Source: Melioribacteraceae bacterium (GTDB lineage Bacteria; Bacteroidota; Ignavibacteria; Ignavibacteriales; Melioribacteraceae). Taken from it: a stretch of 64,000 nt of DNA. The position numbers were made by a program, and so were the translations under genes. The stretch's first letter is position 1; every line of letters begins with the position of its first letter. The stretch covers positions 36,909 to 100,908 of the forward strand of contig JBBFLD010000009.1 in assembly GCA_037481715.1 (NCBI GenBank), given 5' to 3'. Below are positions 1-64,000 of this stretch, one piece after another. Below the pieces are notes generated by a model that was not told the DNA's origin, did not search any database, and saw nothing but the letters and a program-made list of their open reading frames with translations.

Positions 1-85
1 TTCAGTTTCGGTAAAGCCAAATTTTCTTGATATTTTTTTGAAAAGGTCGATTGTTTACCTCGCCTGTTCAAAAATTGAAATAAAA

Positions 86-1204
86 TTATTCACCCACTTT
101 TATGTTTGGCATTTTCTGAAGTTCTTTTAGCAATTCTCTTTCTTTTGCAGTTATATTTTTAGGAACATGAATATTAATTTTTACAAGCTGGTCACCTGCA
201 CCATGACTGTTAAGATGTTGAATTCCTTTTTCACGCATCTTGAGATATTTGCCTGGTTGAGTGCCTGGTTCAATTTTTAATTTTGCTTTTCCAGTTAAAG
301 TTGGAACTTCAACTTCGGTGCCTAATACAGCTTCCGGAAAACTTATGAATAATTCATAAATAACATTATCACCATCTCTTGTAAAATATTGATGTGGAAG
401 TTCCTGGAAAACAACAATAATATCTCCAGCTGGACCACCATTTTTGCCTGCATTTCCTTCGCCTCTCAAAGTCATATAACTGCCATCATGAACTCCTGCA
501 GGCACATTAATTTTGATTGTTTCTTCTCCGTAAACTCTTCCATCACCTGAACAGGTTGGACAAGGTTCTGAAATTACTTTTCCAGTTCCGCCACAGTTTT
601 TGCATGTTGTAATATTTACAAACTGGCCAAAGATTGACCTTGATACTTGTCTAATTTCACCTGTCCCATTGCACATTGTACATGTTTTATAACCCGAAGA
701 AGCTTTGGCTCCAGTTCCTCCGCAGGTATCACATTTTATGTATTTCTTGATTTTAACTTTCTTTGTTGTTCCAGTTGCAATTTCTTCGAGTGTAAGTTTA
801 AGAGTTATTTTAAGATCGGAACCAGGAGTTCCTGTTGTTTTTCTTTGCGTTCTTTGTGAAGTAGAAGTTCCAAAGAAATCATCAAAAATTGAAGAGCCGC
901 CAAAAGCACTTCCAAAAATATCAGAGAAGTGACTGAATATGTCATTAACATTTTCAAATCCATGGAAATCCTCACCGCCGCGTAAACCGCTGTGTCCATA
1001 TTTATCATATTTAGCTCGTTTTTCTGCATTGCTAAGAACTTCGTAGGCTTCAGCTGCTTCTTTAAATTTTTCTTCTGCTTCTTTATTTCCGGGATTTCTA
1101 TCTGGATGGTATTGCATCGCAAGTCTTCTATATGCTTTTCTTATTTCTTCTTCTGTTGCATCTCTGCTTACACCTAAAACTTCGTAATAGTCTCTTTTAG
1201 CCAT
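86..1204 (-). CDS. dnaJ: Molecular chaperone DnaJ (Hsp40)
   Basis: J-domain with the HPD motif (QYHPDRNPG). G/F-rich linker. Four CxxCxGxG zinc-finger repeats ([32 protein letters not shown]). Lies directly downstream of grpE. Confidence 0.95.
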
Positions 1205-1209
1205 AATTT

Positions 1210-1890
1210 CTATCCTTGATTATTATTTTGAGAATCTTGTTGAATATCTTCAGATTTTGTTTCTGAGCTTACAATTACTTTTGCATGACGAATAACTTTG
1301 TCTTTGTAAATATAACCATGTTCTAAAACTTCAAGAACGGTATGAGGCGGAACGCCTTCAGCTGGTCTTTGCATCAAAGCTTCATGAAGTTCTACATCAA
1401 AAGGTTGACCTACTGCATCAATTTTCTTAATTCCATGTGAATTAAGAATTTTTGTAAACTTATCATAAATTAGTTCAAGACCTTTTTTCAGCGATTCAAA
1501 ATTATTATCACCATTAACATGAGTTAAAGACCTTTCGAGGTCGTCGTAAACGGTAAGAATACTTTTTATAAAAGGTTCGGCAGCATATTTAATTATATTA
1601 AGCTGATCGTTTTCAGTTCTTCTTTTATAATTTTCAAATTCTGCCGCCTTTCTTAAAAATGCATCTTTTAATTCGCTGTTATTTTTTTCGAGTTCAGAAA
1701 TTTTTTCTTCTAATTCTTTTATTTGTTTTTCAAGCAAATCAAATTGAACAGCAGATTCCACTTCTTGTTTAAGAATTTCCTGAGTCTCAGTTTCGTTTTG
1801 TTGACTTTCTTTCTGTTCGTTTGGTAATTCTGCCTGATTATTCTGTTCTTGAATTTTATTTTCTTCCATAATCTTTTTCTTTTTCCTCAT
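1210..1890 (-). CDS. grpE: Nucleotide exchange factor GrpE
   Basis: Long N-terminal coiled coil followed by a GrpE C-terminal core (AEFENYKRR..., [12 protein letters not shown]). Sits between hrcA and dnaJ. Confidence 0.9.
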
Positions 1891-1891
1891 A

Positions 1892-2950
1892 TTATCTTTG
1901 TTTAGTTAATTCTTCGGAAAGCTGTTGAGCAACATAAACAACAGCAGCAATAATTTTTGAATAATCCATTCTCTTTGGTCCCATAATTCCAACTGTTCCC
2001 TGCAAATCTCCAATCTTATACTCTTTTGTAATCATGCTGTATTCAGAAAATTTTTCGTCTTTGTTTTCTTCTCCAATTGTTACGAGCACATCATTGTTTT
2101 TTGATGGATGTTTTTTGTCAAGTATATGAATGATGATATCTTTATTTTCAATTAGTTCAATAATACTTTGAAATTGTTCGTGGTCTGCAAACTCTGGCTG
2201 TTTAAGAATATTTTTTGCACCTGATACAACAACTTTATCGCTTGGAATATCTGTAAAAATTCTGTCAACTGAATCAAGAAAAACTCTGATTATAGGTTTG
2301 TATGATTCTTTATCAAAATCTTTAATTCTTTCGCTGATTGTATTTCGAATTTCATAAAATTTTAATCCGGCTAATTTTTCATTCAAAAGATGTTGAACAA
2401 CAGCAAGCTGATCTTCTTTAACTTCTGCATCAATTTCAAGTGTAATAGTTCTTATCAAACCTGATTTTACGGTTACAACAACAAGAATTCTTGTAGAAGA
2501 TAGCTGAACAATCTGAATTTTTTCAAGAACTGCCTGCTCGAATTTTGGATAAGTTACCATTGCGAGCTGGTTTGTTAAATCGCTCAAAATGTTTGTTGTT
2601 ATCTTAAGCAGTTCATCTGTTTCGCTTGGCGCCTGACTTAGATTAACATCAATAATATGTTTTGCTTGTGAATCAAGTGTTGGTGGATCCATTAATGAAT
2701 CCACATAAACACGATAACCTTTGTCCGTAGGAACTCTTCCTGCAGAAGTATGAGGATGGTCCAAATACCCCAGCTCTTCTAAATCTGCCATAATATTTCT
2801 AATTGAAGCAGGGGATAGACCAATATTATATTTCTTTGAAATATTTCTCGAACCTACGGGACTTGCTGTTAAAATAAATTGATGAATTACAAATCTAAGT
2901 ATAGCCTTTTCCCTGTCTTTTAATTGATAATCCTGCATACACTTACCCAT
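1892..2950 (-). CDS. hrcA: Heat-inducible transcription repressor HrcA
   Basis: N-terminal winged-helix region (SPVGSRNISKKY..LSPASIRNIMADLEELGYLDHPHTSAGRVPTDKGYRVYVD) typical of HrcA. Operon context with grpE and dnaJ. The true start may be the Met at codon 5 (2938). Confidence 0.9.
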   Translation of the reverse strand: MGKCMQDYQLKDREKAILRFVIHQFILTASPVGSRNISKKYNIGLSPASIRNIMADLEELGYLDHPHTSAGRVPTDKGYRVYVDSLMDPPTLDSQAKHIIDVNLSQAPSETDELLKITTNILSDLTNQLAMVTYPKFEQAVLEKIQIVQLSSTRILVVVTVKSGLIRTITLEIDAEVKEDQLAVVQHLLNEKLAGLKFYEIRNTISERIKDFDKESYKPIIRVFLDSVDRIFTDIPSDKVVVSGAKNILKQPEFADHEQFQSIIELIENKDIIIHILDKKHPSKNNDVLVTIGEENKDEKFSEYSMITKEYKIGDLQGTVGIMGPKRMDYSKIIAAVVYVAQQLSEELTKQR

Positions 2951-3206
2951 CCTAATCGTGGCTTCAAAAATATCAAAATTTTGAGAATTTTTCAGATTAG
3001 ATGATTTACTCTCAAAAGCGTTGCATAAGACAACATGAATTGACTTAAAGTTTCAAATTAAAGCGAATGGATTTTTGCATATCATCAAATAATTTTAATC
3101 GGGTAAAATGCTGATTTTAAATTTTGTAATAATTTAATTACCAAAGTTAATTTATAATTCAGCATTAATATTTTCTTATATTTGCTGTAAAAATTTTGAG
3201 GATTCT

Positions 3207-4202
3207 GTGGGAATTAATTACAAAGATGCAGGTGTAAATATTCAAGCCGGTGAAGATACTGTAAATAGAATAAAGCTGCTCGCTAAATCTACATTTAATC
3301 AAAATGTACTGCACGGCATTGGACACTTCGGGGCATTTTATAAGATTGATTTGAGAAAATGGAAGAATCCTGTTCTTGTTTCAAGCGTTGATGGGGTTGG
3401 AACAAAAATTAAAATTGCTATGATGTTGAATAAACACGATACAATTGGACAGGATTTAGTAAATCATTGCGTCAATGATATTGCAGTATGTGGAGCTGAA
3501 CCCCAGTATTTCATGGATTATATTGCATTCGGGAAATTAATACCTGAAAAAGCTGAACAAATTATTAAAGGATTTTCTATTGCCTGCAAAGAAAATAATG
3601 TTGCATTGATTGGAGGCGAAACAGCAGAAATGCCGGGTATTTATGCAGAAGATGAATACGATGTAGCTGGCACAATCGTGGGTTTTGTAGAGCAGGATAA
3701 AATTATTGACGGCAAAAATGTAGAAAAAGGTGATGTATTAATTGGATTTCCTTCAAATGGATTACATACAAATGGTTATTCTCTTGCAAGAAAAGTTTTA
3801 CTAAGCAAGTTTAAACTGAGCGATTTTGTAGATGAATTAAATCGAACACTCGCAGAAGAACTATTAAGAATTCATAAGTCATATCTTCCTCTAATTAATT
3901 TATTGAAAGAAAATATTTCAATAAAAGCATTCTCGCATATCACAGGCGGTGGAATTATCGGCAACACAAAAAGAGTTATCCCAGAAAATTTAAAAATGAA
4001 AATTGATTGGCAGTCATGGGAAATCCCTGCAATATTTCAATTGATTCAAAAGACTGGAGAAATTGATGATAATGAAATGAGAGAAGTTTTTAATCTTGGA
4101 ATTGGATTGGTTGCAATTGTAAATAAAAATGATGTAGATAAAGTTTTAGAGCTCGGCAAAAATTTGAATGAAACGGGAATTGTAATCGGTGAAGTATATT
4201 AA
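3207..4202 (+). CDS. purM: Phosphoribosylformylglycinamidine cyclo-ligase (AIR synthetase)
   Basis: GTG start. YKDAGVNI N-terminus, and SVDGVGTK and GGETAEMPG motifs characteristic of PurM. Confidence 0.9.
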   Translation: MGINYKDAGVNIQAGEDTVNRIKLLAKSTFNQNVLHGIGHFGAFYKIDLRKWKNPVLVSSVDGVGTKIKIAMMLNKHDTIGQDLVNHCVNDIAVCGAEPQYFMDYIAFGKLIPEKAEQIIKGFSIACKENNVALIGGETAEMPGIYAEDEYDVAGTIVGFVEQDKIIDGKNVEKGDVLIGFPSNGLHTNGYSLARKVLLSKFKLSDFVDELNRTLAEELLRIHKSYLPLINLLKENISIKAFSHITGGGIIGNTKRVIPENLKMKIDWQSWEIPAIFQLIQKTGEIDDNEMREVFNLGIGLVAIVNKNDVDKVLELGKNLNETGIVIGEVY

Positions 4203-4288
4203 TTTTTCGAAGTTGAATGAAAATTTCTATTAAATTGTTTTAATATAATTAAGCAGCATTTACTCAAAAACTAATAAGAAAAAAATAT

Positions 4289-5650
4289 ATGTTTATAGAT
4301 ACACATGCTCATCTGTTTTATCCTAATTTCAATGGTGAAGTTGAACAGATAATTCAAAGAGCAAAAGAATCTGAAGTTAACTCAATAATAGTTCCTGCAA
4401 CTGATTTAGTCTCGTCTCAACAGGCAATCGAACTTTCTGAAAAATATGATAACGTTTATGCAGCTGTAGGTGTACATCCGCACGATAGCAAAGAATGGAA
4501 TGATAGTATTGTTAATAAACTTGAGGAACTTGCAAAGAATAAAAAGGTAGTTGCAATTGGAGAAATTGGATTGGATTATTACTATGATTTTTCTCCACGT
4601 GATATTCAAATAAAAGCATTTGAAGACCAGATTCAACTTGCATTAAAATCAAAATTGCCTGTTATAATTCATAACAGAGAAGCTAATGATGACATAATGC
4701 AAATTGCCCGCAAGTATAAAGATACAGGACTAAGAGCTCAATATCATTGTTTTGCAGGTTCAATATCTAATGCTAAAGAATTGATTGAAATGCATCATTT
4801 CATTTCCTTTACAGGAAATATTACATTTAACAAAGCAGAAAATTTAAGAAAAGTAGTTTCCAGTATTTCCATTGAGAATATGCTTCTTGAGACCGATTCA
4901 CCATTTATGACTCCAGTTCCACACAGAGGAATGAGAAATGAACCTGCTTATATTCGTTTGATAGCAGAAAAAATTGCAGAAATTCAAAATCTTACAGTTG
5001 AAGATGTTGCAAGATCAACTTCTTACAATGTTTATAAATTATTTGGCATTGGGAAAAAACCAGAATTGAGCATAACATATAAAATTGGAAATTCTCTTTA
5101 CATAAATGTTACAAACAGATGTAATGCCGATTGCGTTTTTTGCGATAGAAAAGGGGATGCAGTTATAAATGGCTACAACTTGAAAATGAAGAAATCAGAA
5201 GAGCCGGATGCAGATGCTTATATAAAAGAGATTGGCGACCCAAAGAAATACAAAGAAATAGTTTTTTGTGGTTATGGAGAACCTACAATCAGGTGGGATG
5301 TTGTTAAAAAAATTGCAAAGTATGTTAAAGATAATGGCGGAGTAACAAGATTAAATACTGATGGTCATGGTAATTACATTAACAAAAGAGATATTACACC
5401 AGAACTTGAAGACTTAATTGATGTTGTATCAATAAGCTTAAATTCTGTTGACCCGATTCAGTACGGAAAATTGATGAGAGTTGATCCATCAATGCATGCA
5501 GAGATGATTGACTTTGCTAAAAAAGCAAAAAAATATTCTCGCGTTATTATGACAATAGTCGGGCTAAGCGAAGTTGATTCATTAGCTGCAAAAAAATTTG
5601 TTACAGAAGAACTTGGTGTTGAGTTTAGAGAAAGAGAATACTTTTCATAA
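4289..5650 (+). CDS. Fusion protein: TatD-family metal-dependent hydrolase (N-terminal) and TatD-associated radical SAM domain (C-terminal)
   Basis: Residues 1-255 carry TatD motifs (IDTHAHL, GEIGLDYYY, ETDSPF). Residues from about 258 onward carry a CxxxCxxC radical SAM cluster motif (CNADCVFC, Cys codons at 5120, 5132, 5141) and GYGEPT. One uninterrupted ORF. Confidence 0.8.
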   Translation: MFIDTHAHLFYPNFNGEVEQIIQRAKESEVNSIIVPATDLVSSQQAIELSEKYDNVYAAVGVHPHDSKEWNDSIVNKLEELAKNKKVVAIGEIGLDYYYDFSPRDIQIKAFEDQIQLALKSKLPVIIHNREANDDIMQIARKYKDTGLRAQYHCFAGSISNAKELIEMHHFISFTGNITFNKAENLRKVVSSISIENMLLETDSPFMTPVPHRGMRNEPAYIRLIAEKIAEIQNLTVEDVARSTSYNVYKLFGIGKKPELSITYKIGNSLYINVTNRCNADCVFCDRKGDAVINGYNLKMKKSEEPDADAYIKEIGDPKKYKEIVFCGYGEPTIRWDVVKKIAKYVKDNGGVTRLNTDGHGNYINKRDITPELEDLIDVVSISLNSVDPIQYGKLMRVDPSMHAEMIDFAKKAKKYSRVIMTIVGLSEVDSLAAKKFVTEELGVEFREREYFS

Positions 5651-7072
5651 ATGAACAAAAAATTTTTACTTCTATATCTGCTTGTATTCACATCAGCTGA
5701 ACAAAATTTCCTTTTTGCACAATCATTTAATCTTTCAAAATCACTTGATAGCTTGTTTGCTGATGAATTTTTTACTTCAACAATTGCAGCTGTTGATATT
5801 TATGATTTAACAGAAAACAAAAAACTTTATTCAAAAAATGAAAAGCTTCTTTTACGGCCTGCATCACTTCAAAAAATATTAACAACAGGAACAGCACTTC
5901 TATTTTTAGATGATTACAAATTCAAAACTAAAATTTATTATGATGGTGAAATTGAAGATTCTGTTTGTAAAGGAAATTTATTTGTTCTTGGAGGCTGCGA
6001 CCCGCTGTTTTCATTAAATGATTTAGATTCTTTAACAAAAGAAATCAAAAAATTTGGCATTAAAAAAATCTCAGGAAATCTTTATGGTGATATTTCAATG
6101 ACTGATTCTTTGTTCTGGGGCGAGGGCTGGATGTGGGATGATGACCCTTATCCGTTTGCTGCTTACATATCACCGCTTTCAATTAACGGAAATTCTTTCA
6201 AAGTTGTTTATAAACCTTTGAATGTCGGAGAACCATTTCAAATAGAAATTATTCCCAGAACAAATTATTTCGAAATAGTTAATACTTCATCAACTACAAG
6301 TTTGGATACTTCTGATTTTATTATAACACGAAGCAGATTGAATGATAAAGAAAGAATTTTAGTTACTGGAAATTTCTCAATTAATTCGAAACAAGATACA
6401 TTAAGTTTCAGTGTTGCAAATCCTTCAAAATTTTTTTTGAAACTGTTTGCTGAAAAGCTCAATGAAAATGGAATTAGTTTCAGCGGTAACACAGAGTTTA
6501 AAGTTATTCCCGATAATGCAAAAGAAATTTTTTCATTTGAAAGAGATATCGATACTGTATTGATTTATACAAACAAAGTAAGTTATAATTTGGGAGCAGA
6601 ATTAATATTACGCGCACTTGCACATAATTATTTTGGCAAGCCTGCTACAACAAAAAATGGAATTCTTTTGATAGATAGTTTAATTGCTTTGTCAGGTTTT
6701 AATTCTCAAAAATTCAAAATTGTTGATGGCTCAGGACTCTCTTTTTACAATCTTGTTTCCGCCGAACTTATAACTTCCATACTAAAATATTTTTATTATG
6801 AAAAAGAAAATTTGTTTGTAAAACTTTACAACACATTTCCAATTTCAGGTTATGATGGAACACTAAAAAACAGAATGCTTAATTCAGTTGTTTATAGAAA
6901 AGTAAGAGCAAAAACAGGAACATTAAGCGGAGTAAGTAATCTTGCAGGTTATATGTTTAATCATAAAAATCATTTGATAGCATTTTCTATATTAATGCAG
7001 AATTTTGTAACTGCACCAAATGCAGCAAGAGATTTTCAAGACAAAATTTGTGAAATTATTTACAACAATTAG
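5651..7072 (+). CDS. dacB: D-alanyl-D-alanine carboxypeptidase/endopeptidase, PBP4 family (peptidase S13)
   Basis: Signal peptide. SxxK (ASLQK), SxN (SYN) and KTG (KTGTLSGVSNLAGY) active-site motifs in PBP4 order and spacing. Confidence 0.8.
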   Translation: MNKKFLLLYLLVFTSAEQNFLFAQSFNLSKSLDSLFADEFFTSTIAAVDIYDLTENKKLYSKNEKLLLRPASLQKILTTGTALLFLDDYKFKTKIYYDGEIEDSVCKGNLFVLGGCDPLFSLNDLDSLTKEIKKFGIKKISGNLYGDISMTDSLFWGEGWMWDDDPYPFAAYISPLSINGNSFKVVYKPLNVGEPFQIEIIPRTNYFEIVNTSSTTSLDTSDFIITRSRLNDKERILVTGNFSINSKQDTLSFSVANPSKFFLKLFAEKLNENGISFSGNTEFKVIPDNAKEIFSFERDIDTVLIYTNKVSYNLGAELILRALAHNYFGKPATTKNGILLIDSLIALSGFNSQKFKIVDGSGLSFYNLVSAELITSILKYFYYEKENLFVKLYNTFPISGYDGTLKNRMLNSVVYRKVRAKTGTLSGVSNLAGYMFNHKNHLIAFSILMQNFVTAPNAARDFQDKICEIIYNN

Positions 7073-7081
7073 GTGAACTAA

Positions 7082-7933
7082 ATGAAGAAGTTCAAGCAAT
7101 TTATTATAAGAACAATTCCTCAAAATAATGAAATTATCAGTGGATTGTTGTGGCAATTAAATTTAGATGGAATTAATGAGACAGAAAATGAACTTATAGT
7201 TTTTGCAGATGAATCAAAAAATATTTCAGCAGATGATATAAAAAGTATTCTTAATGAAGCCGGGAAAAATAATTTCATAGAGTCTTATGATTTAATTGAA
7301 GAAGAACTTGAAGACAGAAACTGGAATGAAGAGTATGAAAAAAATGTAAAGGTAATTGAAGTTACAGATAAAATTGTTATTAAACCTTCGTTCAAAGAAT
7401 ATTATCCGAAAGCAGGACAAATAGTTATAACGATAGACCCTAAAATGTCCTTTGGAACAGGAGAACATCAAACTACAAAAATGGTTTTGAGATTTTTAGA
7501 AAAGTATGTTAAGCAGGGCAATATAGTTTTAGATATAGGAACTGGAACTGGAATTCTTGCAATTGCTTCAGTATTTCTTGGCGCCGAAAAAGCACTTGGA
7601 ATTGATAATGATGAATGGTGTTACTTAAATGGAAATGAAAATGTTAAGATGAATAATGTTGAAAATAAAGTTGAAATACGACTTGCAGAAATAAATCAAA
7701 TTTCAGAAAAAGATTTTGATATTATAACTGCAAACATTAACAAAAATGTTCTGATTGAAATTGCAGATGAGATAAAAAATAAAATAAAAAAGACCGGAAT
7801 TTTAATTCTTTCCGGTCTCTTAATTTCTGACGAAGAGGAAATTTCTAAAAAATATAGTTCACTTGGTTTTAAGCTGCTTGAAAAAATGCAAATGGATGAA
7901 TGGATTTCTCTCTCATTCCATTTAGAAAGCTAA
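7082..7933 (+). CDS. prmA: Ribosomal protein L11 methyltransferase
   Basis: FGTGEHQTTKMVL and DIGTGTGILAIA motifs. Size is typical of PrmA. Confidence 0.85.
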   Translation: MKKFKQFIIRTIPQNNEIISGLLWQLNLDGINETENELIVFADESKNISADDIKSILNEAGKNNFIESYDLIEEELEDRNWNEEYEKNVKVIEVTDKIVIKPSFKEYYPKAGQIVITIDPKMSFGTGEHQTTKMVLRFLEKYVKQGNIVLDIGTGTGILAIASVFLGAEKALGIDNDEWCYLNGNENVKMNNVENKVEIRLAEINQISEKDFDIITANINKNVLIEIADEIKNKIKKTGILILSGLLISDEEEISKKYSSLGFKLLEKMQMDEWISLSFHLES

Positions 7934-8353
7934 TTTTTCCAGCAATTCAATTAGTTGTTTCTGTTCACTTTCTGTTAAAGATGAAGTAACAGCAGCAACT
8001 TTTTCTATGTATTGCGGCATTATCTTGTCGAGTTTTTCTTTCCCTGCTGGAGTTAATTCACCAAGAATTACTCTTCTGTCTTCCTTTGAATGAACTCTTT
8101 TAACAAGTCCTTCTTTTTCGAGATTATCAACAACGCATGTAATATTTGCACCTGTAACAAGCATTTCCTCACTAATTCTCTTAAGCGGCATTGGACCATT
8201 TCTATAGAGTATTTCTAAAACTCCAAATTGAGGAGCTGTAAGTTTTTGTTCGAACATGTATTTGGCTTGCAGCCTTCTGAATTTGTCACCTGCTTTTGTA
8301 ACTTTCTCCATAAGTTGGAGTGCGGCTTCTCCTTTTTCAGTTTGCATTTTCAT
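7922..8353 (-). CDS. MarR-family transcriptional regulator
   Basis: 143 aa with a winged-HTH pattern (LTAPQFGVLEIL..GPMPLKRISEEMLVTGANITCVVDNLEKEGLVKR..DRR). Divergent from the men operon. Its 3' end overlaps prmA by 12 nt. Confidence 0.8.
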   Translation of the reverse strand: MKMQTEKGEAALQLMEKVTKAGDKFRRLQAKYMFEQKLTAPQFGVLEILYRNGPMPLKRISEEMLVTGANITCVVDNLEKEGLVKRVHSKEDRRVILGELTPAGKEKLDKIMPQYIEKVAAVTSSLTESEQKQLIELLEKLAF

Positions 8354-8546
8354 TTTCTCCTTCCTTGTTAATTACTAATTTTCATTTCCCCAGCCCTCAT
8401 AATTAAATCTTTATAATCAAAGAACTATTAAATTGCGCTTCGGATTCTAAACATATAAAATTAAATTCATTTTCAAAAGCTGTTTCAATGCTTTTTATTA
8501 TTTTGCATCTGCAATTTATTCAAATAAATATAATAATGAATTAATC

Positions 8547-9890
8547 TTGATAGTAAATAATAAAAATTTCACAACATACATACTTAAATTACAAAAAAAT
8601 ATTAAACACAAGAATCCCAATTTATTGTATACCTACATTCAAGAAATCAATGAAATAATTTATGAAGAATATTTCAATTTACTCTTAAATCAAAAACAAT
8701 TTTTTCTTTGGGATTTTCCTGAAAGAGATTATTCATTCTTTTCCTTTGGAAATATTTTTTCAATTAATGAAAATTCATATAAAAAAATTAATCAGCTAAA
8801 ACATATTCATAACTTTGAGGAATCTGATTTTAGTTTTTATCCTTTGTTTGTCGGCGGAATAAAATTTCCTGTTCAGGAAAAAACAAATCTCTGGAGTGAT
8901 TATCCATCCGAAATTTGGTTTGTCCCAGAAATATCTTTTATTAAGTACAGAAACAACTATTACTTTGCTTTCAATTTTGTGAATGATTTTTTGAATGAAC
9001 AACCAGAAAAAGTTCTTGAAGAGAAATTAAAAAATATTTTGAACAGCTCTGCCAAATTTGATAATAAAGAATATGATGAGATTAATGATACAAAAATTAA
9101 TGACTGGAATATTATGGTCTCAGCGGCATTGAGTGATATAAAATCAGGTGACTTAGAAAAAGTTGTTCTTGCAAGAATCAAAAAAGTTAGCATCAATGAA
9201 GAGATTAACTTGATTGAAATAATCAAAAAACTTAAAACCGAATTTCCTGAATGCTATGTATTTGCCTGGAGAAACAATAATTCTGTTTTTTTTGGTGCAA
9301 CACCTGAATTGCTTGGTAGAATTTCACAAAATAAATTTGAAACAGATGCACTTGCTGGTTCAATTAATAGAGGAATCAATGATGAAGAAGATTATACTCT
9401 CGAAAATAAATTATTAAACGATAGTAAAAATATTCGCGAGCATAATGCTGTTCTTAAATTTATTGTTGAAAATTTATCAAGGTTATCTGAAAGTGTGAAT
9501 TATGGTAAGACAAAAATCAAAAAGTTAAAAAATATTCAGCACCTCTGGACACCAATTAATGCAAAAGTTCGAAAAGATACATCTATTATTTCACTTATAA
9601 AAAGTATTTACCCAACACCAGCAATTTGTGGTTTGCCAAAAGAAAAAGCTTTGAAACAAATAGAAAAATTGGAAATTTTCGACAGAGGTTTATATGCAGG
9701 TATTCTTGGCTGGTTTAATCTGGAAGGAAACGGTGAATTTGCTGTTGGTATTAGGTCGGCTCTTTACAAAAATTCTTTTTTATATGCATTTGCAGGATGC
9801 GGCATAGTAGAAGGTTCTGAAATAAAAAGTGAATTCGAAGAAACAGAGCTAAAATTAAAGCCAATACTTTCACTTTTTAGAGAGATTTAA
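8547..9890 (+). CDS. menF: Isochorismate synthase
   Basis: Chorismate-binding C-terminal core (ATPELL, YPTPAICG, GIRSAL, AGCGIVEGSE). First gene of the men cluster. TTG start, so the N-terminus is uncertain. Confidence 0.8.
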   Translation: MIVNNKNFTTYILKLQKNIKHKNPNLLYTYIQEINEIIYEEYFNLLLNQKQFFLWDFPERDYSFFSFGNIFSINENSYKKINQLKHIHNFEESDFSFYPLFVGGIKFPVQEKTNLWSDYPSEIWFVPEISFIKYRNNYYFAFNFVNDFLNEQPEKVLEEKLKNILNSSAKFDNKEYDEINDTKINDWNIMVSAALSDIKSGDLEKVVLARIKKVSINEEINLIEIIKKLKTEFPECYVFAWRNNNSVFFGATPELLGRISQNKFETDALAGSINRGINDEEDYTLENKLLNDSKNIREHNAVLKFIVENLSRLSESVNYGKTKIKKLKNIQHLWTPINAKVRKDTSIISLIKSIYPTPAICGLPKEKALKQIEKLEIFDRGLYAGILGWFNLEGNGEFAVGIRSALYKNSFLYAFAGCGIVEGSEIKSEFEETELKLKPILSLFREI

Positions 9891-9892
9891 AA

Positions 9893-11677
9893 ATGAAAAT
9901 ATCAATTAACAGAAATACAGTTTGGTGTGATTTATTTGTTAACAGACTTGTAGATTATGGAGTAAGATCTGTTTGTATTTCTCCAGGTTCAAGAAGCACA
10001 CCTTTAACTTTAGCATTTAGTCAAAACGAGAGCATAAAGGTTTATCAAATTGTTGACGAGCGTTCTTCTGCTTTTTATGCGCTTGGTCTGGCTAAAAAAT
10101 CTAAAACTCCTGTTGCAGTATTAACAACCTCAGGAACCGCAGTGGCAGAACTTTATCCTGCAATTATTGAAGCATATTATCAGAGAGTTCCTTTAATTAT
10201 TTGTACTGCAGATAGACCGCCATATCTCAGAAATACAGGAGCAAATCAAACTATAAATCAAGAGAACATATTTGCAAATCACATAAGATATTTTGCAGAT
10301 GCCGGCTTACCGGAAATCAGTTACAAAAAATTAAAAAGCTTGATTAAGAAAACAGATGAAGCATTAAAAACTGCATTGATAAAAAATCCTGGTCCTGTTC
10401 ATCTAAATTTCCCTTTTGAAAAACCATTTGAACCAGATGCTTACACAGAAAAGGTTGATATAAAATTTCTTGATAAAATTTATAATTCTATCAGTCCTGT
10501 GGATTTAAGAATAAAAAGAGAAAAGAATTTAATTGGTGATTCAATTAAAAAAATAATTAATCATAAAAAAGGATTAATCATTGTTGGATATAACAGCTAT
10601 GACGAAGAATTTGCAAAGTTATGTATGACTTTATCTGAAAAATTAAGATATCCAGTATTTGCAGATATTTCTTCTGGCTTAAGACAGGGAAAGCATCCAA
10701 AGAAAAATATTGTTGAAAATTTTACATCACTTGTAAGGTCAGAAAAATTTTTGCAAAAGTATGACCCCGAAATCATTCTGCAATTTGGAGGTTCCCCCAC
10801 TTCAAATGTTATTTTGAATTATTACAAAAATTCAAAAGCAGAAAAAATTTTGATTAATGAATTTGGCGATAGGAATGACCCATCGTTAACTGCAAAAATA
10901 ATTTTGAAAATTAATCCAACAGAATTTTGTGAACTTGTTTTAGATAAGATTAACACATCGCAATTTGAGAGAAACAAAGAATGGTTTGAAAATATAATTC
11001 GATTAAATCAAATTGCAGAAAAAATTAAGCGAAAGATGCTTGAGGAAGAAGAAATTAATTTTGAGGGAAAAATTCTTTATGAAGTTTTTGAAGCTCTTCC
11101 TTCAAAATGCAATGTGATGATTTCAAATAGTCTTCCAATTCGTGATGCAGATTTTTTTGTTTCTTCAAATCAAAAGCATATAAATATTTTTTGCAATCGC
11201 GGTGCAAGCGGAATTGATGGAATAAATTCAACAGCTCTTGGAATAGCAGCAGTATCAAAGGAGCCGACAATTTTAATAACAGGCGATTTAGCTTTCTATC
11301 ATGATATGAATGGTCTTCATAATGCAGTTAAATTCAAAATTCCATTGACAGTAATTTTAATTAACAATAACGGCGGCGGCATTTTTGAGTCGCTCCCAAT
11401 TTCAAGATTTGGAAAAACTTATATCCAAAATTTTGTTACACCGCTGAATATTGATTTTTCAAAATTTGTAGAAGCATACAATGGAAAATATTTCTTAATA
11501 GAAAACATTATTGATTTGAAAAAGAAACTATTGTTGTCGATAAATAGTAAAAAACTCACAGTTCTTGAAATAAAAACTGATTCTAAGAAATCGAAATTAA
11601 TTCGTGAAAAAATCTGGAAAGAAATAACTTCAGCAATTAATATCCAATTAGATGAAGATAAAAGTAAATCAAATTGA
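9893..11677 (+). CDS. menD: 2-succinyl-5-enolpyruvyl-6-hydroxy-3-cyclohexene-1-carboxylate (SEPHCHC) synthase
   Basis: ThDP enzyme motifs (CISPGSRSTPL, GDLAFYHDMNGL...NNNGGGIF). Position in the men operon. Confidence 0.9.
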   Translation: MKISINRNTVWCDLFVNRLVDYGVRSVCISPGSRSTPLTLAFSQNESIKVYQIVDERSSAFYALGLAKKSKTPVAVLTTSGTAVAELYPAIIEAYYQRVPLIICTADRPPYLRNTGANQTINQENIFANHIRYFADAGLPEISYKKLKSLIKKTDEALKTALIKNPGPVHLNFPFEKPFEPDAYTEKVDIKFLDKIYNSISPVDLRIKREKNLIGDSIKKIINHKKGLIIVGYNSYDEEFAKLCMTLSEKLRYPVFADISSGLRQGKHPKKNIVENFTSLVRSEKFLQKYDPEIILQFGGSPTSNVILNYYKNSKAEKILINEFGDRNDPSLTAKIILKINPTEFCELVLDKINTSQFERNKEWFENIIRLNQIAEKIKRKMLEEEEINFEGKILYEVFEALPSKCNVMISNSLPIRDADFFVSSNQKHINIFCNRGASGIDGINSTALGIAAVSKEPTILITGDLAFYHDMNGLHNAVKFKIPLTVILINNNGGGIFESLPISRFGKTYIQNFVTPLNIDFSKFVEAYNGKYFLIENIIDLKKKLLLSINSKKLTVLEIKTDSKKSKLIREKIWKEITSAINIQLDEDKSKSN

Positions 11678-12491
11678 ATTTAACATTCTAATTGATGAAA
11701 GCAAAAAATGTGAAGAGAGAATCCCAATTGTATTTTTACATGGCTTTACAGGATGTGCCGAAGATTGGCTTTTTATGTTTAATAAACTTCCAGATAAGTA
11801 TTTTCCCATCGCAATAGATTTAATTGGACATGGATTAACTGAATCTCCTGATGATTCGTGTTATTATACGTGTAATGCAATTATTAATCAGCTCAACAGC
11901 ATTTTTGATAATCTGAAAATTAATAAACTTATAATTTGTGGTTATTCGATGGGTGGAAGAGCTGCACTTTCTTATTGTTTGCATTATCCTGATAAATTAA
12001 TTGCTGCAATATTTGAGAGCACAACAGCTGGAATAGAAGATTTCACTGCAAAAAAAGAAAGAGTAGTTTCTGATTTTATTCTGGCAGAAAAAATTCGAAA
12101 TGATGGAATAGAAAACTTTGTTGATTACTGGATGAATCTTCCTCTATTCGAATCTCAAAAGAAAATTTCAAATTATGATTCAATCAAGAACAAAAAATTT
12201 CAAAACAGTGTTATAGGATTATCTAATTCCTTACTGGGTTTCAGCACAGGTTTAATGCCAAATTACTGGGATAAATTGAACCTGCTGAAATTTCCTGTGC
12301 TTTTAATTACTGGCAGTCTTGATGAAAAATTTACATCACTTGCAAAAAGAATGAAAACAAAGTTTCAAAATGCAGAACATCAAATAGCAGAAAATTGTGG
12401 GCATAATGTTCACTTAGAAAAGCCCGATGTTTTTGTTAAATTTGTTTTGAACTTCTTAAATAATTTGAAAGGGAATCATTATGAGTTATAA
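11652..12491 (+). CDS. menH: SHCHC synthase (alpha/beta hydrolase)
   Basis: Alpha/beta-hydrolase with a GYSMGG nucleophile elbow and a C-terminal GHNVHLE. Lies between menD and menB. Confidence 0.75.
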
Positions 12492-13314
12492 CTGGATTAA
12501 AGCAAAAGATTATCAGGACATAATTTATGAGAAGATGGATGGAATAGCCAAGATAACAATAAATCGTCCGGAAAAAAGAAATGCATTCCGTCCAGAAACA
12601 GTTTCTGAATTATACGATGCATTTAACGATGCGCGAGAAGATACGAACATTGGAGTAATTTTATTAACAGGAAAAGGACCATCAAAAGATGGCAAATATG
12701 CATTTTGTTCTGGCGGCGACCAATCAATTCGCGGCGATAAAGGTTATGTAGGAAAAGATGGCGTACCAAGATTAAATATTCTTGATGTTCAAAAGCAAAT
12801 AAGAAGTATTCCAAAACCTGTGATTGCTCTCGTTGCCGGATATGCAATTGGCGGCGGTCATGTTTTGCATGTAGTTTGTGATTTAACAATTGCTGCAGAT
12901 AACGCAATCTTTGGGCAAACGGGACCAAAAGTAGGAAGTTTTGACGGTGGTTTTGGTGCAAGTTATCTTGCAAGAATTGTAGGACAGAAAAAAGCTCGCG
13001 AAATTTGGTACCTTTGCCGTCAATACAATGCACAGGAAGCACTTGAAATGGGACTTGTCAATAAAGTAGTTCCCTTAGAACAACTTGAAGAAGAAGGAAT
13101 CAAATGGGCAAAAGAAATTCTTGAAAAAAGCCCGCTTGCAATTCGACTTTTAAAATCAGCTTTTAATGCAGAACTTGATGGTCAGGCTGGAATTCAAGAA
13201 CTCGCTGGAAATGCTACTTTGCTTTATTATATGACAGAAGAAGCTCAAGAAGGAAAAAATGCATATCTCGAAAAAAGAAAACCGGACTTTTCAAAATTTC
13301 CAAGAGTGCCATAA
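12481..13314 (+). CDS. menB: 1,4-dihydroxy-2-naphthoyl-CoA synthase
   Basis: Crotonase fold with MenB-typical FCSGGDQ and [21 protein letters not shown] segments. Confidence 0.95.
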
Positions 13315-13319
13315 ATTTT

Positions 13320-14219
13320 ATGAATTCAGTTTCAATTACATTTACGAAAAAAATTAATAGTTGGATTTTAGCTGCACGACCCAAAACATTACCTGCGGCT
13401 GTTGTGCCTGTTGTAGTTGGTTCTTCTATTGCAATTCATTATAACAAATTTAATTTCATAGCTTCGTTAACAGCTTTGCTTTGTTCATTATTGTTTCAAA
13501 TAGGAGCTAATTTTGTTAACGACCTTTTTGATTACCTTCATGGAACTGATAAAAAAGAAAGAACAGGACCTCAAAGAGCGGTTGCATCTGGATTAATTTC
13601 TGTTAATGAAATGAAGATTGGAATTATAGTAGTATTCAGCTTGAGTTTTTTGCTTGGTCTTTATCTTGTTTTTCTCGGCGGATGGGTAATTTTTATAATT
13701 GGAGTTCTTTCAATTATCACTGCAGTAGCGTATACAGCAGGTCCATTTCCGCTTGCATATCATGCACTCGGAGATATTGCAGTATTTCTTTTTTTTGGTT
13801 TCGCTGGAACAATTGGAACTTACTATGTTCAGGCAAAAGAAATTACACCAATGATTTTTTGGGCTTCTGTTCCAGTTGGTGCTTTAATTACTAACATTCT
13901 TGTTGTAAATAATTACCGCGACAGAGACGAAGATAAACTCAGCGGTAAAAATACTCTTGCAGTGGTCTTAGGAGAAAAATTTTCACGACTTCAATATGTC
14001 TTCTTTATGATAGTATCATATTTAATTTTATTTGTTGTTTATTTTACATTCAAAAAAAGTTTATTTGTTTTCCTGCCAATTCTTTCTTTGCCAATTGCAA
14101 TTAAATTGATAAAAATGATTTACACACTTAAAGGAAAAGAATTAAATAAAACTCTCGAACTTACTGCAAAGCTCTCTGCAATTTATGGATTACTCTTTGC
14201 AGCTGGTATTCTTTTATGA
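13320..14219 (+). CDS. menA: 1,4-dihydroxy-2-naphthoate polyprenyltransferase
   Basis: Polytopic membrane protein with UbiA-family Asp-rich motifs (NDLFDYLHGTD, NNYRDRDED). Confidence 0.9.
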   Translation: MNSVSITFTKKINSWILAARPKTLPAAVVPVVVGSSIAIHYNKFNFIASLTALLCSLLFQIGANFVNDLFDYLHGTDKKERTGPQRAVASGLISVNEMKIGIIVVFSLSFLLGLYLVFLGGWVIFIIGVLSIITAVAYTAGPFPLAYHALGDIAVFLFFGFAGTIGTYYVQAKEITPMIFWASVPVGALITNILVVNNYRDRDEDKLSGKNTLAVVLGEKFSRLQYVFFMIVSYLILFVVYFTFKKSLFVFLPILSLPIAIKLIKMIYTLKGKELNKTLELTAKLSAIYGLLFAAGILL

Positions 14220-15277
14220 TATTAAAAGAAATTAAATATTCTTTCTTTTCACTTCCGCTAAAAAAAGAATTTAGAAACTCGTATGACTCATTTTCTAAAC
14301 GAGAAGGATTTATCATAAAAGCAGCAGATGAACAAAACAATGTTACTTACGGCGAGGCATCACCTCTTCCAAATTTCAGCAGAGAATCTCTAAATGAATT
14401 AGAAGATGAATTAAAATTAATTTCACTAAATGAAGTTGCTTTAAGTGATAATCTTAATGATGCAAGTAAGCAAATAAAAAACTTATCAAGCTTAAATTCA
14501 TTAAGATTTGCTTTTGAGCAAATACTGCTGAATTTTTTGTTTATCAGAAAATCTCAACAAAATAATTTTCTATCAAAAAAAAATTTCAAAAATGAAATCA
14601 GCATAAATGCAGTGCTGGATATTTCAGAGCCAGAGTTGATAATGGATGAGATTCAAAAAAAGTATTTTCAAGGTTATAGAACTTTTAAGATAAAGATTGG
14701 AAGAGAAAATTTTGAAGATGATTTGGCATTGTTGGAAAAGATTCAAAATATGTTTGGAAATAAAATTAAAAAGCGAATTGATGTTAACGGAAAATGGGAA
14801 TATGAAAGAGCCAGAAATAATCTTAAAGAGTTAGAAAAATTCGAAATAGAATTTATTGAAGAACCATGCTCTGACATAATGTGTAATTTAGAATTAGCAA
14901 AAAAATCTAAATTAAAAATCGCACTTGATGAATCACTAAAAAATTTTGACGATGCAAAAAAAATTATTGAAAGCAGCCAAATAGATTTTGTTGTGGTTAA
15001 ACCAATGATATACGGCAGTCTGTTTGATTCAGTAGAATTAATAAATTATGCCGAAGCAAAGAATAAGTATGTAATTATCTCATCATGTTTTGAAAGTGCT
15101 GTTGGAAAAAGTGCATTGGTTTTTATAGCATCATGCTCTTCACATTCATTTGCACATGGATTGGATACATCAGATTTTTTTGAACGAGACATTTGTTATG
15201 ATTACTATGATGTAAACAATGGCAAAATAAATTTTGACATAGAAAATTTTCCTCCCAAATATGATTTAAGGTTATGA
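14216..15277 (+). CDS. menC: o-succinylbenzoate synthase (enolase superfamily)
   Basis: Enolase-superfamily catalytic pattern (FKIKIG, DVNGKW, IEEP, LDES). ATGA start/stop overlap with menA. Confidence 0.75.
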   Translation: MILKEIKYSFFSLPLKKEFRNSYDSFSKREGFIIKAADEQNNVTYGEASPLPNFSRESLNELEDELKLISLNEVALSDNLNDASKQIKNLSSLNSLRFAFEQILLNFLFIRKSQQNNFLSKKNFKNEISINAVLDISEPELIMDEIQKKYFQGYRTFKIKIGRENFEDDLALLEKIQNMFGNKIKKRIDVNGKWEYERARNNLKELEKFEIEFIEEPCSDIMCNLELAKKSKLKIALDESLKNFDDAKKIIESSQIDFVVVKPMIYGSLFDSVELINYAEAKNKYVIISSCFESAVGKSALVFIASCSSHSFAHGLDTSDFFERDICYDYYDVNNGKINFDIENFPPKYDLRL

Positions 15278-16731
15278 TTACAATTTCAAATAAAGAACAC
15301 TGGCTTGTTGAACAGAGCAAATCATTTCCCGAGTCTTTGGCAATAATAACTTCATCAGAAAAAATTAATTACAAGCAATATTTTGAAAAATCATTTCAAT
15401 ACTTCTGTCAATTATATGATTTTGGAGTTAAGAGAGGCGATAGAATTGGAATTCTTTTAAATCATTCAAAAGAATATTTGTATTTGATTAATGCAATCTG
15501 GTTTTGTGGTGCGGCTGCTGTTCCATTAAATACAAGATTAACTGAAAATGAATTAATCCAGCAGATAGATAACACAGGTATTTCAGTTCTTATAATAGAT
15601 GATAAACTTTATGATTTCAAAAAAGAAATATCATTTAAGATTGTTTTGTTGTCAGCTTTAGCTCAATCAAGTAAGGTTTGTGAAAAATTTATTATTGATG
15701 ATTTTGATATTTATCGTAATGCACTCATAATGTTTACATCGGGCAGCACAGGAAAATCAAAAGCAGCAGTTCATACATTTGAAAGCATTTATGAAAGCAC
15801 AACTGCACTGAATGAATTTATAGAATTAACTCAAGATGATATCTGGCTTGTATCACTTCCTTTTTATCATATTGGCGGCTTTATGATATTTTCCCGCTCA
15901 TTGATTTCAGGAAGTAAAATTGCAATTCCTGATTCACTGAAATATGATGATATTAAAACAGCAATTAATAAATTTGACCCAACACACATTTCATTTGTCT
16001 CTACAACTCTTTACAGATTGACAGAAGAAAAATTCAAACCAAAGAAAAAAATAAAATATGTTTTTCTTGGCGGCGGACCACTTGATACCTCATTGTGCAA
16101 TAATGCAATCAGAGAAGGATGGAATATTGTTAAAGTTTATGGTTCAACTGAAACTTGTTCAATGATAACTGCATTGGACAACAAAAATTATTTATTAAAA
16201 CCAGATTCTGCAGGAAAGCCTCTCAGAAATGTAGATGTCAAAATTGTTGGAAGTAAAGGTGAATTTCTAAATGCATTCGAAAAAGGAGAGATTGCAATAA
16301 AAAGTAAAACGTTATTCAAAGAATATCTCAATTCAGAAAATCAAGGAAAATATATAGATGAATATTTTTTAACAGGCGATTACGGCTGGATTGATAATGA
16401 TGGTTTTTTATATGTTGAATCTCGTAGAGAAGACATCATTATCACTGGAGGCGAAAATGTAAGTATAAAGGAAGTAGAAAATGCATTAAAACAGCTTGAA
16501 GAAGTTGAAGATGCTTATGTCTTTCCTGAAAAAGATAAAGAGTGGGGACAATCAATCTCGACAGCTGTAGTTTTGAAAAAAGAAATTAATCTGCAAGAAA
16601 TTAAAATGAAATTAAGCAGCCAAATCGCCTCCTATAAAATTCCGAAGCAATTCTATTTTGTGAATGAAATTCCAAGAACTGAATTAGGAAAGATTGATAA
16701 AGAAAAACTGATGAGATTAATAAACAAGTAA
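15274..16731 (+). CDS. menE: o-succinylbenzoate-CoA ligase
   Basis: AMP-binding motif MFTSGSTGKSKAA, and YGSTE and GDYGW motifs. Last gene of the men operon, with an ATGA overlap with menC. Confidence 0.8.
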   Translation: MITISNKEHWLVEQSKSFPESLAIITSSEKINYKQYFEKSFQYFCQLYDFGVKRGDRIGILLNHSKEYLYLINAIWFCGAAAVPLNTRLTENELIQQIDNTGISVLIIDDKLYDFKKEISFKIVLLSALAQSSKVCEKFIIDDFDIYRNALIMFTSGSTGKSKAAVHTFESIYESTTALNEFIELTQDDIWLVSLPFYHIGGFMIFSRSLISGSKIAIPDSLKYDDIKTAINKFDPTHISFVSTTLYRLTEEKFKPKKKIKYVFLGGGPLDTSLCNNAIREGWNIVKVYGSTETCSMITALDNKNYLLKPDSAGKPLRNVDVKIVGSKGEFLNAFEKGEIAIKSKTLFKEYLNSENQGKYIDEYFLTGDYGWIDNDGFLYVESRREDIIITGGENVSIKEVENALKQLEEVEDAYVFPEKDKEWGQSISTAVVLKKEINLQEIKMKLSSQIASYKIPKQFYFVNEIPRTELGKIDKEKLMRLINK

Positions 16732-16734
16732 TTG

Positions 16735-17421
16735 TCAGTTGCTGCTTGCTTCGTTATTCTTTTCTGATTCAAGGTCGATAAGATTAAGATCATTAACATA
16801 AGGTGTTAAAACCGGCTTTTTAATTGAACCAAGTTTTTCAAGAACTTTTACAATATCATTCGCGGCTTTTTCAATAAACTCTATTCTTTTCAAAACTGTA
16901 TCTTTCGAAAAATTTTCTTTTGAGAGTTCTCTTCTGATTGCAGCTGTTGAAAGATTAATCAAAGTAAGCGGCTGTTTGATTTCATGATTGGCTGTTGTTA
17001 CAGTAGCAGCAAATGTTTTTATTTTTTCTATTTCAATTAAGAATTTATTTGTCTCACTGAAACGCAGTGCGGATTTGATTCTCGCGATTAATTCTGTTTT
17101 ATTAAAAGGTTTTTTGATGTAGTCAAATGCTCCTGCTTGCAATCCTTCTTTAAGATTTTCTGCTTCTGTAAGTGCTGTTAAAAGAATTATCGGAATTTGT
17201 TTTGTATCTTCGCGAGAAGTAAGTGTTCTGCAAACATCGTAACCGGAAATTCCAGGCATCATTATGTCGAGAAGAATTAGATCTGGTTTTTCTTCAATTG
17301 CTTTTTGAATTCCCATGTGTCCATCGTATGCTTTTATTACTTCAAAGCCTTCCTGTTCAAGTCTATCCTGAATTAAAAATACATTATCTGGATAATCATC
17401 AATAACCAAAATTTTTTTCAT
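16735..17421 (-). CDS. Response-regulator receiver fused to a HisKA-like (DHp) domain with no ATPase domain
   Basis: Canonical REC (DD..., LILLDIMMPGISG, ...KP). Followed by an H-box-like segment, TANHEIKQPLTLINLS, and one more helix. The protein ends at 228 aa with no N/G1/G2 boxes. Confidence 0.75.
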   Translation of the reverse strand: MKKILVIDDYPDNVFLIQDRLEQEGFEVIKAYDGHMGIQKAIEEKPDLILLDIMMPGISGYDVCRTLTSREDTKQIPIILLTALTEAENLKEGLQAGAFDYIKKPFNKTELIARIKSALRFSETNKFLIEIEKIKTFAATVTTANHEIKQPLTLINLSTAAIRRELSKENFSKDTVLKRIEFIEKAANDIVKVLEKLGSIKKPVLTPYVNDLNLIDLESEKNNEASSN

Positions 17422-17425
17422 GATG

Positions 17426-20400
17426 CTAAAAGACTTTTATTTTGAGATGATTATTAATCTTTGAAGATATTGTTGCTGAATCTACTGGTTTTGTAACTAA
17501 ATCATTAAAGCCATTTTTTTCAATTACTTCTTTGTTTTCGAGCATTGCATAAGCTGTAAGAGCAATTACAGGAATTTTGGCAGTTCTGCTGCTTGAACGA
17601 ATTCTTTTTATAGTTTCAAATCCATCCATTGTTGGCATCATTATATCAAGAAATATTAAATCCGGCAAAATATGATTTAGCATTAATAAACATTCCATCC
17701 CATTATGAGCATATACTGGACTGCAGTTTAATTCTTTCAAAAATTCTCCAATGGTAAATAATGTATCTTCGTCGTCATCGACAATCATAATTGTTGGTTT
17801 TAAATAATCATGAATTATTTCTGGTTTTCTGGGTGAAGATTCAATCATTAGATTAAGTCTTTTATTTGCTTCGCTGTCATCAATCTTCAATCTGTCTTTA
17901 ATGAATTTTAGAATATCAAGAGGATGATTTTTTTCTCTCAGTGTTATTGCATTGAAAGTGTTGGTTAAATCTGTTGATTCATTTTCTGAAAAAATTTGAG
18001 GGAGAAGAAAAACTACAAATGTGTTTTTTGTGAATTTATTCTGTCTTAATAATGAACTGAATAAAAGTGCATCTGATTTGAATGATTCAACATCAATTAA
18101 GAATAACTGCACTTTGCTGTAGTCAATTAATGCCATGGCAGATTCAAGCGAGTTTTTGTAATCAAATTCAATATCAGAAACATTGCTTTTAATAATTTCA
18201 TACTCTTCTTTTTTATAGCCGGCATAAATAATTTTTTCTACAGTTTCGTTTGTGAACGAATTAATCTGTTTAATTAAATTTTTGAAAATATTTTCTGTTA
18301 CGGGTTTAATTAAAAAATCAAATACATTGGGTGCCCAGCCAACTTTTTCATTTTCGATAACATTATAAATGATAATAGGCATTTCCAGTGCCGCAGGATT
18401 TTTTCTAATATCTGCAATTAACTGCCAAATGCTGCAATCATTCAAATGAGAATTTATAATTATCGAACTGAATTTTTGTTTATTAATAACATCAAGACTT
18501 TGTTTTGCGTTTTCGCAGATTTTAATTTGATAATTGTATGTTGCCAAATAATCTTTAACAAGTTTATTTGCATTTTCGCTGCTGCCAATTATTAAGGCAG
18601 AAGATTTTTTGTTCTCATCATAATCATCTTTTACTTTTAAGAAATTATCACCATTAGTTTCTATGATTTCTACTATTGCGTCATTTAACGTAAAAGAAAA
18701 TTTTGTTCCTTTGTTAATTTGACTTTCGAGTGATAATCTGCTTCCAAGCAATTCAGCATATCTTTTGCAGATTGCAAGTCCAAGACCAGCACCGCCAAAA
18801 TGTTTTGAACTGTTAGTTTCTATTTGTTTGAACTCTGAAAAAATTAATTCTTGTTTTTCTTCTGGAATACCAATCCCAGTATCCATGACCGAAAATTTAA
18901 TTGAATTGTTGTCAATCAATTCTATTAATAATTTTACTTCTCCTTTATCTGTGAATTTAATTGCATTCATCAAAAGATTTGAAAGTATGTGGTCTAATTT
19001 ATTTTTGTCTGTGTCTAAAAGAATATTTTTTCTTTTCGGTGTTTCAATGGTGAATTTCAATTTTTTTTCTTCTGCTGCACTTCCAAAATTTTGCCTTAAT
19101 TCTTCGAGCAATTCGCTCAACAAAAATTTTTCTTTTTTGATTTCGATTTTACCGGATTCAAGTCTTGAGAATTCAAGTATGTTAGTTATCAATCTCAATA
19201 ATTTTTTCCCGTTGCGATGGACAATGTTCAGTTTTTCATTAAACTTTGTATTAGCATAAGAATCTTTTAACAAAAGCTCGGTTAAACCAAGAATCGAAAT
19301 TAATGGTGTTCTCAATTCGTGCGACATGCTTGCGAGAAACTGCGATTTAACTTTTGTCAATTCAATCGCTTTTTGTTTTTGTTTTTCAAGTTCTTCAGCT
19401 TTTTCTCTAAGTTGATTATGAAGTTCTTTTAACTGCTCATTCTGCTGAGTTATTTGTTTATTCTGCTTTTGATATTCTTCATTTAATCTTTTTAGTTCTG
19501 TAATATAATTTTCAAGCTGCTCAAGCGAGACAGCATTAATCAAACCAATTGCCAGATGTTCCTGAATATTATCAAGATAGTTTTTTACTCCATTTTGTGG
19601 AATGTTTTCCGATGCAAGTTCGAGTATTGCAATTGGTTCTTTATTATATAAGATTGGATAAATTAATAAATATTTTAATTTGATTGATGCAAGACCAGTT
19701 TTAATTTCAGGGAAGTTGCTCTCAAAAGTAAATTCAAGGCTTTCCTTTTTATCTATTACATTTGAATACAAATCTGATGTGAAGTTTGTATTAACCGATT
19801 CTCGATTTATCCCATAAGACGAAGTCAATCTTAGATTTTTATTTTCCAGAACATAAAGCACTCCAAATGAACATCCAGTTGCTTTTATAATTTTTGAAAG
19901 AGCTGCTTCGGATACTTGCTTTAGTGTTGGATTTTGATTAATAAGCTTTATGAATTCAGTGTATTCTTTTTCAATATCTTCTTTCTTTTTAATTACATCG
20001 AGCATTTTATTAAATGCTTCGCCAAGCTTTCCAATTTCATCTTTTGAAATTATTGTAACACGATGTTCAAGATTTCCTTTAGTTGTAATTTCTGTAGCTT
20101 CGCTTAATAATGTAAGCTGTTTTCTAAATTTATAAGTAAATAAGAGAACAAAAATAAATGTGAGAGCACTTCCTGCAGCAACAATTAAAATAACCACATT
20201 TCTTAGTGTATTTCTGAAATCTGCTGCTTCTTCGAAAGATGTGAAGATTATAAAATTGAATTTGCCTGCTGGAGTTAAAATTTGTCTTGGTGTATAGAGC
20301 GAAGCTTTGAAATCGGCATTATCAACCTCATCATTAAATATATCGTAATTGTTTTTGAATTTTAAATTCTGAATGGAATGATTTAATGCAGGGATAAACT

Positions 20401-20938
20401 TTTGATTTTTATCTGGATGAGAAATTTCGTAGAGTTGATTATCAATAATTAATGCAATATCAGCTCTAATTTTTTCTGAAATTTTACTTAGAAAATCCGA
20501 ATCCAAAATTTTTCCGTAATAAATTATATTATTATTATCAATCCTTGTAAAGCTTAGGACAATATTAGGATTATCATCAAAAAATTTTTTGATTGACCTC
20601 GAAGCTAAGTTCAGTTTTGCATTTTTATTTTTTTTGAATTGATTGATATTAATTAAAGAATCTTTTTCTAAGGTAAAAAGAAAATCTATGCTGGTTGAAT
20701 CTAAGTTTATAGTGTTAAGATTTTTTGATGATGGAGAAATTTTTTTCAAATCATATTCGACTTGTTGAAGTGAAGTTTCGAAAACAAAAATAAAGTCGTT
20801 TGTTGAATTTAATATTGATTGTGATTGATATCTTGTAAGGAGACTGTCAGTAAGTGAGAAATAAATTACAGCAGAAGCTGCAGAAGTTATAACAACAATT
20901 ATAAATGAAAATAATATCAGTTTTGTATTCAGTTTCAT
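17426..20938 (-). CDS. Hybrid sensor histidine kinase (2 TM segments, extracytoplasmic domain, HAMP, GAF-like domain, coiled coil, HisKA, HATPase, three REC-like domains)
   Basis: H-box SHELRTPL. N/G boxes (LLMNAIKFT, DTGIGIP, GGAGLGLAICK). C-terminal canonical REC (IVDDDED, LIFLDIMMPTMDG). Two preceding REC-like segments, the first with Asn at the phospho-acceptor position (SSIIINSHL). Confidence 0.85.
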   Translation of the reverse strand: MKLNTKLILFSFIIVVITSAASAVIYFSLTDSLLTRYQSQSILNSTNDFIFVFETSLQQVEYDLKKISPSSKNLNTINLDSTSIDFLFTLEKDSLININQFKKNKNAKLNLASRSIKKFFDDNPNIVLSFTRIDNNNIIYYGKILDSDFLSKISEKIRADIALIIDNQLYEISHPDKNQKFIPALNHSIQNLKFKNNYDIFNDEVDNADFKASLYTPRQILTPAGKFNFIIFTSFEEAADFRNTLRNVVILIVAAGSALTFIFVLLFTYKFRKQLTLLSEATEITTKGNLEHRVTIISKDEIGKLGEAFNKMLDVIKKKEDIEKEYTEFIKLINQNPTLKQVSEAALSKIIKATGCSFGVLYVLENKNLRLTSSYGINRESVNTNFTSDLYSNVIDKKESLEFTFESNFPEIKTGLASIKLKYLLIYPILYNKEPIAILELASENIPQNGVKNYLDNIQEHLAIGLINAVSLEQLENYITELKRLNEEYQKQNKQITQQNEQLKELHNQLREKAEELEKQKQKAIELTKVKSQFLASMSHELRTPLISILGLTELLLKDSYANTKFNEKLNIVHRNGKKLLRLITNILEFSRLESGKIEIKKEKFLLSELLEELRQNFGSAAEEKKLKFTIETPKRKNILLDTDKNKLDHILSNLLMNAIKFTDKGEVKLLIELIDNNSIKFSVMDTGIGIPEEKQELIFSEFKQIETNSSKHFGGAGLGLAICKRYAELLGSRLSLESQINKGTKFSFTLNDAIVEIIETNGDNFLKVKDDYDENKKSSALIIGSSENANKLVKDYLATYNYQIKICENAKQSLDVINKQKFSSIIINSHLNDCSIWQLIADIRKNPAALEMPIIIYNVIENEKVGWAPNVFDFLIKPVTENIFKNLIKQINSFTNETVEKIIYAGYKKEEYEIIKSNVSDIEFDYKNSLESAMALIDYSKVQLFLIDVESFKSDALLFSSLLRQNKFTKNTFVVFLLPQIFSENESTDLTNTFNAITLREKNHPLDILKFIKDRLKIDDSEANKRLNLMIESSPRKPEIIHDYLKPTIMIVDDDEDTLFTIGEFLKELNCSPVYAHNGMECLLMLNHILPDLIFLDIMMPTMDGFETIKRIRSSSRTAKIPVIALTAYAMLENKEVIEKNGFNDLVTKPVDSATISSKINNHLKIKVF

Positions 20939-20999
20939 GATAACTTAAAATCATAAATTATGACAGCTTTATTCGTAAGAATAAAAAATCAATTAGTAA

Positions 21000-22244
21000 T
21001 TACTTTTCGTCTTCTTTTTTAATTTCACTTTCCTTTTTGTATTTATCCATTGATTCGATATTTTTCTTAAGTTCTTGTTTTAATATGCCTTCTTCTTTCA
21101 TTGTAGATATTCTTTCTTTAAGCGGCGGAAGAATTTCTGCTTTTATCAAGATAATGATTTCTTTTGTTGTTACCGTTTTTTGGTCATAACCAAAAAGATA
21201 TCTTAAACCTAAAAACCACCATGGCAAATCTTTTAAGATTGGAACACCTCGTCTGTCCATGGTTTCCTCATTAACGAATAATCCGCCAATTGCAGTTTCT
21301 TCGCCATCGAGCAGCAATACATTTGTTTCTGCAGCAGTTTTTCTGATTTCTGTTGTTATGGTTCCTGGATTTGCAGAACTTCTTTCAACTTTCAATTTCA
21401 TGTAGACATAATCAATTCCATCTTCATTGTAAATGTAAGGCGTAACTTCAATGATTGTTCCTGTTGAATAAAATCTGTCAATTAAATTGCCAGCAAAATC
21501 TCTCTCTTTTATTGAAATATCTGAGCCAACTTGAGTTCTGCCTTTAACCCCGTTTACTGTGCTGATTGTGGGTCTTGAAATAATTTTGCCCAGATTTTCT
21601 GTTTCAAAAAATCTAAACAGTGAAGTAGCATCACCTTCAAATTTTCCCATTGTGAATTTTGATTCTGTATTAACACTGAATTCCGGAGGCTTTTGTTGAA
21701 TTTGAGTTGTAGTTCCGCTTTGTTGTTGTATTTGTTCCTGCACAGTAATAAGTTTTCCGCCGATTGATAATCCACTTCTTGAGAGTAAAAATTCCCAGTT
21801 TATTCCGCGTTCTCTCATTTCAGCAACATTAGCTTCAAACAATAATGCTGATATTCTAACTTCTCTTTCATCAACAGAGGCATAAACATCTTTTGCAAGT
21901 TGAGCTTTGGCTTCTTCTTTTTTCTTAACAATTATTGTGGATTCAGTTTCTTCCAAAGTTAAATTATTATACTGAACAATTATGAAGAGAGCTTTTTTAT
22001 ATTGAATTTTGTTTAATTCAACTCCGATTGGTGAAGTTATATTTACAGTTGATACAATTTTTTTACCTGTGATTTTCTGACTTACTGCACTAAGCACTTC
22101 AATTGCTTGATTAAATGGAATGTTTTCAGAAAGAGTAACAAGTTCTTCGGGATTAACATATCCCTTAAGTTTTTCCTGCAAATCAATTTGAGCATCAACT
22201 CTGCTCATTAGAATTATTAGCAAAAGAAAAATTAGCTTTTTCAT
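21000..22244 (-). CDS. Secretin-family outer-membrane channel (compact, PilQ/GspD-like)
   Basis: Signal peptide, an N0-like domain, and a C-terminal secretin signature (GLFVNEE..RRGVPILKDLPWWFLGLRYLFG). Last gene of the pilus block. Confidence 0.75.
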   Translation of the reverse strand: MKKLIFLLLIILMSRVDAQIDLQEKLKGYVNPEELVTLSENIPFNQAIEVLSAVSQKITGKKIVSTVNITSPIGVELNKIQYKKALFIIVQYNNLTLEETESTIIVKKKEEAKAQLAKDVYASVDEREVRISALLFEANVAEMRERGINWEFLLSRSGLSIGGKLITVQEQIQQQSGTTTQIQQKPPEFSVNTESKFTMGKFEGDATSLFRFFETENLGKIISRPTISTVNGVKGRTQVGSDISIKERDFAGNLIDRFYSTGTIIEVTPYIYNEDGIDYVYMKLKVERSSANPGTITTEIRKTAAETNVLLLDGEETAIGGLFVNEETMDRRGVPILKDLPWWFLGLRYLFGYDQKTVTTKEIIILIKAEILPPLKERISTMKEEGILKQELKKNIESMDKYKKESEIKKEDEK

Positions 22245-22245
22245 T

Positions 22246-23133
22246 TTATTTACTCTTCTTAATTTCTTTGTCGAGTTTTAGTGTTACAGTTTCAATTATT
22301 CCACCTTTGTTCAGAACAAAACGTACTTCATTTTTATCGTAATTAATATTTGTCAAATAACCAAGATATACTTTATCGCCTTCCCAGAGCAGGAATGTAT
22401 TTCCATTTGCATCGGCTAAAAATGCACCATCAGGAATTAATGCAAGCAGTTTTGCATTTTGAACATCAAGCAATCCTTCTTTGTTTGGAGGTATTTCATT
22501 TCGAATCAATGGATAGAAAATATCATAAACAGGATTTGGTTCTAATCTGTTTTCTACAAAATTTTTAACATAAAATCTATCGTCGTTTGAAAAGTAAACT
22601 GCGACTTTGAATTTGAATGTAACCAGATAGTGCGGCATCCCATCTTCATCAACTTTAACATTGTTAGTCATTTCAACATTAGAAATTTTCTTAAGCATTT
22701 TGCTTTCTTCAATAGCATAAATCAGATGATTCAAATCATTAAATTCAGCTGTTCCACTTAATGTATAACGATAAATGCTTAATGGATTTCCTTGTTCGGT
22801 TTGGTCGAATTCTATATTGACATAAGAATATGGTGAAAATGAGTAAGTAACTTGATTAATAAAATCATAAAAACTCGATTGAGAAAGATTGTATGGAACA
22901 TTGTATTGTCGATTGGCAAGAATTGAATCAAGCTGAGCAACTCGTTTTCTCAAAAAATTTAATTGTTGTGTTAATGCTTCGGTATCGAGCTGATAAAGTG
23001 TTAATTCTTTTATCTTTTTTTCACGGTCTTTAATTTTTCCTTTCAAGTAAACATAATTGAATAGCCCGCCAATTAGAATAATGGCAACAAGTATCGCAGA
23101 AATGATGACGGTATTTTTTACTTTGCTGTTCAT
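22246..23133 (-). CDS. Putative pilus alignment protein (PilO-like N-terminus, PilP-like C-terminal beta domain)
   Basis: A single N-terminal TM helix plus a coiled coil, as in PilO. The C-terminal beta-rich segment (GDKVYLGYLTNINYDKNEVRFVLNKGGIIETVTLKL) resembles the PilP/GspC HR domain. Synteny between the PilM/N-like gene and the secretin. This is a topology and context call only. Confidence 0.45.
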   Translation of the reverse strand: MNSKVKNTVIISAILVAIILIGGLFNYVYLKGKIKDREKKIKELTLYQLDTEALTQQLNFLRKRVAQLDSILANRQYNVPYNLSQSSFYDFINQVTYSFSPYSYVNIEFDQTEQGNPLSIYRYTLSGTAEFNDLNHLIYAIEESKMLKKISNVEMTNNVKVDEDGMPHYLVTFKFKVAVYFSNDDRFYVKNFVENRLEPNPVYDIFYPLIRNEIPPNKEGLLDVQNAKLLALIPDGAFLADANGNTFLLWEGDKVYLGYLTNINYDKNEVRFVLNKGGIIETVTLKLDKEIKKSK

Positions 23134-24686
23134 TTTGTTTTCAAAGTATCTGCCTGCAATTTGAAATTAATTATATAAGAGAAAGCACTTTTTTCTCTTA
23201 TGGATTCATAATTGATATTTTTGATAACAGCAGAAGGCATGCTTTCTGCAAATTCTGTAAGCACACCTCTCGATAAAGAATATCCGCTGATTCTAATTTC
23301 TGAAGGCGAAACAGTTTCTAATCTGCTTAACCAGAAATTTCTTCTTCTTTCAATAAAATCTGAAATCTTTGTGATATTTTTATTCCAGATTCCTGCACCA
23401 GCAGATGCAGAATCAAGAATTGCTTGAGTAGCATCAAAGTTATTAATTCTGTTATCAAGAGGAGTAATTTCCTGCACAAGTGCCTGATTCTGAATTTGTC
23501 TTTGAGTCAATCTTTCTATTTCTAAATCAAGTTCTTTTATTTGTTCATAACTTGATAAAATTTTGAATGTAAAGAAAAATGTGGCGCCAAATAATAAAGG
23601 AAGCATTGCATAGCTGTGCCATCCAAATTGCAAAAATTTCTGATTCTCTTGAATATATCTTGGAAGGAAGTTTATGCCAGTGTAAATTTTATCGAGCTCA
23701 TCAAAATATTCAACTCCAACAGAAATCGGAATTGCATAGAGAGCAAGATTTTTAATTTCATCTTCGGTTAATGATGATGTATCCAAGTTTTCAAATTTTA
23801 ATTCGAAGACATTTGCTTCTGGAAAAGTTCCATAGAAAGAAAGGATTAAATTTTCTGAACGGTCTTCTCCACAAAGAATTATATTGTCTAACTTTGGAAT
23901 TCCTCCATTTTCCATTTCAAGAAGAATTTTAGAAAAGTAAACATCATAAGTATGAAGATTTTTAGTTCCAATATCTAAAGTTGCACCGATGTGTTTTAAT
24001 TTTTGTCCTTCTAAAAAAATCAGCTTGCTGTATTCTTTTCCAATATGAATGATTAATGTGTAATCTTCCGGGAAAAATTTATGAGATTTACCAACAAAAT
24101 AAGCTAAAGATAATTCTGCAGGTTTGATTGTAGGAATTTTGTAATAACGCTTTTTATTATAACTTGCAAGTTGATTAACAATAGTAGCACCAGCAATTTC
24201 TCCTTCAATAAATACACTCAGCATTGCTTTTTCACTAAACTCTATTACATCAATCATATCGGGAGGAACTATAATTCCTTTTGTGTTTTCAATATCTGCA
24301 ATTATTGATTGAAGTAACTTTTTTCTGTTCTCTTCTCTTGGACCTTCATAAAAATGGTAGCTAACAATAGGTTCACTTACAATTGGAATAAAATGAAGTG
24401 ATTTTAAATTTAATCCTGATAACGCAGCTTGTATCTGTCCAATATCTGAAGTATCAACTGACTCTTCTTTTCCCAAATCAATTTTATCAATACTATCAAA
24501 AGAAATTTCACTTGAGGAATCGATAGACTCAAGTTCTGTTAGTGATTCCTGTCTTGAGGAACTTTGTAAAGCTGTCGACATTGTAATTGAAGCAACACGA
24601 TTTACCGATACAGTCTCGTTGTTTTTTGACATGACTGCAAGTTTTACATCATTGCCTTCATTATATATGCAGACTATTTGTTTCAT
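23130..24686 (-). CDS. Putative PilM-like (actin-like ATPase fold) / PilN-like fusion protein
   Basis: About 350 aa of cytoplasmic region with PilM-like segments (LIIHIGKEYSKLIF, LDIGTKNLH). Then one TM helix (AMLPLLFGATFFFTFKIL), a coiled coil and a periplasmic region as in PilN. Start and stop are coupled to the neighbouring genes. Confidence 0.55.
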   Translation of the reverse strand: MKQIVCIYNEGNDVKLAVMSKNNETVSVNRVASITMSTALQSSSRQESLTELESIDSSSEISFDSIDKIDLGKEESVDTSDIGQIQAALSGLNLKSLHFIPIVSEPIVSYHFYEGPREENRKKLLQSIIADIENTKGIIVPPDMIDVIEFSEKAMLSVFIEGEIAGATIVNQLASYNKKRYYKIPTIKPAELSLAYFVGKSHKFFPEDYTLIIHIGKEYSKLIFLEGQKLKHIGATLDIGTKNLHTYDVYFSKILLEMENGGIPKLDNIILCGEDRSENLILSFYGTFPEANVFELKFENLDTSSLTEDEIKNLALYAIPISVGVEYFDELDKIYTGINFLPRYIQENQKFLQFGWHSYAMLPLLFGATFFFTFKILSSYEQIKELDLEIERLTQRQIQNQALVQEITPLDNRINNFDATQAILDSASAGAGIWNKNITKISDFIERRRNFWLSRLETVSPSEIRISGYSLSRGVLTEFAESMPSAVIKNINYESIREKSAFSYIINFKLQADTLKTK

Positions 24687-24687
24687 A

Positions 24688-25914
24688 TTACACAGCTTTT
24701 AATAGTTGCATAATACGGGTTTTATTATTTGCATAAGCAATAGCATTTTCCTTTGATATTTTCTTTTCAGTATAAAGGCGCAACAAATCCTGTTCCATTG
24801 TAATCATACCTTGCGGACCGCCTTGATTAATCATCATATAAATTTCGCTTGTATTATTGTTTTTTATTGCTGCTCTAACACTTGGAGTTACTATTAGAAC
24901 TTCTTTTGCAAGAACCCGCTTGCCATCGAGGCTGGGGACTAATTTTTGAGATACTACAGAAATTAAAACATCAGCTAATCGGTTTCTTACTCTTTCCTGT
25001 TCTATTGGATGAACTTCTGCAATAATGCGGTCAATAGATTCAACTGCAGATGAAGTATGCAATGTAGAAAATACCTTATGACCTGTATCTGTTACCTCTA
25101 AAGCTGCCATTATTGTGTCGGGGTCTCTCATTTCTCCAATTACAATTATATCGGGGTCCTGTCTTAGTGATTGAATTACTCCATCTTTGAAAGATAAAAC
25201 ATCTCTTCCAACTTCTCTATGTTTTATTATAGAAACTTTAGATGTATGAACATATTCAACTGGAGAAGCAATTATAACAATATGACATGGGTCGAATTGA
25301 TTATGATAATCAATGATTGCATCGAGAGTAGTTGATTTACCTGAACCTGTAATTCCAGTTACAAGTGATAAACCAAATTTTATATAGTTATGGCTCATTG
25401 TTTTAATTGCCAGGGGATGAAATTCAAGTGATTCAAGAGGACGAATTTTTGCCTGTATAGCTCTCATGTTTAGAGCTAATGTGTCAAGGTCGAAATATGC
25501 ATCAGCACGGAATCGAACATTTGTATTTTGTTTTGGATAGAAAAATGAATAGCTGAAATCCAGATTTCTTTGTTCAAGCAAAAAATTTCTTTGGTTTTTA
25601 TTAAGAAGAGAAATTATCAATACAGCAGCTTCATCAGTATTCATTGTGGGCAAATCTTTAACCCGTTCCTTTTTTCCATAAATTCGAAACCAGACATAAC
25701 CTTGTGTTCCAAATCCGCCAATCTCAACATCAGATGCCTGTCGTTCAATCATTAAGCTCAAAATGTGATTTGCAAATTGTATTATTAAAAGTTTTTCGTT
25801 GTCGGTAAGCTGGTCAATATTATCTGCAATATATTTTACTCGTTCTGGGCCAAAAACAGTTTGAGGAATTTTATTTGCAAAATTAGTTAGTATTTGTTTT
25901 GCTTCTTCTATCAT
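24688..25914 (-). CDS. pilT: PilT-family type IV pilus retraction ATPase
   Basis: Walker A GITGSGKSTT, Asp box DPDIIVIGEMRD, His box GHKVFSTLHTSSA, and a degenerate AIRN-like motif (AIKNNNTSEI). Has an N-terminal extension of about 60 aa. Confidence 0.85.
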   Translation of the reverse strand: MIEEAKQILTNFANKIPQTVFGPERVKYIADNIDQLTDNEKLLIIQFANHILSLMIERQASDVEIGGFGTQGYVWFRIYGKKERVKDLPTMNTDEAAVLIISLLNKNQRNFLLEQRNLDFSYSFFYPKQNTNVRFRADAYFDLDTLALNMRAIQAKIRPLESLEFHPLAIKTMSHNYIKFGLSLVTGITGSGKSTTLDAIIDYHNQFDPCHIVIIASPVEYVHTSKVSIIKHREVGRDVLSFKDGVIQSLRQDPDIIVIGEMRDPDTIMAALEVTDTGHKVFSTLHTSSAVESIDRIIAEVHPIEQERVRNRLADVLISVVSQKLVPSLDGKRVLAKEVLIVTPSVRAAIKNNNTSEIYMMINQGGPQGMITMEQDLLRLYTEKKISKENAIAYANNKTRIMQLLKAV

Positions 25915-26082
25915 GTTTTATTTTGAATGCGATATTTCTAATTGGTTTAATTTTTTTATTTAACATAGTTTAATTGATTTTAAAATCAAAGAAATAAATT
26001 TATTTGTATTAAAAACATTAATACCCAATAAATTTTTCTATTACATTTAATTATCGATAATTTTTATCAAGTTTTTATTGAA

Positions 26083-27867
26083 TTAATCTTCCATTGTGGC
26101 AGCAATTACTTCTTGAATTGAGGTTAATCCCATTTTTACTTTTTCGAATCCCGATTCTCTTAAGCTGATGGTTCCATCTTTTCTTGCCTGTTCACGAATT
26201 GCTTCTTCATCTACTTCATTACCTGAACGAACAATTATTCTTCTTATTTCTTTTGTGAAATATAGAGCCTCGTGTATAGCCATTCTTCCTTTGTAACCGG
26301 TGTTATTGCATTTATCGCATCCAACAGCTTCATAAATATCGTAACCAAGCCAATCTTCTAATTTGAGTCCAGCAGGTAAAATATGTTCTTCCAGATTTGT
26401 AACTTTTCTTTTGCAATGTTCGCATAATTTTCGAATTAATCTTTGAGCTACAATAATGTTTATTGCATAAGCAATCAGGAATGGTTCAATACCCATTTTG
26501 AATAAACGAGCTACAGCACTTGGTGCATCATTTGTGTGAAGAGTTGAAAAAGTTAAGTGACCTGTATTTGCAAGTTTAATTGCAGTTTCAGCAGTTTCTT
26601 TATCGCGCATTTCGCCAACAAGAACTATGTCAGGGTCGTGACGCAAGATTGCTCTTATCGCCTGTTCGAAGTTCATTTTATGTCCAATCTTAAGCTGACG
26701 TGCTCCTTCAATTACATATTCAACCGGGTCTTCAATTGTTAAAACATTTTTGGTTGGATGGATAACTTGATACAAAGCAGCAATTAAAGTAGTTGATTTT
26801 CCACTTCCTGTTGGTCCTGTTAAAATTATCATTCCCTGCGGTTGATTGATTGCTTTTACAAAAGCTTGATGAGCATAACCTGTAAGCCCAAGTTTGTTCA
26901 AATCTTTTATTACTTTTCTGTCATCAAGAACTCTTATAACAATGCTTTCAAATTTATTTTTTAATTCTGTTCCAACCATTGGCAGTACTGAAACTCTAAA
27001 GCGAATTATATGACCATCAATTTCTCTTTGAATAAAACCGTCCTGAGCTTTTTCTCTTTCAAATCTATCCAGACCTTTTGAGCGGTCTTTGACAACTGCC
27101 ATAACAGCTTCAGGCATTGTATTTTCCTGAACATGCCATAATTGCAGTTTACCATCTATTCGAAAGTGAATCTCAGTTTTCATTGCTCCTTTTGGAATTA
27201 TATGAATATCACTTACACTTTTACGCACTGCTTCTACGAGAGCAGCTTCAATCAAGTTAATTAAAGCACTTTTGTTTATTTCAGCATCTAATTCTTCTTC
27301 GTCAATTGTTTCTTCTTGAACAACATGAAGTTCTTCACCGGCTTCTTCAATCATTTTTAGATAAACATTCTCGGAAGAAACTATCATGTTTATAAGTTTA
27401 TCATAATCTTTTTTTCGCAGATAGTTTATTTCATATTTTTTTGCATTTAATGCATATGCTACTTTTGCAATTGCTCTGTCTGTTGGGTCAACAGCAGCAA
27501 GTATTAATTTATCTTTTACTTTATCATCATACTTAAATGGAATGATGCGATGCTCAAGAAGCATTTGTTTAACTTCTTGAGGCTGACGATTAATTAAATT
27601 TTTTATTTCGTTGATTCTTTCTTCTGGCAGTTCTTCTGGACGAATATTAAGTTCTTTGAATGCATAGAGAATTGCAACTTCGCGGAATATAACATCGTGT
27701 TCAAAACCAAATTCTTCAACAAGTATTTGAGCAAGATTTCGCTTTTTATTTGTCTGGTCTGCTTCTTTTACTTTTAAAGCCTGTTCTAAAATTTTTGAAT
27801 CAATTATTCCTTTTTTTAATAATAGGTAGCCGATTTTATCCGCCATTTCTAATTGTGTATCCAGCAT
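26083..27867 (-). CDS. pilB: Type IV pilus assembly ATPase PilB/GspE family
   Basis: N-terminal T2SSE_N/MshEN-like domain. Walker A GPTGSGKSTT, Asp box DPDIVLVGEMRD, His box GHLTFSTLHTNDA, and a tetracysteine motif (CEHC...CDKC). Confidence 0.9.
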   Translation of the reverse strand: MLDTQLEMADKIGYLLLKKGIIDSKILEQALKVKEADQTNKKRNLAQILVEEFGFEHDVIFREVAILYAFKELNIRPEELPEERINEIKNLINRQPQEVKQMLLEHRIIPFKYDDKVKDKLILAAVDPTDRAIAKVAYALNAKKYEINYLRKKDYDKLINMIVSSENVYLKMIEEAGEELHVVQEETIDEEELDAEINKSALINLIEAALVEAVRKSVSDIHIIPKGAMKTEIHFRIDGKLQLWHVQENTMPEAVMAVVKDRSKGLDRFEREKAQDGFIQREIDGHIIRFRVSVLPMVGTELKNKFESIVIRVLDDRKVIKDLNKLGLTGYAHQAFVKAINQPQGMIILTGPTGSGKSTTLIAALYQVIHPTKNVLTIEDPVEYVIEGARQLKIGHKMNFEQAIRAILRHDPDIVLVGEMRDKETAETAIKLANTGHLTFSTLHTNDAPSAVARLFKMGIEPFLIAYAINIIVAQRLIRKLCEHCKRKVTNLEEHILPAGLKLEDWLGYDIYEAVGCDKCNNTGYKGRMAIHEALYFTKEIRRIIVRSGNEVDEEAIREQARKDGTISLRESGFEKVKMGLTSIQEVIAATMED

Positions 27868-27938
27868 AGCTTAACTCCTTTTCATTTAACTTGCTTTTAT
27901 GTCGACTTAAATTTAACAGCAATATAATTAATAGTGTA

Positions 27939-29282
27939 TCATTGTGCTAATGGTGATTTTGGACTTATTGTTGCTGTTTCTGCTGAAATTAAAGTTAATG
28001 CAATCATAACAATCATAATAATCATAGCTATTGCAAGCTGTATCATTTCAATCACATTTTTTAATCTAAATACAGTTTCGCTTTCATAATAATTTGCAAG
28101 TTGAAGAGCAGTATTTTTAATTGTTCCTGTTTCTTCGCCAGAGTGAAATCTTGATAAAGCTGTATCTGTAAATACGCCGCTTGCCTGGAAAGCATCTGTA
28201 ATTCCTATTCCTTTTTTAATCATTAATGGAATAGCCACATTTTTGATTTGATTTTCAAAATAACTATTGCCAGTTGCTTCGGCTGCAATTCTAATGGGTT
28301 CAATACTTTCGGCAGACCCTGTGTAGAGTGTATAAAATACACGGCAAAAAACTTCTATATTTGTTTTGTGAATAAGATTTCCAATTATTGGAATTTTATA
28401 CATCAGTCTGTCAATTATTAGTTTTCCTTTTTTGGTTTTAGCAAATTGAATTATAAATATTGGAGGAATTATAATAGCTAATGATACCCAGAGAATATTT
28501 CCCATTAAGAAATCACTAATTTTTAATGTGGCGGCAGTCAGTGGTGGTAAATCAATTTTAAATTTGATAAACAATTTAGCTGTTTCTGGAAAGATATAGC
28601 CGACATAAAATATTACAGCAAGAAACAATACGAACAAAGTAACTAATGGTGTAATCAAAGCACTTCTTAAGTTCTTTCTAAATTCCTGCTGACGCTCGAG
28701 AAATTTTGCTGTTGCTTTGTAGATTTCTGCCATGTTACCACTTTTAGATGCAAGGCCAAGCATATATGCAGTAAATTTTCCAAATACAGATTGATATCGA
28801 AGAAATGTAGCTTCGCTGTCAGCTCCTTTTTTAAGTTCATTATTAATTTGTCTTAAAGTTTCGCGCAAAGTTTTATTTTGAATATCATTTATAAGCAATG
28901 TAAGTATTTCGCTATAAGGAAGTTTTTGCTCAAGCAGTTCGGCACTAATTTTTACATAAGAAACGATATCCTGCTGCGGCGGTTTGAAGTTGAACTCAAA
29001 ATATTTTTTATTGACAGAAATAACTTCGTAACCAAGTTTTCGAAGAGCATTTACAACTTCTTCTTTGCTGAAAGCTCGCTGTTCGCCGATGATTGGTTTT
29101 TCATTGCCGCGTCGTATTTTATAAATATATGTGCTTTTTTTTTGGATTGAATGGATTTTGAGATTATTTTTTTGAGCTAATTTGTAAATCTTCTTTTTAG
29201 CTTCGCTGAAAGTAGGTTCATTAAGTGTTCCAGTGATTGTTTGTCCACCTGGTTTAATAGCGTTAAATCTTACTTCAATCAT
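27939..29282 (-). CDS. pilC: Type IV pilus platform protein PilC/GspF family
   Basis: 447 aa. Duplicated GspF-type cytoplasmic domains separated by TM helices. Adjacent to pilB. Confidence 0.85.
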   Translation of the reverse strand: MIEVRFNAIKPGGQTITGTLNEPTFSEAKKKIYKLAQKNNLKIHSIQKKSTYIYKIRRGNEKPIIGEQRAFSKEEVVNALRKLGYEVISVNKKYFEFNFKPPQQDIVSYVKISAELLEQKLPYSEILTLLINDIQNKTLRETLRQINNELKKGADSEATFLRYQSVFGKFTAYMLGLASKSGNMAEIYKATAKFLERQQEFRKNLRSALITPLVTLFVLFLAVIFYVGYIFPETAKLFIKFKIDLPPLTAATLKISDFLMGNILWVSLAIIIPPIFIIQFAKTKKGKLIIDRLMYKIPIIGNLIHKTNIEVFCRVFYTLYTGSAESIEPIRIAAEATGNSYFENQIKNVAIPLMIKKGIGITDAFQASGVFTDTALSRFHSGEETGTIKNTALQLANYYESETVFRLKNVIEMIQLAIAMIIMIVMIALTLISAETATISPKSPLAQ

Positions 29283-29547
29283 TAAAACCCCTTATTAAAG
29301 TCATTTAATAAGTAACGCATATTAAATTTAAGAAAAATAAAAACAAAAGTAATTACTAATTAACTGTAGTCACTTATTTATTAAAATAAATTTCTAATGA
29401 GTTATTATTTTATTTGATTATCGATAGTAAATTACAATAATTGAGCCATTTGGGTATGACTAAAAAGCAGTTTTTCGATTGTTGAATATGTGAAAATTTG
29501 TGTTAAACTTTTTTCTATTTTTAAAAAGAGTTGACAATTTTAGTTAT

Positions 29548-29587
29548 TAAAATAAAAAGGCTGGCAAAACTATGTTTTACCAGCCTT
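29548..29587 (-). terminator. Rho-independent terminator after pilin-like gene 1
   Basis: A 14-bp stem (29557-29570 / 29574-29587). It is perfect only on the minus-strand RNA (one U-G wobble there, a C-A mismatch on the plus strand). 3-nt loop, followed by UUUUAUUUU. Confidence 0.7.
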
Positions 29588-29625
29588 ACGTATTTCTAAT
29601 CATAAGTTAAATAATATGAAAAATA

Positions 29626-30033
29626 CTATTCACCACCACTGCCAGATACAGGCGTTATGGTAAAATCATTAGGCCCAACGACACATTGTAACTTGATTAT
29701 ATTTCCAGCATCATCTTTTTCTGTACCGGTAGCTATTATTGTTGCATTTTCGTCTGTAGTAGTAACAGCAATATCTTCACTCATATTAGCAGTTCTTTTT
29801 AAGCTTGCTGGGATAGTATTCTCCCAACCAGTAAATTTATTACCTCCACCTCCCAATGCAGTTGGTTTACGGTAATATTGTTGTGCCATTGCTGCTAAAT
29901 TTGTTAAATCTGCTGTTAGAGCATCTCTGTTTGCTTGATAGCTGCTTGCAGTAAATACATTAATACCTACTACTACAGCGATACCGACGATTATAACGCC
30001 GAGAACGATAAGTAATAATTGTTGTTGACCCAT
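29626..30033 (-). CDS. Pilin-like protein, non-canonical N-terminus (paralog 1)
   Basis: Starts MGQQQLLLIVLGVIIVGIAVVVGINVF. Continues with an amphipathic helix (DLTNLAAMAQQYY) and a Gly-rich/beta C-terminal half. Strong SD (AAGGAG). An in-frame stop lies 5 codons upstream of the ATG. Sits immediately upstream of pilC-pilB-pilT. Confidence 0.6.
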   Translation of the reverse strand: MGQQQLLLIVLGVIIVGIAVVVGINVFTASSYQANRDALTADLTNLAAMAQQYYRKPTALGGGGNKFTGWENTIPASLKRTANMSEDIAVTTTDENATIIATGTEKDDAGNIIKLQCVVGPNDFTITPVSGSGGE

Positions 30034-30187
30034 AGGTAACTCCTTTTAATTTGTGAGTAAATATGTTAATTAAAAAACAGTGAAACTGTATTTGTTAAAG
30101 CCATTTATCAATTTATATACCATCTAAAAATTTTTTTTAAAAGTAGTTTTATACTAATAAAACCTGCATTTAAATCATAAAAAGAAC

Positions 30188-30571
30188 TTAATTAATAATT
30201 TCTACTCTATAAATAGTTGGTTTAACAACTATTTTCACTCTTATTGAGTCATCATTTGTCACAATTTCATTACCAACTCCCATAATTATTAGGCTATCAT
30301 CACTCACATTTTCGCGTCTATAACTGCCTGTAGCTGTTACTTTTAATTCGGGCGGAACATCCCAACCAATAAATGACCTTCCGCCTCCGCCAAGTGATTT
30401 TGGGCTTAAATAATATTTTTGTGCCATCGCTGCTAAGTTTACAAGTTCATTTGTCACAATATTTCTTTTAGATTCAATTGCATTTGCCCTGAATAAATTA
30501 ATTCCCATAAATATTGCAATGCCCACAATAACAATTCCAAGTAATATTAATAATAATTGTTGCTGTCCCAC
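30188..30571 (-). CDS. Pilin-like protein, non-canonical N-terminus (paralog 2)
   Basis: GTG start. Starts MGQQQLLLILLGIVIVGIAIFMGINLF. Shares LVNLAAMAQKYY..P..LGGGG..F.GW with paralog 1. An in-frame stop lies 7 codons upstream. Confidence 0.6.
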   Translation of the reverse strand: MGQQQLLLILLGIVIVGIAIFMGINLFRANAIESKRNIVTNELVNLAAMAQKYYLSPKSLGGGGRSFIGWDVPPELKVTATGSYRRENVSDDSLIIMGVGNEIVTNDDSIRVKIVVKPTIYRVEIIN

Positions 30572-30704
30572 AATTTTACCAAATTTTGATTAAGTAAAAT
30601 TTTCCAGTTCAATTGCTTTAATATAGCTCTTTCAGAACTTACAAATATTGAACCAGTGGAATAAATTTACAAAACTGTTTTAATTTACACTGGAATATAA
30701 GAAA

Positions 30705-30733
30705 GGAATAAAAGAAAGCAAATGATATTTGCT
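30705..30733 (-). terminator. Weak putative terminator after the CheY-like gene
   Basis: 7-bp AT-rich stem AGCAAAU/AUUUGCU (30717-30733) followed by a U-rich tract on the minus strand. Confidence 0.3.
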
Positions 30734-30818
30734 AATTAATAAGTTAAAAAGTTCAGGTGTTGTAAAAATTACATGTAATTAAAGAAAGATTTTTTCCAAT
30801 TTTTGAAGTGAAATAAAA

Positions 30819-31196
30819 TCAAAAATCTCGTTCTAATTTTAGAGCACTTTCAATAATTTTTTGTAATTCTTCGGGCGTAAAAGGTTTTTGAAGTATTATA
30901 AAATCATTTTCCTGAATTTCTTTTAATGTAGCATCATCAGAAAATGCTGTAATAAAAATTGATGGGATAGAAAATTTGTTTTTTAATTCTCGTGCCGTTT
31001 CAAGTCCGTTCAGTTTGCCCTTTAGTTTTAAATCCATAAGTACTAAATCCGGTTTGGTTTCTTCAGCGAGTGCTAAAGCTTTTTCACCCGTAGATGCAGT
31101 TCCAACTACTTCATAATTTAATGATGTTAATCTGTATTGAATTTCTAATGCAACAATTGCTTCGTCTTCAACAATAAGAATTTTTGTTTTATGCAT
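30819..31196 (-). CDS. Single-domain response regulator (CheY-like receiver)
   Basis: 125 aa. Motifs EDE, LVLMDLKL and KP. No output domain. Separated by 3 nt from the upstream kinase gene. Confidence 0.85.
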   Translation of the reverse strand: MHKTKILIVEDEAIVALEIQYRLTSLNYEVVGTASTGEKALALAEETKPDLVLMDLKLKGKLNGLETARELKNKFSIPSIFITAFSDDATLKEIQENDFIILQKPFTPEELQKIIESALKLERDF

Positions 31197-31199
31197 TTT

Positions 31200-34100
31200 T
31201 TATTTTAAGTCCTCTATTACAATCTTAAATTCAGTTCCTTTTTCTGATTTAATTTCAATATTTCCATTAAGCTGATTTACAATTGAATTTATTAACTTCA
31301 TTCCCAAAGAATCTGATTTTTCGATTTCGAAATCTTTCGGCAAGCCAACTCCATTATCTCTTATAATCATTAAGTATTTATTAGAATCAATCTTGTTGAC
31401 TTTTATTTCTACTTTTAATTCATCATTATCTTTAACGAATGAATCGGGGAAAGCATATTTAAATGAATTTGTTACAACTTCGTTTACAATCAATCCGCAA
31501 GATAAAGCAGTATCAAGACTTAAGTTAATATCTTTTGCTTCTATGACTGTAATAATGTTTTTATCTTTTCTTACAAAAGATTTTTTTAATTCGTCAACAA
31601 GACTTTTTATATAATCTTCAAAACTAATCATCGATAAATTTTCTGAGCGGTATAATTTTTCATGAATTAAAGCCATACATTTAATTCTGTCGCGGCTCTC
31701 CTTGAAAGCATTTATTACATTTTCATCCTTCAAATTAATTGATTGAAGAAATAACAAGCTTGAAACCACCTGCAGATTATTTTTGACACGATGATGAATT
31801 TCTTTGAGTAATATTTCTTTTTCCTGAAGTGAAATTTTTAGTTTTTCTTCGGCTTTAATTCTTTCTTCGATTTCATTACTTAATTTTTTTATTGTCTCGT
31901 CAAGATCTTTTGTTCGTTCTAAAATTTTCTCTTCAAGAATTTTATTTTGTTTACGAACATTTCTTGTTCTAAAGTTTATATAAAGAGCTACCATCAAGAT
32001 TAAAGCAGCTGCAGACAAAAATTTAAATAATGCTGTTTGATAAAAAGCAGGTAAAATTATAATGTTTAATGTTGCCTGTCTTGCATCTCGAATGCCATCA
32101 ATATTATATGCTTTTACAATGAACTTGTATTCTCCCGGAGGTAAATTTGTGTATGTAGCAGAATTTCTGTTTCCAACATCGTTCCAGTTCATATCAAATC
32201 CTTCGAGCTTGTATGAATATCTGTTCTTTTTTACATTGTAAAAATCCAGAAGTGCAAATTCAATAGTAATAACATCATTGCCAGGAGGAATGGTTATACT
32301 TTTTGCTTCAGTTATTGATTCTTTAAGAATTGAATTGTTTTTTCCAATCGGAACAGATTCATTATATATTTTCAAATCAGTAAAAACTATTGGTGCATTA
32401 AGATATTGTTCTTTAATACTGTCAGGATTGAAATATAATAAGCCACCTCCGCAAGAAAAATAAAGATATCCATTTTTAGATTTAGCAGTTAAATTTTGAG
32501 AAAACTCTTGAGCTGGTAATCCATTTCTTTTTGTGTAGTTATAAAAAGTATTAGTTTTTCTATCAAATTTTGCTAAACCTTTATCGGAAGTAATCCAAAT
32601 GTTTCCATTGTTGTCTTCGATTATTCCATTTATAATATTTCCCGGTAATCCATCTTTAGTTTTATAAATTTTTGTTTTGTTGGTTTTATAGTCGTAATAG
32701 CTTAATCCATCGCTCGTTCCGAACCAGATAATTCCATCGCTGGATTCAAAGATTGCAAATACTCTATTCTCACTAATTCTTAATGATGCTAAAGATGATT
32801 TTGTAAAGTTTATAAATTTATTTGTCTTGGGATTGAGCATGCCGGCACCACCTCCATCAGTTCCAACCCATATCATTCCTCGTGAATCTTCAAAAACAAC
32901 CCACACTAAATCGTAAGGTAAACTATTTGGATTATTATTATCATGAAGATATCTGTAAAATTTTTCTGTTTTCTTATTATACTTATTTAATCCCCACCAT
33001 GTAGAAAACCATAAATTGCCATGTCTATCTTCGCAAATAGAAGTAATTCCGTTATTACTTATTGATGTATTGTCGTTAATATCATAAGTGAATAATTTGA
33101 ATTTTTTAGTTTTGGGGTCGTATCTATTTAATCCACTATGATTTGTGCCAATCCAGATATATCCGTCACTATCTTCATAAACAGACATTATAAAATTATC
33201 ACTAATACTATTAGAATTGTTTGGGTTATTTTGGAAATGAGTTATGCCCGATTTTTCTAATTTGTATAAACCATCAAGAGAACCAAGCCAGATATCATTA
33301 TTTTTGTTTATAAAAATAGATGTTAATCTATTGCTGATGTTATTGCTTATAAAATGAAAATTATTTTTTGGAAAAAAGGTTTTGCTTACACCTCCTCCAG
33401 TTCCTATCCATATAATTCCTGTATTATCTTGAGTTAAAGAAAGTATGTTATTGTCAATTATTGAATAAGTTTTATTGGGGTCATGTAAAATTCTAACAAA
33501 GTTGTCGCTTAGAGGTAAATATTTATTTAATCCATTCTTCGTACCTATCCATATATTATTTTCTCTGTCTTTGAAAATTGTATTTACATGGTCATCAGTA
33601 AGTGTTGATGAATTATTTTTAATGGACTTATAAAATTTTATTTTTTCATTCAGTAAATTATATTTTGCAATACCTTTGTTGGATAAGCCAATCCATAGGT
33701 TGTTTGAATTATCAATGAGTAATGAAGAAACTATTCTGTAATCAAAATATTTGTAATCCGGTGGTTGAGCAAATATTTGTTTGATTACTTTTCCATCCTT
33801 TGTCATGCAGGTTAATCCATTCCATGTTCCAAGCCATAAATTACCTTTACTATCTTCCTCAATACAAACAACACTGTTTAATGAATCGGGGTTAAGTCTG
33901 TCACTTACTTTTTTGATAACAGTAAAATTATCTTTTTCTTTATTGTATTTATTTAATCCATTAAGTGTCCCAACCCATAATGTGCCTTCTCTATCGATAA
34001 AGAGTGTGATTACATTATTATTGCTTATACTGTTTGGATCATCAGGATTATTTTTGTATACAATAAATTCTTCGGTTTTTCTTTTATATTTGTTCAAACC

Positions 34101-34418
34101 GTCAATTGTAGCAACCCATAGATTTCCATCTTTGTCCTCAACAATAGAAGAAATTGAGTGGTTGGAAATACTTGTTGGATTTTCTTGTTCTGGCAAGAAT
34201 ATTTTAGAATTATATCCATCGTATCGGTTTAATCCATTATAAGTTCCAAACCATAAAAAACCTCTGCTGTCCTGAAAAATTTTTGTAACCCCATTTGTTG
34301 ATATACCATCTTCAACAGTAATATGTGAAAAATAAAATACAGGGTTTTGAGATAACAATTGAATATTTGTTATAAATATTAGAATTATGAATAAAAGTGT
34401 ATTTTTTTTGTTTGTCAT
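31200..34418 (-). CDS. Sensor histidine kinase with periplasmic two-component-regulator propeller repeats / Y_Y_Y domain and a HisKA_2-type kinase core
   Basis: About 14 repeats of the pattern G.LW.GT..GL..Y. A Y_Y_Y-like Ig domain (YSYKLEGFDMNWNDVG...YKFIVKAYN). One TM helix and a coiled coil. H-box HHRVKNNLQVV and a C-terminal HATPase (DNGVGLP). Confidence 0.85.
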   Translation of the reverse strand: MTNKKNTLLFIILIFITNIQLLSQNPVFYFSHITVEDGISTNGVTKIFQDSRGFLWFGTYNGLNRYDGYNSKIFLPEQENPTSISNHSISSIVEDKDGNLWVATIDGLNKYKRKTEEFIVYKNNPDDPNSISNNNVITLFIDREGTLWVGTLNGLNKYNKEKDNFTVIKKVSDRLNPDSLNSVVCIEEDSKGNLWLGTWNGLTCMTKDGKVIKQIFAQPPDYKYFDYRIVSSLLIDNSNNLWIGLSNKGIAKYNLLNEKIKFYKSIKNNSSTLTDDHVNTIFKDRENNIWIGTKNGLNKYLPLSDNFVRILHDPNKTYSIIDNNILSLTQDNTGIIWIGTGGGVSKTFFPKNNFHFISNNISNRLTSIFINKNNDIWLGSLDGLYKLEKSGITHFQNNPNNSNSISDNFIMSVYEDSDGYIWIGTNHSGLNRYDPKTKKFKLFTYDINDNTSISNNGITSICEDRHGNLWFSTWWGLNKYNKKTEKFYRYLHDNNNPNSLPYDLVWVVFEDSRGMIWVGTDGGGAGMLNPKTNKFINFTKSSLASLRISENRVFAIFESSDGIIWFGTSDGLSYYDYKTNKTKIYKTKDGLPGNIINGIIEDNNGNIWITSDKGLAKFDRKTNTFYNYTKRNGLPAQEFSQNLTAKSKNGYLYFSCGGGLLYFNPDSIKEQYLNAPIVFTDLKIYNESVPIGKNNSILKESITEAKSITIPPGNDVITIEFALLDFYNVKKNRYSYKLEGFDMNWNDVGNRNSATYTNLPPGEYKFIVKAYNIDGIRDARQATLNIIILPAFYQTALFKFLSAAALILMVALYINFRTRNVRKQNKILEEKILERTKDLDETIKKLSNEIEERIKAEEKLKISLQEKEILLKEIHHRVKNNLQVVSSLLFLQSINLKDENVINAFKESRDRIKCMALIHEKLYRSENLSMISFEDYIKSLVDELKKSFVRKDKNIITVIEAKDINLSLDTALSCGLIVNEVVTNSFKYAFPDSFVKDNDELKVEIKVNKIDSNKYLMIIRDNGVGLPKDFEIEKSDSLGMKLINSIVNQLNGNIEIKSEKGTEFKIVIEDLK

Positions 34419-34568
34419 ATAGTAATTAAAAATTTCTTATATAAAATAAGGATTTTTAATAAATAACTTAAAAAGCATCTAAAGAATTATTTCACATTGT
34501 TATTTATACAGAGCGAAAATTTTTGAGGGCTACACGTTGATAGAAGTGATTATTTGAGAGAAAATTAA

Positions 34569-34606
34569 TTTGCATAATTATGCATAATTGTGTATAATTA
34601 TAACCA
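34569..34606 (+). promoter_or_regulatory. Putative tandem ARG boxes (ArgR operator)
   Basis: Box 1 is TTTGCATAATTATGCATA, which contains the perfect 14-bp palindrome TGCATAATTATGCA (34571-34584). It matches the TnTGAAT-W4-ATTCAnW ARG-box pattern apart from a symmetric A-to-C/T-to-G change. Box 2 is TGTGTATAATTATAACCA, 2 bp downstream. argR is encoded in the operon. Confidence 0.5.
34570..34598 (+). promoter_or_regulatory. Putative sigma-70-type promoter of the arg operon
   Basis: TTGCAT (34570-34575), a 17-nt spacer, then TATAAT (34593-34598). Lies about 30 nt upstream of the argC ATG and is fully overlapped by the ARG-box-like sequences. Confidence 0.45.
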
Positions 34607-34626
34607 TAAATTTATAGACTTTGTTA

Positions 34627-35670
34627 ATGATAAAGATAGGGATAGTTGGTGCCGCAGGATATTCAGGAGTTGAGTTAATTAAACTGCTTTTGAATCATCC
34701 AGATGCGGAAATAAAAAAATTGTTCGGTCAATCTACCGCAGGTTTGCGAATTGATGAAGTACATACTTCCTTGAGAAATTTGATTTCTCTACAGATAGAA
34801 AATTTTTCTGAAGAATCTCTCAATGAACTCGACTTAATTTTTGTTGCGCTTCCTTCTGGACAGGCTTTTGAATTTGTTCAAGCCGCATACAATAAAAATG
34901 TGAAAGTAATTGATATTGGTGGAGATTTCAGATTAAAAAATATTGATGATTATAAAAAATATTATAAACATGAACATAAGGCACAGGAACTTCTTCAAAA
35001 AGCTGTTTATGGATTAAGTGAGTGGAATGAATTAGCAATATCAAATGCGGAAATTGTTTCTAATCCCGGATGTTATCCAACAAGTATTTTACTTGCTCTT
35101 CTTCCATTGCTTAAAAATGATTTAATAGATGATTCTTTTGTTAGCATAGTATCTTACAGTGGAACATCTGGTGCTGGTAAATCTGCAGTTCAAAACATGA
35201 TATTTAGTGAAGTGAATGAAAATGTAAGAGCATACAAAGTTGGTAATCATCAGCATATTCCTGAAATAAAATATTATCTTGAATCTTTTGGTAATAAATC
35301 AATCAATTTTTCTTTTGTGCCTCATCTGCTTCCGGCAACAAGAGGAATTTATACTACAATTAATGCTCAATTGAAAGAAGATGTTGATGATAAAATTATT
35401 AAAGAAGTTTATGCTTCATCATATTCTTCAAAACCATTTATTAGATTTATTGGAAATTCAATTCCAGAGATGAAAGATGTTGCCAATACAAATTTTTGTG
35501 ATATTGGTTTTGTAATTAATGATAATTCGATAACAATTTTTTCAACAATTGATAATTTAATAAAAGGTGCCGCAGGTCAGGCAGTTCAGAATATGAATAT
35601 TTTATTTGGTCTACCACAAGAAACAGGATTATTAAAATGGAACAAGAATTGGAAATTGCAGTTGAGATGA
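34627..35670 (+). CDS. argC: N-acetyl-gamma-glutamyl-phosphate reductase
   Basis: MIKIGIVGAAGYSG Rossmann N-terminus and active-site SNPGCYPTS. The ORF track starts at TTG 34621. ATG 34627 is preferred. Confidence 0.9.
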   Translation: MIKIGIVGAAGYSGVELIKLLLNHPDAEIKKLFGQSTAGLRIDEVHTSLRNLISLQIENFSEESLNELDLIFVALPSGQAFEFVQAAYNKNVKVIDIGGDFRLKNIDDYKKYYKHEHKAQELLQKAVYGLSEWNELAISNAEIVSNPGCYPTSILLALLPLLKNDLIDDSFVSIVSYSGTSGAGKSAVQNMIFSEVNENVRAYKVGNHQHIPEIKYYLESFGNKSINFSFVPHLLPATRGIYTTINAQLKEDVDDKIIKEVYASSYSSKPFIRFIGNSIPEMKDVANTNFCDIGFVINDNSITIFSTIDNLIKGAAGQAVQNMNILFGLPQETGLLKWNKNWKLQLR

Positions 35671-36860
35671 AAACCGGAGTTACAGCACCAAAAGGATTTA
35701 AAGCAGCAGGAATTCATTGTGGAGTTAAAAGATTCAAAAAAGATTTAGCTCTTATTGTATCAGATGTTCCTGCAGTTGCAGCTGGTGTTTTTACTCAGAA
35801 TAAGGTACAGGCAGCCCCAGTTTTGCTTTCTAAAAAATATCTTTATGAAAATGAAAAATTCCGTGCAATAATTATAAACAGCGGCAATGCAAATGCTTGC
35901 ACAGGAGAAAGAGGTTATAACGATGCAGTTGCAATGGCTGAGATTACAGCAAGAGAATTAAATATTCGTCCCGAAGAAGTTTTTGTTTCTTCAACTGGAG
36001 TTATTGGAGAACCTCTTCCTATGGAAAAAATTTCTTCTGGAATTAAAAAAATTGTTCATCACTTGAGCGATGATGATAACAATTCAGCTGCAGAGGCTAT
36101 ATTAACGACAGACACTTTTATTAAAACCGCTTCAAGGAGTTTTGACATTAGCGGTAATACCGTAACAATAGGCGGCATAGCGAAAGGTTCTGGGATGATT
36201 CATCCAAATATGGCAACAATGCTTGCATTTATTACTACAGATGCAGCAATTGAAAAGAATGTATTTCAAGCTATGTTGAAAGATATTACTGATAAAACTT
36301 TCAATAGAATTGTAGTTGATGGAGATACAAGTACAAATGATATGGTAATTGCTCTTGCAAATGGTTTGTCGGGAATAAATCCAATTATTGCAGATACTGA
36401 AGCTTATAAAATTTTTTATGATAATCTTTACGAAGTATTAAAAAAATTATCAATCGATATTGTAAAAGATGGCGAAGGTGCAACCAAGTTAGTTGAGATT
36501 AATGTAGTAGGTGCGAAGAACGACGAAGAAGCTCTTAAAGCTGCAAAGACAGTCGCTCTTTCACCTCTTGTTAAAACTGCAATTCATGGTGAAGATGCTA
36601 ATTGGGGAAGAATTATAGCTGCAGTTGGTTATTCGGGAATTGATTTTGACCCCGCAAAATTCGAAATAATAATTAATGATGTTCCAATTCTGTTACAAAA
36701 TTATAATGTTACTCTTCCTGCAAAAGAAGCAAATAAAACTCTAAAGCCAAAAGAAATAAATTTATTACTAAGATTAAATATTGGTAATGGAAAAGCAACT
36801 TGCTGGACATGCGATTTTTCTGAAGAGTATGTGAAAATTAATGGGAGTTACAGAACTTGA
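35667..36860 (+). CDS. argJ: Bifunctional ornithine acetyltransferase / N-acetylglutamate synthase
   Basis: VTAPKGFKAAG N-terminus and the autoproteolytic site ATMLAFITTDA. ATG 35667 forms an ATGA overlap with the argC stop. The alternative upstream ATG is at 35637. Confidence 0.9.
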   Translation: MKTGVTAPKGFKAAGIHCGVKRFKKDLALIVSDVPAVAAGVFTQNKVQAAPVLLSKKYLYENEKFRAIIINSGNANACTGERGYNDAVAMAEITARELNIRPEEVFVSSTGVIGEPLPMEKISSGIKKIVHHLSDDDNNSAAEAILTTDTFIKTASRSFDISGNTVTIGGIAKGSGMIHPNMATMLAFITTDAAIEKNVFQAMLKDITDKTFNRIVVDGDTSTNDMVIALANGLSGINPIIADTEAYKIFYDNLYEVLKKLSIDIVKDGEGATKLVEINVVGAKNDEEALKAAKTVALSPLVKTAIHGEDANWGRIIAAVGYSGIDFDPAKFEIIINDVPILLQNYNVTLPAKEANKTLKPKEINLLLRLNIGNGKATCWTCDFSEEYVKINGSYRT

Positions 36861-37705
36861 CACAACCTAATTACAGAAAAGAAGATGTTCTTGTAGAAGC
36901 TCTGCCTTATATTCAGCAATTTGAAAATGCTGTTTTTGTAATTAAGTATGGCGGTGCAGTAATGCACGATGAATCACTAAAGCAAATGGTTGCTCAGGAT
37001 GTTACACTTTTAAGAAAAATTGGTATTAATATAGTTGTTGTTCATGGCGGTGGTAAAGAAATTACATCACTTTCTGAAAAGTTAAATTTGAAAACTACAT
37101 TTGTGAATGGTCAACGTTATACTGATGAACAAACCCGTGATGTTGTTCAAATGGTTCTTGCAGGATTGATTAATAAAGATATCGTAAGAAGAATTAATAT
37201 TTACGGCGGCAGAGCTGTTGGTATAAGTGGAATTGATGCAAGTCTTGTTAATGTAAAAAAATACAGTAAAGAAGATTTAGGTTTGGTTGGTGAAATTACA
37301 AATGTCAATGAAGCATTTATTAGAAGTTTGCTCAAAGACGGCTATCTTCCTGTAATTGCTCCAATAGGCGTTGACGAAGAAGGAACAATTTATAATGTAA
37401 ATGCTGATATTGCAGCAGGCAATATTGCCGGTGCATTAAATGCAACAAAACTTGTTTATATGACAGACATCGAAGGAGTAAAAGCAGGTGATACATTAAT
37501 TTCACATCTTACAAAGAGTGATGCAGAAAAATTTATTCAAGATGGAACAATCAGCGGTGGTATGATTCCCAAAGTAAATTCTGCTTTATCTGCTCTTGAT
37601 GCCGGTGTTCAAAAAGTTCATATAATTGATGGAAGAATTCAACATGCACTATTGCTTGAAATATTTACTAAAGAGGGTGTTGGAACCGAAATAGTATCAG
37701 ATTAA
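36857..37705 (+). CDS. argB: Acetylglutamate kinase
   Basis: Motifs LPYIQQF, VIKYGGA and VHGGG. TTG start overlapping the argJ stop (TTGA). Confidence 0.9.
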   Translation: MTQPNYRKEDVLVEALPYIQQFENAVFVIKYGGAVMHDESLKQMVAQDVTLLRKIGINIVVVHGGGKEITSLSEKLNLKTTFVNGQRYTDEQTRDVVQMVLAGLINKDIVRRINIYGGRAVGISGIDASLVNVKKYSKEDLGLVGEITNVNEAFIRSLLKDGYLPVIAPIGVDEEGTIYNVNADIAAGNIAGALNATKLVYMTDIEGVKAGDTLISHLTKSDAEKFIQDGTISGGMIPKVNSALSALDAGVQKVHIIDGRIQHALLLEIFTKEGVGTEIVSD

Positions 37706-37725
37706 AACCAAATAAAAGGTGAATT

Positions 37726-38187
37726 ATGAGCAGAAAGCTTGAAGATATTCAAAAACGCCATGCATTGATTAAATCCTTGATTTCTTCACAGAATATTTAT
37801 AATCAAACTCAGCTTGTAAAAATTTTGAAACAGAAAGGAATCAAAGTTACACAAGCAACATTATCGCGGGATTTAACTGATCTTGGTGTTGTAAGAGTTC
37901 CTACTTCAGAAGGTCTTGTTTATAAACTTGGCACTGAAGGCGGTGATGGAGCTCTTAAATCCAGAATAGCAGAAGAAATAATTTCAATTGAATCTAATGA
38001 ATGCATTGTTCTTATAAAGACATTTTTAGGAAGGGCTCAGGGTGTTGCAGTATATATTGATAAACAAAATGAACCAGAAATTCTTGGCACAATTGCAGGT
38101 GATGATACTATCATAGTTGTTCCTAAAACAATTAAAAACATTAAAAAAGTAATTGAACAATTAAAAATAATATTAGGGATTAAGTAA
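37726..38187 (+). CDS. argR: Arginine repressor
   Basis: 153 aa. N-terminal winged helix (TQATLSRDL) and a C-terminal oligomerisation/Arg-binding motif (GTIAGDDTI). Confidence 0.85.
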
Positions 38188-38188
38188 T

Positions 38189-39415
38189 ATGAGCAAACAA
38201 AAAATAGTTGTAGCTTATTCAGGTGGACTCGATACATCAGTCATGGTTCACTGGCTTAAAAAAAATTATGATGCTGAGATAATTACATTTACTGGAAATC
38301 TTGGCCAGTCAAAAGAATTAGAAGGACTTGAAGAAAAAGCTCTTAAGTCAGGAGCTTCTAAAGTATATATTGAAGATTTGACGAAAGAATTTATTGAAGA
38401 ATATGCTTTCCCGGCTTTAAAAGCTGGAGCTCTTTATGAAGGGGCTTATCCAATGGCTACATCACTTGGTAGACCATTATTAGCAAAAGCTCTTGTTGAA
38501 ATTGCAAAGAAAGAAAATGCTACAATGGTTGCGCATGGATGCACAGGTAAAGGAAATGACCAGGTTCGATTTGAAGTTTCTGTTGGTGCTCTTGCCCCGG
38601 ACATTAAATGTATTGCACCTTTAAGAACATGGGAATTTAAATCCAGAGAAGAAGAAATTGATTATGCACTTGCAAATAATATCCCGGTAGCTGCAACAAA
38701 AAGTAATCCATATTCAATTGATGATAATATCTGGGGTACTGCAATTGAATGCGGTGTTCTTGAAGACCCCATGGTTGAACCTCCAGAAGATGCATTTTTA
38801 CATACAGTATCTCCAGAAAATGCTCCTGATGACCCTGAATTGGTTGCTATTGAATTTGAAGCTGGCATTCCAAAAAGCGTTAATGGAAAAGAGCTCGATA
38901 GTGTTTCTCTGGTCAAATTATTAAATGAAATCGGCGGAAGAAATGCTATTGGAAGAATTGATATGATTGAAAATAGATTGGTTGGAATTAAGTCAAGAGA
39001 AGTTTATGAAGCTCCTGCAGCCACAATTCTCCATTTTGCACATAAAGAACTTGAGAGAATTACACTTGAAAAATCTGTAATGCACTATAAAACTTTAATC
39101 TCTCAAGAATATTCTAACTTGATTTACAATGGTCTCTGGTTTACACCATTAAGAGAAGCTCTTCAGGCTTTTATAGATAAAACTCAGGAAAAAGTAACCG
39201 GACTCGTTAAGCTAAAACTTTATAAAGGAACAATAAGAATTTCTGGAAGAACATCTCCTTATTCACTTTATGATCCTGCGCTCGCTACATACACTGTTGA
39301 AGACCAATTTGATCATTCTGCTTCAGAAGGATTTATTAAAATATATGGACTACCATATAAAACTATAAACAGAGTAATGCAAAAAGTAGAAGCAGAAAAT
39401 AAATTATCGGTATAA
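38189..39415 (+). CDS. argG: Argininosuccinate synthase
   Basis: [10 protein letters not shown]-loop-like motif and [13 protein letters not shown]. Confidence 0.95.
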
Positions 39416-39418
39416 TTC

Positions 39419-40786
39419 ATGGCTATCTGGAACAGCAGATTTAAAAAGCAGCTTGCAGAATCGGCATTAAAATTTTCTTCATCTATTGATATTGATGGGA
39501 AATTATTTAATGAAGATATTGATGGAAGTATAGCTCATGTTAAAATGCTCTCAAAGCAAAAAATTATTTCAAAGACTGATGAAAAGAAAATCATAAATGC
39601 ACTTGAAGAGATAAGAAATGAAATTATAAATGGCAAAATAAAACTTGATTGGAGAAAAGAAGATATTCATTCTGCAATCGAAGAAAGATTGGTTGAAAAA
39701 ATTGGAGAGACTGGAAAGCGGCTTCATACAGCAAGAAGCCGCAACGACCAAATAGCTCTTGATGAAAGATTATACATAAGAAAAGAAATTCTTGATTTAG
39801 TAAAGATTATTTTATCTCTTCAGAAAGTATTATTAAAATTAGCTGAAGAACATAAAACCACCATCGTTCCAGGTTATACGCATCTTCAAAGAGCTCAGCC
39901 AATTTTATTTGCACATCATCTGCTTGCATATATCGAAATGTTCCAGAGAGATAAAGAAAGACTAAATGATTTACTTAAAAGAGTAAACAAATCTCCGCTT
40001 GGTGCCGCTGCATTTGCAGGAACTTCAATTAATATAGATAGAAATTTTTCCTCAAAACTTTTGAAAATGAATGGAATTGTTGAAAACAGTATTGATGCTG
40101 TAAGTGACCGCGATTCTTTAATTGAATTTATTTCTGCCTGTTCAATAATAATGATGCATCTGAGCAGATTAAGTGAAGAATTGATTTTGTGGAGTTCTCA
40201 GGAATTTTCGTTTGCATCATTTGACGATGAATATGCAACCGGCAGTAGCCTTATGCCTCAGAAGAAAAATCCAGATTTTGCAGAATTAATTCGTGGGAAA
40301 ACAGGAAGAGTCTATGGCTCGTTAATTGGTTTATTAACAATTATGAAAGCTCTTCCACTTGCTTATAATCGTGACATGCAGGAAGATAAATTTCATCTTT
40401 TTAATGCAGCAGATACTACAAAAGATTGTTTGAAAATTATGTCAGAATTACTTGCTCACACAAGTTTTAATAAAAACAGGTTTGAAGAAGAACTAACAGG
40501 AGATTTATCTTTGGCTACCGACCTTGTTGATTATTTAGTAAAAAAAGATGTTCCATTTAGAAAAGCACATCACATTGTTGGTAAGATTGTTTCAAAATGT
40601 GTTGAAGAAAAGATTAAACTTCATCATCTCTCGTTAAAGGATTATAAAAAAATCTGCCCAAAATTTGAAAATGATATTTACAATCTCTTCAATCCAAAGA
40701 CAAGTATAAATAATAAAAAATCTGAGGGAAGCACTTCGCCAGCAGAAGTTGAGAAACAGATTAAGAAATGGAAAAAAATTTTGTAA
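39419..40786 (+). CDS. argH: Argininosuccinate lyase
   Basis: Fumarate-lyase signature GSSLMPQKKNPD, and also TARSRNDQ. Confidence 0.95.
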   Translation: MAIWNSRFKKQLAESALKFSSSIDIDGKLFNEDIDGSIAHVKMLSKQKIISKTDEKKIINALEEIRNEIINGKIKLDWRKEDIHSAIEERLVEKIGETGKRLHTARSRNDQIALDERLYIRKEILDLVKIILSLQKVLLKLAEEHKTTIVPGYTHLQRAQPILFAHHLLAYIEMFQRDKERLNDLLKRVNKSPLGAAAFAGTSINIDRNFSSKLLKMNGIVENSIDAVSDRDSLIEFISACSIIMMHLSRLSEELILWSSQEFSFASFDDEYATGSSLMPQKKNPDFAELIRGKTGRVYGSLIGLLTIMKALPLAYNRDMQEDKFHLFNAADTTKDCLKIMSELLAHTSFNKNRFEEELTGDLSLATDLVDYLVKKDVPFRKAHHIVGKIVSKCVEEKIKLHHLSLKDYKKICPKFENDIYNLFNPKTSINNKKSEGSTSPAEVEKQIKKWKKIL

Positions 40787-40890
40787 AGTGTCATCTAAAA
40801 GTAAAAATTGCTCTCACGCGAAAAGCAGCAATTCATAATTTTTAATTACGATTATTATTCCATCCAAATATCTTTCATTAAAAAAATAAT

Positions 40891-40924
40891 AAAGCCCTCT
40901 CTTCTAAAAAGAGAGGGCTTTTAA
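40891..40924. terminator. Bidirectional rho-independent terminator between convergent argH and trpB2
   Basis: Perfect 13-bp stem AAAGCCCTCTCTT / AAGAGAGGGCTTT (40891-40903 / 40909-40921) with a 5-nt loop. Flanked by an A-run upstream and a T-run downstream. Confidence 0.85.
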
Positions 40925-40958
40925 GAAATTTGTTAACAAGTTTCCAATAGGTTATACT

Positions 40959-42278
40959 TTATTTATTGTTTCCATTTTCAAGAAGATTATCAAGATATAG
41001 TTCATAGGCTCCCAAATCTAAAAATCCATGACCCGAAAGATTGAATAAAATTGTTTTTGCTTCTCCTGTCTCTTTACATTTTAATGCCTGTTCAATTGCT
41101 TCCTTCACAGCATGTGAACTTTCAGGAGCTGGAACAATTCCTTCGCACTGGGCAAACAATTGAGCCGCTTTAAAAACTTCCTGTTGTTCATAAGCTTTAG
41201 CGCTTATTGCTCCAATGTTATAAAGCAATGAAATAGTTGGAGCCATTCCATGATATCTCAAACCACCAGCATGAATTTTAGGAGGAATAAAATCATGTCC
41301 AAGTGTATACATTTTCAGAAGTGGTGTTAGTCCTGCTTCGTCACCAAAGTCGTAGTCAAATTTTCCTTTTGTAAGAGAAGGGCATGAAGCTGGTTCAACT
41401 GCAATTACTTCAAGATTCTTTTTTGAACCATTTAATTTATCACGCAAAAATGGAAAAGCTATGCCGGCAAAATTACTTCCACCTCCAACACATCCAATAA
41501 CAATATCAGGATATTCATCAATCATTTCCATTTGAATACGAGCTTCTTCGCCAATTATTGTTTGATGCAATAAAACATGATTCAAAACACTGCCAAGACT
41601 GTAATTAGTATCATCTCTTTGAACAGCAACTTCAATTGCTTCGCTTATTGCAATACCGAGTGAACCCGGTGAATCGGGATCTTTTTCCAGGACTTTTCTT
41701 CCTGCATTTGTTAAATCTGTAGGACTTGCATGTACAGTTGCACCAAATAATCTCATAAAAGTTTTTCGATATGGTTTTTGATTGTAACTCACTTTAACCA
41801 TAAACACTTCACATTCTAACCCAAAATGTTTACAAGCCATTGCGAGTGCACTACCCCATTGTCCTGCTCCAGTTTCAGTTACAAGTTTTTTGATACCTGC
41901 TTTTTTATTATAATATGCCTGTGCATAAGAAGTATTTGTTTTGTGACTTCCAGTAGGATTGGACCCTTCATACTTGAAATAAATTTTTGCAGGTGTTTGA
42001 AGTTCGTTTTCTAAATTTGCTGCTCTTATCAATGGCGTTGGACGACTTAATCGGTATAAATCGCGCACTTCGTCTGGTATTTCAATAAATCTTTCCTGTG
42101 AAACTTCCTGCATGATTAAATCCATTGGGAAAATTGCAGCAAGCTCCTGTGGTGTTGCGGGTTGCTTTGTTAAAGGATTTAATGGTGGGTCTAATGGAAC
42201 AGGCAAATCTGCTAAAATATTGTAGTAATGAGTTGGCATTCTGGATTGCTCAAGAAATACAATTTTGTTCTCTGACAT
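40959..42278 (-). CDS. trpB: Tryptophan synthase beta-subunit-like protein, TrpB2 type
   Basis: 439 aa with the TrpB2-type N-terminal extension ([12 protein letters not shown]...). PLP-lysine motif [12 protein letters not shown], plus [13 protein letters not shown] and [23 protein letters not shown]. No other trp genes are nearby. Confidence 0.9.
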
Positions 42279-42332
42279 TTTTAACCTCCATATTTGTTTT
42301 GAACCTGTCTTATTGCTGTAAAAATTTTAAAA

Positions 42333-42368
42333 CAAAAAAGCCGTGAACGGTTCTACCATCCACGGCTT
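42333..42368 (-). terminator. Attenuator terminator in the trpB2 leader
   Basis: Minus-strand RNA AGCCGUGGAUGGU-AGA-ACCGUUCACGGCU, a 13-bp stem with two G-U wobbles that would be mismatches on the plus strand. Followed by U6. Lies 55 nt upstream of the trpB2 ATG. Confidence 0.65.
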
Positions 42369-42390
42369 TTTTATTAGAATATTTAAAGTC

Positions 42391-42459
42391 CTAGGACGGT
42401 AGAGAAGATATTCTCCACCACCACCAATTATTTTCAATATTTATATTCTTGAATTTCAT
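42391..42459 (-). CDS. Trp-rich leader peptide (22 aa: MKFKNINIENNWWWWRISSLPS)
   Basis: ATG at 42459. Four consecutive UGG codons at 42415-42426. UAG stop at 42391-42393. The Trp codons lie in the 5' arm of a hairpin, and that hairpin's 3' arm can instead pair with the terminator's 5' arm. Confidence 0.65.
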   Translation of the reverse strand: MKFKNINIENNWWWWRISSLPS

Positions 42460-42465
42460 TGTTCA

Positions 42466-42494
42466 AAAGTAATTTTTGAATTGTGTTTTGTCAA
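42466..42494 (-). promoter_or_regulatory. Putative promoter for the trp leader/trpB2 transcript
   Basis: On the minus strand: TTGACA (42489-42494), a 17-nt spacer, then TACTTT (42466-42471). The leader ATG is only 6 nt downstream of the -10 element and has no SD, so the leader peptide mRNA may be leaderless. Confidence 0.35.
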
Positions 42495-42583
42495 GAAAAA
42501 ATTTTTTAGAAGAATTTATTTTATTCCTACTTTATGAAATCTAATTAGAATAATATTCGTATTTTGTTTTCATAAATATAATC

Positions 42584-42620
42584 TTGATATTGAATAAATC
42601 TAAATATTAGATTATATCAA
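42584..42620 (+). promoter_or_regulatory. Interrupted inverted repeat upstream of the methyltransferase gene
   Basis: TTGATAT(tgaata)AATCTAA-ata-TTAGATTATATCAA. The right arm is the exact reverse complement of the two left half-sites. Lies 50-85 nt upstream of the M gene ATG. Confidence 0.3.
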
Positions 42621-42669
42621 TGAAAATTCAGCTTATTAAATTTTATAGGTGATTCTAAATTAATATAAA

Positions 42670-43968
42670 ATGATTAAGCCTAACACAAAAATAGTGGATG
42701 AAATAGAAATCAATTTAGATAGAAAACTAAAAATAGTTGATGAAAGCTGGGACTTTAAGAAAGCAAACACAAAAGAATATACTCACTGCTTTCATGCCTA
42801 TCCTGCTATGATGATTCCTCAAGTTGCAAGACGGCTCATAGAAAATTTTGGTAAAAATGCTAAAATCTTATTTGACCCTTACTGCGGAACTGGAACTTCT
42901 TTAGTTGAAGCAAATATTTTTGGCATTAATGCAATTGGCACAGATATTAATCCATTAGCAAGATTAATTGCAAAAGCAAAAACTACTGTCCTTAATATGA
43001 ATGAGCTGGATTTTTTTATCAATGATTTCATTGACTATGTTTTTTCTTTGAACTTTGGTGCAGAAAATGTTAAATCAATAATTATCCCTCAAGTTAAAAA
43101 TATTGATTATTGGTTTTCGAAAAATGTTCAAAAAAAATTAGGAATAGTTCTTGGGTATATTGAGAGCATTGTTGATATAAATATTAAAAACTTTTTTAAA
43201 GTTGCTTTTAGCGAAACAGTTCGAGAAACTTCATTTGTTAAACAAGGAGAATTTAAGTTAGTAAAAGACAAAAATCTAAAAGAAAAAGAGGACAAGGATG
43301 TTTTTGGGATAATGATTTCAAAACTTGCAAGAAATAGAACAGGTCTTTTAGAATTTATAAATGCTCATAAAAATAACTCATTTACTTATATATATGATTT
43401 TAATACAGTTTATAAAATTCCGGAAGATTTGATTCAATCTAACAGTATTGATATTGTTGTTACATCCCCTCCGTATGGAGATTCACGAACTACGGTTGCA
43501 TATGGACAATACTCTCGTTTTGCAAATGAATGGCTTGGTTTCAAAGAAGCAAATCAAGTTGATAAAATGTTAATGGGCGGAGAGAAAAGAAAACATTCTC
43601 ACATTTTCAAAAGCGAAATATTAAATGATGTTATTAATGCAATTCAAAACAAAGATAAAGAGCGAGCAAGGGATGTTATTTCTTTTTATGAAGATTATGA
43701 AAAATCAATTATGAATGTTTCAACTACAATAAAACGCGGTGGATTTGTTTGTTATGTTGTAGGAAATAGAACAGTAAAAGGAATTAATATTCCTACAGAT
43801 GAAATAACTGCAGAATTATTTGAATCAAATGGTTTTGATCATATTGAAACGATTGTAAGAAATATCCCAAACAAAAGAATGCCGCTAAAAAATAGCCCTA
43901 CGAATGTGGCGGGTGAAACATCAAATACAATGAAAAATGAATATATAGTAATCTGCCGGAAAAATTAA
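42670..43968 (+). CDS. DNA methyltransferase (SPPY type, probably N4-cytosine or N6-adenine)
   Basis: SAM-binding motif I FDPYCGTGTSLVEA (about aa 69) and catalytic motif IV VVTSPPYGD (about aa 265), separated by a region of about 190 aa. Followed 1 nt later by a nuclease gene. Confidence 0.8.
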   Translation: MIKPNTKIVDEIEINLDRKLKIVDESWDFKKANTKEYTHCFHAYPAMMIPQVARRLIENFGKNAKILFDPYCGTGTSLVEANIFGINAIGTDINPLARLIAKAKTTVLNMNELDFFINDFIDYVFSLNFGAENVKSIIIPQVKNIDYWFSKNVQKKLGIVLGYIESIVDINIKNFFKVAFSETVRETSFVKQGEFKLVKDKNLKEKEDKDVFGIMISKLARNRTGLLEFINAHKNNSFTYIYDFNTVYKIPEDLIQSNSIDIVVTSPPYGDSRTTVAYGQYSRFANEWLGFKEANQVDKMLMGGEKRKHSHIFKSEILNDVINAIQNKDKERARDVISFYEDYEKSIMNVSTTIKRGGFVCYVVGNRTVKGINIPTDEITAELFESNGFDHIETIVRNIPNKRMPLKNSPTNVAGETSNTMKNEYIVICRKN

Positions 43969-43969
43969 T

Positions 43970-44671
43970 ATGCAGATAAAAGAGTTAATAACACGCTTGG
44001 AAAATTTAAAAGAAAAAGGATTCATAAAAACTTTGAGAAAAGGGCCTACAGGAATAGGTCATCTTCTAGAAAATGAGCTTGGACTTTTAGAAACAAATAT
44101 TGCTATTCCAGATATCGGTGGTAGAGTAGAATTAAAAGCTACAAGGAAAAATGCAAATTCTTTGATTACTTTATTTACATTTAATAGGGGTGTATGGAAA
44201 ATTAAACAAAAGGATTTGATAAATAAGTATGGATATAAAGATGAACAAAATAGACAAGCACTTTACAATATTGTAAATGTTAAAACACCAAATACTCAAG
44301 GCTTTTACTTATCTTTAGATAAAGAAAAGAATTTAATTATATTGAAAAATATTAATGAAATAGAAAACATTGCCGAATGGAGTACATATGTAATTGCTGG
44401 AAAGTTCATGACAAAACTTGATAGACTATTATTAATTATAGCAGATAACAAATTTGAAAATGATATAGAGTACTTTCACTTTAATGAGGCGTACCTGCTT
44501 GAACATCCCACACCAGAAAAATTTTTAGATGCCTTTGAAAAAAATGAATTAATGATTGATTTAAGAATGCATATTAAAGAATCAGGCGGAGTTCGAAATC
44601 ATGGTACTGGCTTTAGAATTTCAGAAAGAAATCTGGTTAATTTATATTCGAAGAAAAGAAGGCTGTTATAA
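43970..44671 (+). CDS. Type II restriction endonuclease, MutH/Sau3AI/MvaI-BcnI-like
   Basis: 233 aa. GPTGIGHLLENELGL...PDIGGRVELKATR matches the GxxGxxxExxLG ... D-x5-E-x-K pattern of the MutH/MvaI/BcnI fold. Size is similar to BcnI and MvaI. Paired with an SPPY methyltransferase, as in those systems. Confidence 0.6.
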   Translation: MQIKELITRLENLKEKGFIKTLRKGPTGIGHLLENELGLLETNIAIPDIGGRVELKATRKNANSLITLFTFNRGVWKIKQKDLINKYGYKDEQNRQALYNIVNVKTPNTQGFYLSLDKEKNLIILKNINEIENIAEWSTYVIAGKFMTKLDRLLLIIADNKFENDIEYFHFNEAYLLEHPTPEKFLDAFEKNELMIDLRMHIKESGGVRNHGTGFRISERNLVNLYSKKRRLL

Positions 44672-44803
44672 AATTTATCATTTGAAGGGGCTTTAAGCCT
44701 TATTAAACCATTTTGAATGTCTTTTAACGCTGCTTTTGTATGGTTTCTTACTTTTTAATTTTAATCTATGGAATCATCTTTTAAAAAATTTTGCTTGACA
44801 AAA

Positions 44804-44823
44804 AAAATAACTTAAGTTATTTT
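44804..44823. promoter_or_regulatory. Perfect 20-bp palindrome (candidate operator) upstream of the TonB-dependent transporter gene
   Basis: AAAATAACTTAAGTTATTTT. It sits immediately downstream of a TTGACA hexamer (44795-44800), about 105 nt upstream of the ATG at 44930. Confidence 0.3.
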
Positions 44824-44929
44824 GAAACGTTCTTATTAGTTCAATACCGTTCAATTACTTTATGAATACATTCATTTTAGTTTTATTTAATTTTAGAATG
44901 TAAATAATTATTATTATAAGGGGGTTACC

Positions 44930-47900
44930 ATGCAAAAAAGAGTTTACATTTTTTTTCTCTTTCTAATAATGGCTCTTCCATTAAAAATAATTCTTGCACA
45001 GGGAAGCGGAAGTATTAGTGGAAGAGTTGTTGATAAAGGTACTGGTGAACCGTTAATTGGTGCAAATGTATTGATACTTAATACAAGCCTTGGGGCAGCA
45101 ACAGATTATGATGGCAAATTTACAATTCATCATATACCTGTAGGAAAAAGAACATTACAGATTTCATACATTGGCTATGAAACAAGTAAATTAGAAATTG
45201 ATGTAACTACCAAACACCTTTTTTTAGGTGATATTCAACTTACACCCACAACATTCGAATTTGAAATTGAAGTTACAGCTCAAGCTAAAGGTCAACGAGA
45301 AGCTATCAATCAGCAATTGACTTCTAACACTATAAAAAATGTTGTTTCTGCAGAAAGAATTCGTGAACTGCCGGATGAAAGTGCCGCTGCAGCTTTGAGC
45401 AGATTGCCGGGAATTTCATTACAACAGGGAGATAAAATTGTCGTAAGAGGTATTCAAGCAAAACAAAATGTAGTACTTTTGAATGGGGTACAATTACCAT
45501 CAACTGATATGCAAGACCGTTCAGTAAATCTTGGATTTATTTCTTCAAATATGTTATCCGGTATTGAAGTAATTAAAGTTCTTACACCAGATATGGATGC
45601 TAATGCTTTAGGTGGTGTTGTGAACTTGAGAATAATGGAAGCTCCAAAAGGTTTTCATTATGATATTCTAACTCGTGGTGTTTATAATAGTCAGGATAGA
45701 ACAACAGACAATTATAGATTCTGGGCGAGTGTTAGCAATAGATTTTTTAATGATAAACTTGGAGTATTTGCTCAGGCATTCTTAGACAGAACAAATGGCG
45801 GTAGTGATTTTACAAGTGGCGGCTTTACTATACTTAATGATAAAGTTCCATTTGGAGAAGCAGCTTATAAAATGGATTCGTTTACTTTTACTGATCAGGA
45901 ACATATAGTAATGAATGGTGGAGGTAGTGTTATTCTTGATTATTTATTTCCTCAGGGTAAAATAATATTACAAAATTCACTATCACGTAATATAAATGAT
46001 TTGGCAGACTATAGGACAGTATTGAATTTTAGTCAAACTCTTGCTACTTACTCATTATTCAGAGATAAAAACAATAGAGATTTATTAGTTAACGCATTTT
46101 TAACAGAATACAATTTTGGCAAATTAAAAGCTGAATTAAATTTATCCCATTCATTCACTCAAAAAAAGACCGATTTGCGTTATGGGGATCCGGGACAAAA
46201 TTTTGGATTTGATGATAATTATCCTTTCGGTATTATTGGATATACAAGTAATGGTAACCCAATAGCAAGAACTTATACAGCGCAGAGTGCTTCATTTACC
46301 CCCGAAGATGTTTATAAAATAGCTATTGACGATTCATCAATTTATAGAGCAAAAATGGCTGGTTGGGCTGTGATGCGCTGGGAAGCTTTTAAGCAAAATT
46401 TGTATACAGCTAAACTTGATTTTACTTTGCCCGTTTCTTTAACGAATTATATCAATGCAGAATTCAAAGCAGGAGCTAAATTTGATCGTTCTGTAAGAAA
46501 AAATGATGTTGAAGGTGCTTATCATAGAGTTGGTGATAATGATATGTATATTGGAGCACAAGGTTTAATTCCACGACCAGCAAATAGACCCCTTAGTCCA
46601 ACATATCCATTGATGTTAAATGAAATTATGAATTGGGATTATGGAAAAAATCGTGGAAAGTACTTCCTTGATGGTGATTACCCCATTAATAATGTAGTTG
46701 ATAAGGGCTTGATGGATGTATTTTTGCCAAAAGCTAGAAGTGGATGGGGATTGTCAAGACATGTAGCAAATTCGGAAAGAGACGATTTTAATGGGACAGA
46801 AACTTTTACTGCAGGATATTTAATGAGTACATTAAAGATTGGTCCTCAGTTAACATTAATTGGAGGCATTCGTTACGAAAAATATGACATGAATTATAAA
46901 GCAACATTTGTTTATGTAACTCACTCTGTAGATGGTGTATCACTTCTTTTTGATACCCTGAATACAGTAAAAAGGTCAGATATAAATTGGTTCCCAAATA
47001 TTCATTTGCAGTATAAAATAACTGATTGGGCAGATATTAGACTTGCTTATTCAAAAGCAATATCCCGTCCTGATTATCAGGCAATTATGCCTAATATTTA
47101 CTATGCACCTAATGAACAAACAGTTTTTGGTAATCCTTACTTAAAACCCACTGTAATAAACAACTATGATGCTGCAATCTATCTTTATAGTAATAAAATT
47201 GGCCTGTTTACACTATCAGGCTTTTATAAAAAGATGAAAGATGTATTCTACCAATCAAGAATTTATTATCAAAATCTAAAGTACTTTAATGCTAATTTTA
47301 TTGATTCAGCTGCATTTCGCGCTGTGAGTATTAAAGATTTACCCGAGCCATCTGAGTTAATAACAGTTTACTTGAATAATCCAAATCCAGGTTATGTAAG
47401 AGGATTTGAAGTTGAATGGCAGTCAAACTTCTGGTATTTACCAAAACCCTTTAATTCAATTGTTCTCGGCATAAATTACACCAGAACATGGTCCAGCATG
47501 GAATACTTAAGAATTGAAAATACTGATTCAACATATAAACAAGGAATATTTACCAGACACAAATATAAAACAGAAGTGAAGACATATAAAAGTAGATTAT
47601 TATATCAAGGAGATCATATTCTAAATTTAACATTAGGCTTTGATTATAAAGGTTTTTCCGGAAGAATTTCATATAATTTGCAGGATGCGGTAACATCCTC
47701 AATTGGAACACGTCCAGAGGAAGATGCTAAAACAGGAAAAATTCCAAGATGGGATATTTCACTTAAGCAGCGTCTGCCAATTGAAGGGCTGAGCATATCA
47801 TTTAATGGAGTTAATTTATTCCGCAGTGCAGTTAAATCATATCGCACATTTAAGAGACCAAACCAAACAGAAGCTGTTTCAAATCTGATAACAACTTCAT

Positions 47901-47944
47901 ATTCTCCATCATTTTATGAATTGTTATTACGATATGAGTTTTAA
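44930..47944 (+). CDS. TonB-dependent outer-membrane transporter with an N-terminal carboxypeptidase-regulatory-like domain
   Basis: Signal peptide and a CarbopepD_reg-like domain (ISGRVVDKGTGEPLIGANVLI...IGYE). Plug region (VVSAERIRELPD..., VRGIQ). Long beta-barrel ending in an aromatic residue (..LLRYEF). Confidence 0.9.
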   Translation: MQKRVYIFFLFLIMALPLKIILAQGSGSISGRVVDKGTGEPLIGANVLILNTSLGAATDYDGKFTIHHIPVGKRTLQISYIGYETSKLEIDVTTKHLFLGDIQLTPTTFEFEIEVTAQAKGQREAINQQLTSNTIKNVVSAERIRELPDESAAAALSRLPGISLQQGDKIVVRGIQAKQNVVLLNGVQLPSTDMQDRSVNLGFISSNMLSGIEVIKVLTPDMDANALGGVVNLRIMEAPKGFHYDILTRGVYNSQDRTTDNYRFWASVSNRFFNDKLGVFAQAFLDRTNGGSDFTSGGFTILNDKVPFGEAAYKMDSFTFTDQEHIVMNGGGSVILDYLFPQGKIILQNSLSRNINDLADYRTVLNFSQTLATYSLFRDKNNRDLLVNAFLTEYNFGKLKAELNLSHSFTQKKTDLRYGDPGQNFGFDDNYPFGIIGYTSNGNPIARTYTAQSASFTPEDVYKIAIDDSSIYRAKMAGWAVMRWEAFKQNLYTAKLDFTLPVSLTNYINAEFKAGAKFDRSVRKNDVEGAYHRVGDNDMYIGAQGLIPRPANRPLSPTYPLMLNEIMNWDYGKNRGKYFLDGDYPINNVVDKGLMDVFLPKARSGWGLSRHVANSERDDFNGTETFTAGYLMSTLKIGPQLTLIGGIRYEKYDMNYKATFVYVTHSVDGVSLLFDTLNTVKRSDINWFPNIHLQYKITDWADIRLAYSKAISRPDYQAIMPNIYYAPNEQTVFGNPYLKPTVINNYDAAIYLYSNKIGLFTLSGFYKKMKDVFYQSRIYYQNLKYFNANFIDSAAFRAVSIKDLPEPSELITVYLNNPNPGYVRGFEVEWQSNFWYLPKPFNSIVLGINYTRTWSSMEYLRIENTDSTYKQGIFTRHKYKTEVKTYKSRLLYQGDHILNLTLGFDYKGFSGRISYNLQDAVTSSIGTRPEEDAKTGKIPRWDISLKQRLPIEGLSISFNGVNLFRSAVKSYRTFKRPNQTEAVSNLITTSYSPSFYELLLRYEF

Positions 47945-48043
47945 CTTTCTAATTAAAAAAAGGAGGTATTGCTTATGAATTAAAAAATTTTTCAAAACTA
48001 AACAACATATTAACAGTAATAACAAATTAAACAGGAGGTAACC

Positions 48044-49774
48044 ATGAAGAAAGTCTATTTTATATTATTTCTGTTAGCTTCTTTTTCATTCCTCTATGCT
48101 CAAAGTGCAATTTCTAATTATGTTGAAGAATTCCGTGGTGACACCGCAGTAGTAAAAGAGGGCATGTTATACGAAGCAATTACATATGATACTCTTAATG
48201 TTCCAGCAGGTCGTGTTTATCTATTAAAGAAAGCATCAACTTATGCTCTTGGTTCTAATCCAACATCAAAAGCAGGACGTCATACTATTATTGTAGGGGA
48301 GAATAGAACTCCTATTTATCAAAATACCAAGACTGATGATATGTTCCCTGTAATTTGTGGTTTAGGTGGAAACAGTGGTGGTATCAACTATGGTGGCGAC
48401 TTAACTGTTAAAAATGTTATTGCAGTTCCAGCCTCTGCAGAAGGAACTTTGGGTTGGGTATTTTTCTGGGGTTCTGCTCCAAATAGCAGAGTTACCTTAG
48501 AGAACAGTATTTTTGAAAAAACTCGATGGGTTATTGTAGCTTCAAATGCAGTAGCTGGTACAAGATTGTTCATTAGAGACTGCTATTTTGTAAATCTCAG
48601 TGGTCAGGCATGCAGACGTAATGGTGGTGTTTATGATAATGTTGATAATCCAACAGATACTATCTGGGTAGAAAACAGCACTCATGTTATGGCTCAAGGA
48701 ATGATGTATAAATTCCGTAACTATCCTATCAAGAAGTTAATGTTTAATCATAATACATTTGTTAACTGTGCTGGTATTATTTTCGAAACAAATGGTTATC
48801 AAAGTGATTGGACTGTAACAAATAATATTTTCGTTAATAGCAATGTTCAACCTTTTACTTTTATTGCAGAAGACTATCCTGAAGTCGACCCTGATACCTT
48901 AGCTCATGGATTAATCAACGTAAGAGATTTGCCGCCAGATTACGAACAAGTTCCACGCAAAGTTCTTGTTGACAGAAATTTAGTATACTGGGATCCAAAA
49001 CTTAGCAACCTTGCTTCTGAAATGATAGCAGAAAATATCAATAGCACAAATAAATGGTTCAACCAAACCATTAAAATGAATTCCCGTACAAAAGCAATGT
49101 TCGATGATAATTCTAAATATCCTTATCTAACCGAAGGAACCTGGTATGAAAAATTGCCTAATTTTGTAAAACCGCTGGATTTATTAACTGACCAGGTTGA
49201 TATCCTTAAAACATTTGCAAAAGAAACAATGGATTTAAGCAAGTCAGCTCTTTTACCTGAATGGAGAAAAGTACTGGTTGGACAGGATTATTATGTTTAT
49301 CCAGATTTTCCAGTACCTATAAATCTTGCTTATACAGATAGTGACTTATTAACAGCTGGTTTGAATGGCTTCCCACTTGGAGATCTAAACTGGTTCCCAG
49401 AAAAGAAAGCTCAGTGGCTTAAACAAAGAAATGCAGAATATGCAGCTCTTCAACAGGCACTGGATAGTGGAAAATTACCAGTTGGAGTAGAAGAAACAGA
49501 ACCATTGCCAACTTCATTCGAAGTAAAACAAAACTATCCTAACCCATTCAATCCAAAGACTACAATTACATTTTCAATACCAAAAGCTGGAAATGTAGTT
49601 GTTAAAGTATTTAACATTCTTGGACAGGAAGTTGCTACAATCTTTAATGGCACCTTACCAGCTCAAACACATCATATTGATTTTGATGCTTCTAATTTGA
49701 CAAGCGGTGTTTATATCTATTCTGTACAATATGATGGACTTACTATTTCCAAGAAAATGGTATTATTGAAGTAA
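48044..49774 (+). CDS. Secreted parallel beta-helix-like protein with a T9SS C-terminal sorting domain; function unknown
   Basis: Signal peptide. Repeated beta-helix-like rungs (VKNVIAV, LENSIFE, IRDCYFVN, VENSTHV, FNHNTFVNC, VTNNIFVNS). C-terminal Por tail (QNYPNPFNPKTTITF...GVYIYSV...KKMVLLK). Confidence 0.6.
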   Translation: MKKVYFILFLLASFSFLYAQSAISNYVEEFRGDTAVVKEGMLYEAITYDTLNVPAGRVYLLKKASTYALGSNPTSKAGRHTIIVGENRTPIYQNTKTDDMFPVICGLGGNSGGINYGGDLTVKNVIAVPASAEGTLGWVFFWGSAPNSRVTLENSIFEKTRWVIVASNAVAGTRLFIRDCYFVNLSGQACRRNGGVYDNVDNPTDTIWVENSTHVMAQGMMYKFRNYPIKKLMFNHNTFVNCAGIIFETNGYQSDWTVTNNIFVNSNVQPFTFIAEDYPEVDPDTLAHGLINVRDLPPDYEQVPRKVLVDRNLVYWDPKLSNLASEMIAENINSTNKWFNQTIKMNSRTKAMFDDNSKYPYLTEGTWYEKLPNFVKPLDLLTDQVDILKTFAKETMDLSKSALLPEWRKVLVGQDYYVYPDFPVPINLAYTDSDLLTAGLNGFPLGDLNWFPEKKAQWLKQRNAEYAALQQALDSGKLPVGVEETEPLPTSFEVKQNYPNPFNPKTTITFSIPKAGNVVVKVFNILGQEVATIFNGTLPAQTHHIDFDASNLTSGVYIYSVQYDGLTISKKMVLLK

Positions 49775-49800
49775 TTAAATCACTTTTTTAGTAAGTCACA

Positions 49801-49850
49801 GGGGGCAACCAACTTTGGTTAACCAAAATTTGGTTGCCTCCATTTTCTTT
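49801..49850 (+). terminator. Rho-independent terminator
   Basis: 12-bp stem GGGGGCAACCAA / TTGGTTGCCTCC with one G-U wobble that is valid only on the plus strand. The loop contains the palindrome TTGGTTAACCAA. Followed by TTTTCTTT. Confidence 0.6.
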
Positions 49851-49870
49851 AAAATAATTCTGTTAATAAA

Positions 49871-51622
49871 ATGAAAACAAATTTATTGCTAATTAGAGAA
49901 AGTTGGTTTATCAAGTTCGTTCTTTTTTATTTTTTAACATCGCTTCTAATTCAAGCTCAATCAAAAATACATAATACTGTTCTTGCTGAAATTGATAATT
50001 CCTATCAGGTTAGATTTGCAGATGTTCAAAATTATTTTAATGAATATCATTTTGTATACTTATATCGTCCTGCAGGAAAAGGTTACAAAGCAGCTCTCGA
50101 ACAGATTGTAACTAAACGATTAAAAGTGATTGATTTTTTTAATAAAAATCTTGATAAGAAAAAACTTTCTTTTGACTTTCGTAGAAGATATGCTGATGAG
50201 CTTGTCAATGAATATTACAAAACAAAGTATTACAACAAATATATAAACGATTCAACTATTATTAATGAATATAGAAAGGTAAATAAAAAAGTTTTCTATC
50301 AACAGATTGTTTTAAAAAAAGATAGCACCTCACAACATGCTCTGGATTCTTTAAATGCTTTAGCTGATTCTATAAAATCTTTGTTTCTAAGTGGTAATGA
50401 TGATAAGATATATTCATTAATTGGTGATACATCCTCATTCAAAACTGTTCTATCTTTGAGTTGGGAACAGAGCTATACTGATAATCTTAAATTTCTCATT
50501 TTTAATTTTCCTGAAAATTCAGCTTATATACTGGAAGATGAAAATGCTCTTTATGTTATTAAAGTAAATGATGTAGTTTATGATGAATCTGAACCATTAC
50601 AAGATATTAAAGATAAAATTGTAAAGAAATTAGAATTATATTACGCTTCAAAAGCTGTTGCGGAATTTCAGTTAGAACTACAAAGGCTTGTAGATGAAAA
50701 ATCTATCCAATGGAATTTAGAAGGATTATCTAGAATAGTTGAATGGAGTAAAGTTCCCAAATTTTACGAACAAACATATATAGATACTATTCAAAAAGTT
50801 ATTAATTTAGGGAAAAATTTTCTCATTGCTCAACTACCTGAGCAAACAGTAGATCTCAAGAAGTTTTTTTATTTACTTAATGAAGTATTAATGATAAGAA
50901 AACAAAATGATATAACAGAAAATGATATTAAGTCATACATTAGAGAAGCTCTTTCGATGGACATAATTGTGAATAAATGCAAGTCATTAGGAATTGACAA
51001 AAATATTTTTAATCCATTAACTCAAAACTTAGTTCTTGTTGATGAAATTGTGAAATTATATAATGAAGCAATTATTGAAAGTCAAATCCCGGAAAAAACT
51101 GAAAAATCATTAAAACAATTCTACGAAAACAATAAAGATTCTTTATACTATCAACTAGCACAATCAAATATATACATAGCACTTGCCCCTGATACAAATA
51201 AAATAAATGAATTTAAGAAAAAGTTAGCTGAAGGAATACCATTTGAAAAAATTAATAATCGAATTTTAGTAAGAAGAATTTTTAGGGAAAGAAACGGAAA
51301 TATTAAACTAGAGCAATCAGATGTAAGTGAAGAAATTGGAAAAGCAGCATTAAATCTAAATTTAGGTGAAGTTGCAGGTCCTTTTGAATTCTATGACAAA
51401 GAACGGGGCAAAATGTATGCTCTTATAAAATGCGTTTTTAAAAATGAAGAAAAACAATTAACGTATGATGAAGTTAAAAGTAAAATAGAAAATGATTTTA
51501 AAAATTATCACAGAGAAAGAATTGAGAAGAAGGTTCTAAAAGAATTAGAAAAACTTTATAATACAAAAATTTATTACGATAGATTGGATGGATGTCTCTC
51601 AGAATTAAAAATACTCAGATAA
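49871..51622 (+). CDS. SurA/PpiD-like periplasmic chaperone with degenerate parvulin domains (paralog 1)
   Basis: Signal/anchor sequence, a SurA-N-like helical region, and parvulin-like segments ending in ..YVIKVNDV and ..YALIKCV. Collinear similarity throughout to the ORF at 53210. Confidence 0.55.
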   Translation: MKTNLLLIRESWFIKFVLFYFLTSLLIQAQSKIHNTVLAEIDNSYQVRFADVQNYFNEYHFVYLYRPAGKGYKAALEQIVTKRLKVIDFFNKNLDKKKLSFDFRRRYADELVNEYYKTKYYNKYINDSTIINEYRKVNKKVFYQQIVLKKDSTSQHALDSLNALADSIKSLFLSGNDDKIYSLIGDTSSFKTVLSLSWEQSYTDNLKFLIFNFPENSAYILEDENALYVIKVNDVVYDESEPLQDIKDKIVKKLELYYASKAVAEFQLELQRLVDEKSIQWNLEGLSRIVEWSKVPKFYEQTYIDTIQKVINLGKNFLIAQLPEQTVDLKKFFYLLNEVLMIRKQNDITENDIKSYIREALSMDIIVNKCKSLGIDKNIFNPLTQNLVLVDEIVKLYNEAIIESQIPEKTEKSLKQFYENNKDSLYYQLAQSNIYIALAPDTNKINEFKKKLAEGIPFEKINNRILVRRIFRERNGNIKLEQSDVSEEIGKAALNLNLGEVAGPFEFYDKERGKMYALIKCVFKNEEKQLTYDEVKSKIENDFKNYHRERIEKKVLKELEKLYNTKIYYDRLDGCLSELKILR

Positions 51623-51677
51623 AATTTTACTGTGATTTTTCTATCATAAAAATTACTGGCTTTTAACGAGTGTTAAA

Positions 51678-53204
51678 ATGAAGAAAATAATCTTATCAGT
51701 TTTTTTTATAGCAATAGTGTTTTATGATATTCATGCACAGGAATTACCATTATCTTATGATGTAGAAAACACTGGCAAAAATTGTTTGCCTCCGCCCTTG
51801 CCTTCATTTAATGAATTGCCAGTGATTAAATCATTGCCAGACCCATTTATGTGGTCTGATAGCACAAAAGGCAGAATTAAAAGTTTTGAAGATTGGCGCT
51901 GCAGACGTGCAGAAATTGGCGCAGAAATTCAATATTATGAAACAGGTATTAAACCAGCTCCTCCTGATACTTTATTAGCCGATTTTACTGCAGACAGCAC
52001 TTTAATTGTTACAATAATTCAGAATGGTGATACACTTGTTTTAACTTCTAAAATAACTTTTCCAAAAGGAGATGGTCCGTTTCCTGCGGTAATTGGAATT
52101 GGATTCGGCACAGGAAGTTTGCCTGCTGATATTTTTACAACTCGAGGAATTGCTACAATTCAATATAGATTCTGGGAATTAGCTCCATGGGGCTTTGATG
52201 TTAAAAGAGGAACAGGAGGGTTTTATAAACTTTTTCCTGACCCTAAAGTTGGGTTCTTTACTGCATGGGCTTGGGGTGTAAGCAGAATTATTGATGGATT
52301 AGAAAAAACTCTGGCTTCCAAAATAAATTTGAGAAGATTGGCAATCACAGGCTGTTCATTTGCAGGTAAAATAGCTCTTTTCTCATCAGCATTTGATGAA
52401 CGGATTGCTTTAACAATTGCACAGGAGCCTGGAGGCGGTGGCGATGCTGCTTGGCGTGTTACAGAAACTTTGAGCGGAAGCAGAGAAACTCTTCGTAATG
52501 CTCAAGGTGCACCATGGTATCATCAAGACTTACGTCAATTCAATAATGCAGTTAATAAATTGCCCTTTGATCATCATGAGCTTATGGCTATGATTGCACC
52601 AAGAGCTTTATTTGTTCTCGGAAATCCTGATTATGAATGGCTTGCTGAAGAATCAGGACATGTGGGATGTAAAGCAGCTTATGAAGTATGGAAAGCACTT
52701 GGTGTTCCAGATAGATTTGGGTTCTCTATATTAGGGGGTCATAATCATTGTCAATTGCCAGATGTTCAAAAACCAGAAGTTGTTGCCTTTGTTGAAAAAT
52801 TTTTGCTCGATAAAAAAGAAATTAATACAAACATTCAGCGAAGTCCCTATAATCCTGATTTAACAAAATGGATTACATGGTCTACTCCGCAGCTTTCTTT
52901 TAATCCACCAACTTCTGTAAATGAAATTATTGGAGTTGTTGATAAATTTGAACTTTCACAAAATTATCCCAATCCATTTAATCCAAATACAAAAATTTCA
53001 TTTAGAATCCTTGAGAAAACAAATGTAACATTGAAAGTTTATGATGTGCTTGGACAAACAATCGATACTTTAATAGATGAAGAAAAAAATCCAGGTGAAT
53101 ATACAATTCTTTATACTCCGCCTTCAATTTCATCAGGAACTTTATTCTATCAGCTTCAAACAGACCACGGTATCATTAGCAAAAAAATGATTTATATGAA
53201 ATAA
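51678..53204 (+). CDS. Glucuronoyl esterase (carbohydrate esterase family 15) with a T9SS C-terminal domain
   Basis: CE15 nucleophile motif GCSxxGK (ITGCSFAGK). Also EPGGGGDAAWR and the catalytic-His region GGHNHCQLP. C-terminal NYPNPFNPNTKISF tail. Confidence 0.75.
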   Translation: MKKIILSVFFIAIVFYDIHAQELPLSYDVENTGKNCLPPPLPSFNELPVIKSLPDPFMWSDSTKGRIKSFEDWRCRRAEIGAEIQYYETGIKPAPPDTLLADFTADSTLIVTIIQNGDTLVLTSKITFPKGDGPFPAVIGIGFGTGSLPADIFTTRGIATIQYRFWELAPWGFDVKRGTGGFYKLFPDPKVGFFTAWAWGVSRIIDGLEKTLASKINLRRLAITGCSFAGKIALFSSAFDERIALTIAQEPGGGGDAAWRVTETLSGSRETLRNAQGAPWYHQDLRQFNNAVNKLPFDHHELMAMIAPRALFVLGNPDYEWLAEESGHVGCKAAYEVWKALGVPDRFGFSILGGHNHCQLPDVQKPEVVAFVEKFLLDKKEINTNIQRSPYNPDLTKWITWSTPQLSFNPPTSVNEIIGVVDKFELSQNYPNPFNPNTKISFRILEKTNVTLKVYDVLGQTIDTLIDEEKNPGEYTILYTPPSISSGTLFYQLQTDHGIISKKMIYMK

Positions 53205-53209
53205 AATTC

Positions 53210-54983
53210 ATGAGAATCCTTATGAATAAATCTAATTTTTTAAGAAGTGTCGAAATATTAGTTGTAATATTCTTTTTATCACTAAAATTAAATGCTCAAG
53301 TAAAAGATACAAGCAGCATTGTGGCAAAAGTTGGAGAAAATTTTACAATCACTTTTTCAGACCTTCATAATTATGTTCTTGAAAATTTCTATAATAAAAT
53401 TTTCTTGAATGAAAAATCGAAAGGTTATATTCCTGCACTCAATCGCATTATTAACAACCGATTAAAAGTATTTGATTTTTTTGATAGAAATCTTCATAAA
53501 GATAAAAAACTTATAAAGAATATTAATCGTGCAATTAATGAAGAATTATATAATGAATATTACGAACTAAAATATGCAAATAAGTATGTTACAGATTCTG
53601 CTGTTAAGAAAGTTTATGGCATGATGGATAGAATAGTTAATTACAGGACTATACTTCTTAATAAAACTTACAATATGCCGCAGCCATTAATTGATTCTTT
53701 AAGAAATTTAGCTTATATGCTGAAAAAGAAAATTGAAGAAGGTGAAGATTTTGGAAAACTTGCAGCAACATATTCTGATGATGAACTATCAAGCAAAAAC
53801 AACGGCATTGCAGCTCCAATAGACTGGAAAACAAGTTTGATGTCGGAAATTAATAATATTGTTTTTCTTCTGCCCGAAGGTTCAGTCCGCATAATTGAAA
53901 CACCGCAAGCATTTTACATAATTAAAATTGATGAAGTAAAAAAAGTAGAAGTTGAACCAATCGAAAGAGTAGAAAATGAAATACGCGCTGCTTTAAGAGA
54001 TGCTTTTTCGTATATGAGCATTAAAGATTTTGAAGAAGAACAAAAAAAATTAATTGATGAAGACAAAATTAAATGGAACGAATCTGCAGTCGAAAAAATT
54101 GTTGCGTGGTCTAAAACTCCCCACTTTTACGAGGGTGCATACAAGGATACAATTAATTTTGCAATATCTAACAAGAAGAATCTTACAATATTAACTGCTC
54201 CTAAATACAAAGTTGATTTGAAAAAGTTTTTACAAATCTTAGATGATGTTTTAATAATGGGACGCTCGTCAATTATAAAAGAACAGGATGTGAAAAATTT
54301 TATTATAGAAGCATTAAAAATAGAAGCTGTTGCTGAAAAAGCTCGTCAACTTGGACTTGAAAAAATAGTTTTGAATCCATACATGAAAAGTAATTTTATG
54401 GTAAATGAAATTGTAAAACTTTATGATAAAGAAGTAATTGATAAACAAGTTCCAGAACCAGATGAGAATGCATTGAAAAAATTTTATGAAAGCAATAAAG
54501 ATTCTCTTTATTATCAATTAGCAAAAGTTAATATCTATCTTGTTGTTGCAAATGATACTTTGTCAATAAATAGAATGAAAGAAGATTATAAAAATGGTGT
54601 GCCTTTTGAAAAGTTAGATAAAATAGTTTTTGTTAAAAGATTTATTCGTAAAAAAACAGGTGAAATAATTTCTGATAATTCAAATGAGAAACCTATACTT
54701 GGCAAAATTGCATTTAACATGAATCAGGATGAAATAATTGGTCCAATCGAATATCAAGAAAAATGAAAAAAAGTATGCATTGATTAAATGCGTCTACAAA
54801 AGAGATGAAAAACAATTAACCTATGATGATGTGAAAGATAAAATCAAAAACGACTTTATAAATTATCATAAGGAACAAAAATCTGAAGAATTAATTAAGC
54901 AGTTGAAAGATAAATATGGTGTAAAAATTTATGATAATATTTTGAAAGAAAAATTATTATCGCTGGGTATAGTATTAAATTAA
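53210..54983 (+). pseudogene. SurA/PpiD-like chaperone paralog 2, interrupted by a +1 frameshift at an A-run
   Basis: ORFs 53210-54766 and 54738-54983 together are collinear with paralog 1 (GPIEYQEK* / ..KKYALIKCVYKRDEKQLTYDDVK against GPFEFYDKERGKMYALIKCVFKNEEKQLTYDEVK). The break falls in caAGAAAAATGAAAAAAAg (54755-54773). The parvulin segment is better conserved than in paralog 1 (DFGKLAATYSDDELSSKNNG...FYIIKIDEV). Confidence 0.55.
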
Positions 54984-55005
54984 TTTTATAAATGAAAAAC
55001 TAAAT

Positions 55006-57585
55006 TTGAAAACAAATTCTCAAAAGGTGGCAAACATGAAAAACGCTAATGTTAAATTTTTCTATTATGCTGCATTAACATTTATTCTAATTGTTATGCT
55101 TTCGTCAAAATTATTTTCACAAAAGTTGACCCTTAACGATTTGGACTATTTTGAATCAAGAGGTTTTGATGTTTTCGTTTTCAATAATCAATATACAGGA
55201 TTTTTCTTTGATGAGAAAACTGCAGGAATTGAATTTATCCATCATGGTATCCGCACAGCTACAGGAGGCGGAGTTAGATTAAGACATACACCGGAACAAT
55301 GGGATTTAGTTCCTATGGTTCAGGAAAGAAAGGTTGACAAGAAAAATAACAGCATTGAAGTTACTCTAAGATATAAAGATTATAATTTTGACTCGAAAAT
55401 TTTAGTTAAAGGAACAAATGATGGATTAAACATTTGTGTTTTTCTTGATAAACCTCTTCCAAAAGAACTTGAAGGTCATGCAGGATTTAATCTTGAATTT
55501 CTCCCTTCCGCTTATTTTGAAAAAACTTATATGATTGATAATAGAACTGGAATCTTTCCTTTATATCCATCTGGACCAGTAGAAGTAAAACCTTTAACTG
55601 AAAAAATTCCACAGTTTGGAGGACATAGTACTTTTGATGACAGAGGCAGAAATGAATTTGTTGAGCCATTGCCAATTGCTGAAGGTTCTGTAATTGTTCT
55701 TGCACCAGAAGACCCAGAACGTCGAATCCAAATTAACTCGTTGCTTGGCAATTTAATGTTGTTTGATGGACGAAACATTGCTCAAAATGGTTGGTTTGTT
55801 GTAAGAAGTTTAATTCCATCTAATACAAAAGGCAAAGTAATTGAATGGAACATAAAAGCATCTACAATTAAAAACTGGATTCGTATACCAAACATAACTT
55901 ATTCTCAAGTTGGATATCATCCTTCTCAAAAAAAATATGCAGTAATAGAACTTGATAAGAATGATAAATTTTTGAAATCTGCTACACTTTATAAACTATT
56001 GCCATCAGGACAATTAGTTGAGATACTTAATAAATCTATAAAGCAGTGGGGCAAGTTCCTTCGTTATCAATATGGAATATTTGATTTTAGTAACATTCGT
56101 GATACTGGTTTATATGTTATAAAATATGGTAACCAGCTTACAAAACCATTTTCGATTAATCCTAGAGTTTACAAAGATGTTTGGTATTTAACACTTGGTC
56201 AATTTTTCCCTGTGCAAATGGACCACATGTTTGTTAACGAAGCTTATCGAGTTTGGCATGGACTGCCTTATCAGGATGATGCACTTCAAGCTCCTATAAA
56301 TCATATTCATTTTGACCTTTACAATATGGATTCAACTACATACACAAAATATAAACCATTTGAAAGAATTCCGGGTATGGCGGTTGGCGGCTGGTTTGAT
56401 GCAGGAGATTTTGATATTGAAACCCGATCCCATTGCAGTGTTGTTCTTAGTCTTGTTGATACATGGGAATCTTTTAAGTTAACTTACGACCAAACTTTTA
56501 TTGATAAAAAAACGAAATATGTCGATATCCGAAGACCTGATGGTATTCCAGATTTATTGCAGCAAATAGAACATGGCGCTTTGCAATTAGTTGCACAACA
56601 AAAAAATGTTGGTCATGCTGTTAGAGGAATAATTGTGGGCAATTTGCATCAATATCATCATCTTGGCGATGCATCTACAATTACTGATAATTTACCTTAC
56701 AATCCTTCATTAAAACCTTATGAGAGAGATGAACATTCGAGCGGAACTATGGATGATAGATGGGTTTTCACAATCAGAATGCCCTGGTTGAATTATTATT
56801 CTGCGGCTTCTCTTGCAGCTGCTTATCGTGCTCTTAAAGATTATAACAAAGAACTTGCCGATGAAGCATTAAAATATGCAATCAAAGCATGGCAGTTCGA
56901 ACAATCTGATTCACTTCACAAATTTCAAAGACAGGATGAATTTTTCAGGCAGAATACAGATTTGCTTGCAGCTTTAGAATTATATAAATCAACAGGCGAT
57001 ACAACTTATAAAAATTATTTTATGAAAAAATTGTGGAAAAGCCTTAATGATACAACAATTGTATGGAATATGTCTGTTGCTGCAAGAGCACTTCAAAGCA
57101 TGGATGTTGACTTTAAGAATAAATTAATGCCTTTTGTAGAAAAATATAAAAGAACACTCGAAGCTTTGGATAGTGCAAATCCATATGGAGTTCCTCTTGA
57201 AACAAGAGGCTGGGGTGCAAATCATAATATTATTAATTGGGCAACAACTAATTACTTCTTATATAAATCTTATCCTGAATTAATTGACCGTGAATATGTT
57301 TTAAAAGGATTAAATTACATTTTTGGATGTCATCCATATTCAAATATTTCTTTTGTTTCTGGTGTAGGCGTTCATTCCAAAAAAATTGCTTATGGAAGTA
57401 ACAGAGCAGATTTCTCTTTTATAGCTGGAGGAGTTGTTCCGGGGTTATTGATTTTCAAGCCAGATTTTCCTGAAAATAAAGAAGATTGGCCCTTCTTCTG
57501 GGGAGAAAATGAATATACGATAAGCATAGCTGCTTCATATATTTTTCTGGCTAATGCTGTCAATGAAATTGTTAATTCAAATTAA
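55006..57585 (+). CDS. Glycoside hydrolase family 9-like endoglucanase with an N-terminal extension and Ig-like domain
   Basis: CelD_N-like segment (ITYSQVGYHPSQKKYAVIE). Catalytic DAGD motif (GGWFDAGDFDIE). C-terminal GENEYTISIAASYIFLANA resembles GH9 signature 2. TTG start; the alternative ATG is at 55036. No T9SS tail. Confidence 0.7.
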   Translation: MKTNSQKVANMKNANVKFFYYAALTFILIVMLSSKLFSQKLTLNDLDYFESRGFDVFVFNNQYTGFFFDEKTAGIEFIHHGIRTATGGGVRLRHTPEQWDLVPMVQERKVDKKNNSIEVTLRYKDYNFDSKILVKGTNDGLNICVFLDKPLPKELEGHAGFNLEFLPSAYFEKTYMIDNRTGIFPLYPSGPVEVKPLTEKIPQFGGHSTFDDRGRNEFVEPLPIAEGSVIVLAPEDPERRIQINSLLGNLMLFDGRNIAQNGWFVVRSLIPSNTKGKVIEWNIKASTIKNWIRIPNITYSQVGYHPSQKKYAVIELDKNDKFLKSATLYKLLPSGQLVEILNKSIKQWGKFLRYQYGIFDFSNIRDTGLYVIKYGNQLTKPFSINPRVYKDVWYLTLGQFFPVQMDHMFVNEAYRVWHGLPYQDDALQAPINHIHFDLYNMDSTTYTKYKPFERIPGMAVGGWFDAGDFDIETRSHCSVVLSLVDTWESFKLTYDQTFIDKKTKYVDIRRPDGIPDLLQQIEHGALQLVAQQKNVGHAVRGIIVGNLHQYHHLGDASTITDNLPYNPSLKPYERDEHSSGTMDDRWVFTIRMPWLNYYSAASLAAAYRALKDYNKELADEALKYAIKAWQFEQSDSLHKFQRQDEFFRQNTDLLAALELYKSTGDTTYKNYFMKKLWKSLNDTTIVWNMSVAARALQSMDVDFKNKLMPFVEKYKRTLEALDSANPYGVPLETRGWGANHNIINWATTNYFLYKSYPELIDREYVLKGLNYIFGCHPYSNISFVSGVGVHSKKIAYGSNRADFSFIAGGVVPGLLIFKPDFPENKEDWPFFWGENEYTISIAASYIFLANAVNEIVNSN

Positions 57586-57643
57586 TTATTTAATTTGCTT
57601 TTAATAACTTTGTATATTCTTAAATGATTGAGCGGGATTTATT

Positions 57644-59983
57644 TTGCAGTCAATAAAGAATCTTAATTATAAATTAGTTTATCTTTCTTTATTTGTTGTT
57701 TCTGTTTCTATTGTTGCTTTTGAAATTATATCAACAAGAATTTCTTCGGTAATTTTTGTTTATAACTATGCTTATATCATCTTATCTTTTGCAATACTGG
57801 GATTAGGTTGCGGCGGTATTTATTCTTTTTATAAAATCAAAATTAAAGACAAAAACACACTGAACGAAATTGTTTTTAGGTTATTACTCTACTATGCACT
57901 TTCATTAACAGGCTTTATTGTTTTAGTTATCTTATTTGCAATTACAAATCATTTTGTTTTTTTCTTATTGTTAATTGTTCCATTTTTCTTGGCAGGAATT
58001 TTATATTCTATTTTTTTCGAATACTATTCTGAAATAATTTCAAAATTATATGCTGCCGATTTAATTGGCGCTGCCTTTGGTGCTTTTATCCCAATTTTTC
58101 TTATTAAAATTTTTGGTGCACCCAACAGCATTTTTTTCCTTTCTCTATTAATATTATTCTTTTCATTTTTATTGAAGTATAACAATAAAAAGATTAGAGG
58201 ATTGTTAATTATTCCACTCTTTGCTTTCATAATTTTATTTATAAATGGGAAAAATGAATTTTTAGGTAAAGTGCCAATCGGTAATTTTCCCGAGAAAGAT
58301 TTTTATTATGTCTATCCCGATTTAAATGTTCAGGCAAATATTATAGACAGCCGCTGGAGTATTTATGGAAGAGCAGACCTTGTTCAATATAGTCATCAAG
58401 ATATTGTAAAACAATTATTTATTGATGGAGCCGCAGGAACACAGATGTATCGTTTTAATGGAGATATAAAAAATCCAGATAAAACAACATTAAGACTTTT
58501 ACTTGGTCATTCAACTACAATTCCATTTTTATTTTTAACTGAAAATCAAAAAGATTCGATATTAATAATTGGTCCAGGCGGAGGAAAGGAAGTATTGATA
58601 AGCTTGCTCTCTGGAATTAAACAGATAACAGGAGTTGAAATCAATCCTGATTTTGTTGATATAGTTAAAAGTCACAGTAAATTTAATGGCGGCATTTACA
58701 ATAAGTTTTCAAATGTGAAAATTATTGTAAAGGAAGGAAGACATTATGTTAAGCAGTCAAATAAAAAATTTGACATAATTTTAATTGCATTGCCTTCAAC
58801 TGAACAGCTTCAAAATATAGATGCTCTGGCAATGAGCGAAAATTATTTGCTTACATCCGAAGCATTATCTGATTATATGAATGTTTTAACAAACGAAGGA
58901 ATGTTAATTTTAACACTCCATAACAAATGGGAACTGCTGAGATTAATTACCACTGCAGTAACTACATTTGAAAAAATTGGAATATCAAATGTTGATGCTG
59001 TCAAACACTTTGTTATACTTGAAGATGAATATGCTCCAACAATTGTGATTAAAAAATTGCCTTTTACAGTAAACGAGATTAATGATTTAAAAAGTAAATT
59101 GAAAAATCTTCCCAAGATTTTTCCGCAGGTTACATTTTTGCCTTATGATGAAGATTTTAATGTAAGCGGTTCATTTATCAATGATTTGCTGGTCAATCTT
59201 TCTAATAATAAAATTGATTTGAAAAGTTATATTGAAAATCATCCGTTTGATATTAGTCCAGTTGCAGATGACAGACCATTTTTTTACAAAATTTCAAAGT
59301 TATTACCAGATGAAATTAAGTGGCTTTTAATCAGCATCTTAACAATAAATATTTTACTCTTCCTTGCAGCTTTAAAATCTTTCAAACGTGAAAAGAATTT
59401 TCTAAAAATTAAAAGACTTAGAAAAATATTGTTGTTGTTTGCTTTGATAGGACTCGGTTTTATGATTATAGAAATTTCTCTCTTTCAAAAATTAATTTTA
59501 TATGTTGGCTCTCCTACAATATCACTTTCAATTTTGCTGTTTGCTGTACTTACAGGAATGGGTCTTGGAAGTGGAATGAGAGAAAGAATTATAAAAATAG
59601 AAAATTATCAAAGACTAAAAATTATTTGCGCCTTAATAATTCTTTATGGTTTTATTGTTTTCTTCTTTGGACAGTTTTTGTTCAGATACTTATTGTTATT
59701 TAATCAATATTTTGTAATTGCTATTATGATTTTGTTAATCTTGCCTTTGGGTATTTTGCTTGGTTTTCTGTTTCCAACACTCATAAGTTTATTGAAGGGA
59801 AATACACTTGATAATTATATTCCTTGGATGTATGGAATTAATGCCTCAACATCAGTTCTTGGTTCAGTAACAGCATATTCATTGTCAATGTTAACTGGTT
59901 TTACATACACTTTTGTTATCGGTCTTTTGTTTTATTTCTTCTTTGCTTTGTTGATTAATTCAAAAAGAGTTTTATTGCTTTGA
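57644..59983 (+). CDS. Polytopic membrane protein with a central spermidine-synthase-like (SAM-dependent) domain
   Basis: About 7 N-terminal and about 6 C-terminal TM helices. These flank a soluble domain with IIGPGGGKEVL, GVEINPDFVDIVK and FDIILIALPS, a SpeE-like motif order. TTG start. Confidence 0.65.
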   Translation: MQSIKNLNYKLVYLSLFVVSVSIVAFEIISTRISSVIFVYNYAYIILSFAILGLGCGGIYSFYKIKIKDKNTLNEIVFRLLLYYALSLTGFIVLVILFAITNHFVFFLLLIVPFFLAGILYSIFFEYYSEIISKLYAADLIGAAFGAFIPIFLIKIFGAPNSIFFLSLLILFFSFLLKYNNKKIRGLLIIPLFAFIILFINGKNEFLGKVPIGNFPEKDFYYVYPDLNVQANIIDSRWSIYGRADLVQYSHQDIVKQLFIDGAAGTQMYRFNGDIKNPDKTTLRLLLGHSTTIPFLFLTENQKDSILIIGPGGGKEVLISLLSGIKQITGVEINPDFVDIVKSHSKFNGGIYNKFSNVKIIVKEGRHYVKQSNKKFDIILIALPSTEQLQNIDALAMSENYLLTSEALSDYMNVLTNEGMLILTLHNKWELLRLITTAVTTFEKIGISNVDAVKHFVILEDEYAPTIVIKKLPFTVNEINDLKSKLKNLPKIFPQVTFLPYDEDFNVSGSFINDLLVNLSNNKIDLKSYIENHPFDISPVADDRPFFYKISKLLPDEIKWLLISILTINILLFLAALKSFKREKNFLKIKRLRKILLLFALIGLGFMIIEISLFQKLILYVGSPTISLSILLFAVLTGMGLGSGMRERIIKIENYQRLKIICALIILYGFIVFFFGQFLFRYLLLFNQYFVIAIMILLILPLGILLGFLFPTLISLLKGNTLDNYIPWMYGINASTSVLGSVTAYSLSMLTGFTYTFVIGLLFYFFFALLINSKRVLLL

Positions 59984-60128
59984 AATTGGAATGAAGAATT
60001 AATCTTTTTGAATTAATTGAATGCAATTAAAAATCATTTTTCTTTAATGATATCTGCTGCAATCAATTATTTTTGAAATGAATCAAAATTTTTTTGATAA
60101 CCTCAGAACTTTTTTAACAAGTTGAATT

Positions 60129-62039
60129 TTATTTCATCAACATCATCTTTCGGGAAAGATTTCCATTTTCACCAATAAGTTTATATATATAAACTCCGCT
60201 TGCTAAATTACTGCCATTAAATTTTACTTCGTGTCTGCCTGCTGGCTTTTCTTCGTTCACCAATGTAGCAACTTTATTTCCAAGAATATCATAGACATTT
60301 AACATAATCCAGCTTTTGGATTGCAGCTCAAAACTAATTGTTGTCTCTGGATTAAATGGATTTGGAAAATTCTGATAAAGAATAAAATCATTCATTCTTA
60401 TAGATTCATCTTCAACATTACTTGATAAAGAACTAAAAATATATTTAGGAGATATAGAAACAATCTGATTGTTTTTCCAGCCTAAACCATAAACAGTAAA
60501 TTCTTCGGGACTATTTACGTAGGTAAATACTTTATCATCTGTTAATTTTATTTTAATATTGGAATTGTTTGAAACAAGAGTTACAGAATCAATATTATGA
60601 AGTGAATTAATAAAATCATTTACATAAAAAATATTTTCTGTTGTAGATCCGTTATATCTTACTGTAATCTTTTCAGTTTTTTCAAGCCAATCGATGTAAG
60701 AATAATCAGTTGAAATATTTTTATTCAGCCATTCTAATCTTTGTTTAATCCAGTTTTTGAGATAATTAATTTCATCCTCATAAGATTTGAAAAAATTTTT
60801 GTTGGGCCAGATGTAAGTTTTGCCGTCGAAACACTGGTTCCATTTTTCAAAGTTTCTTGTTCTTGCTTCAGAAATTTTACTTACGCAGTCATCTATAAAT
60901 TTTGAGATTGTTTCATAACTAAGGATATTATTTTTAAGGTCGTTCCATCTTTTAGCATATTTGTTTTTGAAGATTGGGTCGTTATAAAGTTTGGAGACCC
61001 AGAAAGGAATTTGCCAAAAGTCGTTATAAAGTGGAACTTTATACTGCCAGCCATCAGTGCGCCATCCTTCGTAATAATCAGGAAGCCCGAATGTTAAATC
61101 AAAATCCCAGATTGGACCTGCACAAAGTTTTTTATTTCTGTCTTTGTAAAAGAAAGTGCTTAGTCTGTAAGCATCAACATTTTTTGAGAGTTCAAAGATT
61201 AAGAACATATCTACAAATGAATCTAAGTCGATATAATTCAAATATCCATAAAAAGGGTCGTTGTAGTTAGTTGTATTCATTGTCTTTTCAAAATTTGTAA
61301 CATAGTTTTTAATGTATTCAGCTTGAGCAGAATTAATTTTCTCAGCATCAGGGTATTCATAGATATAAATAATTTTCTGAACTGCACCTTGAAATGGAGG
61401 GTAAGGGGAAGTCCAAGTTTTATCACCAGGATCAACTTTGTCTATTTTAATAATGTATCCTCCAGTAATTATGTTTTCATCAGTATCAGTCGATTCAAGT
61501 TTTGAAATATTTACTCGGTTTTTATCCCTCTTAATTTTTTCTTGAAGTATGTAAATTCCTCTATATTCACCATTAATAATTAGTTCACAAAATTTTATGC
61601 GCGATGAATATCTTCCCATATCGTTGAAAATCTTAAATGCCAAGACATTTCTTAAAAGAGATTTATCTATGTAAGAAGCATTTAAAACCCAGTCGCTTTC
61701 TTTTGGCAAACCAAGTAATGAAACATCAATTTCATTTCCAAGTGAATCACGGGTTTCAATTCCATATTGTTTTTTGTCGAACTGTTGTGAGCTTTGGCCC
61801 CTGATTTCAATTCCAATTCTTCCATTGTAAGCATTGAACGGGTCGGTTATGTTATTAATTTTTCCTTCACCATTGTAAATTATTCCCATGTGAGCATCAA
61901 TTTTGGGTTCATCAACAATTGTTTTTCCTTCTGTATCAATTACAATTATCGGCAAATAAGAAGAAGAAAGCTTGGTTTGAGGAAAAACAAAAGTTGAGAA
62001 AATTAGGAAGCATAGAAAAATGATTTTTATATTATTCAT
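60129..62039 (-). CDS. CotH-family protein (atypical kinase fold) with a T9SS C-terminal domain
   Basis: CotH-like core (YRGIYILQEKIKRDKNRV, DLDSFVDMFLIFELSKNVDAYRLSTFFYKD, GPIWDFDLTFG). C-terminal NFPNPFNPETTISF...GVYIYKL...KMMLMK. Confidence 0.8.
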   Translation of the reverse strand: MNNIKIIFLCFLIFSTFVFPQTKLSSSYLPIIVIDTEGKTIVDEPKIDAHMGIIYNGEGKINNITDPFNAYNGRIGIEIRGQSSQQFDKKQYGIETRDSLGNEIDVSLLGLPKESDWVLNASYIDKSLLRNVLAFKIFNDMGRYSSRIKFCELIINGEYRGIYILQEKIKRDKNRVNISKLESTDTDENIITGGYIIKIDKVDPGDKTWTSPYPPFQGAVQKIIYIYEYPDAEKINSAQAEYIKNYVTNFEKTMNTTNYNDPFYGYLNYIDLDSFVDMFLIFELSKNVDAYRLSTFFYKDRNKKLCAGPIWDFDLTFGLPDYYEGWRTDGWQYKVPLYNDFWQIPFWVSKLYNDPIFKNKYAKRWNDLKNNILSYETISKFIDDCVSKISEARTRNFEKWNQCFDGKTYIWPNKNFFKSYEDEINYLKNWIKQRLEWLNKNISTDYSYIDWLEKTEKITVRYNGSTTENIFYVNDFINSLHNIDSVTLVSNNSNIKIKLTDDKVFTYVNSPEEFTVYGLGWKNNQIVSISPKYIFSSLSSNVEDESIRMNDFILYQNFPNPFNPETTISFELQSKSWIMLNVYDILGNKVATLVNEEKPAGRHEVKFNGSNLASGVYIYKLIGENGNLSRKMMLMK

Positions 62040-62044
62040 AAATT

Positions 62045-62881
62045 TTATTCAACTTTTTTGTAAACTCTTACATATTCGATTTCCATTTTTTGAGGGAATA
62101 TCGAATTATCAATGCCCTGAGCACCTCCCCAATCACCACCAATTGCAATATTAAGTATCAAATGAAAATCTTTGAAGAAGGGCCAGTATTCCCAACCCTT
62201 TCCTTCGTTTTTGAAAGAGAAATATTGTTTATCATCAACAAAAATTTTTATTTCATCTTTATTCCATTCAAGAACATAGTTGTGAAAAGTATCTGTGCAA
62301 TCAGGAACTTTTATTGTTGCAGTTTTTTGTGTTCCAATTCTCCAGTAATATTTATTGCAATGAATTGAACCATGAATAACTCCAGGGTCATAACCTACAT
62401 GTTCCATAATATCGATTTCACCATTATCAGGCCAGCTTCCATTTCCAAGGTTCCAAACAGTGGGAAGCATCCAAATTGCAGGCCAGGTTCCTCTGCCTTT
62501 AGGAAGTTTTGCGCGAATCTCAAAACGTCCGTATGTCCAGTCTCCTTTGCCTCTTGTTACAAGTCTTGCAGAAGTGTATTCTTTTCCATTCCAGTTATCT
62601 CTTCGAGCTTCGATAATTAATTTTCCATTTTCTACTCGAGCATTTTCTAATCGCGCAGAATAGTATTGTTTTTCGTTATTACCCCAGCCGTTGTCTCCAA
62701 TATCGTAACCCCATTTTTGTGGATTTGGGTAACCTTCGTAATTAAATTCATCAGACCAAACTAATTCCCAGCCAGCTATTGCAGTTGAATCTTTGCCGTC
62801 TGGTTCAGTTGCACCAGATTTACAACTGCAGAATGTTAATGAAAAACTTAATGCAGCAATGTAAAGGAGAATGATTTTCAT
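62045..62881 (-). CDS. Glycoside hydrolase family 16 (beta-1,3(4)-glucanase/laminarinase-like)
   Basis: Signal peptide. GH16 catalytic motif ExDxxE (GEIDIMEH). Also WPAIWMLP and a conserved beta-jelly-roll pattern. Confidence 0.9.
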   Translation of the reverse strand: MKIILLYIAALSFSLTFCSCKSGATEPDGKDSTAIAGWELVWSDEFNYEGYPNPQKWGYDIGDNGWGNNEKQYYSARLENARVENGKLIIEARRDNWNGKEYTSARLVTRGKGDWTYGRFEIRAKLPKGRGTWPAIWMLPTVWNLGNGSWPDNGEIDIMEHVGYDPGVIHGSIHCNKYYWRIGTQKTATIKVPDCTDTFHNYVLEWNKDEIKIFVDDKQYFSFKNEGKGWEYWPFFKDFHLILNIAIGGDWGGAQGIDNSIFPQKMEIEYVRVYKKVE

Positions 62882-63004
62882 GGTTTCCCTTCTTTAGTTT
62901 ATTCTTTAACAGCAAGTTAAAATTATTTTTCGAAATTGTCAGTGTTATTTTTTAAGATGAGCATTCGAGATGATTTGATAAATGATTTATTAATGCAAAT
63001 TAAA

Positions 63005-63952
63005 TCAGCTTGGCAACCGAAAAGTTTTTCCAATTTCATCCAACCCGATTATTAGTGGATAGTTCGGAGCTGAATTTCTAAGCCATTCAATTGGTTCATT
63101 TACTGGTTCAATGCCCTGCTTAAATGTTTTTGTGTGAATAGGTATAAAATATTTTGCATTAATATCAGCTGCCATTTTTAATGCTTCTTCCGGATTGCAA
63201 TGATTTCTGCGCCATGGATTATAAGCTCCAATTGGCATTATTGCTATATCAATATTTTCTTCTTTAGCTTTGTTGAGTTTTGTGGTGTAAGCAGTATCGC
63301 CTCCAAACAAAATTTTTTTGCCATGATAATCAATTATGTATGCATTAAAACTTCTTCCATCTTTAAAGAATCCTCTTGAGCGGTCTTTTTCCCAAGGAAA
63401 TCTCCAGCCGAAATGTTTTACTTCAAGTGCTTTAAAACGAATTCCATGTAAATTAATTTCGTCATTCCAATCAAGAACATTTATAGAACGCCACGGCAAA
63501 TCTTCAATTACATCTTTTGTGAGATATGCTGTGATAATATCAATTTTGTTCGGATACTTTTTTGCAAAGTGTTTTAATGTTGGATAATCCATGTGGTCCA
63601 TGTGTGCATGTGAAAGCAGAATAATATCTGGCTGAGGTATTTCATCAATATTTAATGCTGGAGGAGTAATTCTTGATGGACCATAACTTGTGCCCAAGAG
63701 ATAAATTCCTACTCGTTCAAACAAGACAGGGTCAGTCAAAATCCATTTGCCAAAAAAATTTATTAATACAGTTGAATGTCCAATCCAAGATAGAGTTATT
63801 GATTCATCACTCCATGAAGAAGGTTCTGGTTTGTAATTAAGTTTTAGATATGGACTTGCTTTTGTTTTTGAACTTGTAAAATGAGTAAATAAAAATGAAC
63901 CGCTTATAATTAATGATAATTGCCTAATAAATTTTTTTCTTGAAATGTTCAT
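63005..63952 (-). CDS. Metallo-beta-lactamase-fold hydrolase
   Basis: HxHxDH motif (LSHAHMDHMD) and further His/Asp ligand positions (GDTAY, PIH). N-terminal signal-like segment. Confidence 0.8.
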   Translation of the reverse strand: MNISRKKFIRQLSLIISGSFLFTHFTSSKTKASPYLKLNYKPEPSSWSDESITLSWIGHSTVLINFFGKWILTDPVLFERVGIYLLGTSYGPSRITPPALNIDEIPQPDIILLSHAHMDHMDYPTLKHFAKKYPNKIDIITAYLTKDVIEDLPWRSINVLDWNDEINLHGIRFKALEVKHFGWRFPWEKDRSRGFFKDGRSFNAYIIDYHGKKILFGGDTAYTTKLNKAKEENIDIAIMPIGAYNPWRRNHCNPEEALKMAADINAKYFIPIHTKTFKQGIEPVNEPIEWLRNSAPNYPLIIGLDEIGKTFRLPS

Positions 63953-64000
63953 AGAAATGACTTCTAAAATTTCTGCTGTCTAAACATAAAAGCACTGCAA

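Follow-up and report, generated by a model that had tools for sequence, protein, structure and literature searches.

The window analysed here, a 64,000-nucleotide (64-kb) stretch of Melioribacteraceae DNA, carries two tandem genes whose products probably (roughly 60% by our estimate) represent a leaderless, Glu5-less class of type IV pilin-like filament subunits, translated in 'mature' form and assembled without a prepilin peptidase. A filament subunit needing neither PilD processing nor Glu5 had been put forward in the original prediction, which was made from the DNA alone. That proposal is supported: the in silico predictions came out as expected, and from them we infer the filament. A class III signal peptide, together with the peptidase that cleaves it, is considered core to all type 4 filaments (Pelicic 2023, PMC10191384). 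This leader is hydrophilic, usually basic and ends in Gly or Ala, after which the prepilin peptidase cuts; in the mature type IV pilin, Glu5 is frequent but not universal (PMC10191384).

The tandem genes and the adjacent pilus machine

The type 2 gene (30188..30571 (-)) encodes 127 aa from a GTG start and begins (M)GQQQLLLILLG..., and the type 1 gene (29626..30033 (-)) encodes 135 aa from an ATG start and begins MGQQQLLLIVLGVIIVGIAVVVGINVFTASS...; the N-termini obtained by ORF translation are (M)GQQQLLLILLGIVIVGIAIFMGINLF and MGQQQLLLIVLGVIIVGIAVVVGINVF, respectively. The two proteins are paralogues, both beginning M-G-Q-Q-Q. Upstream in frame, a stop is the 7th codon before the 127-aa ORF (*SKFGKI-V) and the 5th codon before the 135-aa ORF (*KELP-M), and no alternative ATG, GTG or TTG lies between stop and start in either gene. 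The Shine-Dalgarno (SD) sequence AAGGAG 5' of the type 1 gene was read directly at 30040..30045 (-). The stops, both start codons and the SD motif had all been reported before and were re-read in the sequence. The earliest acidic residues are E33 in the 127-aa protein and D37 in the 135-aa protein, in agreement with the earlier statement that the first 30 residues contain none. A strong terminator had also been described behind the first gene. An intrinsic terminator-like hairpin with a 14-bp stem and 6 GC pairs, followed by a T-run, does occupy the gap between the type 1 gene and pilC (29557..29587 (-)), but the gene in front of it is the second in transcription order.

On the minus strand, the 127-aa gene is followed by the 135-aa gene, the terminator, pilC-pilB-pilT, genes for two conserved bitopic proteins and the pilQ secretin gene. 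ORFs, translations and Pfam/NCBIfam scans of the downstream genes confirmed that the paralogues stand in tandem 5' of pilC-pilB-pilT. The PilC/GspF-type platform protein (27939..29282 (-), 447 aa) matches Pfam T2SSF (E 2.9e-27), with NCBIfam GspF/PilC matches that fall below the equivalog cut-offs. The PilB/GspE-type extension ATPase (26083..27867 (-), 594 aa; Pfam T2SSE, E 2e-105) scores 424 bits against the PilB model TIGR02538 versus 396 bits against GspE. The third protein is a PilT/PilU-family retraction ATPase (24688..25914 (-), 408 aa; TIGR01420, 328 bits, above the cut-off of 319.1). Then come a conserved 518-aa protein with one transmembrane segment (TM) in the pilM/pilN position (23130..24686 (-)) and a conserved 295-aa bitopic protein in the pilO position (22246..23133 (-)), both tentatively named and both syntenic in 54 of 79 loci. 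The 518-aa protein has no Pfam or PDB match and a faint PilM-like match to Amuc_1101 (E 0.032), and its Kryptonium orthologue has a sub-threshold PilN match (E 0.0023); because the PDB search was empty, 'PilM/N' is a positional name only. No family match was found for the 295-aa protein, whose Kryptonium orthologue is faintly PilO-like (E 0.13). A PilQ-type secretin (21000..22244 (-), 414 aa; Pfam Secretin, E 6.8e-26), with PilQ as its best NCBIfam model, completes the set. Directly 3' of pilQ lies a hybrid histidine kinase (17426..20938 (-), 1170 aa) with HAMP, HisKA, HATPase_c and receiver domains, possibly a regulator of the locus; in Melioribacter roseus an equivalent 1151-aa gene comes after the secretin gene. 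Judged by these matches, the machinery is that of a type IVa pilus (T4aP), with PilB, PilC, PilT and a secretin present and PilM/N/O equivalents that are tentative and sub-threshold.

The same arrangement recurs in the genome of the cultivable M. roseus P3M-2 (CP003557.1), where the subunit candidate is MROS_0599, and far beyond; other complete genomes with the locus are OZ245062.1, OY759785.1, CP070637.1 and OY969800.1. The gene order is one to three MGQQQ genes, then pilC, pilB, pilT, the 518-aa gene, the 295-aa gene and pilQ, and the segment from pilC through the 295-aa gene is present in 54 of 79 loci spanning several phyla. Linkage of homologues to pilB and pilC, on which the original prediction had staked itself, held: pilC is immediately downstream of the MGQQQ genes in 63/79 loci and pilB is adjacent in 57/79. 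Truncation of the contig, or a second, orphan copy, accounts for most loci without an adjacent pilC, and orphan copies away from pil genes occur, for example, at L012, L050, L052, L061 and L088.

A leaderless start throughout a large family

We found the MGQQQ family to comprise 5508 clusters at 90% identity and 2163 representatives at 50%, with at least 510 loci in species-representative genomes. Its members come from Ignavibacteriota, Kryptoniota, Calditrichota, KSB1 and one Rhodothermaceae MAG. At least 2163 clusters at 50% identity carry the label 'hypothetical', and some members have already been labelled PilE or PulG by JGI. In the open-access literature we found no prior description of the MGQQQ motif, of leaderless pilins or of pilD in Ignavibacteria.

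The homologues anticipated by the original prediction exist in thousands of proteins, among them 141 genes in 79 independent loci, and universally start M/V/L-GQQQ. Across the 79 loci, 144 of 145 GQQQ sites stand directly on a start codon (ATG, GTG or TTG). The upstream in-frame stops of the 141 genes are mostly 0-8 codons off, an alternative in-frame upstream start is available in only 5/141, none of them conserved, and no conserved sequence precedes the M/V/L-GQQQ start among the homologues of the 79 loci. In a scan of 1.84 billion proteins, the top 150 matches nearly all align from residue 1. Database entries with basic N-terminal extensions were considered as possible leaders (P0188, P0206 and P0258); the extension of P0206 was rejected as a gene-call artefact because a GGAGG SD directly precedes the internal ATG. 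The start without a leader is not a chance feature: thousands of proteins, and 141 genes from 79 independent loci, share both this start and the architecture.

Gly2 is invariant in 141/141 genes, and no member (0/141) has an acidic residue before position 25; the position aligned to Glu5 is Leu8. Of the class III signal peptide only the Gly is kept, and the basic residue is absent; the first ~25-35 residues are uncharged throughout. Neither window protein matches N_methyl (PF07963) or TIGR02532 in Pfam and NCBIfam scans. The first 31 aa of type 1 proteins are identical in 34 genomes whose nucleotide identity falls to 71%, and the C-terminal half is hypervariable, unlike the invariant N-terminus. 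Such N-terminal identity despite abundant synonymous change, joined to a variable C-terminal half, reads at the sequence level as the signature of a filament core.

The peptidase itself was sought by several routes. Motif scans, the A24 HMM run on all ORFs and Pfam on the polytopic ORFs revealed no prepilin peptidase in the 64-kb window, as had been claimed; its two polytopic ORFs are UbiA and a spermidine-synthase-like protein by Pfam. Over the window and ±10 kb of the 79 loci, the A24 HMM matched positive controls only, and E. coli GspO and two plasmid-borne peptidases used as queries (tblastn, phmmer and HMM) gave no match in loci or window. Likewise, motif scans found no GFxxxE-type pilin in the window, and no GFxxxE protein lies within ±10 kb in any of the 79 loci. 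The annotation-based complete-genome paper on Melioribacter roseus (2013) had already stated 'pilA and pilD not found'.

These searches bear on another reading, in which the proteins are genuine prepilins with a two-residue Met-Gly leader, cut after Gly2 by a peptidase encoded elsewhere to leave Gln at +1, possibly methylated or cyclised, in an otherwise canonical T4aP. The invariant Gly2 of the 141 genes resembles the Gly(-1) of prepilins, and the absence of a peptidase covers the window and ±10 kb of the loci only. MSH pili loci have no prepilin peptidase of their own and borrow one from another system (Denise 2019, PMC6668835), and some Ignavibacteriales MAGs have canonical Geobacter-like pilins and presumably, then, a peptidase too. 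However, a single residue before the Gly, with no basic residue, makes a leader far shorter than those reviewed (PMC10191384), pilD was not found in the complete-genome analysis of M. roseus, and our profile alignments (below) make Gln4, not Gln3, the first mature residue. The requirement for Met removal explains an invariant Gly2 equally well. We regard a minimal leader as unlikely. The comparison with MSH pili also has its limits: those loci are T4aP-derived and lack a peptidase gene like the present ones, but their pilins have normal leaders and the peptidase is always elsewhere in the genome, whereas here there is nothing to cleave.

The two subunit types differ in their expression signals. 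In 50/79 loci type 1 is preceded by a type 2 orthologue, whose start is GTG or TTG in 29 of these 50 cases. The type 1 start is ATG in 88/90 genes, and 84/91 have an SD-like motif. A hairpin with a T-run separates the last MGQQQ gene from pilC in 35/63 loci and tandem MGQQQ genes from each other in 2/60. Its ATG, strong SD and terminator make type 1 the candidate for an abundant major subunit, and the frequent GTG/TTG starts make type 2 a candidate low-abundance minor or priming subunit. Apart from the type 2 gene, the window encodes no minor pilin and no PilY1-like initiation protein, consistent with the earlier remark that it lacks minor-pilin genes.

Predicted structure and likeness to pilins

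We utilized AlphaFold2 (AF2) to predict the structure of the type 1 protein. The model (pLDDT 79.6) consists of a 53-residue helix (residues 3-55), a GGGG loop and four β-strands (89-92, 97-106, 112-119 and 124-129), and the head alone reached a pLDDT of 85.8. Residues L6-F27 are hydrophobic and modelled as helix, as in an α1N of 20-25 residues, and align to the α1N of pilins in a constant register with scores above shuffled controls. The layout recalls the pilin 'lollipop' fold, in which an α1 of ~50 residues carries a globular head with an antiparallel β-sheet as its scaffold (PMC10191384). The alpha-beta layout that the original prediction had proposed to look for is present in the model, as a long N-terminal helix and a four-stranded sheet. 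A significant structural match to pilins is not: with Foldseek, the full model had no match at E<=0.001 (best PAK pilin 1oqw, TMq 0.48, E 0.9), and neither did the N-terminally truncated head model. Because Foldseek gave nothing significant, we do not regard a pilin fold as demonstrated.

In profile comparisons the helix aligns to canonical pilins far above shuffled controls; the Pfam/NCBIfam pilin models remain unmatched. Using hhalign, we aligned helix α1, and only this helix, to the short PilA family (probability 75%, score 32.6) and to mixed pilins and pseudopilins (probability 30%, score 26.4), moderate values that appear only with deeper or closer profiles; a single E. coli GspG or a 4-sequence GspG profile gave ~6%. 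The reversed and 30 column-shuffled controls reached at most 17.2. The register is constant, with query position equal to mature pilin position + 3, so that G17, N25 and F27 pair with G14, P22 and F24. For both proteins, Pfam/NCBIfam scans returned noise only (MacB_PCD, E 0.0034; TadE-like, E 0.37). The top non-antibody sequence match in the PDB profile search was geopilin, sub-threshold at E 0.23; the antibody light-chain matches that dominated this search were spurious, arising via 'QQYYRxPxxFGGG'.

By profile, the closest known relatives are the type IVa major pilins PilA/PilE, specifically the short Geobacter PilA-N type. Like them, the family has ~130 aa, a hydrophobic α1N running into an amphipathic α1C over ~53 residues, helix-breaking Gly/Asn at the Gly14/Pro22 positions and Phe at the Phe24 position, a predicted four-stranded β head, an N-terminus that does not vary and a C-terminus that does, and a gene that adjoins pilB/pilC/pilT/pilQ with a terminator behind it. 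Unlike them, it has Met-Gly as its only leader, Gln3-5 instead of Phe/Met at +1 and Glu5, no N_methyl match, no disulphide (Cys is absent from 108/141 members), no significant Foldseek match for the head and no peptidase nearby. Archaeal type IV pilins and archaellins commonly lack Glu5, and their +1 residue is often small or polar, including Gln. Their class III leader is nevertheless cleaved by PibD/FlaK, and the archaeal-type machines have no PilT or secretin. The tip minor (pseudo)pilins GspK and PilX offer a pilin-fold precedent without Glu5 (E. coli GspK reads MNNEQRGVALLIVL), but they sit at the tip in single copy and have a normal leader that is cleaved off, whereas here a putative major subunit lacks Glu5.

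GspG, the major pseudopilin of the type II secretion system (T2SS), shares the α1C pattern A..D...L..A...Y, which aligns, and differs in its basic leader, Gly-Phe, Glu5, Ca-binding head and lack of a PilT partner. The window proteins have no match to PF08334, the T2SSG head, and PilT is in the operon. Instead of a surface pilus, the subunits might still assemble into a short pseudopilus in the periplasm, as part of a T2SS-like system (cf. the clustering of Bacteroidetes 'T2SS' with T4aP). The adjacent PilB and PilC score almost equally against GspE/GspF models, M. roseus secretes many glycoside hydrolases according to its genome paper, and the Bacteroidetes secretion system derived from T4aP has a very divergent major pilin (Denise 2019, PMC6668835). 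Nonetheless, a bona fide PilT-family retraction ATPase sits inside the operon in 54/79 loci, the best secretin model is PilQ, and the hypervariable C-terminal half suggests surface exposure, which together make a pseudopilus highly improbable.

The head domain is also found following Sec or lipoprotein signals, and following the third TM of Zn-ribbon/DUF4190 anchors; in Sec-secreted proteins and in lipoproteins it comes in tandem arrays of 2-5 repeats. Because it appears in these non-filament architectures, it is not pilin-specific. Its presence behind secretion signals and TM anchors, together with the charge of the type 1 flank after the TM (net -1.1), points to an extracytoplasmic head; no positive charge N-terminal to the TM enforces N-in. 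An autonomous head module of this kind, found on polytopic Zn-ribbon anchors and as repeats, could mean that the proteins are anchored in the inner membrane and never polymerise, serving as accessory or alignment parts of the machine or as binding/adhesin modules, with the true subunit elsewhere or absent. The lack of a pilin match for the head in Foldseek and the orphan copies away from pil genes fit such a role. Yet a simple anchor would not stay identical across genera over 31 positions under heavy synonymous turnover, and α1 aligns with pilins in a consistent register at scores that the controls do not reach. With their tandem paralogues, strong SD and terminator, the genes look like those of major pilins, no other candidate subunit lies within ±10 kb of the machines in 79 genomes, and the machine already has conserved bitopic proteins of its own. 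We consider this reading doubtful, if somewhat less so than a minimal leader.

Proposed assembly and its meaning

If the proteins are leaderless filament subunits, the Gln3-Gln5 polar cap and the 22-residue hydrophobic helix with Gly12, Gly17 and Gly23 would place them in the inner membrane, N-in/C-out, and the α/β head of ~100 residues would stay outside the cytoplasm. From the synteny, the PilC platform and PilB ATPase would extract the subunits and stack their helices into a filament core, which would leave via the PilQ secretin and be retracted by PilT. The peptidase step would be absent since there is nothing to remove, with methionine aminopeptidase taking Met1 at most. The uncharged Gln cluster may stand in for the salt bridge between Glu5 and the N-terminal amine. 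On their expression signals, type 1 would be the abundant major and type 2 the low-abundance minor or priming subunit. With subunits supplied ready-made with an N-terminal Gln cluster, the PilB/C/T/Q machine could therefore polymerise and retract them unprocessed.

We give an even chance to the broader proposal that a whole bacterial filament lineage (Ignavibacteriota, Kryptoniota, Calditrichota, KSB1 and relatives) has lost the leader/peptidase step and the Glu5 bridge, both regarded as close to universal across the superfamily. If true, cleavage would not be mechanistically required for extraction and polymerisation, and the family would provide a natural experiment on the roles of Glu5 and the N-terminal amine. 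Pilin finders that use the class III signal motif or IPR012902-type signatures, such as PilFind and InterPro (PMC10191384), would prove to have a blind spot. The family would also fill the 'missing pilA/pilD' gap in Melioribacter, and probably that of many MAGs of the FCB group that are now credited with incomplete pili. Overall, these results suggest that the large, unnamed MGQQQ family builds a pilus that needs no prepilin peptidase.

Start of the family genes and the missing leader

The two pilin-like genes of the window are arranged in tandem on the reverse strand. The upstream type 2 gene (30571-30188, (-)) encodes 127 aa from a GTG start, and the type 1 gene (30033-29626, (-)) encodes 135 aa from an ATG preceded by the Shine-Dalgarno sequence AAGGAG (30045-30040, (-)) and is followed by a hairpin with a 14-bp stem and a T-run (29587-29557, (-)). 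Both proteins start with M-G-Q-Q-Q and 22 hydrophobic residues, with E33 and D37 as their earliest acidic residues. The in-frame codons upstream of the starts read stop-SKFGKI (127-aa gene) and stop-KELP (135-aa gene), with no alternative start codon in between for either gene. The original prediction was thus accurate as to sizes, start codons, AAGGAG and the M-G-Q-Q-Q start, a leader of at most Met-Gly, the lack of acidic residues in the initial 30 and the terminator behind the 135-aa gene.

We then considered the best 79 family loci (±10 kb) of at least 510 in species-representative genomes. All 141 family genes in them begin with ATG, GTG or TTG followed by GQQQ, and the start codon stands directly before GQQQ and the hydrophobic run in 144 of 145 occurrences. 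An in-frame stop usually lies 0-8 codons upstream; an alternative start further upstream is present in only five genes and is not conserved among them. Thirty-four genomes share the initial 31 residues, MGQQQLLLIVLGVIIVGIAVVVGINVFTASS, without any change. The DNA that encodes this stretch is as little as 71% identical, and almost all of its codons show synonymous variants, indicating that each residue is under strong purifying selection. One database protein, P0206, has a basic 15-residue extension, which we rejected as a leader: a GGAGG Shine-Dalgarno directly precedes its internal ATG, making the extension a gene-call artefact.

No canonical class III signal peptide was found in the 79 loci ±10 kb. 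An A24 peptidase was likewise not found there, using a three-sequence HMM that recovered the positive controls alone (in phmmer searches the three controls detected each other with E 1e-8 to 1e-13). Within the 64-kb window, neither a GFxxxE-type pilin nor a prepilin peptidase was found, the latter as predicted; of its ORFs, just two are polytopic, one for a UbiA prenyltransferase and one for a spermidine-synthase-like product. A 779-aa protein encoded at 57644-59983 (+) is predicted to have ~14 TM segments, and a spermidine-synthase domain is weakly recognised in it. Reviews hold the class III leader and its peptidase to be universal (Pelicic 2023, PMC10191384), and MSH loci lack a peptidase, yet their genomes possess one (Denise et al. 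2019, PMC6668835). We consider it improbable that the family carries a minimal M-G leader cleaved by a peptidase encoded elsewhere.

Linkage to the pilus machinery

In the window (31% GC), the pilin-like genes are followed on the same (-) strand by genes for PilC (T2SSF), PilB (T2SSE; TIGR02538, 424 bits), a PilT-family ATPase (TIGR01420, 328 bits, exceeding the 319.1 cut-off), a 518-aa protein (23130-24686, (-)) and a 295-aa protein (22246-23133, (-)), both without family assignment, and a PilQ-type secretin. A T2SS-like pseudopilus is, beside this PilT- and PilQ-containing set, very improbable. Directly 3' of pilQ lie a hybrid histidine kinase and a response regulator (16735-20938, (-)). In the kinase (1170 aa), two receiver regions accompany HAMP, HisKA and HATPase; the C-terminus of the regulator is HisKA-like. 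The two may serve to regulate this pilus locus specifically. The same locus is found in Melioribacter roseus P3M-2 (CP003557.1), where it encodes proteins of 127 aa and 128 aa (MROS_0599), T2SSF, T2SSE, T2SSE, 517 aa and 295 aa, a secretin and, again after the secretin, a hybrid kinase.

Linkage of homologues to pilB/pilC, on which the original prediction had hinged, was borne out: pilC is immediately 3' on the same strand in 63 of the 79 loci. The run pilC-pilB-pilT-518aa-295aa is present in 54, and in 46 the secretin, too, falls inside the retrieved flank. Where pil genes are missing, the locus in most cases lies at the end of a contig or is a second, orphan copy from a genome with a linked one. 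Orphan copies away from any pil genes occur at L012, L050, L052, L061 and L088; L012 shares a Stygiobacter MAG with L002, as orphan copies sometimes do with a linked one. The 518-aa and 295-aa proteins had no Pfam, NCBIfam or PDB match; faint signals to Amuc_1101 (PilM-like), and to PilN and PilO in Kryptonium orthologues, were the only ones seen, and the two proteins are probably the PilM/N/O counterpart of this lineage.

Two orthologous types, type 2 upstream and type 1 adjoining pilC, recur in 50 loci. Type 1 starts with ATG in 88/90 genes and has an SD-like motif in 84/91, and type 2 starts with GTG or TTG in 29/50. Between the last MGQQQ gene and pilC, 35/63 loci have a terminator-like hairpin, against only 2/60 junctions of tandem MGQQQ genes. 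A major subunit made in abundance, accompanied by a minor one, is expected to give this pattern.

Other features around these loci were also recorded. In Ca. Kryptonium thompsonii (L057:13711-16333), and with the same layout in L055, three additional genes lie between pilB and pilT; such genes are absent from the window. Their products open directly with a hydrophobic helix (MTTGQTLITILALALL..., MMSSLLDYIMATIIGG..., MFGKTSLLILIGFISIF...) and are possible tip proteins or leaderless minor pilins; one of them, of 451 aa, has a sub-threshold DUF4900 match. Directly 5' of the window's pilin-like genes lies a pair of genes (30819-34418, (-)), one for a sensor kinase with a Reg_prop/Y_Y_Y β-propeller and HisKA_2, the other for a single-domain response regulator; the other 79 loci do not conserve this pair here. 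Ordinary housekeeping clusters flank the pilus locus at 8547-16731 (+) and 34621-40786 (+); judged from translations alone, one is apparently menaquinone-type, including a UbiA-family prenyltransferase, and the other resembles an arginine-biosynthesis operon.

Pilin likeness and the head domain

AlphaFold2 predicted a helix spanning residues 3-55, then a GGGG loop followed by four β-strands (pLDDT 79.6 for the full model; 85.8 with pTM 0.72 for the head alone), a predicted layout like the lollipop described for pilins (Pelicic 2023, PMC10191384). Neither model had a Foldseek match in the PDB at E<=0.001; PAK pilin 1oqw (TMq 0.48, E 0.9) alone aligned over the full length, and the family may have a new pilin head. 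The best non-antibody PDB sequence match was geopilin (E 0.23). In profile-profile comparison, a family profile from 32 diverse members matched the short PilA family with 75% probability (score 32.6) and 120 mixed pilins and pseudopilins with 30% (26.4), against 3% (20.4) for the GspM control and <=2% (<=17.2) for reversed and 30 column-shuffled family profiles.

Family positions equal mature pilin positions + 3 throughout (G17~Gly14, N25~Pro22, F27~Phe24, Leu8~Glu5, Gln4~residue 1), which places the family protein start within ~3 residues of the processed pilin start. Canonical type IV pilins have a class III leader and Glu5, whereas the family has neither and shares α1N. We class it as pilin-like, a variant outside the canonical membership.

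The head (from ~residue 30; ~95 residues) is uncatalogued. In other proteins it follows a Sec or lipoprotein signal in 2-5 tandem copies (P0123, P0163, P0160, P0125, P0124) or the third TM of a Zn-ribbon/DUF4190 polytopic anchor (P0138, P0263). These architectures indicate an autonomous module located outside the cytoplasm. P0236, from the 1.84-billion scan, is a further protein with this head, and a near-threshold PA-IIL fucose-lectin match in P0123 (E 0.001) hints at glycan binding. Type 1 proteins have no charged residues before ~position 36 and a net charge of -1.1 in the flank after the TM, compatible with a putative N-in/C-out orientation. That the family consists of anchored, non-polymerising proteins is unlikely, though somewhat less so than the M-G leader.

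Family extent and proposed assembly

A search with the 135-aa protein at E<=1e-3 found 5508 relatives (clustered at 90% identity), chiefly from Melioribacteraceae and Ignavibacteria, none with a Pfam domain. NCBI names them 'hypothetical', and the JGI pipeline calls several 'PilE' or 'PulG'. A HMMER scan of 1.84 billion representatives returned 2163 clusters when grouped at 50% identity, 1388 of them with E<=1e-10, and the match begins at residue 1 in nearly all of the best 150. Members are 108-157 aa long, with a C-terminal half varying in sequence and length; the best 79 of at least 510 loci come from Ignavibacteriota, Kryptoniota, Calditrichota, KSB1 and one Rhodothermaceae MAG.

We favor a leaderless, Glu5-less pilin variant assembled without prepilin peptidase. 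The subunit would insert with a Gln cap at the cytoplasmic face and be extracted and polymerised by PilB and PilC with no peptidase step. In the filament core, a Gln3-5 hydrogen-bonding cluster and an uncharged N-terminus would take the place of the Glu5/N-terminal-amine pair. The fibre would be conducted by PilQ and retracted by PilT, and type 2 may prime assembly. We found no description of the GQQQ motif or of leaderless pilins in the open-access literature, and a leaderless pilin-like family would matter greatly to research on type IV filaments.

Follow-up and report, generated by a model that had tools for sequence, protein, structure and literature searches.

A predicted tryptophan leader-peptide attenuator upstream of a stand-alone trpB2 gene in Ignavibacteriota

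Introduction

A trpB2 gene in the genome of a Melioribacteraceae bacterium raises the question of how a gene of the trpB family that stands outside any trp operon is switched on, and what its control says about the function of the product. The physiological role of out-of-operon TrpB2 has been under debate since the early 2000s (PMC1854888). A preliminary description, made from the sequence alone, had proposed that this trpB2 is preceded by a Trp-codon leader peptide and a transcription attenuator. A full-text literature search found no such element described for Ignavibacteriota, and the literature gave nothing usable on a canonical trp operon in Melioribacter or Ignavibacterium. The analysis below covers 64,000 nt of contig JBBFLD010000009.1, and this whole stretch is referred to as the window. 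It points, with a probability of about 0.85, to ribosome-mediated (leader-peptide) transcription attenuation of the classical type, predicted to switch on the stand-alone trpB2 when charged tRNA-Trp runs low. Leader-peptide attenuation has been textbook knowledge since the 1970s and the mechanism is no conceptual surprise; the novelty lies in the lineage and the gene, and the extension of classical attenuation to Ignavibacteriota is well supported.

Results

The trpB2 gene and its leader ORF

The gene and the region immediately upstream of it are as follows (window positions here and throughout).

42278..40959, minus strand: trpB2, monocistronic, encoding a TrpB-like PLP enzyme of 439 aa (NF009057)
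42333..42279, minus strand: unstructured 55-nt spacer with the trpB2 SD, GGAGG, at 42289-42285 (folding)

Assignment to TrpB2 is based on NF009057 (734.7 bits, cut-off 366) and TIGR01415 (682.2 bits, cut-off 518.85); the canonical trpB model TIGR00263 scored 173.5 bits, under its cut-off of 392. The gene has its own terminator at 40921-40891 and is convergent with argH. That it is a lone TrpB2 gene rather than part of a trp operon, as first described, is general, since trpB2 stands alone in every lineage compared and its neighbouring genes differ. The SD and the ATG are present as described, the latter at 42278 and 55 nt past the U-tract of the terminator defined below. Structure in the spacer amounts to no more than -3 to -5 kcal/mol, and the trpB2 ribosome-binding site (RBS) is free.

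Upstream of the spacer lies a short ORF.

42459..42391, minus strand: leader ORF of 22 codons plus UAG, encoding MKFKNINIENNWWWWRISSLPS, with no upstream SD (translation; orthologous mini-ORFs)
42426..42415, minus strand: four tandem UGG (Trp) codons, the putative regulatory codons 12-15; the single such run in the window

The sequence reported earlier for this 22-aa ORF with four consecutive Trp codons is exact. The 4xUGG sequence TGGTGGTGGTGG occurs once in the 64-kb window against a chance expectation of 0.00 (100 dinucleotide shuffles), in agreement with the earlier judgement that the run is improbable by chance. The leader ORF was not called by gene finders, and the peptide has no match in a collection of 15 billion proteins. 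No further convincing leader-peptide candidate was found in the intergenic regions of the window.

Three mutually exclusive helices

The leader RNA contains four segments, arranged as below.

42419..42411, minus strand: segment 1 (GGUGGAGAA), 5' arm of hairpin 1:2, with an extended helix to 42427 (MFE folds, RNAalifold)
42406..42394, minus strand: segment 2 (UUCUCUACCGUCC), alternative partner of segment 1 (via 42406-42398) or segment 3 (via 42403-42394) (folding, masking, conservation)
42361..42352, minus strand: segment 3 (GGAUGGUAGA), upper 5' arm and loop of the terminator and antiterminator partner of segment 2 (helix conservation, masking)
42372..42334, minus strand: intrinsic terminator T1 (helix 3:4), comprising A6, GCCGUGGAUGGU-AGA-ACCGUUCACGGC and U6 (folding, conservation)

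Hairpin 1:2 is formed by GGUGGAGAA (42419-42411), a UAUC loop and UUCUCUACC (42406-42398). The last Trp codons are in its 5' arm, as had been claimed, and the MFE structure extends the hairpin over 42427-42391, which covers the entire UGG run to the stop codon. The proposed antiterminator, helix 2:3, pairs UCUACCGUCC (42403-42394) with GGAUGGUAGA (42361-42352) in 10 bp that include one G.U. The terminator hairpin, GCCGUGGAUGGU-AGA-ACCGUUCACGGC at 42366-42340, is followed by U6 (42339-42334). The U6 tract was correctly described, but the stem was given as 13 bp and consists of 12 core pairs plus A-U extensions; every other sequence statement made about the locus held. Helices 1:2, 2:3 and 3:4 are mutually exclusive. 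The isolated terminator hairpin has an energy of -26.0 kcal/mol, and the MFE of the 146-nt leader is -50.3 kcal/mol, compared with -24.1 +/- 3.4 kcal/mol for shuffled sequences (z = -7.8). T1 is located in the 5' UTR between divergent genes and, as this is a divergent promoter region, would act only on transcripts that start there.

The preliminary description cautioned that the proposed antiterminator does not sequester the lower stem of the terminator. This caveat is weaker than it looks, because helix 2:3 encloses GCCGU in its loop, and pairing of GCCGU with ACGGC while 2:3 is kept would need a pseudoknot; when 2:3 was imposed in folding, neither the terminator nor any terminator-like hairpin formed.

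Ribosome position and folding

Folding of the leader had been suggested as a check, and it places hairpin 1:2 and the terminator in the MFE structure. In truncated co-transcriptional folds with a ribosome mask over the Trp codons, 2:3 appears at -20 to -22 kcal/mol while segment 4 has yet to be transcribed. A mask at the stop codon hides segment 2 and leaves irrelevant structure of -5 to -8 kcal/mol, followed by the terminator. The UAG at 42393-42391 directly follows segment 2, and a ribosome footprint of -12 to +15 at this codon spans the whole of the segment. The full-length leader at equilibrium forms the terminator under every ribosome mask, and the model therefore rests on kinetic, co-transcriptional folding. 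Attenuation in E. coli depends on kinetic co-transcriptional folding in the same way.

The energy order 1:2 ~ 2:3 < 3:4 holds across the family of trpB2 leaders. In the window, 2:3 (-21.2 kcal/mol) exceeds the 1:2 state (-16.1 kcal/mol) in stability by about 5 kcal/mol, and for this reason 1:2 may be a leaky anti-antiterminator in which read-through of the untranslated leader could be substantial.

Conservation in other trpB2 loci

Examination of orthologous trpB2 upstream regions for covariation had been proposed, and absence of the leader or its Trp codons from them had been named as an outcome that would speak against the proposal. In 23 of the 24 usable Ignavibacteriota-like genome loci, trpB2 is preceded by a leader ORF that contains 3-4 UGG codons in frame, and the same leader type was found in 9 additional non-redundant metagenome contigs. 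Among these loci and the matches listed below, the association with trpB2 is exclusive. When metagenomes were scanned for the conserved core, 108 of the 120 matches listed were chance matches with no terminator; all 12 full-signature matches among those listed (9 non-redundant, with 3-4 UGG) precede trpB2. The leader is retained where trpB2 orthologs have diverged to as little as 68% protein identity and where the neighbouring genes differ.

Compensatory changes occur in each of the three helices. Alignment cells are paired in 97.0% of cases for helix 3:4 (25-53% in slid controls), 90.3% for 2:3 (30-52%) and 90.9% for 1:2 (49-67%), in each case over 24 sequences. Four pairs of helix 2:3 show double changes, and columns 38-86 of this helix are CG in 9, UA in 9 and UG in 5 sequences. 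Covariation scores exceed those of all 500 shuffles; the 24 sequences are related to one another, so that shuffle controls overstate significance, and the slid controls are the fairer comparison for helix conservation. RNAalifold recovers 1:2 and 3:4 unaided.

These data bear on the reading that the region has no regulatory function and is a chance ORF beside a terminator that is constitutive or vestigial. In L020, a related locus, trpB2 manages without a leader. However, the 4xUGG run is not expected by chance, the leader persists across diverged orthologs in different surroundings, three competing helices covary, and a constitutive terminator of -26 kcal/mol would silence a conserved downstream gene. 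This reading is effectively refuted by the comparative data.

The sequence core of the family, GCCGUGGAURGU...CACGGC, is sharply conserved and spans the three helices, and UGGUGGUGG is invariant throughout alignment A1. The unusual conservation of the terminator core sequence could be taken to indicate a riboswitch, or a switch that binds a protein or tRNA in the manner of TRAP, the T-box or the Firmicute trpB motif, with the UGG run serving as an untranslated binding or pairing element. A sub-threshold match to the trpB motif (RF04312; 36.7 bits, E ~1e-3) agrees with this, and the authors of that motif are undecided among riboswitch, protein binding and attenuation (PMC11109978). However, the match is 22 bits under the threshold of 59 and reflects a generic hairpin and terminator alone, and neither the T-box nor any other Rfam family was matched. 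The leader has three simple competing helices rather than a complex conserved aptamer. A chain of complementarity that starts from the invariant UGG codons accounts for the conservation of the core. The UGG run invariably shares its reading frame with a start codon 10-14 codons upstream (mode 11) and with a stop close by, and the N-terminal sequence of the leader peptide drifts freely among orthologs. A switch of this type is very unlikely.

The residues after the Trp run also look conserved (SLPS, SLLS or PLS, then the stop codon), which might suggest a TnaC-like arrest peptide whose ...SLPS or PLS end senses free Trp and stalls the ribosome at the stop, with Trp inducing trpB2. In L005, L024 and L173, however, the ORF ends 2-3 codons past the Trp run, and the RNA of segment 2 is kept out of frame and pairs with segments 1 and 3. 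Segment 2 begins within ~1 nt of the early stop in these loci and is still under the ribosome footprint. Retention of segment 2 where the ORF stops early indicates that the constraint acts on the RNA. In addition, a ribosome held at the stop would hide segment 2 and favour the terminator, the terminator is intrinsic and not Rho-dependent, and a Trp-forming enzyme would hardly be expected, on physiological grounds, to be induced by Trp. The candidate was rejected on the early-stop orthologs and the intrinsic terminator, and is highly improbable.

In most relatives there is also a fifth segment, which would pass the decision on to a second terminator or the trpB2 RBS; no segment 5 relay is present in the spacer between leader and trpB2 in the window. 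The five- or six-segment relay in orthologs would let a single sensing event control either two terminators or one terminator together with an RBS. With one sensing event and two control points it is a compact design worth notice.

Promoter and start of the leader transcript

Two promoter elements were located upstream of the leader ORF.

42494..42489, minus strand: TTGACA, -35-like hexamer of the leader promoter (read directly; TTGAC(A) conserved at equal spacing)
42471..42464, minus strand: TACTTTTG, Bacteroidetes-type -7 box TAnnTTTG, the first six bases of which had been described as a -10 hexamer, TACTTT (ortholog comparison)

The sequence of the promoter first described, TTGACA (42494-42489), N17, TACTTT (42471-42466), 6 nt and an ATG with no SD, is correct. 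A sigma70 consensus scan did not list this promoter because TACTTT matches 3 of the 6 bases of TATAAT; it fits the FCB-type TAnnTTTG. TTGAC(A) is found at matching spacing in the window (WIN), L001-L004, L012, L013, L016 and L017. Of 24 loci, 12 have a perfect TAnnTTTG 4-8 nt upstream of the leader start codon, and the gap is exactly 4 nt in WIN, L001, L002, L003, L005 and L016. The box spans -12 to -5 in Flavobacterium (PMC9723704), and this position together with the 4-nt gap predicts +1 at 42459, the A of the AUG. The sigma70-type reading predicts the identical +1. It is plausible that the leader mRNA is leaderless, and as there is no SD, translation of the leader ORF would depend on the predicted leaderless or short-leader start.

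The same attenuator might operate on a transcript that is not leaderless, starting further upstream or a few nt before the AUG, with SD-independent, A-rich initiation like that of Bacteroidetes. In several orthologs (L007, L008, L025 and others) no recognisable box is present or the nearest one is 12-33 nt away from the start codon, and L005, L012, L017 and L122 have GUG starts, which are poor for leaderless initiation. Leaderless mRNAs make up a low share, 3.7-5.5%, of mRNAs in mapped Bacteroidetes, and alternative promoter-like sites are found at 42639-42611 and 42604-42575. On the other side, the modal gap agrees exactly with the published box position, the two promoter readings give the same +1, and the leader AUG lacks an SD whereas trpB2 carries GGAGG. 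A transcript with a 5' UTR is a real possibility, to which rather less than even odds are given.

Discussion

Predicted mechanism

The sequence and structural features that characterise the attenuator class were found: a leader ORF with tandem codons, a terminator, an exclusive antiterminator, a UGG-bearing 1:2 hairpin, and occlusion of segment 2 by a ribosome at the stop codon. The further hallmark of the class, read-through that rises as the cognate charged tRNA becomes limiting, is predicted here. The ribosome-stalling layout first described is supported by orthologs, covariation, RNAalifold, the ribosome-occupancy models and the placement of the terminator. We infer that transcription starts at or within a few nt of the leader AUG, that transcription and translation are coupled, with a ribosome translating the 22-codon leader as RNA polymerase advances, and that the element responds to Trp in vivo. 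When Trp-tRNA is plentiful, the geometry suggests that the ribosome would reach the UAG and cover segment 2. Segment 3 would then pair with segment 4, and the terminator formed before U6 would stop transcription 55 nt short of trpB2. When Trp-tRNA is scarce, the ribosome would stall at the four UGG codons and occupy segment 1, leaving segment 2 free and thus able to pair with segment 3 once this has emerged. The 2:3 helix would block the upper terminator stem, polymerase would read through, and TrpB2 would be made and would form Trp from indole. If the leader were not translated, 1:2 would form first and then 3:4, giving termination.

Implications for TrpB2

Trp leaders are also found at lone trpB2 genes in KSB1, Weeksellaceae, Spirochaetota and Caldithrix loci, and Tepidanaerobacter (L034) has a T-box (123.4 bits) directly in front of a trpB2 that stands alone. 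Independent Trp leaders in at least 4 other phyla and the Firmicute T-box point to induction of TrpB2 by Trp starvation. The predicted gating of trpB2 expression by Trp-tRNA, in this lineage and by different devices in a number of phyla, is direct evidence, at the level of regulation, for a role of TrpB2 in Trp supply. If the prediction is true, out-of-operon TrpB2 would be a tryptophan-starvation-induced enzyme, which fits indole salvage, and the indole-salvage idea becomes testable in a cultivable genus.

A broader proposal is that the window belongs to a phylum-wide, uncatalogued group of Trp attenuators that are leaderless from an FCB-type TAnnTTTG, are dedicated to orphan trpB2, and in most relatives include the segment 5 relay. 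We consider the odds of this combination to be nearly even. Leaderless mRNAs are rare in the FCB group, and the conserved 4-nt gap between box and AUG would provide a clean test case there for attenuation coupled to leaderless translation.

Comparison with known systems

At gathering thresholds, Rfam gave no match in the whole window or in 16 orthologous loci, and permissive E-values gave sub-threshold leader-like matches alone. No model in Rfam 15 captures the trpB2 leader, and with the element uncatalogued, neither the leader ORF nor the regulatory RNA is picked up by genome annotation; the leader is thus unannotated, as first stated.

The nearest Rfam family is Bacteroid-trp (RF01692), a presumed leader-peptide attenuator of Bacteroidota in which at least 2 UGG codons precede a terminator and which lies upstream of 'trpB and trpE' (Weinberg et al. 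2010, PMC2864571). It scored 35.3 bits in the window against a threshold of 49 (E = 0.013, 311-nt search), mainly over A/U-rich flanks and the UGG run, and none of the 16 orthologous loci reached gathering; membership was rejected on these scores. The window has the UGG codons and a trpB-family target, and its host is Ignavibacteriota-like. Both elements have a promoter-proximal start, as in Cytophaga hutchinsonii, where TATCTTTG is followed by 5 nt and the AUG, and both are purely computational. However, Bacteroid-trp has a 'loosely conserved hairpin' where the trpB2-leader family has a three-helix core, and it belongs to the sister phylum Bacteroidota. The trpB2-leader family is dedicated to stand-alone trpB2.

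The trpB motif (RF04312; Narunsky et al. 2024, PMC11109978) consists of two hairpins, the second an intrinsic terminator; the right shoulder of P1 contains the antiterminator, and trpB is in some cases the downstream gene. The motif belongs to Firmicutes and Fusobacteria, where an ABC transporter usually follows it, and is a riboswitch candidate for which its authors allow a classic attenuator (PMC11109978). The window leader shares the two-hairpin plan in which the second hairpin is a terminator, but the P1 model has a 26-nt insert that the window lacks, and no ORF with a UGG run is described for the motif. Membership was rejected on score and taxon.

Predicted or validated attenuators in Actinobacteria extend classical Trp attenuation beyond Proteobacteria, with 2-3 UGG codons and complementary triples common to antiterminator and terminator (Seliverstov et al. 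2005, PMC1262725). They differ from the window leader in phylum and sequence and are upstream of trp operons or trpS, not of an orphan TrpB2-family gene. The attenuator of C. diphtheriae 'trpB2A' (PMC1262725) was rejected as evidence for control of orphan TrpB2, as the name refers to a paralogue inside a trp operon. Shell et al. (2015, PMC4633059) reportedly describe mycobacterial leaderless transcripts from which short regulatory ORFs are translated.

The E. coli trpL leader (RF00513) shares the four-segment logic, with UGG codons in segment 1, exclusive 1:2, 2:3 and 3:4 helices, and a ribosome at the stop codon that covers segment 2. The energy order in E. coli, reportedly from the work of Yanofsky, is also that of the trpB2 leaders. 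There is no sequence relationship to the window leader, RF00513 being absent from the list of 30 matches at E <= 10. The window leader differs from trpL in having four UGG codons rather than two, no SD, probably no 5' UTR and an FCB-type promoter, and in controlling one orphan gene, not trpEDCBA.

The T-box model (RF00230) had no match in the window at gathering or at E <= 10, in a search that does detect T-boxes in the Firmicute loci L034 and L029. As predicted for the window leader, the T-box at Firmicute trpB2 responds to uncharged or scarce tRNA-Trp and acts by antitermination on this gene, but unlike the window leader it senses tRNA by direct RNA-RNA contacts and without translation.

Leader ORF and genomic setting

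The minus-strand sequence 42494-42333 is exactly that given in the preliminary description, and the short ORF proposed there is also present. The TGGTGGTGGTGG run was held to be improbable by chance and occurs once in the 64-kb window against 0.00 expected (dinucleotide-preserving shuffles), while the 9-mer TGGTGGTGG has no second copy there. Gene callers leave the intergenic region of the leader empty. The leader peptide and seven orthologous ones have no match in a 15-billion-protein collection, so that "unannotated" is a fair description.

42459-42391, minus strand: leader ORF, translation MKFKNINIENNWWWWRISSLPS, then stop
42334-42372, minus strand: intrinsic terminator, inside the divergent intergenic region
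40921-40891: terminator belonging to trpB2 itself
34621-40786, plus strand: argC-argJ-argB-argR-argG-argH cluster with embedded ArgR repressor gene, convergent with trpB2
within 42670-44671, plus strand (opposite to the leader): N6_N4 DNA methyltransferase, 432 aa
within 42670-44671, plus strand: MvaI/BcnI-family endonuclease, 233 aa, partner of the methyltransferase

The gene 55 nt downstream is firmly a TrpB2 (NF009057, 734.7 bits, cut-off 366), and its product scores 173.5 bits with the canonical TrpB model TIGR00263, under the cut-off of 392. Its nearest relatives belong to Melioribacter and further Ignavibacteriota MAGs, the TrpB2 of an uncultured Melioribacter being 97% identical, and identical copies were found in Logan assemblies of two sequencing runs. 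The leader is located within a 391-nt divergent intergenic region, and the argCJB-argR-argGH operon converges on trpB2. Because the neighbours are divergent or convergent and trpB2 has its own terminator, the terminator at 42334-42372 can act only on transcripts starting in the intergenic region, and it is an attenuator by position.

Upstream of the arg cluster in the window, no leader-peptide candidate was found. The genes at 42670-44671, divergent from the leader promoter, form a probable type II restriction-modification pair. A 1072-aa protein (31200-34418, minus strand) with weak PorZ-like and histidine-kinase-like matches and a protein with a T9SS type A sorting domain (48044-49774, plus strand) fit an FCB-group organism.

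Conservation and covariation in orthologous leaders

From species-representative genomes, 80 trpB2 loci were taken, the closest 25 (one truncated) sharing 68-97% protein identity. The preliminary description made its reading depend on the presence of the leader ORF and Trp codons in orthologs, and in 23 of the 24 usable close loci, approximately 180-280 nt upstream of trpB2, a small ORF carries three or four UGG codons in frame. The single exception is an Ignavibacteria MAG (L020, trpB2 72% identical), whose upstream region (2700-3000) lacks both the UGG-run ORF and the conserved terminator.

Three helices, 1:2 (UGG codons with segment 2), 2:3 (antiterminator) and 3:4 (terminator), were scored on an alignment of the window and 23 orthologous leaders, using slid helices and 500 shuffles as controls. 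As the aligned sequences are related, the slid helices are the fairer yardstick.

Support for the three helices in the alignment
Helix 3:4, terminator: 97.0% of cells paired; slid controls 25-53%; 3 pairs changed on both sides
Helix 2:3, antiterminator: 90.3% of cells paired; slid controls 30-52%; 4 pairs changed on both sides
Helix 1:2: 90.9% of cells paired; slid controls 49-67%; 3 pairs changed on both sides

The covariation looked for in orthologous trpB2 upstream regions is thus present in all three helices, and each score exceeds all 500 shuffles. The antiterminator column pair 38-86, for example, is CG in 9 leaders, UA in 9 and UG in 5. Without a supplied structure, RNAalifold predicts a consensus ground state composed of 1:2 and 3:4. 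The terminator core is also conserved in sequence (GCCGUGGAURGU...CACGGC), as would follow from a chain of complementarity, since segment 2 complements the invariant UGG codons, segment 3 complements 2 and segment 4 complements 3. The same effect was noted in actinobacterial attenuators by Seliverstov et al. (PMC1262725).

Folding and ribosome-position model

The 146-nt leader has an MFE of -50.3 kcal/mol (shuffles average -24.1 +/- 3.4; z = -7.8), with the whole UGG run paired with sequence up to the stop codon in one hairpin, followed by the long terminator hairpin. Folded separately, hairpin 1:2, duplex 2:3 and the terminator give -15.7, -18.0 and -26.0 kcal/mol. At equilibrium the terminator of the full leader wins under every ribosome mask, which is expected for a kinetic device. 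Co-transcriptional folding was therefore modelled on a transcript shortened so that segment 3 is exposed and segment 4 is still inside the polymerase. With the ribosomal A site on any of the four UGG codons, segment 2 is free in the model and pairs with segment 3 (-20 to -22 kcal/mol). With the ribosome at the UAG, segment 2 is masked, and the terminator is preceded just by unrelated pairings worth -5 to -8 kcal/mol. Stalling at the Trp codons would thereby free segment 2 for 2:3 and block the terminator, and a ribosome reaching the UAG would mask segment 2 and let the terminator form.

The preliminary description had cautioned that the lower terminator stem is left unsequestered by the antiterminator. 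This concern weighs less than it might seem. Helix 2:3 encloses GCCGU in its loop, so that only a pseudoknot would allow GCCGU to pair with ACGGC as long as 2:3 persists, and with 2:3 forced the 3' remainder forms just a trivial 3-bp hairpin. Across the leader family, modelled energies of about -16 to -20 (1:2 state), -12 to -21 (2:3) and -17 to -24 kcal/mol (terminator) follow the classical attenuator hierarchy. In the window, 2:3 (-21.2) is more stable than 1:2 (-16.1) by about 5 kcal/mol, so that an untranslated leader might leak more than E. coli trpL.

RNA versus peptide constraint

The residues following the W run appear conserved (SLPS, SLLS or PLS, each before the stop), as might be seen in a TnaC-like arrest peptide. 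Against such a peptide, two loci (L005 and L024) and a metagenome contig (L173) have a stop two or three codons past the W run and retain YCYNCYRUCC out of frame, indicating that the constraint is base pairing, not peptide. Segment 2 begins within about 1 nt of the stop in these three and would remain under the footprint of a ribosome terminating there. The N-terminal part drifts freely in sequence but keeps a length of 10-14 codons ahead of the first UGG (mode 11), which may set the spacing from a 5'-terminal start to the stall site. Asn and Lys codons abound in this part in the window, related loci (L001-L025) and metagenome loci (L092-L185).

Promoter and predicted start of the leader transcript

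No SD precedes the leader AUG in the window, and the trpB2 SD, GGAGG, is 6 nt before its ATG. The -10 hexamer first proposed, TACTTT, is weak under sigma70 rules and was not listed by a consensus scan. The site includes a perfect match to TAnnTTTG, which serves the primary sigma factor of Bacteroidetes as its -7 box (PMC7366714).

42471-42464, minus strand: TACTTTTG, perfect TAnnTTTG

In Flavobacterium psychrophilum this box occupies -12 to -5 (PMC9723704). By that spacing transcription would begin at 42459, on the A of the leader AUG, and the sigma70-style alternative (TTGACA-N17-TACTTT, then 6 nt) leads to the same nucleotide. Of the 24 loci, 12 have a perfect TAnnTTTG ending 4-8 nt ahead of the start codon, six of them at exactly 4 nt, and L013 and L017 have TTGACA-N17-TATCTT or TATTTT, 6 nt and the start codon. 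Elsewhere the boxes are looser or stand further from the start codon, which in a few leaders is GUG. The suggestion of a leaderless mRNA is therefore favoured by the missing SD and the box geometry in the window and weakened by loci with longer gaps or GUG starts. The odds, predicted from promoter geometry, are close to even, and the case would be notable, as leaderless mRNAs are rare in mapped Bacteroidetes, at 3.7-5.5% (PMC7366714, PMC9723704). In Bacteroidetes Trp leaders (Bacteroid-trp seed, supplementary file 14) the start codon is 2-8 nt after a TAnnTTTG-like box, and the published alignment has the same layout, with TATCTTTG, 5 nt and AUG in Cytophaga hutchinsonii (PMC2864571). Near-leaderless leader ORFs may be a shared FCB-group design.

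Segment 5 in related loci

In 22 of 24 loci a further segment, GCCGUGA(AC), stands in the stretch from terminator 1 to the start of trpB2; the window (42279-42333) and L001 lack it. This segment 5 complements segment 4 far better than shuffled sequence (p < 0.05 in 22 of 24 loci). In one group it is the 5' arm of a second hairpin with a U-run, found by strict criteria in L014, L018, L019 and L021-L023 and by eye in L004, L007, L009, L015, L024 and L025. In another group its complement is the ribosome-binding region of trpB2, GAGGUUCAC-AUG. Ten loci have a duplex of the segment 5 region with the RBS that is stronger than in shuffles (p < 0.05), nine of them informative since L001 is without segment 5. 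When segment 4 is free, 4:5 forms in about 16 loci on folding; when it is locked in terminator 1, the second terminator or the RBS mask forms instead. The modelled relay reads as carrying one sensing event on to a fail-safe second terminator or a translational lock, and appears to have been lost in the lineage of the window.

Distribution of the leader and possible role of trpB2

The genes beside trpB2 vary by lineage (fumarase-like lyase, hybrid kinase, DAG-kinase-like and amylase-like proteins). No trp gene adjoins it in any lineage compared, in agreement with its description as a lone gene, and the leader travels with monocistronic trpB2. A metagenome scan for the conserved core gave at least 120 matching stretches, and 12 among those listed have the full signature, 9 of them non-redundant with the genome set. 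Eleven are followed by trpB2, and the contig of the twelfth ends 100 nt past the match. A sequence resembling a tRNA (GGGCGCGTAGCTCAGGGG...CCACCCGCGCTCA), spotted by eye, stops a few nt short of the leader ORF region in L009 (~2760-2830), and its 3' end can be seen upstream of the leader in L007.

Elsewhere, stand-alone trpB2 genes of KSB1 (L041), Weeksellaceae (L054), Spirochaetota (L055) and Caldithrix (L061) are preceded by a UGG-run ORF, terminator and 2:3-type alternative in sequences unrelated to the Ignavibacteriota-type leader, and a T-box (123.4 bits) precedes trpB2 in the Firmicute Tepidanaerobacter (L034). Control of orphan trpB2 by Trp-tRNA supply is thus predicted to recur via different devices. 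Out-of-operon trpB2 usually coexists with operon trpB1, and its selective function was unidentified when described by Merkl (PMC1854888). The regulatory logic would support a role in tryptophan supply.

Comparison with known systems

No Rfam 15 family reached its gathering score in the window or any of the 16 orthologous loci searched, and proteobacterial Trp_leader and T-box had no match in the window even at permissive thresholds.

Permissive-threshold matches in the window
RF04312, trpB motif: 36.7 bits, gathering 59 (best match)
RF01692, Bacteroid-trp: 35.3 bits, gathering 49
RF00514, His_leader: 30.0 bits, gathering 49

RF04312, from Firmicutes and Fusobacteria, is a riboswitch candidate that mostly precedes an ABC transporter (PMC11109978). 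Membership was rejected at 36.7 against 59 bits, the match being a generic hairpin plus terminator. Bacteroid-trp membership was likewise rejected (35.3 against 49).

The ribosome-stalling attenuator originally proposed is supported by conservation, covariation and ribosome-mask folding. Five of the six defining features of the leader-peptide attenuator class are present, the sixth, the response to Trp, being a prediction. Judged on sequence, the leader is a new family of a long-known attenuation mechanism, in a phylum and ahead of a target gene, trpB2, previously uncatalogued for such leaders. As the mechanism is classical and has a sister-phylum analogue, it is less striking than first thought; what lifts it above routine is its association with trpB2, its leaderless geometry and the relay of its relatives. 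The nearest known relative in kind and lineage is Bacteroid-trp (RF01692), and the predicted mechanism matches that of E. coli trpL point for point.
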